This document shows positions 1 to 64,000 of a stretch of DNA of 64,000 nucleotides, piece by piece. Under the pieces are notes generated by a model. The model saw nothing but the letters and a program-made list of their open reading frames with translations. It was not told the DNA's origin and searched no databases. The stretch's first letter is position 1. The number at the start of each line of letters is the position of its first letter. The stretch comes from the human T2T-CHM13v2.0 reference genome, Homo sapiens. The stretch is taken from assembly GCA_009914755.4 (NCBI GenBank), contig CP068257.2:27296001-27360000 (forward strand). Direction: 5' to 3'. The translations under genes and the position numbers were made by a program.

Positions 1-317
1 TACTGCCTCACCCATGCCCTAGTCCTTTGCTCATGTCTACCCCAATAGTCTCCTCTACCATTCATTTGAATCCAAACTGTTTGCCAACAGATCATGCTAT
101 AGATTGTGGTCAGAGCAATTTCAAAGATTTTAACTCTGATCATGCTACTGCCTGAATGAAAAATGTTCAGTGGCTGAATTGTACCACTTTAGACCGTTAT
201 TTGAGGCCCTTCCCAACATACCTCTTATTCACCGTTGATTCTATTCACCCTTGGGACTCCTACGCATTATTTGGGTTGGAGTACTGCATTATTTATCATT
301 TCCTGGGCAACGACTGA

Positions 318-752
<435 letters not shown>

Positions 753-1019
753 TAAAATCTCACTTAATCCCCTCAGCCAGATGAATCTTTCCCACTCAGA
801 TCACAAGGCACTCTTTCTCTTAATATGCTACTACTTTCCAATGCAAAAATAATTATCAGTCTCGCTCTTTTCCCTTTATTAGACTGTATGTTATTACAGG
901 ACAAGAATCTGGTCCTACTAAACTGTTCATATCCTTGGTGACTGGGACACAGTGCTTGGCATCTGTAAGTATTCCAGTACAGATTTTGAATGAACTAATG
1001 AATGCTCAAAAACTATTTG

Positions 1020-1518
<499 letters not shown>

Positions 1519-1607
1519 TAATACAGTGTGTGAATGAAATTATACCACTGTTTCAATCCACGCATGAAGTAATGTTGAGATTTGACACACAAATTAGAAA
1601 ATAAAAT

Positions 1608-1697
1608 AGGCTGGTCTTGAACTCCTGGGCTCAAGTGATCCTCCCACCTTGGCCTCCCAAAGCGTTGGGATTAAGGCATGAGCCACGACTCCTGGCC
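1608..1697 (-). mobile_element. Alu fragment (minus orientation)
   Basis: 'ggctggtcttgaactcctgggctcaagtgatcctcccacc...gattaaggcatgagccac'. Confidence 0.75.
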
Positions 1698-1809
1698 ACC
1701 AGTTTCTATAAATTCTGAGTTAAGAGCTACAGTCTGTTATGATATTAACAATGACAGACATACCCAATATTAAAACAACTTTTCTAGAGAAAGTCAAGAC
1801 AATACTAAC

Positions 1810-2030
1810 CGTCATGCCATTAAATAGTTGTGTACTTGTTTGTACAGAAGATATTTCTTGAAAAGAAAGAACACTGCTGACATACTTGCTTGTAAATCTA
1901 TCCACAATATTGAAAACACGCTTCTCACTGCTATTCCACCACAACCTAACCATGGCAGGCAAGTCTTTTAATGTCATATGATAGACTGAACAAGCCAAGT
2001 GTGGAATGTGGTATGGAAGCATTGTTGTTT
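1810..2030 (-). CDS. LTN1: LTN1 downstream coding exon (number uncertain). Starts with 2 nt, then 73 codons: [73 protein letters not shown]
   Basis: Acceptor ttttcctcag|AA, donor ACG|gttagt. Phase matches the upstream exon 3228–3399 (its trailing G + AA gives GAA). Confidence 0.65.
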
Positions 2031-2260
2031 CTGAGGAAAAAACAAATTATTGATTAGTAACATATATTTCTTATATAGAATAACAGACTAATATTAGTAT
2101 TTTCTTTAGAAAGTGATCCTTAATTTCTCAACAATAGTGCTATAGCTCATAAAAACAAACATACCAGAGAAACCAGAACTCTGGAGTATGAGCATCTTTC
2201 CACACATTCAAAATGAACCATAAGAATGGCAAAAGAATTTTTTTTTAAAGTGAAAATCCC

Positions 2261-2668
<408 letters not shown>

Positions 2669-3227
2669 TTAAAGATGCTTGCTGTTATAAATTATGAAAA
2701 GGAGTTTGGCCTCCTTTACTTTCCCCAGAGCTTGCTGAACTGCTGTGCAGAAGTCTTGGAATACCCAACTCAATACTCACAAGATGCAGTCCATCCTCAG
2801 ATCTCCAAGGCATTTAAAAAACTCATATTCTTAGTAAATTGTTTCCAATACTGTAGTACAACCAGATACATGCATATCTGTCCTCTCAGCTCACATGTGA
2901 GCTCCCAGAATGAAATGTTATTCAACTTTATTTCCCCTGATTTATATGCCTATAAAATGTTATCACGTAAGAAATATTTGTTTACAGAGTCAAAAGTTAA
3001 TAGTCTCACCACACTAAGCTTCAAAAATGTATTAAATTCCTCACAGTCTTATGGGTAAAAACTAATTATTCATCCTATTTAGAGAAATATGGAAAATGGT
3101 CAATTTCAACATTCTCATAGCCAGGACCCACCTTTGGGGTTATTCTCCACATTCTCAGGGAAAAGTTTAATTCAACCTAGTCTGAATCTAGTGTCCAAGA
3201 AAGAACATAAACACATATCTTACTGAC

Positions 3228-3399
3228 CTCTAATACTCAGCTGGAGCTCCTCAGTAAAGAATGTTTTAGGGTCCTTATTTGGGACCTCAACTGCTGTCTC
3301 TGCATAGGTTGGATTTTCTGGCATAAGCCTGAACAGGTGATAGAGCAATTTATTCAAACTCTTTGTTTTCCGAAGATACATGGAATACAAAGCCCGAAG
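3228..3399 (-). CDS. LTN1: LTN1 downstream coding exon (number uncertain): [57 protein letters not shown] plus 1 nt
   Basis: Acceptor ttctttgctctccaccag|CTT, donor AGAG|gtcagt. Phase 0 entry matches exon 7922–8108, which ends on a complete codon. Confidence 0.65.
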
Positions 3400-4289
3400 C
3401 TGGTGGAGAGCAAAGAATTTGTTAGTAAACCAAATACACCAAGACAATTGGTATAAAAGAACAACTCAAAGTGTAACAAATTTCCTTTCCTCATAAACTA
3501 GCAGACATTCTATCCCCTCATTATTGTAACACATTTCTAATATCTTTCTCAAATTGTCTTCCTGTATTACAATGCACTCACCTTGGCTTAGAATGTCTGA
3601 GACAAGAAAATCTATTCACCATTCCCACAGATGACTCCCTCACTCTCCTCCCAAGTCTTCCATACATTCCTTCCACACCATTGCCCTTAACCTTTCAAAT
3701 TCCTGCTTAAAACTAATCCCATTTTTATGGCTGACCTCACCCTGTATCAAAAACTCCGACATCCCTTTACGACAGAGAGCACAAACTAGTGGTCCAAAAT
3801 GTCATGGGGGTCTTCTCAGAGTTGTTTTTTCAATCAGGAAATTTCACATAAAAATATGGATTTCTGATTTCTCTTTTAAAAACAGAAAAACGAGCCACCA
3901 GTGGGAGCACTGCAGGTATCTGTGTGAGACCCGTACTTCACAACTCCTGCTTTCCCTCCATAAAGCAGCTTGCATTTTCCACATTGACTTTGCAGTTCTT
4001 TGGTATCTGTATTGGTTTTAAGATAATTTCTACTATATCACATATCTCCTCACAGTACAAAGATATCATTTTCTTTCCCTTTTCTTTTTAAAAAATTTGT
4101 ATTTTTAATTTTTGTGGGTACACAGTAGATATTTATGGGGCATATGAGGTATTTTATAGGCATATAATATGTACTAGGGTAAGTGGGGTATTCATCACCT
4201 CAAGCATTTATCCTTTCTTTGTGTAAAATATAGCATTTTCTGAACACTATGAATACTTAAGTACAAGGATCAAGTCATAGGATTTGGAA

Positions 4290-4600
4290 TTGATTTTTAA
4301 AATATGTTGACCAAAGTGCTCTTATCATCAAACTTAACATCACTAATGAAGGATGAACATCCCAAATCTGAAAATCCAAAATCCAAAATGCTCCATAATC
4401 TAAAACTTGTTGAGCACCAACATGATGCTTAAAGGAAATGCTCCTGGAGCATTTCAGATTTTCGGATCTGGGATGCTCAACCAGTAAGTGTAACAAAAAT
4501 ATTCCAGAATCTGAAAAAATCTGAAATCAGAAACACTACTGGTCCCAGGCATTTTGGATAAGGGATACTCAACCTGTAAAAGAACACAATGACATTATAT
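4290..4600. repeat. Palindromic / inverted-arm interspersed repeat (MITE / DNA-transposon-like; family not assigned)
   Basis: Inverted arms '...aaatgctccataatctaaaac...' and '...ggagcatttcagattttcggatctgggatgctcaacc'; second half-copy at 4500–4580. Confidence 0.35.
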
Positions 4601-5199
4601 GGCTCCTGAGGTAAGACACTGAGAACACATAACAACTTGTGCAGTAAGTACTATTGCTAAAAATTAACCACAATCTAATGAGGAAACGATCAGACAAATT
4701 CACATTGTATGACAGGCTAAAAACAGCTGGCCAAAACAATGACAAGAAAGAAAAGAAAGGTATAGAAATTATAGGTTAAAGAAACTAAAGAAATATGACA
4801 AGCAAATACAAACATGATTCTTGATTGGATCTTCAATAGAGAAGAAAATAAAACTATAGAGATATTACTGGGACAACTGAAAGTATCTAAATAAAAATTA
4901 GATATTATTGCATCAAAATTAAATTTCTTGAGTATAAAAATTATATTATGCTTATGTAGAAACATGTCCGTGATCTTAGGAGATATATGCTTAAATACTT
5001 TTGGTAAAGCATCAAAATGTCTGCAACTTACTTTCAAGTAGATCAGCAGAAAAAAAGTAAATACAGAGAAAGTATGTGCAAATGTAGCAATATGTTAAAA
5101 GATGTATGTAACTTTTTTATCTAAAAGAGTATGTGATTTTCCATTGAATTATTCTTCCAACTTCATTGTTTAATTTTTCAAAACAAAAAGTTAGAGATT

Positions 5200-5720
5200 T
5201 TTAAAAAATTAATCACCAATATCAATGGACTTTTAAAAACACACATATACGACCCAGCAATCCCACTCCAAGGTATACAACACAAGTGAAAACATATTTC
5301 AACACAAAAGCTCGTACACGAATGTTCACAGCAGCTTTATTTTCAATAGCCAAAAAAAAGGAAACAACCTAAATGCCCATTAATGGATAAACAGATAGAT
5401 AAACAAAATGTGATAGATCTACAAAATGGAGTATTATTCAGCCACAAAAATAAATGCAATACTTATGATACATGCTTCAATTTGATAATCTTGAAAATAA
5501 TATACTAAAATAAAAGCCAGACACAAAAGACCAGATATGTGAAATGTCCAGAACAGGCAGATGCATAGAGACAGAACACAGTTTAATGGCTGTCAGGAGC
5601 TGCGGGGTTTGAGAGGAAATGGGAAGTGATTGCTATCAATTACAATGGGATGTTGAAAAGGTTCTAAAATTATATAGTGGTTAACAGTTGCACAACTCTG
5701 TGAATACAGTCAGCCCTCCA
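5200..5720 (+). mobile_element. L1 (LINE-1) 3' fragment (ORF2 C-terminus and 3' UTR)
   Basis: Encodes L1 ORF2-tail-like peptide (...CTRMFIAALF.IAK.WKQPKCP...YSAIK.NE...); typical L1 3'-end sequence. Confidence 0.7.
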
Positions 5721-6895
5721 CTTCCATGGGTTCCACATCTGAGAATTCAACCAATCGCAGATTGAAAACATTTGAGGGGCAAAAAAAGTGATTTAAAAAA
5801 ACCAATACAACAATAAAAATACTAAAAACTTTAATACAGTATAGCAACTATTTCAATAGCATTTACACTGTATCAGTGATAACTAATCTAGAGATGATTT
5901 TAAGTAGTATACAGGAAGATGTGCATAGGTTAGATGCAGATACTATATGCCATTTTATATAAGGAACTTGAGTATTCGCTGGGGTGGGGGTCATGGGAGG
6001 GAGCCTGGAAACAATCCCCAGCAGATATCAAGGGATGACTATATACTAAAAACACCAAACTGTGTATGCTAAGTGGGTAAATTTTATGGTATGTGCAATA
6101 TCTCAGTAAAGCTTTATAAAACAGACACAAAAACATACACATGTACGTATACAACTTTTTCCAGTTCAATCTGATTTGCTAGTTTTTTTGAGAAAAAAGT
6201 TAACCCATGATTTAGGAACATTTAAAGTTTTCCGAAGAAAAATTCTGTTTATTTCAGGATTCATCTAATTAGTATTACTTAGTGGGTTATTCTGGTTTAT
6301 CTGCCCACAGCTCAGTTCAAGTTTCAGACTCAATAATAATAAATGCTGCCGTATAATTTTGCACCCTAACCCAATCCCAGCTTAATGAAAAAGGTGACAC
6401 ATGGCCATTTTCCTAATTTCTGAATATAAAATGAGAACAAAACTCTTATACACAAATGCCTCAATCTGCTGCTATTTTTTAAAGATCAACAATATTTTAA
6501 GAAATTGATGTAAAAGCCAAATAAGGAGCTCTTGAAATATATCATCAGCAAATAAAACTAGCTTAAGTCACAAAAATAAGTGACAGGCCTAAAGAGAAAA
6601 CTAATCTATTTAACAGCTAGATCAATGCTGCTTCTGTGATTTGACTTTTCCCCACAGATATACAAATGCAAAGATGCAAAAATTGATATCTTTGTACCAG
6701 GGTATAGGGTATGAGCAACAACATAAATTATAATTTAAAAATTCCAAAAAGTCACATTGGAAATGAATGCCATGAATACTTAATCACACTAAATGATAAA
6801 CTAAATCTTTTTGTATTGACCTGTCAAAAGAAGGCACATATTTTATTAGGCTAATTCAATCAAAGATTGACAGAGATTTGGATCTTCCTTGTTCT

Positions 6896-6985
6896 TTTTG
6901 AGACAGGGTCTGGCTCTGTCGCCCAGGCTTGAGTGCAGTGGCACGATCTCAGCTCACTGCAACCTCCACTTCCCTGGCTCAAACT
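6896..6985 (-). mobile_element. Alu fragment
   Basis: 'tttttgagacagggtctggctctgtcgcccaggcttgagtgcagtggcacgatctcagctcactgcaacctcc'. Confidence 0.7.
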
Positions 6986-7488
6986 ATCTTCAAGTGGGGA
7001 TCCTTCTAAAAGAAAAACTAGAGAGATCTTTCCAGTTTCTTCTTGGACAAGGTCTTACTTCCTAAACATGAGACAACAGAGACATCTAGTGGCTGCTAGA
7101 ATAATTTGGACAAAATATTTCAGATATTTTCACCACTTAGGTAACAGTTTGAATTATTACATAGGTAATGTTTCACAGATCTCTCTCCAAACAGTGATTT
7201 TCAAGTAAGGTAAATTTCCAATGATGTATTAAGTTATATCTCCACAACAGAGTGACAAACTGACTCCCTCCGAAAAAAAAACAAAAAACACAAGATCCAA
7301 TTCTTTTGAAATCATTACTATGATAGTACAAAATTAAATTATATAAATATTATTTCCTGAAATAAAAGAACCTGGTGACTACATTCAGTTAGAAAAAAGT
7401 TGATCTGGCCACCTATCAGAGTAATTACTTTTGCTTGGAAGGTAAGGTATAAGGGACAGGAGTAAACTTATTAAGCAGATGGAAGTTA

Positions 7489-7800
<312 letters not shown>

Positions 7801-7921
7801 TTTAAAAGATGAGATTAAAACATAAGGATTTTCCTTTTATTAAACTGAAAGGAAGGTATTTAGAACAGTATCAGAAGCATATTAGGACAGAACTATCGAA
7901 AGTTGTCACATATTTATTTAC

Positions 7922-8108
7922 CTGTGATGATGCAGCTTTGAAGAAAGTTAGTATTAATTTCCAAGTGAGAAGGTATCCCAGAACATAACAGAAGTCTTCA
8001 CTCAGTGGTTTAATAGTAACTATCTGTCCAACAGGAATACACCCCAAAACATTTTCTAGTAAGTCCTCTTGAATGCTAAGAAGAGACATCAGTGCTGCTG
8101 GTGGTGAC
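7922..8108 (-). CDS. LTN1: LTN1 downstream coding exon (number uncertain). 1 nt then 62 codons: [62 protein letters not shown]
   Basis: Acceptor tcattgattcttag|G, donor CACAG|gtaaat. Phase matches exon 10371–10608 (its trailing AA + G gives AAG). Confidence 0.65.
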
Positions 8109-10370
8109 CTAAGAATCAATGATTAAACACCACAAGTTTTCTTTATAATTCATTCCTTAACAAATTGACAGTACTTGTAAACTTCAAGCATTTTAGAAAA
8201 ATTTCTCTGTTTTCCAAAAAACGTTTTAAAAATTCCCCTCTATTGAGCCAATTTTAACTCCTAATCTCACATAACAGTAAAATAAAAAAGACATATTATA
8301 GCACTTGAAGGAAAGACATTTTTAGAAAACGTCTCTTTCAATTTTCTAAGTGAAAAAAAATCACACACCCAGAGAAGCCAAATGATGAGTCCAACGTCTT
8401 TCAGTTAGTAGGGGAAACTGTTAGGGATTCTAAATCCTACCCGGCCTTTTATCATCTTATAAAAGACAAAGTGAAGATTAAGACTTCGAACTTTGTCACT
8501 TCATTCTAGTTTCTATTTTATTGCATATTATCTACTTAGTACTATTAAGAAATATCACAATGATACTATTAATCGGATAAACACAGAAAATAATTATGTG
8601 CCTGTTTAAAAAAATCATGATTGTAATCTTTTTAGGAAAATAAATGTACCATTCAGATTAATTCACAACAATGTAAGTTAATTTTCTTCTTTATTGAACT
8701 ACTCTACTCATTTATACTTTCAGGTGAACTTATGAGATTCTCAAAAAGTAAAATACTTAACTCTCTTCTCCATGATACTCTAGCCTGGTTCTCTCCTTTC
8801 ACTTCTGTGATCGTTCTTCCCTTGTGGCTTCCTTCTCCCAGCCCACAAGTACAGGCCTTCTCCAAACTTCTGCTCTTAGGTCTTTTCCTTCAACACCTCC
8901 ATCTCATGTACCCAGCCTTCTATATTCCATACTGATAGTCACTAGATCTTATAAAATACCAGCTCCAAAATCTCTCCACTTTTCACATTGCCCTCCATGC
9001 ATTGTTATTTAACTTCTGCAATCAGCTCCACCTCTGCTTGCTTCTTTTTACAATTCATGTTTCACATTAGTGTCAGAATCGGCTGGTGGCGCCCTATCTC
9101 CTACCAAGTAATGACCAAATCCCCCCAAAAAAGTCATTTTTAAGGCCATTTATTATAGGCCAGGAAGCATTCTGGCCTACAGCATTCTAGCCTATTTCTC
9201 TCTCAGAAATAAGAGAGAGAAATTCCTGCCCTCACAGAACTTACATTCCAGTAAAGAAAGATATTATCAATAAAACTATACATTAAGTGGTAACTACTCA
9301 ATATTCCCCAAGCACATCCTCACATTCATGACTCAGTGCCTTTGTACATGATGTTCTCTTAACTTATGTTGTCTTTCCTGTCCTGCAGAAATGCTACCTA
9401 ACCTTAAAGGTCCAGTTTAAATGCCTCTTCCTCAAAAGAAAGTCTTCCCTTCCTGATGTACATTAATTGTGCCCTCATAACATGCTATCTTATATAGGCC
9501 TAACTGACCTTTAAAAAAAAGTTATCTATCCTTTTTCTTAGCACTTATCATATACTATATTTTCCATAACGCTACAGTATCATCTGTATCAGATAAATTC
9601 CTTAAGGAAAAGAAAGTGCTCACTAAACACTGCATATTCCCCTCAGCATTTAATTAATACTCTGCACAAAGTGGATGCTCAATAGATACTTGAACCGATA
9701 CACTCTTTCCACAGCCACCATATGGCCAAAGATAGTTTTACTGAACAGTAGCAAACGGAAAATGTGATTTAAGAACAATTAAGAGAGTGACACAATCTTT
9801 TGGGTGAAATCTATATTTCATTTATATCTTACAGATAACTAAAAAGATCTATCTGTAGAATGAATATAACTCTATAGCTTCTGTGCTGCTTCAGTCCTCT
9901 AAAGACATTATAAGTGAGATGGATTATAAGAATTTAATAAAACAAATTATTTAAAAAAACCTTACAAGGCTGGCTCTTCTTCTTCATCTCCGTATGACTT
10001 TAGATTATCCTGATCATACTGTGGTAATTCAGGCATCAATCTAGAAATTAGAACATTATTTTTAAATATGTGATATTAAACTGTTTATTAAGTCGTGCTC
10101 AAGAGCAGAAAAACCAATACTTATTTTATAATGAGTAAATGTTTTAATGAGTTTTCTTTAAAATAACTACTATAGCCAGGACTATTGAAATATAAATTGT
10201 GTATAGAGAACAATAACCTAAAAGATGAGGCAACTTAGGGTCCCTATAAGTGAAGCAGTCAGATCTCCTTCTTTTAAAAATTTTACTTTAAATAATTAAA
10301 AGTAAAAACTAAGCATATATTCTATTTTTTTAGACCACTGTAACATTGATTCAATTGGATGAATTCTTAC

Positions 10371-10608
10371 TTGTATAGCATATGATAAACAGCAATTTGC
10401 ACAGGCCTAGCTCTGAAGAGGAGTAATGGGGCCAATGTATTTAACAAAGTCTGGAGATATTCTGGTAAGTTTGTTTTTTGGTCAGCAACTAATCTTGCAG
10501 GAAGTTTGTGACTCAATAGCTGTTCCTTTGAGATATACGTTAATGTTTCACACATGGGTTTCAGCATTGCATTCTGAAAGGATGTTTCAGACACATCTTT
10601 GTTTTCTC
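10371..10608 (-). CDS. LTN1: LTN1 downstream coding exon (number uncertain). 2 nt then 78 codons [78 protein letters not shown], then 2 nt
   Basis: Acceptor tttctttcctttttgtcattag|GA, donor CAA|gtaaga. The 2-nt entry phase is satisfied only if the upstream exon uses its GC donor at 11100. Confidence 0.65.
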
Positions 10609-11100
10609 CTAATGACAAAAAGGAAAGAAACATGCACGTCTCAAAAGAAAGTTAGTATAGCTTAAATGATTCACAAACAATCAAATTTAAGATTTAAGAA
10701 ATCTTTTAAGAAAATGAAATAAAAACTAGACATAAACAATAAAGCAGTCTTAACTAGAAACATGAACTGAATATATATTCCAGTTAATCTCAACTGTTTT
10801 AATGACTTTTATCTGATCCAGCAAATGTTCAATAGCAAGGTTCTATTCACATCATCCATTCATGTTATCTGAAGTATTATTATTTTAATTTGCAACAGTC
10901 ATTGGATACCTTGCCATTTTTCAATTTCTGTCTGTAAAGTAAAGCATAGATGATGCTTCTGAGAAGCCAAGCTTTCTCTTCTGGCTTTTTCTTTTACTAT
11001 TTAGTATTATTTGATTTAAACATCAAAATTTTTGCTTTTGAATTTTTCAGTAAGTCATTTCCAATGAATCAATCTCACTATTATTCCCTTTTTCACTTGC

Positions 11101-11314
11101 CTGTAACAGTCACCAAAATAGGTAAAAGCAAACTGTGGATGCCTTGGGAAAAAAATTCTTTCCATTCACTGATTAGATTTACAGGAAGATTGCCAATGGT
11201 ATCCAGAGTTGTGGAATCAAAGAAAGCACTGAGGTCACAGGCCAAATCACAGCTGACACAGGCAAACAGTTGCACAAGTGGAATAGAATACAATGCCTGA
11301 TTCTCACTTGTTGT
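11101..11314 (-). CDS. LTN1: LTN1 downstream coding exon (number uncertain): [71 protein letters not shown] plus 1 nt; uses a GC donor
   Basis: Acceptor ttattgttttttcag|ACA. Donor ACAG|GCAAGT is a non-canonical GC–AG donor with in-frame TGA immediately after. The alternative GT donor at 11183 (CCT|gtaaat) breaks phase with the next exon. Confidence 0.55.
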
Positions 11315-11657
11315 CTGAAAAAACAATAAAAATGAAATAGGTAAACAGACTTCTACCAGAACACTACAAATAAAGCCAATATAAAGAAAAGCCCCACTTT
11401 CATTTCTTTGAATTTTAAAACGAAAAGCAGTTGAGGTGTGTAATCTCAGGAGAAACATAAAATTTTACATCAAAATAACTTTTTTCTTCAAAATTAAATA
11501 CCATGAATAGAATCATTAATAAACAATTTATTCTCAAGTACCCTTTTTAATTTCTAACCCATGGAAGGAAACACTAAGTCAGACACATTAAATACACATT
11601 TATAATCTTCTCAGTAGCCCTACAAGTTGTAAGTTATTATTTTAAAATAAGAAAATC

Positions 11658-11945
<288 letters not shown>

Positions 11946-12524
11946 AAAAAAAAGAAAGAAAGAAAGAAAGAAAACTGAGTCTCAAATAGTTTAAGTTTAA
12001 AACTCTAAGTCACATAGCTAATAGCAGGCAAAGCAGAGATTCAGACCAATCCAACCCTGACTGACTTGCTGCCTTGGAGCCCACAAGTAATATACCTCTG
12101 GTTGCTTTGGGTCAAAAATTACACTAATTCCCTCTGAATCTGCTACTATTTAATGCATTACTCTCACAATATTCACACAGTATGTTTTAGAAATAATCTA
12201 ATTATAACCAAAAAAGACCAAAATAATTGTCATTAACAGATAAAACCTGAAAGGGCTGTGCTGCAAATATTACAATAAGCTAATGGAGAAGGCATTTTAA
12301 TAACAGGAGATTTGGTCACTGAATGATGCTGGTAGTCATTAAAAATCTATCATTTTACTATTCTGTCAAATAGTAGCTGGTAAGAAGAACATCTATAAAG
12401 TGTTTTAAATTATACAAAGGAACCAATTACAATCATCACTTAAAGAATGAGATTAGTAAATAGTTCTGATGCAAAAGTATGTACAAAAACCCACAAGAGG
12501 TGATGACATATCGGGTTAATTTAC

Positions 12525-12571
12525 CTCCAACCAAGCCAACATGGAGCACATGATGAAGTCCCACTCACTCT
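12525..12571 (-). CDS. LTN1: Candidate small LTN1 exon (..[15 protein letters not shown]), low confidence
   Basis: Good acceptor (ctcatcccctttggcag|) and donor (GAG|gtaaat); 15-codon open frame exiting in phase 0, as exon 11314 requires. Cannot be verified without the cDNA. Confidence 0.2.
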
Positions 12572-14633
12572 CTGCCAAAGGGGATGAGCAGTATTTCAGA
12601 AATAGGGAAAGAAACCGGATTATTTCTATATTTACACCCAGTACCTCTGGACTTGCTTCTGATAGATTACTGTGATAAAGATAAAAACAAAAGACAATAA
12701 AAGATTATATTGACATTCAATTAGAAAGTATGCTACTTTAAATCTTACATACTTATTTATAACTGACTTAAATGTCTACCATAATTTCTCTACAAAATTG
12801 TGACACAGATACGTAATCTTTGTCTGAATTGTATACTGAAGGAAAAACATAGTATAAAGTATCACCTACCAACTGAAAAGAAAAATATCTTCATGCTCTT
12901 TCTTCCAGGATATTATGATTTTTAATATTCCATGTAATAGCTCTCCATCATCTATACTTTTGGTTTGCAGACAAGAATTGAAAATGGCAAGATGTCCAAA
13001 ACCTCCTAAAGTAAAATTCAAAATGAAAATTAAAAATATTTAAGAACTATATCGCTACTATTAAAAAAAAGTCCACTTTGAGAAGTAAAAGACTTTCTTG
13101 AGAAGTGTTCAGGTTAAGAACTCTAATAATGACTTTTATCTAAGAGTCAACAAATGAGCTTATAAGCTCCAAAGGGCAGAGACCCTGTCTCCAAACCCAG
13201 CACCTAGCACACAATAGAGAATTTGGGGGAGGAGAAAGAGTGAATGATGCTGTAATTTAAACTGACTTATGCTGTTTTTGTTTTGGTTTCTTAAGTGCAG
13301 GACATATTCAGCAAACTCATCATTCAAATAAAAAAAACCCTACAGCTACAGAGTAGCTGGAAACAGCAAATGGAAAATAGAACATACTGTTTCATAATTT
13401 ATACATTCATTCACTCAATAGCAGCTAGTACATGTGGTAAACTCTGATGTGGACTCACTCTTTAGAATCTCTACCATTCCTCAAAATCCATCCACTGGTG
13501 TATCTTAACACCCTCTGTCCCCAACCTTCTATCTTACATACCAGCCAAAATGAACAATCTGTACCCTTGTATGTTTTTGTGTACCTGGAATGCCCTTCCC
13601 CAACTATGTCCATATGGAAAACTATTTATCCTTCAACACCCAGTAGAAATACTTCTCTTTGTGAAATTGCCACTAACACCCTCAAAGCAGAGTGGAAACT
13701 CCTTCCTTTCTGCCACTTCTATACATAGCACATCTTTTTGCTACATCGGTTATCACATAATACAACTTTATGTTTGTCTTCTCTACAATAGGAACTACCA
13801 TGTAGCAGGTGCTCATAAATGTTTATTAAATTAATAAACAAATGAAAAGTGCAGTGTTTTAAATACAACAGACGCTATTTTTGCCTTTATATGTTCAATC
13901 ATTGATTGGCTAGGGAGAAATGAGGCACAGCTTTAAAAAGCTATAGATAGAAAAGAAATGGTTAGAAGGTATTTCTGGGCGTAAGTCTTCCCTTAAGGCC
14001 CAGCATTTTTGTACTGTAAAATGGTAACAGCCTCTGTCTAACAACACTCATCCATATAATCTCAGAACAAATCAGCTGTAATTCAATTTACCTCTGCTAG
14101 ATGTGGTCTTATATATTAGAAACAGTTCTTCATCTCAAGCAATAATTAAATTAATGAAATATTTATTATCAAGCAACTAACCATTAGTGCTGCAAAGATC
14201 TTTCTTAGTCCAGCCCAAAAGAGCAGGTATACATTGAGCACTAAATTCTTTCTTTTCTTCTTTTGACAAAAATGGACATAGACTTTGAATGGTATGCAAA
14301 TTGCCTTCAGTTAGTGGAAAAAAACTGTTTAAAGAAAAAAAAAACACAAGTTAGATTTCTTCCAAACATACAGTTATTTTATATATTTCTTTTATTTAGA
14401 CTACTGAAAAAGATAGATGAATAATTCTATCACATATAATTACATAAAAAGAAACTATGATAGATTTAACAAGTGCTGACTTGATGAAATTGGTTTTTTT
14501 TGCTCCTTTTCTCTTTTCTGCATAAATTTTTTAAATGAGCATATATAACTTTTCCCCATATATGATTTTTTAAAATTATACTAGCCACATGACATTATGT
14601 CCTCTTTTAAAAAAAAAAAAAAAAGAGTCAATT

Positions 14634-14951
<318 letters not shown>

Positions 14952-14959
14952 TTAAATAA

Positions 14960-15295
<336 letters not shown>

Positions 15296-17220
15296 TGATA
15301 TTCGTATTTGTGCATATATATAGTTGGGTTTTATTCACATAAAAAGGATGACACTAAACATATTGTTCTATCATTTACCACTTACATATACTTTCTGTCA
15401 GAACATATAAATTATTCTGTTTTAAAGCTACGTAACAAAAATGAACAAAATCTACCTAACACTCCATACTATGGAGGTATCATTATTTAACTATTTCCCT
15501 ATCAGTGAACATTTAGGTTTCTCCCCTCCCCAAATTTTTGCTGTCACACATAATGCTGCAATAAATATCCTTAAGAAGATACTATTCTGTGTATGTATAA
15601 ACACCTCTTTAGGCTAAATTCCTAGAAGTGGAATTGAAAGCTCAAAGGATTTGAATGTATTATATGTTGGTGATCTCAAATTGCTTCTGAAAACACATAA
15701 TCAACTTATACTTTCACCAAATATGCACAGGTGTGACTGTGTAGCTGCACATTTAATGAATCTTTTTGATTCTCGGCAATATAGTGGATAAAACCATTGC
15801 TCTTAATTTGTACTTCTGTCATTATTAGTAAGGCAAATCCTTTCATATTTCACATTTCAGTATTGAGCTACCTTTGACCATTTCATCTATGAATTGCCTC
15901 TTTAAGTCTTTGATAAATTTTCCAATTTGGAGGGTTTTACTGATTTATATAAACTATATGTAGATAGTTTTTTGTTGATTTGCAAATGTCATCTCCCATT
16001 TTGTCATTTGTCCCTGTAATCTTTATATTTTGTCGCAGTTTTCATCTTTCAGAAATACTATATAAAAAATTTTAACTGTCATAAAATACACATAAAATTA
16101 ATGTATTAGCCATTTTAAAGTGTAGAGTTCTGCAGTGTTAAGTACATTCACACTATTGTGCAACTAATCTCCAGAACTCTTCATTCTGCAAAACTGAAAC
16201 TCTACCCACTAACACGAATGCTCCATTCCTCTCTCACCCTCGGCCCCAGGCAACCACCTTCTACTTTCTATCCCTATGAATCTGACTACTCTACAGAAGG
16301 AATCATAGAGTATCTGTCTTTTTGTAACTGGCTTATTTCACTCAGCATAATGTCCTCAAGGTTCATACAGACTGTATGTAGCATGTCAGAATTTCTTTCC
16401 CTTTTAAGGCTGAATAATATCCCATTATATGGTTATACCACACTTTTATTTATCCATTTATCCACTGATGGGCACTTAGGTTGCAAGTTTTCATTTTTAC
16501 AGAATCAAATATATATATATTTACATAAAATGTAAAGGAGAAGGTCTCAGTATTTTTCTTCCAAACACACAACCAATTTTCCCATCATTATTATTTACTC
16601 ACCACAGTGATTTGAAATGCCACCTATATTAAAAACTAAATTCACATTTATGTGTGGATAGGTTTCTGGACTGTATCCACTGATTTGTCTACTCTTCAAT
16701 TTCATACTGCTTAATTACTATAATTCAATAATATATGTTATATTTGGCATGCAGTCTCTTTCACTTTTTTCAAAAATTTCTTATTTTTGAGAACTTTTTC
16801 CTTCAAATGTATACTATGTTCAGAACAGTTTACTAAGTTTTTCAAAAACTGCTGAAATTTTGATTGAGATCGCACTGAAATTATAGATTGACACAATCAT
16901 TTTTACAATTTATCTTCCCACCTTCTTTTGTGATCTTTATTCAAGTTTTATAATTGTAATTTTTTGTTAAGTTTATTTCTAAGTATTTATAGTTTTTGTT
17001 ATCATTGTGAATGGAATCTTCTTTTTCTCCCATACCATTTTTTAAATTGATTACTATGGGTAAATAAGAAAGCTATTCATTTTTGTGTGGTAAATATACA
17101 TCCATCTCCTTAGTAATTAGTTCCAATAGTTCTTTAGCTAATTCCGTATTACTTTTATAATCAGAAAAAAATGTTAATTATGCTAAAAAAGCTAATGTCA
17201 AAAAGTTACATACAGTATGA

Positions 17221-17557
<337 letters not shown>

Positions 17558-17689
17558 TAAATGACATAATTACAAAGAGAGAGAACAGATTAGTGGTTGC
17601 TAGAGATTAGGACAATGGGAAGGGGAAGGGAGGTGGCTGAGGCTATATATGGATAACGCAAGGGATCCTGATAATGAAACTGTTCTGGA

Positions 17690-17790
17690 CTTGACTGTGG
17701 TGGTGGTCACAGATGTGAGCTACACAGAACACACGCACACTCTGTCTCTCACACACACAAACATACACAAACATGTGCATGTAAACTAAG
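17690..17790. repeat. Imperfect (CA)n / CA-rich simple repeat
   Basis: 'cacacgcacactctgtctctcacacacacaaacatacacaaacatgtgcatg'. Confidence 0.6.
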
Positions 17791-18410
17791 TCAACTGACT
17801 GTATCAATGCCTTTTCCTTGGTTGTAATACTATCTAAAGTTATGCAAAACAGTACCACTGGGTAGATGTATGATTTATTCTTTGTATTACTTCTTACACA
17901 TTCATGTGAATCTACAATTACCTCAAAATAAAAAGTTTTTTAAAACTTTTAAGATAAAAAACAGTCAAAATTTAATTTAGAATTCTACTATGCCAGAACA
18001 TGTATCTATCATTTCAGAATTCTTCTTGGTAAATCAGTAAATTCAAAATGCCTCTTGGTAAATCTCAGCTAAGTATTAATTTGAATGCTGAGCTTCACCA
18101 GCACACCCAAACCCACAATCTACTTCTTTGTCTTAAGAACAGACACATTTGTTACATTTCTAGAATATATTTCAATAGGATGATGTTATTTAAGAGAAGA
18201 GTAACTTTCCCTATCACTTCCATATAGCAAATAAAGTGATGGAAAAAGAGTATTAGGAAAGGGCAAAAGAAAAGATTTCTATCAGAAAGATTTCTGGGGA
18301 AAAGAAAACAAGTTCATGAAATGCTGTTGGCTTAAAAAAAAAAGTACAGTATAAAATTCTACAACAAAAGGCTATAGAGTTAAAACTATTTACTTTAAAA
18401 AAAAGGTGTC

Positions 18411-18715
18411 GGCCAGACATGGTGGCTCACACCTGTAATTCCAGGCCTTTGGGAGGCTGAGGCAGCAGGACTGCTTGAGCCCAGGAATTCAAGACCAGCC
18501 TGGGCAACCTGGCAAGACACCATCCCTACAAAATTAAAAAATTAGCCAGGTGTGGTAGTGCACACCTGTGGTCCCAGTTACTCAGGAGGGTGTGGTGGGA
18601 GGATCACTTGACCACAGGAGGTTGAGGCTACAGTGAGCCATGTTCGCATCACTGAACTCCAGCCTGGGCAACAGAGTGAGACCCTGTCTCAAAATAAATA
18701 AATAAATAAATTCAA
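18411..18715 (+). mobile_element. Alu SINE (+)
   Basis: 'ggccagacatggtggctcacacctgtaattccaggcctttgggaggctgaggcagcagg...'. Confidence 0.9.
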
Positions 18716-18880
18716 AGGTATGTCCCTAACCTAAAACAATTTAATTTGCCTTGAAGTCGTTAATTTCCTCATTTCCTAAACCTGTTTTCTTGATTCATTA
18801 GAAATTATTCATTAATTAGGGGTTGCCAAAGTGACCGATTACAGTAAACTACAAAGTAAAAACATTTTAAATAAGAATAC

Positions 18881-18985
18881 CTTTCTTTTCTCTTATAATG
18901 TGGTTTTACTTCATCAGATGAAATGCTTCGGGAAAGGATCAACTTAGCAATAATAAGAGACCACAGTGTGCCATGTTCTCTGGAC
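18881..18985 (-). CDS. LTN1: LTN1 downstream coding exon (number uncertain). 1 nt then [34 protein letters not shown] then 2 nt
   Basis: Excellent acceptor ttttttttctttcctttttcag|G and donor AAAG|gtattc; 34 open codons. Confidence 0.6.
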
Positions 18986-19110
18986 CTGAAAAAGGAAAGA
19001 AAAAAATTATATTCCGTTTTGAAAGCATACTGAATAAAATGTGTAAACACTGGCTAGCTGGATTCCTTTTACAGAATTAAATAAAGCACCTTGTGATGGC
19101 ATCAATTCAC

Positions 19111-19226
19111 CTAAGACTTTGCACCCAAGCAACTGCCAGTAATTATCCAAAGAACTGAGAGTTTCGGCTTTCAACACTCCTTCAAGGCTGGTATTGAGCT
19201 CTCTCATCCCTAGGCAACTCCACAGT
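19111..19226 (-). CDS. LTN1: Probable LTN1 coding exon with uncertain boundaries (...LWSCLGMRELNTSLEGVLKAETLSSLDNYWQLLGCKVL...)
   Basis: 77-codon protein-like open frame on the minus strand (19007–19240). Only weak acceptor/donor candidates fit the phases demanded by neighbouring exons (donors TGGCA|gttgct at 19134 or CTTGG|gtgcaa at 19125; the best-looking donor CTTAG|gtgaat at 19111 breaks phase). True splice sites unresolved. Confidence 0.35.
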
Positions 19227-19937
19227 CTCTTCAGTCCCAATAGGGGAGATGATCTTAGAGATTAGGCTTGAAGACCAGAGGCTGTAGCTGGGAAAAAGAC
19301 ATCTCCCAGAGGACACCTAGGCAGGCTTAAGTTGAACAATCAAAGAGGTTCTTTGGTTCTGAGGAAAGTTGTGTCAACTAAGTAGAATGCGATTGGAAAG
19401 GAAGCCTGGGTCCTCTGATACAGCAAAGCATACTCAAAATACTATCGGCAAGTGATAAACTCCTAAAAAGAAAGCAGTTCAATACAGTAATTTCAAAAAG
19501 CTAAACATCTTACTACTACAACCTCTACAAGGACTGTTTTCATACCTGCCTTCCTAATCTAGGGGAGAGGGCTTTGTGGTCATAACATTAAGACACACCT
19601 ATAACAACATGTAAGATAAAGGATGAATCTGAGAGCACTGGGAGGATGAGTCACAGATAAATCAAAACAACTTCTACAAGCTTCTACTTCTTTTTTGTCA
19701 TCTGACCCTTGTATGTATTTATGGATTTAATAAGACAGGCAGAATACAAATATCTTCCCCTGAGAAGGTTAAATCAAGTATTTAGAATTCATAAACTATT
19801 TATTATTAAGAATAGGAATTATTTAGATCAATCCTCTGACTGAAACATTAGCATGCAGTAGGGTTACCTCTTACAGAAGGCAAAGCCATAAAGAAGTAGC
19901 ATAGTCATTTTAAAAACAAATTGAAAGAGATTCTTAC

Positions 19938-20097
19938 CTGTTAAATAACAGCTGCAAAAGGCCCGACGTATTACCAAGTACACGTAAGTTATCATACGTA
20001 ATATTCATTTTTTGAAGTATTTCACAAAATCCAATTAGAAAAATAGGTGGGTTATCTAATTCTTCACACCACTGCAGTGAATAAAGCAGTTCTGCAA
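19938..20097 (-). CDS. LTN1: LTN1 downstream coding exon (number uncertain). 2 nt then [52 protein letters not shown] then 2 nt
   Basis: Acceptor tgtctcttcttttag|TT, donor AACAG|gtaaga; 52 open codons. The entry phase requires an as-yet-unlocated exon between 23478 and 20098. Confidence 0.6.
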
Positions 20098-20439
20098 CTA
20101 AAAGAAGAGACAGCACCAAATTATGAAAAGCACTCTGTGAACAAACCCTTCAATTACTTTCACTTCTCCACCTTGTTTTCTAACACTGTTGTGCCCACTC
20201 ATCTCAAAACTCCTATGAACTGATTTTTCAAATCTGCTTTGAGATGTTCAAGGACAATGAAAACTGAGAATATTTGTCTGATACAAAATACCACCCTTTT
20301 CCCAAATTCTACTTGGTCCTTTTTCTAATTAGTTAAGAATGTGACAAGAACCTAAGTTACTAGAGATACTGAAAGAATCTTCCTACCATTTTGGCACAAT
20401 TGGTAAAAAGTTCCAGACAGGAAAAACAACTAAGGGACC

Positions 20440-20820
20440 CAAGACCTGAGGTGAGAAGTTCATGGCAAATGGGAGAAATGGGAGACAGTATGATACAGTA
20501 AAAGGACATGAGGCCTCAATTACAGATTGGGGTGGATTCAAATCTGCATCTCTCTCTCAAGCTATATAAATAGTTATCAATTAGGATACTACGAACTACC
20601 TCACAGGACTGCTGTGATAATTAAATGGCCAAGTATCTATCATAAAGCCTGGTATATCATAGGTTTCTAATACACAGTCACAGCTCCCTTTTATAAAGCC
20701 ATGTATAGCTTTTGGAGTCAGAAGCATTGTGACCTGGTTCAAAATCTAATCCTACACTTACCAGCTAAGCAGCTCTAATCAAGTCATGGTAACAAAAACA
20801 ACAATAATATCTGACTAATG
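20440..20820. mobile_element. MIR (mammalian-wide interspersed repeat) fragment
   Basis: '...ttttggagtcagaagcattgtgacctggttcaaaatctaatcctacacttaccagctaagcagctctaatcaagtcatggtaac...' matches the MIR core. Confidence 0.5.
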
Positions 20821-21279
20821 AGCTCGATAAAATTAAAGAAATAATATTGCCAATTTGTAATTAGTAACACAAAAAATTATTACTCTACTTACTAGTTTTG
20901 GATTTGCACAGATTCACCCTGTGAGCAATGTTAAACTACAGGCTTGTTTCCTTTCCCTTAACTAAATGTGAAGGTGGCTGCCCAAAAGAGGTGTTTCAAC
21001 TTTCTTCCACAGAGCATATATTCCCCCTTCTAGTAACTGTGTTACAGCTGAGGGCTTACAAACAAGACTGATACAGGGTTTCTGCAAATTCTCTACCTTT
21101 AATACCATCTTGTAAAAGTCACTCCACCACCTATAATTCTAAACCATTTGTTGAAACAGGGAAATTTGCTGAGGCCCTAAGTCCTCTTAGGGTTCAACAT
21201 TTGAACGTCCACTTGCCAGAAAAAAAATTAGAGCCCGATGAAATACAAAAGTATTCAAAACCATTGGAATCAAAACAGC

Positions 21280-23135
<1,856 letters not shown>

Positions 23136-23478
23136 CAACAGAAAATTCTGAATCCTTGATAAAACACCAAAGCCTCACCCATTTTCTTTAGGGTATGTGC
23201 CACAGGATCTGTTTACATTGATGTCATGACAGCCTGAGTAGCTAACACCAAATTACGATCCACAGTTAACAAGATTATAGCAAGATTCCAATATATTCGT
23301 ATCTAATTTGCAATTTCACATTCACCACTTAAGTAACTTCAAGGTTCTCATCATTAAAATAGGAAAAAGAAAGCTGAAGATTCTTGAATTAAAGATTTAA
23401 ACTGCAGTATAATCAAGATTATTTCAAAATTATATTCATTCATGCATTATGTTATATGTAAATACTCATATATACTTA

Positions 23479-23666
23479 CTTATTTTCTCAAGCTCATTAT
23501 TTTCTAAGACTGTTTCCTTTCTCAGTGCAATTAAGACCATTTTGCTCAATAATGCTGAAGTACACAAATGGCTGGGAAGTGTCTTTATGTCCTGTTCCTT
23601 AAAATCTGTTTTGAAACATTCATAATTCAAACTCAATCTTCCCTCTAAAAGAGGTCTATGTAACCA
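23479..23666 (-). CDS. LTN1: LTN1 exon 16 (putative): [62 protein letters not shown] plus 2 nt
   Basis: Acceptor gtattcttttcacag|TGG, donor AAG|gtaagt (consensus). 62 open codons entering in phase 0, continuing exon 15. Confidence 0.6.
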
Positions 23667-24049
23667 CTGTGAAAAGAATACGTTATATACAAAATTATTT
23701 ATTACCTAAGCAATTGAGACTGAACAAAAATGAAGTTGTGAGAATATTTATTACCAAAACCACAGAAACCTAGAAGTTTGTTTTCTTTTACAGGAAATTA
23801 TCAACATGTGTATTTCTTTAAGACTCCTTAAGTACAGAACTAGGTCCTAAGTCTTTGTACCATGCCCACTGCCACTGTCAAATGGTGTCTTGCAAAAAGC
23901 AAACATCCAGTATATGAGCATACAAAGACATCAAAGCAAAGCAAAATACTCATTTTATTTATGTTTTTCTTCCCCAAAATAAAAATATTCAAGCTTGCAT
24001 GAAATCCAAACTTCAGAATGAGATATGTACTCTTCAATTTCCAAAATAC

Positions 24050-24194
24050 CTGCATAGGAAGAGACTGCCTCATCTTTTCCCATTCACTGTCGTTCGGCAT
24101 TACACTTCCAATATAAACTCCCATAAGATAAGAATCTTCACTCTCTAGAAGTGTATTTAGCAAATCATCAACAGCAGACAAGAGGACTTGGAGA
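24050..24194 (-). CDS. LTN1: LTN1 exon 15 (putative). 1 nt then [48 protein letters not shown]
   Basis: Acceptor tctctgcattatttttag|T, donor CAG|gtattt. 1-nt entry matches the AG left over by exon 14 (AGT gives Ser). Confidence 0.7.
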
Positions 24195-24887
24195 CTAAAA
24201 ATAATGCAGAGAACTTAACTGTTGTAGTTACGCTATGACTAGTTTGAATACCCCAATACATATTAAATACCCTATAATAGCTCACCTGAACAAAAAGAAA
24301 TGATGAAAATAAAAAGAGGTAAGTGACATTCCCCCACCGATGACACACCAACATAACAGTCAAACTGGGGAGGTAATCCAATATTTATCATTTGAAATCT
24401 AGTGTTGCTTCCTATCTATCTCAGAATGAAGAGGACCTGACCTATTTCAGACCAGGTATTTCAGAAATACAGCTACCTTATGAAATGCAGCACTATTTTA
24501 CCTAAACCCAATATCCTCTAAATGCATTCTCTCTTCTCCTTTATTATATGGATTTAGGTATGAGAGGTAAAATATACTTGCAATTCAACATCTTAAAACA
24601 CTGCCTACCTGTCCCCAAAAAATAAATAACCAAGAACAATCAGTACATGTGGTGACCATGAGAGGCTACAATGCACACCAGCCTATGACAAAGGATAGTA
24701 TCACCATCACTTTACTGTCTATAAGTTATGAGTCCAGCAGGTATGTTATAGCAAATTATCCTTCAATTAACTGGCAGTTTAAATGGATGGTCATTGAAAC
24801 AAAATGGTTTTGGAAAAATTCGTTTGGGTCTTTTCATAAGAGTCCTATAGATTTGTTACCTAACAAGTCACTTTTCATTTCTCTTTT

Positions 24888-24995
24888 TTTTAAGAGATGG
24901 CATCTCACTATGTTGCTCAGGCTGGTCTCAAACTCCTGGAGGTCTCAACTGATCCTCCCACCTCAGCCTACTGAGTAGCTGGGATTATAGGGACG
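24888..24995 (-). mobile_element. Alu fragment (minus orientation)
   Basis: 'gagatggcatctcactatgttgctcaggctggtctcaaactcctgg...cctcagcctactgagtagctgggattatag'. Confidence 0.7.
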
Positions 24996-25103
24996 AGCCC
25001 TACAAGTCATTTTTCATAGGCACTCACACTGATCATGGAATCTAATTTAAGGACACTGTTCAAGTATAAAAGAGACACTGAAACCAAGCTCAAAAAAGGT
25101 TAC

Positions 25104-25257
25104 CTGTTGATATCCAAAGATGAAGCCTGAACTTGGTTCTTCAGCCACAGAGCAGACAAATGTAGGAAGGTACTCTCTTTATATGAACTGTCAGTTTGAT
25201 GAACCAATAAATTTACACCAGAGAGCCAAGTATTTTTCAGTTTACAGATAAGAAAAT
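25104..25257 (-). CDS. LTN1: LTN1 exon 14 (putative). 2 nt then [50 protein letters not shown] then 2 nt
   Basis: Acceptor gattttag|AT, donor AACAG|gtaacc. The G left over by exon 13 plus AT gives GAT. Confidence 0.65.
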
Positions 25258-26175
25258 CTAAAATCAAGATGTCAACAGGAATTTGTAATCTCACTGAATT
25301 AACTCTCATCAGCACAAAATGTTTTAAACAACTCTACAGATCTGAGATTTTTTTAAATACCATTTAAAAAAGAAAAATTTTAAATTGCCATTCAAAATTC
25401 AATTGCCAAACAAAGCAACTGTGTCATAAACATGCAATCATACAAGCTAGCACGTATCATATAAATGTAAAATGGTAAGATTTTTAAAGTTACATTTTTT
25501 ATGCTTGAACTTATTTACAAGAGTTGTCCTTTTGGAGACATTTTTAAAAAAATTATTACACCATTTCCAAATACAGAAGTTAGTATTTAAGAAAGGGTTG
25601 GTAGCCAATGATGGGCAGAAAAAAAAGAGAGAGAGAAAGAGGAAGGAAGAAGGAAAGAAAAAAAGAAAGGAAAGAATGAAGGGTGGGAGGAGGAGAGCTC
25701 TCTATAGATAGTATTTTTTTATGTTCCTTTCACAAATAAGTCTGAATTAGCATATAAGGCAAGAATATAGTCCTTAAAAAGATAATTTCAATTCTATTTT
25801 GATATACACCAAAGATTGAATGTTTTTACTATAATAAAGGGATATTATTATCCCCCTTTTACAAATGAGGAAACTAAGACATCAAGAAATTAAGGAACAT
25901 GCCAGAACTACTGAATGGACTAAGATTCCACCTAATCAATTATGGCTCATTCCAAATTTCTTTGAATATCAAGTGAGATCTTTAGAAATAACATCTACGT
26001 ACATCTTTAACTTGCTTTCTAGAGCTGAAAGTGTTTAAGACTGTAGCCCTTTACTCAAAATGCTTTAAACTTTCAAACACATTATAATTCAATTAATAAA
26101 GCCTGGGCACTTACACTCACTATGAAGGTCAGAGCCGGAGATTCCCAACAAAACATTTGAGCAGTAGGCTATTAC

Positions 26176-26415
26176 CTGGCAAATGTGTTTTTTCTTTGCT
26201 CTGAGCACATAACTGAAAGAGAGTTAATAATAAATCTTCAGATGATGGCATTAGCAAGCATCCTTTCGCTGAGCTGAAATAGTTATAGGCCACATCACAG
26301 ATAAAAGACACTGATGAGTCACTGCTTTCAGCTTCTGATAATTTCTTTGTTTTGAATAAAGTTTCATGAAGTCTAACAATGATTCTTTCAACATATACGT
26401 CTCCAATCAAGTAAT
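26176..26415 (-). CDS. LTN1: LTN1 exon 13 (putative). 2 nt then [79 protein letters not shown] then 1 nt
   Basis: Acceptor cctttttttctccag|AT, donor CCAG|gtaata. 79 open codons; phase matches exon 12. Confidence 0.7.
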
Positions 26416-26803
26416 CTGGAGAAAAAAAGGTTCAAACAGACAAAAAATAAAAATATTAACGTGTATTTTTAAATATCTTACTTTGGATTAATAATTCTAT
26501 GGGTCTTTCCTGGATTTTAAAATGTATTAGACAAAATTTTATCAACAAATCAACACATTCTCTCACACATAAAGGCCCTCAAGTAAAAAAGGCAGTTTTA
26601 AATTAAGTAGAAAACAGAAATGGTCTACAGTTAGGGTGAGCAAGTTTGCTACACTGAAAACCCTTTAAGTCATGAGTCAACTTTATGAGCTAAAAAAAAA
26701 AAACCCTTTAGGATATAGAACTAAAAATATTAAATATCTTCTAAGTCATGGTATGAAGATTAATAAACAATTAGGGTGCTTACAATATTACGATATGTAA
26801 ATG

Positions 26804-27117
26804 AGCTGGGCGCAGCGGCTCACGCCTGTAATCCCAGCACTTTGGGAGGCTGAGGCAGACAGATCACCTGAGGTGAGGAGTTCGAGACCAGCCTGGCCAA
26901 CACAGCGAAACCCCGTCTCTACTAAAAATATAAAATTTAGCCAGGCATGGTGGCATGCACCTGTAGTCCCAACTACTTGGGAAGCTGAGGCACAAGAATC
27001 ACTTGAACTCAGATGTTGTAAGCCAAGATCACACCACTGCACTCCAGCCTAGACGACAGAGGGAGACTCAGTCTCAAAAAAAAAAAGAAAAAAGAAAAGA
27101 AAAGAAAAAAAAAAATT
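26804..27117 (+). mobile_element. Alu SINE (+) with an A/G-rich tail
   Basis: 'gctgggcgcagcggctcacgcctgtaatcccagcactttgggaggctgaggcagacagatcacctgaggtgagg...'. Confidence 0.9.
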
Positions 27118-27235
27118 TGAATGAGTAAGTCCTGTTATTTTTAACCAATAACACATAAGCTGAGCCCCATGCAATCCCCCACAAAGGAGAAATGGACTAT
27201 TCCCCATTAGAAAACAAAAGCCATATTTGTCCTAC

Positions 27236-27425
27236 CATTTTTAACATGTTGGGATAATACCAAGCTTAGAAGAGTCCATCTTTCTGAGAAGTGAGATTCT
27301 GAAGATACCCTGGATTCCAAGTCCTCATTACAAAGACAATCTGCCAAGTTGACCAATTTCTCACCAAGGATATCGCCTTTGAGCCAAGGAGTTACTAAAG
27401 CATGTTTATCTGAACTAGGACATGC
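27236..27425 (-). CDS. LTN1: LTN1 exon 12 (putative): [63 protein letters not shown] plus 1 nt
   Basis: Acceptor ctttgctttaattttatggttttag|GCA, donor AATG|gtagga. 63-codon open frame in phase 0 only; other frames hit stops within 10 codons. Confidence 0.65.
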
Positions 27426-28524
27426 CTAAAACCATAAAATTAAAGCAAAGATTAACAGCAAGATCAAATACTCTCTCTGTCCAAAATATTACTTGTACCA
27501 TATTACTATCCCTTCGTTATCATGGCTCCAATTCTATCCCCCCTCCTCCTCCTCCTGAAGTTCTAGGAAGACTGGTATCCTCCCTGTTCCCCATTAAGCC
27601 TGTATGATGTTCACTTCCACGCTTTGCTGTTACCTTCCCAGCCATAAATATTCCCCCACCCCCCCCTTTTTTTTTTAACTTAAAATCCCATCCATTCTTT
27701 GAAAATCAGTACAAATCCCACCTACTTTATGGAGTCTCCCCATCCACTCCAGCCCACAATGATCACTGCTTTTCTCTGAATTTCTAAAGCACTTACTGGA
27801 TTGTATAATTATTTAAATGTTTCATCTGTGTATATCTTGTCTTTCCAATGAGATTGTAAGTTCCTTGAGAGTAGAGACTGTCTTAAACTTCTTTGATACC
27901 TGCTATCAACACTGTAGATATGTTCAATGAATAATGAATAAACTTTGAAGATAGATTTATAAATGCTCTATAAATTTTTGTTCATTAATTTTGCTAAAAT
28001 TAAAGAACAATTAGTGTATAATAATGGTAAATTACTTCAATATGAACAATGGGATTTATTTCCCCAAATTCTCTGATATAGAGTTACTAGGGCCAGATAT
28101 CTGACAGCAACTTATTTTCATGAGGTGGGGAAGCAAGAAAAAAAAAAGCTGTAAATCCACCCCTAAAGCATGCTGATCCATGTTCCCAGAGCTTCTTTTG
28201 CTTTAAGGGCTGAGAAGTAAGGAATTTGCAACTTGGTTCATTTCAAAGCAATCTGGAAGAAAAAAAAAAATCCAAGTGCAGATTGGGTAGTGCTTGGAAA
28301 ACTTTATCCTTTTATTTAAAAATTGTAGGTAACCAGAGCTTATATTTTAGTCCAAGCTTTATCACTAACTAGCCTATGACCTTGGACAAATCTTTTAATC
28401 AGCGTGGGCCTATCTCCTAATTTGAAAGTTGGAAAGATTAACTTAGAAAATCTCTAAGGTCCTTTTCTGGTTCCAAAACTCAAATCTGTTTTTTAATTGA
28501 TGGTTTTTTTAAAAGATGACTTTA

Positions 28525-28749
<225 letters not shown>

Positions 28750-28925
28750 TTAAGACTCTGCTCATAAAGTATTAAGGTTCCATAAAACAAGAAAAACTAC
28801 TTTAGAGTTTAGATGGCTGTGATACCTGTTTTCCCAGTGTAGTTTGCCAAGTAAAACCAATCTATTCTGCAGAATCCTGGTAAACAAAATAAACTTCTGA
28901 ATAAAATGCCTCTCGAGTTAGCAAG

Positions 28926-31322
28926 ATAAGAAATTCAACATAATGTACAGGCATACCTTGTTTTATTGGGCTTAATATTTACTGGGCTTTGTAAATGCTG
29001 CAATTTTAAAAATTGAAGATTTGTGGCAACCCTGCATTGAGCAAGTTTATTGGCACCATTTTACAACAATATATGCTCATTTTGTGTCTCTGTGTCACAT
29101 TTTGGTAATTCTCACAATATTTCAAACTTTTTCATTATTATGTCTGTTATAGTGATCTGCAATCAGTGACTTTTGATGTTACGATTGTAATGTTTGGGGG
29201 TGCCACAAACCATTGCCATATAAGAGGGCAAACTTAATCAACAAATATTGTGTGTGTGTTCTGACTGCCCCGCTGACCGACCATTCCCTAATCTCTCTTC
29301 TCTGTCCTTAGGCATCCCTATTCCCTTAGACACAACAATGCTGAAATTGGGCCAGTTAATTACACTACAATGGCCTCTAAATGTTCAAGTGGAAGGAAGA
29401 GTCACACATCTCTCTAAAACAAAAGCTGGAAATGATGAAGCTTAGCAAGGAAGGCATGTTGAAAGCCAAGACAGGTGGAAAACTAGGCCTCTTGTGCCAA
29501 ACAGCCAAGTTGTGAATGCAAAGGAAAAGTTATTGAAGGAAATTAAAAGTGCCACTCCTGTGAGCCCAAGAGTAACAGAAAGTGACATAGACTTACTGCT
29601 GATATGGACAAAGTTTTAGTGGTCCAGACAGAAGATCAAACGAGCCACAACATTCCCTTAATCCAAAACCGAATCCAGAGCAAGGCCCTAATTCTCTTTA
29701 ATTCTATGAAGGCTGAGAGGTGAGGAAGCTGCACAAGAAAAGACTGACGCTAGCAAAGGGTGGTTCATGAGGTTTAAAAGAAGAAACCATCTCCACAATA
29801 CAAAAGTACAAGGTGAAGCAGCAAGTGCTGATGTAGAAGCTGCAGCATGTTATACAGAAGATCTAGCTAAGATCAATAATGAAGGTGGCTACACTAAACA
29901 GATTTTCAGTGGAGGTAAAACAGTCACATATTAGAAGAAGATGTCATCTAAGACTCTCATAGCTAGCAAGAAGTCAATGCCTGGCTTCCAAGTTTCAAAG
30001 GACTGGCTGACTCTCGTTAGGGGCTAATATAGCTGGTAACTTTAAGTTGAAGCCAATGCTCATTTCTCATTTTAAAAATCCCAGGGTTCTTAACCTTATG
30101 CTAAATCTACTTTGCCTGTGCTCTATAAGTGGAATAACAAGGACTAAATTACAGCACGTTTATAGCGTGGTTTATTCAATATCTTAAGCCCACTGTTGGA
30201 AAAACGAAGGAAAAAAAGAAAAAAATTCTACAATAAGTAGAAATATTACTACTCATTGACAATGCACCTGGGTAACCCAAGACCTCTGATGGAGATGTAC
30301 AAGGAAATTAATGTTGTTTTCATGCCTGCTAACACAACATCCATTCTGCAGCCCATGAATCAGAGTAATTTTAACTTTCAAATCTTAATATTTAAGAAAT
30401 ACATTTCATTAAGCTATAGCAGCCATAGACAGTGATTCCTCTGATGGATCTGGGCAAAGTCCACTGAAAACCTTCTGGAAAAAACTCACCATTTTAGATG
30501 CCATTAAGACATTCATGAACCATGGGAAAAGGCTAAAATAGCAACATTAATAGGAGTTGAGAAGCTGATTCCAACCCTCATGGATGACTTTGAGAGGTTC
30601 AAGACTTTAGTGTAGGAAGCAACTGCAGATGTGGAGGAAAGAGGCAAAGAACTAGAATGAGACATGAAGCCTCAAGATGTGACTGAAATGCTGCAATATC
30701 ATAATAAAATGTGGATGGATGAGGAGTTCCTTCTTACAGATAAGAAAGTGGTTTCTTGAGGTGGAATCTACTCCTGGTGAAATGCCGTGAACATTGTTGA
30801 CATGACCACAAAGGATTTATAATATTACATAAACTTAGATGATACAGCAGTGGCAGGGTTTGAAAGGATTGACTCCAATTTTGAAAGAAGTTCTTCTTTG
30901 GGTAAAATGCTATCAAACAGCATCATATGCTACAGAGAAATCTTTCATGAAAGGAAGAGTCAATCAATGCAGCAAACTGCACTATTGTCCTTATTTTAAG
31001 AAATTGTCACAGCCACTCCAGCCTTCAGATACCACCACCCTGGTCAGTCAGCAGCCATGAACATTGAGGCAAGACTCTCCATCAGCAAAATGATTACAAC
31101 TCGCTGAAGGCTGAGATGATCATTAGCACTGTTTAGCAATAAATTAATTTTAAATTAAGATATGTACATTGGTTTTCAGATATAATGTTATTGCACACTT
31201 AATAGACTGTAGTGTACACATAACTTTTATATGCACTGGCAATCCAAAATACTTGTGTAACTTGCTTTATTGCTGTGGTGTGGAACTGAACTTACGATGT
31301 CTCTGAGATATGCCAGTATGAA
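28926..31322 (+). mobile_element. Tigger1 (pogo/Tc1-mariner superfamily DNA transposon), near full length (about 2.4 kb), with decayed transposase ORF
   Basis: 5' end 'caggcataccttgttttattgggctt...'. Internal translation matches Tigger1/CENP-B-like transposase (...IKEKVELIKEAEKG..NAKEKLLKEIKSATPVSPRVTESDIDLL.., ..FQSMKAERGEEAA.., ..[33 protein letters not shown].., ..[65 protein letters not shown]). 3' end '...tgctttattgctgtggtgtggaactgaacttacgatgtctctgagatatgcc'. Confidence 0.8.
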
Positions 31323-32583
31323 CATATCTAATGAAAGAAGCTGCCTAGCTGTAAGGAGATGAGGAGGCTAGTGAGTCATGGAAGCGCAGGCAGCAAACAC
31401 TGGCTAGGAACTTCCAATCACTGCTCAGGAAGAGGATTTTCTTCCACACAGATGTGAGTATTTGCACTTCACGGCAGGTACATTCCTAAGTTGGAAATGG
31501 ATACATTAGTCTACTCTTATCAAATTATTTGCACCCCCTGCTCTGAATCAAGGCTTATCAAGGAGCTTTCTGATAATTTAGCTCTTCATGTAACTTGGCT
31601 ACAGGGAGAGAAGGCACTAGATAAACTAAGGCAAATAGTGTGCCTGATAAGTCATATTCCTCATTGAAAAATAATAAATATTCTGTATTTATTTTGTAAA
31701 AATAAAACTATGGGGAAAATGGGGAGTTACTGTTTAATGGATACAGGGTTTCAGTTTTGCAAGATGAATTAAGTTATGGAAACTGCACAACGATGTAAAT
31801 ATACTTGATGCTACTGAACTGTACATTTAGAAATGGTTAAGATGGTAAATTTCATGCTATGTGTTTTTTTTACTACAATTTAAAAAATAGAAAAAAACTT
31901 GCAAATTCAAGAGTTAGCTATGAAAACAGAAAAATAATTTGAAAATGCTTTAAAAAGGAGTAAGAATTTCAGGTAGCTAGTCATAACATCTCTACAGTTG
32001 GAAAAGTGTTAGTTATAACATTTACATCCTCATTAGGAAAGAATACTTAAGCCGTTTTGAAAATTTGTAAATTGTTTATGTTCTTTCATTTCTTTTCATT
32101 ATTCTTACCACTAATTTTCTTAGTCAGTGGCAATCACACAAAGACTGGAAGATTTTTATTTACCTACATAGTGTTCCAGAGTAGAGAAAACTTAATTTTC
32201 TCATGTGTTCTACCCAAAGCTAGAACCACCAATCCATTTCTGCAGTAGAAAAAGTAACTAGAATAACAGCAGAAAGTTGTAGCTTTAATTAAAAGATAAT
32301 AAAATGTTTAAATCTGCCTTTGTTACCTTCTAGGAAAGAAACACTGGATTTTCCAGAGCCTGTTCATTTTTCCCTAATATTACTAACCAGAAAAATACTA
32401 CTACAGGAAAGGAAAAGAACAAATATCTTCCCACATTATAGGAAGAAAGTTACAATAATGAGGAAGTTCTCTAACACAGAACCTGACTATCTGACCATAT
32501 TTATTGTGTAAATAGGACTACGGTTATAATATTTCTATTCCCATAAATACAAAAAAAAAAAGAAAAAAAAATCCCTAAGATAC

Positions 32584-32625
32584 CTTTTCAATAATCTTAA
32601 GAAGAGAATTCCATTTCAAGTCCAC
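32584..32625 (-). CDS. LTN1: LTN1 exon 11 (putative): VDLKWNSLLKIIEK
   Basis: Acceptor ctctttttcttttttcag|GTG, donor AAG|gtatct; in-frame TAG follows the donor. Phase 0 in and out, linking exon 10 (…DDLTK) to exon 12. Confidence 0.55.
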
Positions 32626-32667
32626 CTGAAAAAAGAAAAAGAGTTAGAAACAATCTGCTAGAACAAC

Positions 32668-32790
32668 TTTTTGTTTGAGATGGGGTTTTGCTATGTTGCC
32701 CAGGCTAGTCTAGAACTCATGGGCTCAAGCCAATGTCTCACCTCAGCCTCCTGAGTAGCTGGGACTACATGCATGCGCCAACATGCCCAG
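32668..32790 (-). mobile_element. Alu fragment (minus orientation)
   Basis: 'gagatggggttttgctatgttgcccaggctagtctagaactcatgggctcaagc...cctgagtagctgggactacatgc'. Confidence 0.75.
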
Positions 32791-33089
32791 CTAAAACTTT
32801 TAAAAAGTAAATGAAGTACCCATGTAACCAATACAAAACTAAAATGTTCTTATCCAACTTTTTAAATGTATAGATTAAAAGAATTCACCTTTTAATTACA
32901 AGTATTTGTCACCCTGGTACTGCTGAACATCTACCCAGCAGCCCTAGATACTTCCCAAATCATGATCAAGAATATATTGCTTGTCCTAAAATTGACACTC
33001 ACAGTGAAGAAACAACCAGAAAACAATAAGCAGGCTCATTCTACTCATCTATTATTCAAATAGTTTGAAAAGATATACAACAGGAATAC

Positions 33090-33899
33090 CTTGGTTAGAT
33101 CATCCAAGACTTTTTTTCTTTCCATATCATTGTCACAGCACCGGAGAGCACTGTACAAAATGTCCACCAGGAAACCAAAATCCTTCCTTTGATCTTCATT
33201 TAGCCAACCTATCAGTTTCTGGTATAAAAACTGCACCGCAGGATTTTTTTGTACAAGCTTGGCTATTTCAAGAGGTTTGGCTTGGACAATACTCTGTTTT
33301 TCATCACCAAGTAGCATTTTAAATACTCGGCTTGAAGAAAAGGAGTCAAGCAGAGTAGAAAGAAACCTTAGATGTTGCTCTGACTTTCGTTCATTGACAT
33401 AATTAATACTTATATCTGCGAGTTTACAGACTAAGTCTTCCAAAGGTTTTTTCCTTAGAGGAGACAAAAGGCCTGAAGAATTATGAGTGAGAGAAGGTTC
33501 AGTTGTTAATTCCCAGCCTTCAATCTTCTCTCCTTCTGAAGATACACATTTTTCATTCTCTTTATTGCTTTCAAGTATCTCATCAGCAAATCTAACCTTA
33601 CCATTTTTTTTTTTACTTGACTTCAATGAGCTCTTCGGCTTCTGAAGCACCTGTAATAGGTTAGATACACCCAAAACGGACTCAACATCAGCTTCTGGCT
33701 CACTGATTTTCGCAACACAGATCTCTGACAGTCTTTCCCAGAAATGTATCAGTACGTTCTCCAAGTTGTGAGCTGTTTTTTCATCTTTTTCCGTGTCTGC
33801 TTTGGCTTCCCAGGAACTTAGAGTTTCTGCTAAATGGTTAAATAGCTGCCCATGTTGCAATCCTGGGTCTTTGAGAACTGCATCAATAAAAGGGATCAA
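33090..33899 (-). CDS. LTN1: LTN1 exon 10 (810 nt, 270 codons): [270 protein letters not shown]
   Basis: Acceptor ctaccttttctttcag|TTG at 33899; 292-aa ORF on the track; matches my recollection of listerin residues about 438–707. Donor placed at AAG|gtattc (33090). The 3' boundary is the least certain part. Confidence 0.85.
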
Positions 33900-35303
33900 C
33901 TGAAAGAAAAGGTAGAATATCATAAAATATATATTTGGTCTTCAACCCCCATCTCCTGGCACACAACTCTAAAATCCTTGGAATCTCCAAAGTGATATCA
34001 TTTCATAAGCTAATGGGTTGATTGATGGCTGGCAGCACCTGTATAGCAGGATGGGGGCTGATCACCAGAAAGACCAAGGCAGGATTAAAGGGCTAGAACT
34101 TTCAATACCTCCCCAACCTCCAGGGATAGAAAGGTAGCTAAAGGTTAAGCTGATCACCAGTGGCAATTACTTAATCATTCATGCCTAGTAATGAAGCCTC
34201 CATAAAAACGCAAGAAAGACAGCATTCAGGGAGCTTTCAGATAGCTGAACATGTGGAGGTTCCTGGAGAGTAGCGCACCCAGGGAGGGAGTGGAAGTTCT
34301 TCACCCCTTCCCGTATCTCACCGTGTGCATGTCTTCATTTGTATCCTTTGTAATATCATTTATAATAAACTGGTAAATTGTTTCTCTGAGTTCTGTGAGA
34401 CAGTCTAGCAAATTAAGCAAACCCCAGGAGGGGGTCATGGGATCCCTGATTTAGATGTACAGCTGGTTGGTCAGAAGCCCAGGTAAAACAGCCTGGGGCT
34501 TGCGATTGGCATCAGAAGTGGGGAGCGGTCTTGTGGGACTGAGTCCTAAGCCAGTGAGATCTGACACTATCTCCAGGTAGATAGTCAGAATTGAATTGGA
34601 GGACACATAGCTGGTATCTGCTGCAGAACTGACTGCTTGCTGGGTGGGAGAAATCTCCACATATTTGGTCACAGAAGTCTTCTGTGTTGATTACTATGAT
34701 GTGAGAATAGAGGAAAAATTGTTTTTTCCACTCACAGAAGGTAAAAAATTGAAAAGTTCAATTTTCAAGAGAAAATTTAAACAAAGTATTTGTAAAACAC
34801 TATTTCATATTTAATAACTGAAAAACATAAATTTTCCCCTAGAACTCTGAAAAAGTTAACCTAAAGATCCCTTTCATATCATACAAGAGCTTAATGATTT
34901 CACCTCAATTATTCCTTTTTCATGATAAAATTGACTGGGATTCTTGGTCATTAACAATCTAGTTTTCTTTGCATCTTCTGGATTTAAGTGTTTTGCTTTT
35001 CTGCCTTAACTATAGGCAAATCTAAGATATGAGACTATAAGTCAACATGAAAGATACCTAGGACCCACAGAGTGCGGAATCCTATTTCCTAAATTACAAA
35101 AATAAGGGTAGAGACATCCTAAGACCTGGGCTTCTATAATCTCACTAATTTCCTACTGTAAAGAACCATATTCCATAACCTTCTCTCATCTCTGGTTCTA
35201 AAAGCCAAGCCAAACTTTCACAAAGCATAATTTGAGTATTTTAGAATTAACAAGATGATTGCTTCATGATTTATTTAAACTTACTACAAAAGATCATAAA
35301 TAG

Positions 35304-36001
<698 letters not shown>

Positions 36002-36185
36002 CTAGCAACTGAGAGTATGGAATTTTTACTTATCTGGTCAGAAATACACATCACTCAATTGGTAAATTATAAAAATAAAATTTTTACAAGGAAGGCTTAT
36101 TACTGTAAATGGCAACAAGACACAATGAGCTTGATCCTACATAATCAGTATGCAAAGAGACTGACGACTTTTACATTATAGATAC

Positions 36186-36321
36186 CTGATCATTGACGAG
36201 CATCTGTTCAATCTCTTCCTCACCTAAGTTTTGCTGCATTATAAAACGTAAGCATTCAAAAAAAGCAGATATTACTGCCGAGGACTCTGAAGAGCTGGTT
36301 TTAGTTCTCTCTGTTGACAGC
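36186..36321 (-). CDS. LTN1: LTN1 exon 9. 1 nt then [44 protein letters not shown]
   Basis: Acceptor atttcttag|G, donor GATCAG|gtatc. GG + G gives Gly (…LVAG|LSTER…); joins exon 10 as …MLVNDQ|LIPFID, as in listerin. Confidence 0.85.
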
Positions 36322-36577
36322 CTAAGAAATAATTAATAACTGGATTACTCTTTCATGAAGAAGAAACAAGAACTCAGAATTATCAAAATAAAGACCTCAA
36401 AAAGGCATCATGACAGAAGAAACATTTTTAAAGCAGTTTCTTAAACTACAAATTAAATACCAATGAAAATACATATAGCCCAATGAGAATATGAACTTAA
36501 AAACTTTGAAAAAGTTTTTCAAAAAATGTATCAGTAAAAAATAAAAATAAGAGAATATTTCCTTTTTCTTTTTCTTC

Positions 36578-36698
36578 TTTTTTTTTAGAAATAGGGTCTT
36601 ACTATCTTGACCAGGCTGGTCTTGAACTCCTGGCCTCAAGCAATCCTCCCACTTTGGCCTGTGCTAGGATTACAGCTGTGAGGCACCACGCCTAGCCG
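36578..36698 (-). mobile_element. Alu fragment (minus orientation)
   Basis: 'tttttttttagaaatagggtcttactatcttgaccaggctggtcttgaactcctggcctcaagcaatcctcccac...'. Confidence 0.75.
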
Positions 36699-37271
36699 AG
36701 ATATTAATTTTCTATTCATGGACCAATCCACCTGCAAATTCGAGATAACTTATTAACCAAATAAAGATAATGGTGTAGTAAAAAAAATCTGTAATCATTA
36801 ATAAAATGATGTATCTTCTAAGTTCAACAAATGTACTGAAACAGTTTTTTTAAGTGTGAATTTAAACATCTATAGTAGTTAAAGTTGTTGATGTTTTAAA
36901 AATTTCACTGGCTAATTTTCTGCATTTAGGCATTTGTATTTATCAACATAAAGAATAAAAAATGGCTACATGTGTCTGTGGTGCAATTGGTTAGCACATT
37001 CTGCTGTTAAAAAAATGGCTAATTTGAAAAATAGCCTAGTTGACCTATTTCCAACAAGGAGCTTTACCTTATTTATCTAACTTCCTGCTGTGTGCTACCA
37101 CTGAAGTCTTGAACGTACTCAAGAAAAAAATATCAATTGTAATTCTCTGAAAACTTTAAAAGTATTTAATGAATAGTAAAACAACTTGGAGAAATTTAAG
37201 TAAGAAAGAAAATGAGTATAAAAACAAGAAAATCTGTTTTGTTTTAAAAATCAAAAATTTAAATTACTTAC

Positions 37272-37462
37272 CCAGCAACTAGAGACGTGAGGAAATTTTT
37301 GAAGAAATCCAACTTTGGATTTGTGATGGACTGAGGGAGCTTGCTGATGAATGGCAGAAGGTAAGGATATATGACAGTAGCTAGACCCCGACCACCTTCA
37401 CGAATCACAGTTGATAGCTTGGGAAACACACTCTTTTTTGCATTTACATGAAGCCAACAGTC
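37272..37462 (-). CDS. LTN1: LTN1 exon 8: [63 protein letters not shown] plus 2 nt
   Basis: Acceptor tttggttag|GAC, donor GCTGG|gtaagt. Continuous with exon 7 (…TTIE|DCWLH…). Confidence 0.9.
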
Positions 37463-37990
37463 CTAACCAAACAAAAGATTATAGTAGTAATTAGAGATCA
37501 TAAACATACTTTTCTCAATTAAAAGAGAAAACATATAGGCTCTCAAAAAGAAAAACCAAGTATTTTACCTAAAAAAAGCTAAAATCTTTCACCACCATTA
37601 AAAACTAAAACTGAAATTATAAATGTATTACATATAATGATCATATATTCGACATGCTTACAATAAAGTATTGATTAGAAATAATTATTTAACTTCTATT
37701 TCTATAAAAGCTGCTTTCTAAAAGGGACAATTATATTTCAATCTTAATTATATTTCATCTTAAATATAAAATTCAGTTATGGTGACTGCACTAGGACACA
37801 TAAGGTTTAAAGAATAATTAATACTGGCAAAACAAAATAAAATAAAAACTCTATGCCATTTTAGTCACTTTAAGATTTATGCCAAGTTTAGATTATTTTA
37901 TTTCCAAGAAAGCATTTTCCCAGTAAGTTTTGGATATTCTTATCTCATAGGTTCATTCCTCAGTGTACTAAATGTGCCTCTCTTACATAC

Positions 37991-38164
37991 CTCAATAGTT
38001 GTAAGTGTATAGAGTACAGCTTCCCAGAGAGCTGGGCAGACAATTGGGTCACTGTCATCAATGCTAAGTAGAACTGATGGGCTCACTTTGGATGCTTCCT
38101 CTTTCATCAACTGTGGAATGCGCTGGCACAATGCAGAGACTAACTCAAAATAAGCTGAGCGAAT
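37991..38164 (-). CDS. LTN1: LTN1 exon 7 (58 codons): [58 protein letters not shown]
   Basis: Acceptor cattcttttag|ATT, donor GAG|gtatgtaag. ORF-track entry 37940–38131 contains it. Confidence 0.9.
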
Positions 38165-39129
38165 CTAAAAGAATGCAAAGCTGAATTAAATTAAAACCTA
38201 GTAAAACTTGATAAGATTTTTAATTTATGGTAATAGTAGATTATTCACACTAACCCTCCCACTAAGAAAACTAAAATAGCTAGAAAAAATACTTTTTAAA
38301 ATCTTAGAGTATGAAATGGCTGAAAAGGCATAAGGAATTACCAAGGCAAAAGTGAAGGCTGAAAGAATTAATTCAACTTTCTCTTTCTTTGACTGAAGCA
38401 AACACAAATCCTCTTTAGTAGCAGAAGCCTTCATTTGGGGCCTCCATTATAGCCAAACAAACAGAAAATAAGACACCATGAGCAACAATCAGGAGAAATA
38501 AAAGATCTGAGACTTTAAATCTTAGAATGATCAGTCACAAATTCTATAATACAATGCTTATTATATTTAAAGGAACAAAAGTTTTAAAAAACTTGTAAGA
38601 AAAAGGATCCTGGAAAAAGCAGAGCAGATCGGAAAAAGATCAAGCACAATTACTCAACTAAAAATAATTAAAACTTAAAGCTCAACTCGTAGTTTAAGAA
38701 CAATGCAATGGTCTGAATGTCTCCCTCCAAAATTAGTATGTTGAAACTTAATCACCAGTGTGATAGTATTAAGAAGCGAGGACTCTAGGAGATGATTAGG
38801 TCTTGAGAGCACTACCCTCATGAATAGGATCAGAGGGCCCTTACAAAAGGGTATGAGAGACCATGTTTACTCCTTCTGCCATGTGAGGACACAGCAAAAA
38901 GTAGCCATCTTTGAAACAGAGAAAGCAACCCTCACCAGACACTGAATCTGCTGGCACCTTGATCTTGAAATTTCCAGCCTACAGAACCGTGAGAAATAAA
39001 TTTTTATTATTTACAAATTACTCCATCTAAGGTACAGTTTATCCCTTGGTACCTGCAGGGGATTGGATCAAGGATATCCCACCCTCCCACCCCCACACAT
39101 ATACCAAATTCTCAGGAATTACATAAAAT

Positions 39130-39245
39130 GTCCCTGACATAAAATGGCGTAATATAGTCGGCCCTCCATATCCACGGGTTCCTCATCTACAGTTGATTGA
39201 ATCCACACATGCAGAACCTGCAGATATGGAAGGCTGACTGTATTT
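39130..39245. repeat. Palindromic MITE-like repeat (inverted arms 'tagtcggccctccatatc' … 'gatatggaaggctgactgtat'). A related copy lies at 5700–5760
   Basis: Self-complementary ends visible in the sequence; family not assigned. Confidence 0.35.
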
Positions 39246-39249
39246 TGTT

Positions 39250-43408
<4,159 letters not shown>

Positions 43409-43483
43409 CTATAAATTGAGTACAACCACAATTAAAATTCTAGTTAGACGTTTTTGAGAAATTCAATAAATGTACTGGAATTT

Positions 43484-44147
<664 letters not shown>

Positions 44148-44165
44148 TTAGGACATATCATAAGG

Positions 44166-44720
<555 letters not shown>

Positions 44721-44757
44721 TCAGAACATAATTTAGGGCAAATTTCTGAATGTATGA

Positions 44758-45050
<293 letters not shown>

Positions 45051-45668
45051 ATATATAAGAACTTAATGTCTTGTAACGGCATGACCACAGATCAACAGGG
45101 AAAAAAAATAAACAGTTTACTAGGTAATGTTAGGAAAACTGACTCACCATATATGAAGAAAAATGTAACTAGATCTATACTTAACACCAAATGAAAAGGT
45201 AGATTATTGATGAAGTGAAGATTTTATATGAAAGGTAAAACTGCATATAAAGCCTACAACTATAAAGCTAAAAAATTCAAAATATAAGAATATCTTTATG
45301 ACTTAAAGGTGGGAATAGCCTTCATAAGGCAAAAATCAGTGACTTTGATCACATCAAAATTTTCTTTCTGACATAAGACACATGGGAGAGATGACAGAAT
45401 GGGAGCTTTTTTGCATTGCCTAAAAATGACAAAAGATAATCTGTCATGAGATTAGAATTTTTAAAAAAGACAAAAAGACTAATATTTAATTATAAAAGGG
45501 ACTCCTGCATAAAAAGAAAAAGAGAACTCCAAAGAAGGAAAAATGAACAAGAAACACAAAAACAAAAACGCTAAAAATTCTTGAAGAGATGCAAAATCAC
45601 CAATAAGGAAAGTAATTCCAGTTAAAGAGAGATATCACCTGAATTCCTATTAGGCTGATGAAAAATTA

Positions 45669-45910
45669 AGCAGCTGAATGTTGCCTACTGAAGGCTAGAA
45701 TACAAGGTTATGTAGTAGCAGCTGAATGTTGCCTACTGAAGGCTAGAATATAAGGTTATGTAGTAGCAGCTAAATGCTGCCTACTGAAGGCTAGAATATA
45801 AGGTTATGTAGTAGCAGCTGAATGCTGCCTAGTGATGGCTAGAATATAAGGTTATGTAGTAGCAGCTGAATGCTGCCTAGTGATGGCTAGAATATAAGGT
45901 TATGCAGTAT
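45669..45910. repeat. Minisatellite: about 5 tandem copies of a 48-bp unit (agcagctgaatgttgcctactgaaggctagaatacaaggttatgtagt) with point variants
   Basis: Direct tandem repetition visible (…gcagctgaatgYtgcctaStgaWggctagaatataaggttatgtagta…), inside LTN1 intron 6. Confidence 0.85.
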
Positions 45911-46357
45911 AAGAGTCATCACGTATTGATGGTTGAGTCTAGAGTAATGCAGCCCTTCAGGAGAGCAATCTGGCACTATTTTAGGAAATTAGGTATGCAC
46001 ACACTTCACTGACTCAGCAATTCAGATAATTTCTTAAGATCCAAGGACACATGAATGAAGATGTTCATTGCTGCATTACTTGTGAAGGCAAGGAGTTGGA
46101 GGCAATCAGGATCTATCACTGGAGGAATGGGCAGGTTAAATGAATAGGTAATGCAAACTTCTGAATACTACAAGGCAGTTAGAAGTCATGAATCAGATGT
46201 ACATACAGGAACATGATGGATCTCTTTTGAAAAAGTAATAAATGGAATAAAATATAACAGTATCATTTATGTGAATTAAAAACTCAAGCACACACAAAAG
46301 CACGTTTTTCAAAAATACAGTCAATTCTCACAAATCCCATGTTTGCCAATTCACCTA

Positions 46358-46690
<333 letters not shown>

Positions 46691-47089
46691 GGAAAAATAA
46701 ACAAAAAACTTGCAGTGTCTTGCAGTCATTTGTGGACATGCATAGAATGGCAAAAAATCTGAGTCACCCACGTGCACATTCCCAGCTGAGGTTGAACAAG
46801 GCGACGTTCCCTTATTTCAGCTCTCATACTGTAAACAAGTGTCCTTTTCACAGTACTTTTTCAAATTTTTGTGCTTTTGATTGGTGATTTCATGTTTTAA
46901 ATGGCCTCCAAGCAGCAGCACTGAAGTGCTGTCTATTGTATCTAGGCACAAGAACGCTATGATATGCCTTACAAAGAAAATATGAGTTAGATACGCTTTA
47001 TCCAGGCATGAGTTTTAGTGCTGTTGGCCGTGAGTTCAATGCTAATGAATCAACAATAGCTATGAAAAAAAGGTGTCTTTATACAGAAA

Positions 47090-47300
47090 CACACATAAAA
47101 CAAGGTTATGGTGGGGTGGGGGGAGGGGGGAGGGATAGCATTAGGAGATATACCTAATGCTAAATGACGAGTTAAGGGGTGCAGCACACCAGCATGGCAC
47201 ATGTATACATATGTAACTAACCTGCACATTGTGCACATGTACCCTAAAACTTAAAGTATAATAATAATAATTAAAAAAAAGAACTACCAAAAAAAAAAAA
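47090..47300 (+). mobile_element. L1 3'-terminal fragment (last ~150 bp of the 3' UTR plus A-rich tail)
   Basis: 'gggagggatagcattaggagatatacctaatgctaaatgacgagttaaggggtgcagcacaccagcatggcacatgtatacatatgtaactaacctgcacattgtgcacatgtaccctaaaacttaaagtataataataat' matches the L1 3' end. Confidence 0.8.
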
Positions 47301-47837
47301 CAAGGTTATGTACTGGTTATGTCAGTTATCAACTGACAAAAATGCTGTGAATAGCTCACAAGAACCTAACCCTGCATTTCCCGTAAGGGCAATGCCTCAG
47401 TATTCACTAAGTCAGTATTCATGATGAGTTTATAGAAAGTAACTACTAAGAATGATAAGAATCAACTGCACAAACAAAAGCACATATATTAAACATAGTA
47501 GACCAGTCAGCCAGTGAAAGTAGAGAATGGAGAGATAGACAAAAGGGAAAAAATAAATTAATTAAATGAGAAGAGACTTGCACACACCAATTTTAAGGTG
47601 CTATGAACAAAGGAGTATGGTAATTCATACTGATAATTCTAAATCTGAGGCCCAAACTAAATAAAAAAGTAAAAACAGAGTAACATTCTAGTAAGAGAGG
47701 TAATTCAGTAAATGAATAGCCTACCACACAGATGTGCTTGCAGAGTTCTAAGTATAAACAATAAACATAAAACATAAACTAAGAAGATGGGGGTAAGGAA
47801 TCAGAGAAATGTCTTAAGATAAAAAAGATTAATATAC

Positions 47838-48018
47838 CTGAGGTACACTGTGTTTTCCATACTTCCAAAACTTATTCTGTGATAAAAGAGACTTAAATTT
47901 CTCCTCCAGAGAATCAAGCTCATTATCAGGTAAAAGGCAAAGTAATCTCTTTAATGCCAATAAGGAACAAGTTACAACCCGGTAGAATTTAGCTTCTCTT
48001 TCTTCCTCTGGAACAGTT
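47838..48018 (-). CDS. LTN1: LTN1 exon 6. 1 nt then [60 protein letters not shown]
   Basis: Acceptor ttttatatcaag|A, donor CAG|gtatatta. CA + A gives Gln (…LSDPQ|TVPEEE…), as in listerin. Confidence 0.9.
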
Positions 48019-48651
48019 CTTGATATAAAACAAAATAAATATATTTAAAAATTTAGAATTAGCCAAACTATATATCTGGTGGTTCTATTTAAAATGTTTT
48101 ATCATTAAATATCTACCAAAGTTGCTTTATTTCTATCTTCTATTTCCCCTGTGCCAACGCCCCTCAAAATGTAAACATACAAAGAAATTTAATCACATAC
48201 TTTACTACTAATACAAGGTGAAAGTAGACGAAAAGCCAAGGCTTGCAATAAGTGAGAAAGTATACCGCTCTCGGTAGCATGTACAAGGGTGATCCCAGGG
48301 AATGGATATCAAGCCATCTAAGACTATTTTCCCTCAAGGACTCTTAAAACTTTGATTAGAATATAGAAGTAAACAAAATAGTTTACTACTCTTTCAACAG
48401 AACTATTTATATTCTTCAACTATGTTCAACCAGACCTTAAAATACTTCCTCCTACAACTGTCAAAAAGTAAAGAAGGAAACATATAAAAACATCTCTTTC
48501 TAATACAACCAAATGTGTAGCTCCCAGGTAATTCAAGTTAAATAGCAGGACAACTTGCAAGTAAAAGCACTTAATACAGCATCTCACATACAGCATTATG
48601 TTATTTTCATCTCTACATATATTATTCCTTCTTTTTAAAAATGTCACACAG

Positions 48652-48950
48652 GGCCGGGCCCAGTGGCTCATGCTTGTAATGCCAACACTTCGGGAGGCCG
48701 AGGCGGGTGGATCACCTGAGGTCGTGAGTTCGAGACTAGCTTGACCAACATGGTGAAACCCCATCTCTATAAAAAATACAAAAAAATTAGCCAGGTGTAG
48801 TGGTGCATGCCTATAATCCCAGCTACTCGAGAGGCTTAGGCATGAGAATCATTTGAACCCAGAAGCTGGAGGTTGCAGTGAGCTGAGACTGCGCCACTGC
48901 AATCCAGCCTGGGTGACAGAGTGAGACTCTGTCTCAAAAAAAAAACAAAA
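48652..48950 (+). mobile_element. Alu SINE (+)
   Basis: 'ggccgggcccagtggctcatgcttgtaatgccaacacttcgggaggccgaggcgggtggatcacctgaggtcgtg...'. Confidence 0.9.
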
Positions 48951-49034
48951 ACAAAAAGTCACATTGAAATCATCTGATTACTTATGAGTGAAACAAATCC
49001 TTAACATGAGTTACAATGAAACAATACAACTTAC

Positions 49035-49087
49035 TGCGGGTCACTGAGTGTATCAGGTGTTTCTTTTATAAGATGATCCTGCAGCAC
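49035..49087 (-). CDS. LTN1: LTN1 exon 5 (53 nt): VLQDHLIKETPDTLSDP plus CA
   Basis: Acceptor ctttgtag|GTG, donor CCGCA|gtaagt. Continuous with exon 4 (…DEITS|VLQDH…). Confidence 0.9.
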
Positions 49088-51410
49088 CTACAAAGGGGGG
49101 AAATACCAAAGCCTTTGGTTTTACTGAACTGTCAATGGTGAACAGACAGAGCCTAGTTAAATAAAATCCACTTTTTAAAAATCCCCATAAACATCATCTT
49201 ACCTAAGAGCAGAATCAAATAGCAAAACTGAAAGGTTTGAATTTTACCAATTTTCCTTTTCCTATCAATTCCCAAGGTTAGCTGCTTTAGATACTTCTTC
49301 CCCACGCACCTATAAATACTCCTGACCACTTGTTCCTCCATTTCTCTTTCACACAGCAATGAAGTGAATGTGAATCTGGGAGATAAATTAGGCTCTGCTT
49401 TCCTCTCCCCTCTTTCTGTAAGCCTGCTTGCCCACAAAGAACACCATACATTGTGCTCTGCTCCATCACAGAGGAAGGTATGAGGTTTTCAAATATACGG
49501 AAGTCTGTTTCCTCCTGGGGTGCAGTGCAAGGGAGTCCACTGTTCCAGTAACTGCTTTATCAGCAATAACAATAACTAACACTTATTGAGCTTTTGCATG
49601 TGCCAGGTATTGCTTTGAGCACATTTTAGGCATTAACTAAATCAATCCTCAGAACTCCATGAAGTACAAGTTAATTCCTGCTTTATAGATTATGAAATGA
49701 AGGCACAGAAACTTGCCCAAGGTCACACACCTAGTTGCTAGCTGATGGCAGAGTGGGACTAGAACCAATGGTGTGACCCAGAGCCCATGTCTTATAGACA
49801 GTATGATATACTATCTATAATGCTGACATTTTGATTTTCATTTGCCTAACTCCTCTCTAATACATGGGTTTGGAACTGGAGACAGTTCAATGCCAACAGC
49901 TGTAATGAACTGTAACATAGCCAACTAAAGGGAAAATAAAATGGAAGAAATAACCCAATGTTCAATGATTAGTTATCCATCCATGACAAAGCCAAGAACA
50001 AATTTATTTTCTAAAGCCTATGAAGAGCCAAACTAGTTGTCTCAAAATCCATTTCCTAAAGCTCTTAGCGTCCAAACTCATGACACTTCACTCTTGTAAC
50101 GTTTATAACTTGGCATTTTAAATCAACCAATGATTCTTATGCTACAGATGGGTTAGAAAACTCCATTTGAGCATATGATTAAAGCTACAAACCCTCTCTC
50201 TAGAAAAACACGCTTGGTACACCTGAGAAATGAAGAATGGAAGAACCTAAATGAGGTACTACAATCAAGTTATGTGTTGGGGAGTGCTGGGTGAAGAGAT
50301 TAGATAGGGAAGCAGGGACCAGATCATGCAGAGCCTTGTATGTCAAGACAAGAAATTTGAACTTAAAAGTGTAATGGAGAGCCACAGGAAGGATGGCTAA
50401 TTGAAAGGAGGAAGGAAAGCAGGGGGAGAGGGTCAGATGGAAATGTTTAAGTAGGGTTATACACAGGGTGTTGTGGAAACACAGGAGTACTAAATAAGGG
50501 AATAAATGCAAGCATAGATTTTTTAAAAAATTATCAATTCCCTCCTCACTTCTACTTCATCTACTTTTATTTCTCAATATAATTCTAACAACTTTGTTGT
50601 CTGGTTTTTCTAGTCCATATATTGGGAATAGAAAATGAAGGGGGAAGAAATGAGACACTACTAGAAACAGACACACTGAAAGCCACAAACAGGTATGGCT
50701 GGTAACTTTTTATGAGAAAGTTATGGCAAAAGTGTTAGCCCAGTGTGGAGAAACTTTATCTGAAAATGGGAGTATAAATTTGTTTGGCCTTTTGAAGGGC
50801 CATTTATCATTATAAAAAATTTTAATGTTCTTATTCTTTGGCCCAACATATGCTTACTAGAAGTTCTAGTAAGTATCACTCCCACAAGGGTATGAAGAGA
50901 TCTACTCAAGAATGTTTACTGAAATAGCATTTGTTATGATAAAAATTGGAAAAAAATCCAAATGTATATTAATCTAAAAAGTTAAATAAACTACAGTACA
51001 TCCATGTATAGTAATACCAGAGAGCCAATAAAAAGAAAAAGACACTAAGTTAGATCTGTATATATATATATATTGATATGGAAACACGAGAGAAAATAAT
51101 TTTAGATTTATTTTTAGATATATTACTTGTTTAGATTACATAAAACATCTACTTTTTAAAAATATAATAAAGACTTCAAAATTAAAATGGAAAATTTAAA
51201 TACTGTAGAAAGATCCAATCCAAAATGTTAATCTTGTTAAAGATCCAAAATGGTTATTTAACTAAACAGAATTTTAAAAAGGCAACCTTCAGTTGGAAAT
51301 ACTCTACTTACTCATTCCCCTACAATCCCAAGTAAAAGAGCTGTCATTATGCTTATAACCCTTAAATACTTAAAAAAAAAAAATAGATTCAGAATGATTC
51401 CAGAACTTAC

Positions 51411-51641
51411 ACTTGTAATTTCATCCTTACAAAATGCTATGGCTTCAGGTTGCTTGCTTGGAGGAAAAGCCGCTTCAAATGCATCTTTTGCTGCAAACGC
51501 AGCTGGTGTGTAAGTATCACACTGAGCCATTAGCCAATATCCCATTAAACTTTTTAAGTATGGAGCCAACTGTTTCTTTACTTTAAGGATAAGTTTTTCA
51601 AAAGCTTGTTGTGTGGCTTCTCGGACGCGACGGTCATGATC
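51411..51641 (-). CDS. LTN1: LTN1 exon 4 (77 codons): [77 protein letters not shown]
   Basis: Acceptor atatttttaatag|GAT, donor AGT|gtaagt. Track ORF 51312–51569 begins at an alternative-start TTG, not a real start. Confidence 0.9.
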
Positions 51642-51896
51642 CTATTAAAAATATAAATGTGATTTAAAATAGCTCTAGCCCATAAAAACAATCACAGACA
51701 TTTCTGGATATGCTATAATGACCCATTACCAAGAATTCACCTATGTATTAAGCTAAACTGAAATCATTTTTTTTAAATCAATAATTTGGAGGTTTTTAAA
51801 TCAGAAACTATGTAAAATAATTTATTAATTTTTCTTTCTCCCCTTCTCCCAATGAGATAGGATTGTATTCAAGACAGATTCAAAGTTGGGCCTTGA

Positions 51897-52200
51897 GGCC
51901 GAGCCTGGTGGCTCGTGCCTATAATCTCAGTACTTTCGGTGGCCGAGGCAGGCGGATTATTGGCGGTCAGGAGTTCAAGACCAGCCTGGCCAACATGGTG
52001 AAACCCCGTCTCTACTAAAAATACAAAAAATTAGCGGGGCATGGTGGCACACACCTGTAATCCCAGTTACTCAGGAGGCTAAGGCAGGAGAATCACTTGA
52101 ACCCAGGAGACGAGGTTGCAGTGAACAGAGATCGCGCCACTGCACTCCAGCCTGGGTGACAGAATGAGACTCCGTCTCAATTAAAAAAAAAAAAAAAAAA
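51897..52200 (+). mobile_element. Alu SINE (+)
   Basis: 'ggccgagcctggtggctcgtgcctataatctcagtactttcggtggccgaggcaggcggattattggcggtcagg...' then poly-A. Confidence 0.9.
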
Positions 52201-52376
52201 GTTGGGTCTTCAATAATTAAGCAACTCACTCTCATTCTTCTGCAGCAAATATACAGGGAATAAAATCACTATCAAAATTTATTAAAACTGGAAAGCACCT
52301 GGGTAATTCTCCAGTAACAACCTAATTTCTGAAAACAGACTTCCTAAATGTTCTTCATAACCCAACACAATCCAAT

Positions 52377-52682
52377 CTTTTTTTTTTTTTTTTTTAAAGA
52401 CATTGTCTTGTTCTATTGTCCAGGCTGGAGTGCAGTGGTGCAATCTTGGCTCACTGCAACCTCCGCCCCACCGGGTTCAAGCGATTTTCCTGCCTCAGCC
52501 TCCCAAGTAGCTGGGATTACAGGCATCCATCACCACACCCGGCTAATTTTTGTATTTTTAGTAGAGACAGGGTTTCACCATGTTGGCCAGGCTGGTCTCA
52601 AACTCCTGACCTCAAGTGATCTGCCCACCTCAGCCTCCCAAAGTGCTGGGATTACAGGCATGAGCCACCATACCAGGCCCCA
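52377..52682 (-). mobile_element. Alu SINE (minus orientation)
   Basis: poly-T then '...gtctt gttctattgtccaggctggagtgcagtggtgcaatcttggctcactgcaacctcc...gctgggattacaggcatgagccaccataccaggcc'. Confidence 0.9.
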
Positions 52683-52857
52683 ATCTCTTTTTTTATTTCC
52701 ACGCTCTTCTCAAGTGTTAACAATTCAATCTGCATAACAATGCTGACATAACATTTAATAACCCTCACCAAAAATCAACATTATAAATTTGAGAGTCTCC
52801 ATGACTCCAACCAAAAAATATACAACAGAAATAAACTAGCAAAGTTTTAATACTTAC

Positions 52858-52956
52858 AAGTGAAATTTTGCAAAAAATTCTTGGCCAATATGGAAGAACT
52901 CCTTTCACAGTTTCTGTGTCTCTCTCTGTACACATGGTTCCAAATTCCTGCATAGC
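52858..52956 (-). CDS. LTN1: LTN1 exon 3 (33 codons): [33 protein letters not shown]
   Basis: Acceptor taacttacttttag|GCT, donor CTT|gtaagtatt. Confidence 0.9.
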
Positions 52957-53449
52957 CTAAAAGTAAGTTATTAACATCATTAGGATTAACAACCATAATA
53001 ACTGGCTATAGATTATTCTGTTCTGGAAGCTTTGTCTATTTTATGTAATAGGAGAATACACTATTTCTCTTTATGCCATATGAGACTAGTTTGAAGAGCT
53101 CTTTCACAGGCTACTACGGTAGAAACTCTTCAGTTGTTTTTTTAAAAATAAAACATCTACAAACAAAAAAACCTCATTTAAAGTTACAAGGTCAAAGTTA
53201 CATTCCCTAATGGGAAAAACTATACAGCCAAAATTCCAAAGCACTTTAAAAAAGTTCACTGTAACAAACTAATTTACGACCTAGAAAATAAATATCAACT
53301 AAGTTTAAGACTCTGTGTCAGAAAAAAGTACAATTATAAAAGAACTTAGCAATAAATTGTTCATTTTTCTTTACATAAAACATGCTAATGACATTTTATT
53401 TTAACAAAGGGATTTTCTTGATAATTTTTATGAAAACAAGAAAACTTGC

Positions 53450-53653
53450 TTTTAATTTTGTGGTGACATCTTTCTTTGAAAGTTTCCGCAGCACCATTCG
53501 GAAATCAGAATCTACAAGACTGTCAATTTCTTCAGCTCCTTGAATAGCAGGAACATAGCCTAGGTCACTCTGAGATGTTCCAAAACCAATAAATCCAGGC
53601 ACTGTTCCCTGTTCTTTGGCAAGGAGTTCTGCAGCTCGGCCACTGTTTGAAGG
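53450..53653 (-). CDS. LTN1: LTN1 exon 2 (68 codons): [68 protein letters not shown]. Ends at a GC (not GT) splice donor
   Basis: Acceptor cttatcag|CCT. Donor AAA|GCAAGTtttc is a GC–AG intron with consensus GCAAGT. The junction gives …TTKLK|AMQEF…, matching listerin; no GT donor in this frame would. Confidence 0.9.
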
Positions 53654-54580
53654 CTGATAAGAAAATTACGGAGAAAAAAGTCAGAGTCCAGGAAGGGTTC
53701 AAAACTTAACTTTATAATTCCTTGGCTATTCCCATGGTCAGAATGAGCTTTTATTTTATTTTCTTTTTTCCTAGCCTAAAATTTCATCTATTGCAAAGTT
53801 CCCCAAAGATTAATGGTTTTGTTGCCAAGAATCCATCAATACTGATCCTAGAAATTATTCTGTTTCTTAAACATTAGAATGTTTTGTAAACCATGGATAC
53901 AATCCATTAGTGGCTCATGATATCAATATAATGGACCATGACAGAATTTTAAAGAAATTGATTAAAATTTTTAAAATCAGAATGTATCACATGCAGGAAA
54001 ATTTTCATAAATGCTGTTATGAATTTTTTATTTCTAACTTTCATATAAATAGTATGTATACACATATGTATACTATGTAATGATGTAAAATGAACTCATA
54101 AATAGAACCCATCCTTTCATTCACCCATTAAATGAACAATTATTTATTAAACAATCACAATGGCCCAGGTCTAATGATAGCTGCCTCTAGACTGAGAGTT
54201 CCTTGAGAGTGGATACACTCATTTCCACACACTCCAAAGCCTAGCCTAACCTCTTTGGGCTAAAATTACATTATTATAGCCATAAAAATCAATACAACAG
54301 TCAATCTATAATACAGACTCCTTTGTTTTGAATCATAGTCAGTGGTTTCTTTGACTGATACACAATATAGTAGTCTTCTACTAAAAGGAGGTGAGTTGAT
54401 ACAGAGAAAGAAAATATTTGAACTGCTAAAAGAAATTAACTTATTGTTATCTAAACAGAAAATGCTTCAGTTTGACCACCAAGCTGACATCACAACCCAT
54501 CTAAAGTCATCTATTTCTTATTTCTCTATAAGGATGTTTGCCAACGGTTATCCAAATGTGTGATTCAAATTGCTCATACC

Positions 54581-54872
54581 GGCCGGGCACAGTGGCTCAC
54601 GCCTGTAATCTCAGCACTTTGGAAGGCCAAGGCGGGCAGATCACGAGGTCAGGAGTTCGAGACCAGCCTGGCCAACATGGTGAAACCCCATCTCTACCAA
54701 AGATACAAAAAATTAACTGGGCGTGGTGGCGCACGCCTGTAATCCCAGCTACTCGGGAGGCTGAGGCAAGAGAATCGCTTGAACCGGAAGGCAGAGGTTG
54801 CAATGAGCCAAGATTGTGCCATTGCACTCCAGCCTGGGTGACAGGGCGAGACTCTGTCTCAAAAAAAAAAAA
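54581..54872 (+). mobile_element. Alu SINE (+), first of a tandem pair
   Basis: 'ggccgggcacagtggctcacgcctgtaatctcagcactttggaaggccaaggcgggcagatcacgaggtcagg...' then poly-A; preceded by 'caaattgctcatacc'. Confidence 0.9.
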
Positions 54873-54902
54873 AAACAACAAAAAAAAACAAATTGCTCAT
54901 AC

Positions 54903-55200
54903 CGGCCAGGCAAGGTGGCTCATGCCTGTAATCCCAACACTTTGGGAGGTCAAGGCGGGTGGATCACTTGAGCCCTGAAGTTCGAAACCAGCCTCGGCAA
55001 CATGGCAAAACCCTGTCTCTATCAAAAACACAAAAATTAGCCAGGCGTGGTGGCATGTGCCTGTAATCCCACCTACTCAGGAGGGTGAGTCATGAGAATT
55101 GCTTGAACCTGGGAGGCTGAGGTTGCAGTGAGTCAAGATTGTGCTACTGCACTCCACCCAGGGCAACAGAGCGAGGCTCTGTCTCAAAAAAAAAAAAAAA
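54903..55200 (+). mobile_element. Alu SINE (+), second of the tandem pair; preceded by the same 'caaattgctcatacc' 15-mer
   Basis: 'ggccaggcaaggtggctcatgcctgtaatcccaacactttgggaggtcaaggcgggtggatcacttgagccctg...' then poly-A. Confidence 0.9.
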
Positions 55201-55406
55201 AAATCCTAATACCTAGCAAAAGTGTGTTTGGAAAATTCATCTGACAAGGAATAATCTGGCCTACTTCCTAAACTGAACTGAGTGAACAGGAAAGAAAATG
55301 ATGGCCTGCATTACATTTGTTTTCAATCTGTAGCATTTAAGACTAATTCCAAAAAAGGTTCTCTATTTTTTTTTTTAAGTGAAAGTAAGTTTATTAAGAA
55401 AATAGG

Positions 55407-55750
<344 letters not shown>

Positions 55751-56446
55751 TTAAGTTTATTAAAATGAATTAATATTAATTATTCAATTCACCTTTCTCA
55801 ATATTGGTACATGAATAAAGAGCCACAAAGGAAGTAGTTAGTGAATTATAATTCTTAAACTAAATATGATGACTTTAGGGTATCAGAATTTTCTACAATC
55901 TCATGTGTAAACGGTTTTATTATGAAACAGAATAAAAAACTAATTATTGCTAACATCTAAAGGAGTTGAGGCTGAAATAACAGAATTAGGAGTGATAACT
56001 AGGGGCAAAAGAGAAGGTATCAAATTTCCAGTCTCCAATTTAAAAGTAACAAGTTACTTTTAAATGCACTATCTTTTTTTAATGTCTACTTTAAATTTAA
56101 AATATAGTTACTCTTATGATCTTTGTATGTTAAGTGCTATACCCATAGTTCAATAAAAATTAAGAAACAATTCTATTTATGGCACTTATTTTTTTTTTTG
56201 TACTATGCCTACTTCTGTCTACACTCTTTCATGCCTAGCTTCTAGAGTTATTTGTGGTGGCAATCCTGAGTCTACAAAGACCAAACCAAGGAAGACTTAC
56301 AAGACCTTTCACCATCTAACCTCAACTTTTCCCAGTCTTATCTCCTGCCACTCTTTCCTTCCCTTGCCCCACTTCCTTCTCCCTTCTTCAAATTATGCTG
56401 CCATCATTCATGCCCTAGTAGCAAACTGAATTCGAAGTTCTCTGAG

Positions 56447-56713
56447 GCAGGGCATGGTGGCTCACACCTGTAATCCCAGCACTTTAGGAGGCTGAGCGTA
56501 TCTTTGGGCAGATCACTTCAGGCCAAGAGTTTGAGACCAGCCTAGCCAACATGGCAAAACCCTGTATCTATTAAAAATACAAAAAATTAGCCGGGTGTGA
56601 TGGTGCACGCCTGTAATCCCAGCTACTCGAGAGGCTGAGGCAACAAAACTGCTTGAACCTGGGAGGTGGAGGTTGCAGTGACCCGAGACTCTGTCTCAAA
56701 AAAAAAAAAAAAG
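56447..56713 (+). mobile_element. Alu SINE (+) with an internal deletion
   Basis: 'ggcagggcatggtggctcacacctgtaatcccagcactttaggaggctgag...cctgggaggtggaggttgcagtgacccgagactctgtctcaaaaaaa'. Confidence 0.85.
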
Positions 56714-57667
56714 TTATCTATGTGATGGCCTTTCACAATTTGATCTTTATATAACCTTTTTTCTCTACCTGAAAACGCTTCCTTTCTTTTCACTGTCTGA
56801 CAAACTCCTACTCATCTTTCAAACTCATGTTTGCAACACTTGCCTTCCTCCATTCTCTTCCATTCTCCCACATTCTTTCTTCTAATACCTGCATCATAAT
56901 TCTTTAACATTTGCTTACATATGTGTCTGTATCATCAAACTAATAGTTCAAGAACAGCAGACATCTATTATCTCTGAATACCTGACATCCAGTATCAGAG
57001 TCTTCTATTGAAGACTTTGCCACATTAAAGTTAAAATCCCAACTCCACAACTTCCTGGCTACATGAGCTTAGGCAAGCTAATTTCTCTAAACCTCAGTTT
57101 CACCACATTTAAAATGAGATATGAGTAATTAATTCATTAGTTGGGTTGTTTTCATGATTAAGCATAAGTTTTTAAATCACCATAGTAATAACTGATTCCA
57201 GCAAGAATCAAAGGGTGCTCAAACCATTAGGTGAAAGTTTGTGGAAGAGCAGGACATTCACAGTTTCAAACTAACATATTATTTGTTATTGGCCAATGGA
57301 AAAATATAACTTTATAATGAACAACACCTTAACCAAGTAATTAAACAAATACCACCAATAAGGGGACAAACAGGTGCGAAGTGCCCCTGGTGTGTGATGC
57401 ACTGAGAAAGACTCATCATCTATGAAGAATTCCTTCTAAAAATTGTTTAGCCTGAATCTAATCATAAGGAAAAAACTAGATGAATCTGAATTAATCAAAC
57501 AAATGGCCCAGGCTCTTCCAAATTTTGTTAAAAAAGACACTCCTCTCCCCGCTTAAACAGTACTGAGAAACTGTCTAGATCAAAGAAACCCAAATGGTAA
57601 CTAAATGGAATGAGTGATCCTTGACTGAATCTCAGATGTTAAAACGGTTTATCTTTTTAAAAAAGTC

Positions 57668-58020
57668 CCAGCCTGGGCAACATGGCAAAACTCTGTCCCT
57701 ACAAAAATAAGCTAGCCGTGATGGCCTGTACCTGTAGTCCTAGCTACTGGAAAGGCTAAGCTGGGAGGATCACTTGAACCCGAGAGGCGGAGATTGCAGT
57801 GAGCCAAGTTCACGCCTCTGCACTCCAGCCTGGGTAACAGAGCCAGACTCTGTCCCCGAAAAAAAAAAAAAAAAGATTAGCCAGGAGTCCTAGCTACTAA
57901 GGAGGCTGAGGTGGGAGGACTGACCGCTTGAGCCCAAGAGGTTGACACTGCAGTGGGCCATGATCATACCACCACACTCCAGGTTTGGAGACAGAGCGAC
58001 CCTGTCTTACAAAAAAAAAA
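57668..58020 (+). mobile_element. Two partial Alu right-arm fragments (+) in tandem
   Basis: 'cagcctgggcaacatggcaaaactctgtccctacaaaaataagctagccgtgatggcctgtacctgtagtcc...'; the second copy at about 57880–58020 ends in poly-A. Confidence 0.75.
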
Positions 58021-59482
58021 AAAGAAAAAAGAGAACATTATTGGGATAACTACAGAAGTCTAAATACAAGGCTGTATCCTGGATTACAGTATTATACAAA
58101 AGTCAAAGTTTCTGCATACTATAACCATTATTATAATTGCTGCAGGCTAGAAAATGGCATTGTTTTTAGAAGATACATGCTGATGTATTTAGGAGTTAAG
58201 AGTCCCGACTTCTGCAACTAACTCTTATAAGTTCAGAAAAATACATAAATTAAGAGAGAGAAAGCAAATGCAACCAAGTATTAGCAATTGGTAAATGTAG
58301 GTAAAGAGTATATGGGATGTCGTTCTAATATTCTTGCAACTTTTCCTCATAAGAACTTTTCAAATATAAAACATTTGAGAAAATCTGTTAAATAAAAAAC
58401 ATTAAAAGATGCAAGTAAAGTGCTTAGCACAGTAACACAACAGGTTGCTATAATTGTTAATACTGTTATTATCTTCCAAAACAGATTAAGTGACAGATGT
58501 AAGAAAATGTGACATTGAAATCACTAGAATTAACTACATCAGAAACAGGAAAAAAAAGCATTCTCATAAAATTGGACTGTGCTATAATAAATCTAACACC
58601 ATAAAAAAATACCATTACAAAACCCCTCATCGTGTAGTTTTACACGAATCCACTTTAAGGTCGTCCTTAAGCAAGTACTTACTGAGCGTCTATTAGGTGC
58701 CAGTCTGTTCTAGGTTCCGAGGATAAAAACATTTGCTTTCAAAATACTTACGTCCTAGTGAACCAAGACAATAAATGTCATAAATACAATGGAGTAAAAT
58801 AAAGTAGGAAGAACATGGGAGTGGGGAAGGGCTACCAAGAGGGTGATCATGGGAGACCTCACTGAGGTGTCGAGAGCAAAGTTTGGAGCCACCTAACTGA
58901 AGAGCGTTGGGAGCCGGCCAGGTAGTCAAGGCACAGTGAAGAGATCAGTGTGGCTGGATGAAGTAAGCCAAGAGGAGGGAGCTGAAGATGGGACTGCAGA
59001 TGGAAAGGGGTAACAGGCAGTCCAGAAACCAAATATACCATCCTAAGAGCTTTAGCTTAGGAGAAGCCACTGTAGGTAGCAAAGGAGAGGCACAATCTGC
59101 GGTAACCTCCACAGTGGATTCACTTTAACATTCTCCCAACTCTCCTTCTTCCCAGCGCCGCCCTCCCCCAACCAACCCGCTACCTCGGCCAGATCACCTT
59201 CCAGTGAACCTGACACATTATCATTTCTTCATGAATATTATGGGTGTGTGCTCGGATGAGGACAGCTCTGGCATGGTACATCTTTTCTCTCACGATTCCC
59301 CAATCTGCTCAGAGATAACACAAACCGCTCTCAGGGACGCACACACAACAGAGAGGTCACACTCGACAGGGAAACACACGCCTCCCTACAGCCGCGCTCC
59401 ACACACCCTCCAGCAACGCGCTGGGCGGAGCCAGCCGCCTCGAAGCGAGGCTCCCGGGTCGGCCGAGCCAGCCCCCGCTCAC

Positions 59483-59524
59483 CCTCAGGTTCCCTTTAGT
59501 TCGCTGCTTGTTCTTCCCGCCCAT
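59483..59524 (-). CDS. LTN1: LTN1 exon 1 coding part: ATG at 59524–59522, MGGKNKQRTKGNLR, donor AGG|gtgagc. The 5' UTR continues rightwards to an undetermined TSS (about 59.6–59.7 kb)
   Basis: Strong Kozak context (gcgaccATGG). Peptide matches the listerin N-terminus. An in-frame upstream ATG at 59662–59660 would add 46 residues (MDRVGGGKGPGG…). Confidence 0.9.
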
Positions 59525-59840
59525 GGTCGCGGTTGCAGCTGTACTCTGAGCACTCAGACCCCGGTTGACACGTCCGGGACACAACTTCCGGCTTCTGGCG
59601 GCGGAAGAGGACACCCTGTAATAACTTCCCCCGGGCCCTTTTCCGCCACCCACCCTGTCCATTTGCTGCCCCACTTCCGCTCCCGCCTCCCGCTGTGTCC
59701 CTGACCATCCGCCACCGGAGACGTCACAGCTAAAGCCACGCCTGTCTGAGTGATGTCATTCCTGGCCAATAGGAAGCCAAGCATTGGACCCGTGGCGCCA
59801 AATCCTGTCCTCCCCGCTTTCAGAAGCTAGGTTTGTTCCT
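59525..59840 (-). promoter_or_regulatory. LTN1: LTN1 CpG-island promoter and 5' UTR region (TATA-less)
   Basis: On the gene strand: ETS core CCGGAAGT (59586–59593), CRE-like TGACGTC (59720–59727), TGACATCA, CCAAT plus inverted CCAAT (ATTGG, 59765–59775), E2F-like TTTGGCGCC (about 59785–59795); high CpG density from 59400 to 59830. Confidence 0.6.
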
Positions 59841-60936
59841 TGCTTAGAGGGTAGGAAACTGGCGTGAATCATCAGAGGGGCAGTTTCACATAAGGGTAGC
59901 ATTAGAATGTTATGGTAGAGGCTGTGGGAAGATGGGAGTGTTTTAGACTTCCAACATGATGCAATCATCAGTATCACCTGGGCGTTTTTTAGAAAAGGCC
60001 AACTCGGGCCCCTCAGAACTCCTGAATCAGATCCTGCATTTTGACAGTATTCCCAAGTCTTGTTAAAATTTGATTACTGCTGTAGGCAATATTCTCTCTA
60101 AATCTCCCCTCCCCGTCCCCTTTTATTCATATTGAAACTGTTAACGTGCAGTTTAGGAAAGAGGATAATGTGGGAGTCCCTATTAAAATTTGAAATGTAC
60201 AAATCCTGTAACCCATTGATTGTGCGACTCAGAATCACACCAGAGAAACAAGTAAATGTGTGCTGGTTATTGTTTCTTGTCCACGCAGTCACCCTTTTAT
60301 ACTCAACTCCATGTTACTGGGGGGGCTTCTGCTAGATTCCACCAACAGGACGAACAAGAGGGAAACAAAGGCAAGAGGAAGAAGGGACTTGCTCCATTCT
60401 GTAAGCATCATGCCAGCAGCAGCTGCATTTTACCGTGGCAGGAGCAATTGCTTTAGCCAAAAGGTGGTTTTAATCTCCATCCTTTTTCCAACAATCACAG
60501 AATCAGCCTTATTGCACCCCTCAGAGATCACAGCAGCAGTCAGTGCTCTCCTCAGAGATCTGAATTCTACTTTCATGCGGCCCCTCCCCTGAGCTCCTGA
60601 GATAGCCAATGTTTGAGCCACCTCCTCAGAAGTTTGAGCCTCAACACCGTGGGATCCCTTCTTTGTGCTCCAGAGATCCAGTAACAGCCAGCCATCACCC
60701 TCTCTTCATTCTTCATAGGCCTGAACTAAGGTGTTCAGGGCCCTCCTTCAAGCTTTTAGGTTCTGATGACTCCAACCACTTCTTTTGTTCCATCCTTTCC
60801 TAGCTCTAGGAATGGTAGCTGCTACCTGCAGTGATTACCTGTTACCTTTTATAATTCCTTTTGACCAATTTCCCATATTAAAATATTTCTCAATAACTAA
60901 TGTGATTTCTGTTTTCCTGACTGGACCCTGATTTTA

Positions 60937-61255
<319 letters not shown>

Positions 61256-61494
61256 TTACAGGAGGTTCACAAAAACTTTATAATAGAAAGATAATTGTAA
61301 GCAACCTATGTCTATATATTGGAGAACTGCTAAATAAATTATATGTATTCAATAAGCTATTAGGCAACATTTAAGAATAAGGTTTATCTGAACACACATA
61401 GGAAGAATTCTAAGACACATTCTTAAATAAAAAGCAAATACCAATATATACAGTATGATACCATTTGTGTTTTTAAAACCCACAACACAATAAT

Positions 61495-61522
61495 ATATAT
61501 ATATATATATTTATGCATATAT
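61495..61522. repeat. (TA)n microsatellite
   Basis: 'atatatatatatatatatttatgcatatatatataat'. Confidence 0.8.
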
Positions 61523-61544
61523 ATATAATATAAATACAGAGAAT

Positions 61545-61921
<377 letters not shown>

Positions 61922-62029
61922 TTAGGGTTAAGAGTTATAGTCAAAGGAAATTAAGCCTTATCTGTAAGATTTTATTTTATACAAGGACAACATCTTCATG
62001 TATTAATTATGTAATTAAAAATCAACTCA

Positions 62030-62334
<305 letters not shown>

Positions 62335-63300
62335 TCAACAAATATTGTTTGTTTAAAATAAATCATTGGTTACATATATCATGGTACATTGGTTATACAA
62401 ATTGTAGTGTCCTCATTCTTGAGAGTTATACAATATAGCTGCAAACAGTTTAACACATTGGAAACACTACTAGATATCATGCCATTCACTGAAAATGTGG
62501 GTGTCACATATCAAAAATGCTACAGAAGGGGAAGATTAACATGTGCTTGAGTAGTCAGATAGGCTTTCCAAGCCAAAGCCCAAAGCTTGGAAAACATTAG
62601 GAAAAGTAAAATAAAAGGGAGAACATTCAAAATGGGGACGAGAGAGGGACAGAGACAGTGAGTTGGATTAGCATGGATTTCGGAAAGGACAGTCAAGAAT
62701 CTAGCCTAACTTCAGTGCAGACTTACCCAGGGGAAAAAAAAAAAAAAAACTTGAAGGACAAGACTGGAATGATTTTCTGTGCTCCTATTTACTAATTGTT
62801 TCCTAAATTTTGTCTGTTCTTGCTGGAAATATCTCTTCATTTCATTTCCTTGTATTCTGACGAGACTTTCCACCTTTTGCAACAGGGATCCATGCCTCTT
62901 GCCATGTTCCTCAACTACTCCAGGCCACACAGATCTCTCTTCGATTTTCCTAGGACATCAACTTATAACTGGTTTATTTTTTTACCCAGAAGTCAGTAGG
63001 ATATTACTGCTTTGGGAACTTGAAAATAGTCTCATTGATTTAACAGTTTCTCATGTTTAGATTTTCCAGCAAGTCTGTAAATCCTTTGAAGGTGAGGCTA
63101 TCTCCATGGTACTCTTAAACAGTGCCTGCCAAAGTAGATACCCGCAAATTTGTTTTAATTGATTCATACAAGGTTTTAGAAATCAGAAAATAATTGTTTC
63201 TATCAATACAGTAGGTGATAGGCAGAAAAGGTTTGGACAGAAGAACATTAAAAATAATGTTTAATTTTTGTCAAAATGTTAATGTTTATGTCAAGAAATG

Positions 63301-63600
63301 TCGGCTGGGTGCAGTGGCTCACGCCTGTAATCCCAATGCTTTGGGAGGCCAAGCCAGGAGGATTACCTCAAGTCAGGAGCTCGAGACCAGCCTGGCCAAC
63401 ATGGTGAAAACTTGTCTCTACCAAAAATACAAAAATTAGCCAGGCGTGGTGGTGCGTGCCTGTAATCCTACATACTCAGGAGTCTGAGACAGGAGAATCA
63501 CTTGAACCCACGATGCAGAGGTTGCACTGAGCTGAGGTCACACCACTGCACTCCAGCCTGGGCAACAGAGCAAGACTCTGTCTCAAAAGAAAAAAAGAAA
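63301..63600 (+). mobile_element. Alu SINE (+)
   Basis: 'ggctgggtgcagtggctcacgcctgtaatcccaatgctttgggaggccaagccaggaggattacctcaagtcagg...'. Confidence 0.9.
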
Positions 63601-63892
63601 AAAGAAATGTCAATACTTTTAAGGCCAAGATTATAAACTCTTCAGAAACCAGGTTGGGAGTTAAAAAAAAAAAAAAAAGAGACTTGAAACCCTCCCTTCT
63701 TCATTCATAATTATTAATATTATAAATTCTTGTTTTCACAGATTAAGAGTTACACATCAGAATTATAGCCTTTTTTCCCTAAGTAAATATTGGGCATGCC
63801 TTACAGAAGTCTGATGTTAAAATAATCTTACCCATCCAGACAAGTTTCTGAGGAGGAAAATCAGACATCAAGCACTTAAAAATATATTTCGG

Positions 63893-64000
63893 CTGGGCCA
63901 GGTGGCTCACACCTGTAATCCCAGCACTTTGGGAGGCCGAGGCGGGTGAATCATGAGGTCAGGAGATCTAGACCATCCTGGCTAACATGGTGAAACCCCA
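63893..64000 (+). mobile_element. Alu SINE (+), truncated by the window edge
   Basis: 'ggctgggccaggtggctcacacctgtaatcccagcactttgggaggccgaggcgggtgaatcatgaggtcaggagatctagaccatcctggctaacatggtgaaacccca'. Confidence 0.9.

What the first reader, a model, noticed from the sequence alone, without database searches (positions are those of the whole stretch)
11095..11190. Probable second GC–AG donor in a downstream LTN1 exon (ACAG|GCAAGT at 11100), preferred over a nearby GT donor
The exon beginning [15 protein letters not shown]… has two possible ends. A GT donor at 11183 (CCT|GTAAAT) leaves phase 0. A GC donor at 11100 (ACAG|GCAAGTGA) leaves 1 nt and is followed immediately by an in-frame TGA. Only the GC donor makes the next exon (10608–10371, 2-nt entry, 78 open codons) translate (G + GA gives GGA). 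The open frame also continues protein-like (…[23 protein letters not shown]) up to the GC site. Two GC–AG introns in one gene would be unusual. Alternatively both donors are used and define isoforms.
Basis: inference. Interest (0 to 1): 0.55.

Follow-up and report, generated by a model that had tools for sequence, protein, structure and literature searches.

The report
Known GC–AG splice donor in LTN1
The flagged site is the real but ordinary 5' end of an intron in the human listerin (LTN1) gene that starts with GC instead of the usual GT, a rare known intron type, and the junction is already part of the standard LTN1 protein sequence.

Summary
Confirmed, and ordinary. The gene lies on the minus strand. 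One coding exon, the 22nd counted from the ATG, spans 11314..11101 and ends CAG|GCAAGTGA, with the GC at 11100-11099. Joining it to the next exon (10608..10371) gives 151 residues identical to residues 1257-1407 of the listerin chain in PDB 3j92/9gy4. A 27-exon model built from the window matches that chain 1-1625 in one stretch.

The nearby CCT|GTAAAT is just the codons Pro-Val-Asn. Using it as a donor shifts the frame and gives an early stop. It pairs poorly with U1 (-1.6 against -8.2 kcal/mol) and is absent in one mammal-like relative.

The GC donor is present in every mammal-like contig recovered and in three or four sauropsid-like ones. Two related sauropsid-like sequences and the most divergent vertebrate have GT. 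An intronless, mRNA-like contig from another mammal crosses the same junction.

A second GC donor exists at exon 2 (AAA|GCAAGT, 53450). At about 0.87% GC-AG per human intron, two in a gene of this size is expected in about 2-3% of cases.

Use of both donors could not be tested without RNA-seq.

The parts
11101..11314 (-). LTN1 coding exon 22, counted from the ATG exon. 214 nt, phase 0 in, 1 nt left over. Encodes residues 1257-1328 (TTSENQ...LVTVT + G of Gly1328).
   Evidence: Acceptor ttgttttttcag|ACA. 100% match to PDB listerin.
11093..11103 (-). GC 5' splice site, positions -3..+8: CAG|GCAAGTGA (GC at 11100-11099). 8 of 9 core positions are Watson-Crick complementary to the U1 snRNA 5' end; the only mismatch is +2C. 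The TGA at 11095-11093 is in frame if the intron is read through.
   Evidence: The same CAG|GCAAGT is found in contigs L003-L010, L016 and L017.
10609..11100 (-). Intron 22, 492 nt, GC-AG, U2-type. No GCATCC 5' splice site and no TCCTTRAY branch motif.
   Evidence: Alignable along its whole length among five mammal-like sequences.
10651..10657 (-). Candidate branch site TACTAAC. The branch A is at 10652, 44 nt upstream of exon 23. Other mammal-like sequences have TTACTCAT here.
   Evidence: Inference from the consensus only.
10609..10630 (-). Polypyrimidine tract and acceptor tttctttcctttttgtcattag|G. Pyrimidine fraction is 0.89 over -20..-3, against a gene mean of 0.76.
10371..10608 (-). LTN1 coding exon 23. 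238 nt, phase 1 in. Encodes residues 1328-1407 (G)[10 protein letters not shown]...VYHMLYK. Donor CAA|GTAAGA.
11175..11185 (-). Rejected candidate GT donor CCT|GTAAATCT (GT at 11182-11181). These are the codons CCT GTA AAT = Pro-Val-Asn inside exon 22.
   Evidence: Frameshift and stop if used. In-register U1 duplex -1.6 kcal/mol. CCT GCA GAT in L004 and CCT GTG AAC in sauropsid-like loci.
53450..53653 (-). LTN1 coding exon 2 (residues 15-82). Its donor AAA|GCAAGTTT (GC at 53449-53448) is the gene's other GC-AG intron (intron 2, 493 nt, acceptor at 52956).
   Evidence: Read-through codons in other species.
1810..59524 (-). The part of the LTN1 coding region held in the window: 27 coding exons from ATG 59524 to exon 27 (2030..1810), residues 1-1625 of 1766. 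The remaining C-terminal exons lie beyond the window start.

Best explanation
The site is the constitutive 5' splice site of a U2-type GC-AG intron: intron 22 of human LTN1 (listerin, E3 ubiquitin ligase) on the minus strand.

**Shown.** The exon ends CAG and the intron starts GCAAGT. Joining 11101 to 10608 reproduces the reference listerin protein across Gly1328.

**Inferred from established knowledge of GC-AG introns.** U1 snRNP recognises the site through an otherwise perfect consensus (-3 to +6), which offsets the single C:A mismatch at +2. A pyrimidine-rich acceptor, a consensus-like branch site and a short 492-nt intron help. The intron is then removed by the major spliceosome like any GT-AG intron.

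The upstream CCT|GTAAAT is coding sequence, not a functional donor. The TGA after the donor is incidental.

The GC state is old. It is shared by all sampled mammal-like sequences and several sauropsid-like ones. This is compatible with neutral persistence of C at +2 in a strong consensus context.
For: 1. The GC-spliced exons are 100% identical to PDB 3j92_w/9gy4 listerin 1257-1407.
2. The full 27-exon model aligns 1-1625 to 1-1625 in one stretch, 3672 bits.
3. The GT-donor version shifts the frame to a stop.
4. Shifting the junction by 1-2 nt would need non-canonical dinucleotides, as the sequence shows.
5. The in-register U1 duplex is -8.2 kcal/mol with 8 Watson-Crick pairs. That is in the upper part of the gene's 27 donors, against -1.6 for the GT site.
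6. CAG|GCAAGT is present at the homologous exon end in L004-L009 (mammal-like, 76-92% aa identity) and in L003/L017, L010 and L016 (sauropsid-like).
7. The intronless mRNA-like contig L011 from another mammal (85% nt identity to the human CDS) crosses the same junction as ...ATC G|GA GAA AAC = AIGENKD.
8. There are no U12-type motifs.
9. Literature: GC-AG is 0.865% of human U2 introns, with the rest of the 5' splice site closer to consensus (PMC1557818; PMC2490688; PMC3167603).
Against: - No human RNA-seq junction reads or transcript annotation could be consulted. The human evidence is at protein level, from a PDB sequence that derives from the reference cDNA.
- The species of L011 is unknown, so its own genomic donor dinucleotide is not known.
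- U1 pairing energies are a crude proxy; MaxEntScan was not available.
- Constitutive as opposed to regulated use is inferred, not shown.
Confidence: 0.95

Rival explanations
1. Both donors are used: GC at 11100 and GT at 11182 form an alternative 5' splice-site pair that defines two LTN1 isoforms.
For: GC donors are enriched among alternatively spliced introns and in alternative-5'ss events (PMC3167603; PMC7242645). The GT site has GTAAAT and is conserved in placental-like sequences.
Against: - Use of the GT site with exon 23 shifts the frame to a stop after 15 codons, so it would be a nonsense-mediated-decay substrate, not a protein isoform.
- U1 pairing is only -1.6 kcal/mol, with no G at -1 or +5.
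- The GT is explained by the codons Pro-Val-Asn. It is GCA in L004 and GTG AAC in sauropsid-like loci.
- The one spliced contig recovered (L011) uses the distal junction.
Confidence: 0.04
2. The C at +2 is kept by selection as a deliberately weakened donor. It would tune LTN1 output through slow splicing, or through intron retention that runs straight into the TGA and gives listerin truncated before its RWD-RING end.
For: The GC state is retained in every mammal-like lineage sampled and in three or four sauropsid-like ones. There is an in-frame TGA two codons into the intron. Regulated GC donors are known, for example let-2 and ING4 (PMC2490688; PMC3167603).
Against: - 44% of ordinary intron-22 columns are also invariant among the five mammal-like sequences, so an invariant +2C is not evidence of selection.
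- One sauropsid-like clade has GT with the same exon structure.
- The TGA is not conserved: L005 reads GCAAGTGTAAAA, and sauropsid-like loci read GCAAGTAT.
- The GAA/CAA enhancer density of exon 22 is average, 4.7 against a gene mean of 5.1 per 100 nt.
Confidence: 0.05
3. The GC is a sequencing error or a rare allele in this window, and the true donor is GT.
For: None specific. A single C/T difference is all it would take.
Against: The same C is present at the homologous position in at least nine independent contigs from other species and runs.
Confidence: 0.01

Closest known systems
The standard exon-exon junction of human LTN1 (listerin; 1766-aa protein as deposited in PDB 3j92 and 9gy4)
   Same: The junction at Gly1328 (…LVTVT-G-ENKD…) is exactly the one produced by GC donor 11100 and acceptor 10608. 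The whole window model matches residues 1-1625.
   Different: Nothing about the junction differs. The window differs from the PDB chain at one residue seen here: Ser (TCA, 36290..36288) instead of Leu403.
U2-type GC-AG introns in general (about 0.8-0.9% of human introns; Sheth 2006 PMC1557818; Churbanov 2008 PMC2490688; Kralovicova 2011 PMC3167603)
   Same: - GC at +1/+2 and AG at the 3' end.
- The rest of the 5' splice site is at full consensus (CAG|GCAAGT).
- The intron is short and the acceptor is pyrimidine-rich.
- The state switches between GC and GT across vertebrates.
   Different: This one is a textbook-strong example. By contrast, the gene's other GC donor (exon 2, AAA|GCAAGT) lacks the usual G at -1.
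Regulated GC donors that act as alternative-splicing switches (C. elegans let-2 intron 10; human ING4 GC(N)7GT), as described in PMC2490688 and PMC3167603
   Same: A GC donor with a GT dinucleotide nearby. Here GT lies 82 nt upstream, and another lies 4 nt downstream at 11096.
   Different: Neither nearby GT keeps the reading frame and both are weak U1 matches. There is no evidence of regulation.

Membership tests
U2-type GC-AG intron | Intron begins GC and ends AG at the boundaries that reproduce the expressed sequence | tested here: met
   11100-11099 = GC and 10610-10609 = AG. The spliced product is identical to PDB listerin 1257-1407. Shifts of 1-2 nt give non-canonical ends.
U2-type GC-AG intron | The remaining 5' splice-site positions are close to the U1-complementary consensus (A/C)AG|G[C]AAGT | tested here: met
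   CAG|GCAAGT: 8 of 9 Watson-Crick pairs, in-register duplex -8.2 kcal/mol.
U2-type GC-AG intron | Not U12-type: no GCATCC at +1..+6 and no TCCTTAAC-like branch site | tested here: met
   Neither motif occurs in the 492-nt intron.
U2-type GC-AG intron | The junction is observed in transcripts | tested here: inconclusive
   The human evidence is protein/cDNA-derived only. An intronless mRNA-like contig of another, unidentified mammal crosses the same junction. No human RNA-seq was available.
Alternative 5' splice-site pair (GT 11182 / GC 11100) giving protein isoforms | Both donors keep an open reading frame with a downstream acceptor | tested here: not met
   GT donor plus exon 23 gives a frameshift and a stop.
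Alternative 5' splice-site pair (GT 11182 / GC 11100) giving protein isoforms | The second donor has usable strength and is conserved as a splice site | tested here: not met
   -1.6 kcal/mol, no G at -1 or +5. GCA in L004, and codon-level conservation only.
Alternative 5' splice-site pair (GT 11182 / GC 11100) giving protein isoforms | Junction reads from both donors | not testable with these tools
   No RNA-seq or transcript annotation is accessible.
Human LTN1 (listerin) gene | The exons in the window are collinear with, and essentially identical to, the listerin protein | tested here: met
   The 27-exon model of 1625 aa aligns to chain 3j92_w 1-1625 in one stretch, E = 0, 3672 bits. Alu sequence in the introns fits a primate genome.

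The most novel reading that the evidence does not exclude
The +2C of the exon-22 donor, held since before the mammal-sauropsid split, is a selected 'weak point' that sets listerin dosage. It would act through slow splicing or retention of intron 22, which terminates translation two codons in and removes the RWD-RING end. Together with the weaker, mammal-only GC donor of exon 2, it would make LTN1 sensitive to U1 or SR-protein levels.
Probability: 0.04. Interest if true: 0.35.

Novelty: already known. Interest (0 to 1): 0.1.

Why it matters
It matters little beyond correct annotation. The result shows that a frame-based reading of raw sequence correctly recovered a non-GT donor that naive GT-only exon finding would miss. 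Choosing the GT site would have truncated and frameshifted LTN1.

The practical relevance is for variant interpretation. At this donor a C>T change at +2 (11099) should be benign or strengthening. Changes at -1, +1, +3, +4 and +5 are likely to be more damaging than at an average GT donor, because the site depends on the rest of the consensus. This is an inference from PMC3167603 and PMC1557818.

The cross-species pattern is a small, tidy illustration of GT/GC switching (PMC2490688), not a new phenomenon. It comprises an old GC at exon 22, GT in one sauropsid-like clade, and a GC at exon 2 found only in mammal-like sequences.

Tried and rejected
- **Protein database.** It holds no full-length vertebrate LTN1. 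The searches returned only single-exon ORF fragments from host DNA in public runs. I used these as a source of orthologous genomic DNA instead.
- **Listerin sequence.** I had no copy of it. I mapped stop-free minus-strand segments of at least 50 aa against the PDB. I found the three short exons by pattern, partly guided by my recollection of the sequence. I then verified the assembled model.
- **Motif statistics.** CAGGCAAGT alone is not enriched in the window, so the motif count is not evidence.
- **Literature.** No paper holds both 'LTN1' and 'GC-AG'. The supplementary lists of GC-AG genes (PMC7242645, PMC3167603) either do not mention LTN1 or are not held.
- **Metagenome scan.** It gave one locus (L017), identical in exon 22 to L003. 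Searches failed or timed out.
- **Rfam.** Nothing in 9000-13000. The plus-strand ORFs over the site (79 and 116 aa) are antisense to the coding exons. I did not pursue them.
- **Selection on +2C.** Rejected as unsupported. 44% of ordinary intron columns are equally invariant.
- **Single origin of GC.** It cannot be claimed. With L012 as outgroup, the neighbour-joining tree places the GT pair and the GC trio as weakly supported sister groups (about 60% bootstrap). 'One gain plus one reversal' and 'two gains' are therefore equally parsimonious.
- **Taxon identity.** It could not be determined for any contig. 'Mammal-like' and 'sauropsid-like' are my inferences from identity levels and intron sizes.

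Full report
**What is there.** The window is primate-like: Alu sequence lies just upstream of the site. The gene is on the minus strand. An exon begins after ttgttttttcag at 11314 and reads [15 protein letters not shown]... in frame 0. It ends at 11101 and is followed by GCAAGTGA, with G at 11100 and C at 11099. It is 214 nt long and leaves one base over. Reading through gives GGC AAG TGA. The internal CCT|GTAAAT has its GT at 11182-11181 and would leave phase 0 after 132 nt. The next exon is 10608..10371, with acceptor cattag|GAG and donor CAA|GTAAGA. It is open only if it receives one base.

**Which donor is used.** Splicing 11101 to 10608 gives 151 residues identical to residues 1257-1407 of the 1766-residue listerin chain deposited with PDB 3j92 and 9gy4, across ...[16 protein letters not shown].... 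Splicing from 11183 gives ...[19 protein letters not shown]. Moving the junction by one or two bases would need CA..GG or GG..TA intron ends, so GC-AG is the only conventional reading.

**Gene model.** To place the site in context I mapped stop-free minus-strand segments against the PDB chain. I enumerated the GT/GC/AT...AG/AC junctions that keep the residue numbering. I located three short exons and assembled a 27-exon model from ATG 59524 to 1810. Its 1625-residue translation aligns to listerin 1-1625 in a single stretch. The flagged exon is coding exon 22. The last roughly 141 residues lie beyond the window start.

**The 'first' GC donor.** Of the 27 donors in the model, 25 are GT and two are GC. 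These are exon 22 (CAG|GCAAGTGA) and exon 2 (AAA|GCAAGTTT, last exon base 53450, acceptor ttttag|GCT at 52956). For exon 2, GC-AG was the only solution. GC-AG makes up 0.865% of human U2 introns (PMC1557818). At that rate, two or more among 27-29 introns is expected in about 2.3-2.6% of genes of this size. Abou Alezz et al. report that most GC-AG-containing transcripts have a single such intron and that few protein-coding genes have more than two (PMC7242645). So the pairing is uncommon but not remarkable.

**Strength of the sites.** In register with the U1 snRNA 5' end, the exon-22 GC site forms 8 Watson-Crick pairs out of the 9 core positions. Only +2 is mismatched, and the evaluated duplex energy is -8.2 kcal/mol, which places it among the better donors of the gene. 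The CCT|GTAAAT site gives -1.6 kcal/mol and has no G at -1 or +5. A GT 4 nt downstream (CAA|GTGAAA, 11096) gives -1.8 and is out of frame. The downstream acceptor is 89% pyrimidine over -20..-3, against a gene mean of 76%. TACTAAC lies with its branch A 44 nt upstream of exon 23. There is no U12-type 5' splice site or branch motif. This is the pattern described for GC-AG introns: the rest of the donor adheres to consensus and compensates for the +2 mismatch (PMC1557818; PMC2490688; PMC3167603). GAA/CAA enhancer density in exon 22 is average.

**Other species.** The protein database returned only single-exon ORFs from vertebrate DNA in public runs. I fetched the underlying contigs.

| Donor state | Contigs | Group (my inference) and aa identity to human |
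|---|---|---|
| CAG\|GCAAGT | L004, L005, L006, L007, L008/L009 | mammal-like, 76-92% |
| CAG\|GCAAGTAT | L003/L017, L010, L016 | sauropsid-like, 66-72% |
| CAG\|GTGAGTAT | L001/L002 | sauropsid-like |
| CAG\|GTGGGTAT | L013-L015 | sauropsid-like |
| CCA\|GTAAGT | L012 | most divergent sequence, 54% |

A neighbour-joining tree of the two exons gives 100% support for the two main clusters. Support for the arrangement inside the sauropsid-like cluster is only about 60%. One ancient T>C with a later reversal and two independent T>C changes are therefore equally parsimonious. Either way, the GC state is fixed in all mammal-like sequences sampled. This is not evidence of selection for C. 44% of ordinary intron-22 columns are equally invariant among the five mammal-like sequences, and T is evidently tolerated. 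The taxa could not be identified, and the group labels are my inference.

**Transcript-level support.** L011 is an intronless contig 85% identical to human CDS positions 3135-4875. It continues into the C-terminal exons and crosses the junction as ...GCT ATC G|GA GAA AAC... (AIGENKD). It is an mRNA-derived assembly or a processed copy from another mammal, and it shows the same junction position. It has one frameshift in a T run.

**The GT site as an isoform donor.** CCT GTA AAT encodes Pro-Val-Asn. The triplets are CCT GTG AAC in sauropsid-like loci and CCT GCA GAT, with no GT, in L004. Its conservation is therefore codon conservation. Its use with exon 23 would create a premature stop. I rate a meaningful second isoform at about 4%. 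Low-level noise splicing cannot be excluded without RNA-seq.

**Exon 2 donor, followed up in passing.** This donor is phase 0, so the read-through codon reports the dinucleotide: GCN = Ala and GTN = Val. ORF fragments read KLK-AS-F in five mammal-like clusters, KLK-VR-F in one mammal-like cluster, and KLK-VG-V in seven sauropsid-like clusters. The last group includes the two clusters that sit on the same 38-kb contigs as L003 and L017. The exon-2 GC donor therefore looks mammal-specific. This fits the reported accumulation of GC donors in mammals (PMC2490688). It is also the weaker site, with A at -1 and an in-register U1 energy of -1.4 kcal/mol.

**Verdict.** The feature is the ordinary, already-incorporated GC-AG junction of a reference human gene. 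No paper in the library mentions LTN1 together with GC-AG, but the junction is implicit in the reference protein. Novelty: already known. Interest: low.

Noticed in passing
window 53442-53452 (-), exon 2 donor AAA|GCAAGTTT: This is the gene's other GC-AG donor. It lacks G at -1 and pairs weakly with U1 (-1.4 kcal/mol in register), which is atypical for GC donors. Read-through codons indicate GC (Ala) in five mammal-like ORF clusters. They indicate GT (Val) in one mammal-like cluster and in seven sauropsid-like clusters.
   Followed up: partly
window 36288-36290 (-): Codon 403 is TCA (Ser) in the window, where the PDB listerin chain has Leu (TSSSESS against TSSLESS). This is a single-residue difference, presumably a variant.
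   Followed up: no
window 32584-32625 (-): A 42-nt, phase-0/phase-0 mini-exon encodes VDLKWNSLLKIIEK (residues 708-721). It lies between the 810-nt exon 10 and exon 12. Its symmetry makes it a natural candidate for in-frame skipping.
   Followed up: no
window 1882-1893 (-) and 1956-1964 (+): A consensus-like CAA|GCAAGT lies inside coding exon 27 and is not used in the reference protein. A second exact CAGGCAAGT lies on the plus strand, also within the span of exon 27 (antisense to the coding strand). Both illustrate that the motif alone is uninformative.
   Followed up: partly
window 10651-10657 (-): Human intron 22 carries a perfect TACTAAC. The other mammal-like sequences have TTACTCAT, with a 3-nt difference in the alignment.
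   Followed up: no
L011:740-800: The intronless LTN1 contig from another mammal has a one-base frameshift in a T run within exon 22. It could be an assembly error or a processed pseudogene, and this was not resolved.
   Followed up: partly
window ~11650-11700 (-): The end of an antisense Alu in intron 21 lies about 340 nt upstream of the exon-22 acceptor. Kralovicova et al. report that flanking Alus can hinder removal of GC-AG introns. This was not examined here.
   Followed up: no
window 1-1809: The window ends inside intron 27. The exons for about the last 141 residues, which by my recollection hold the RWD and RING part, are not in the window.
   Followed up: yes
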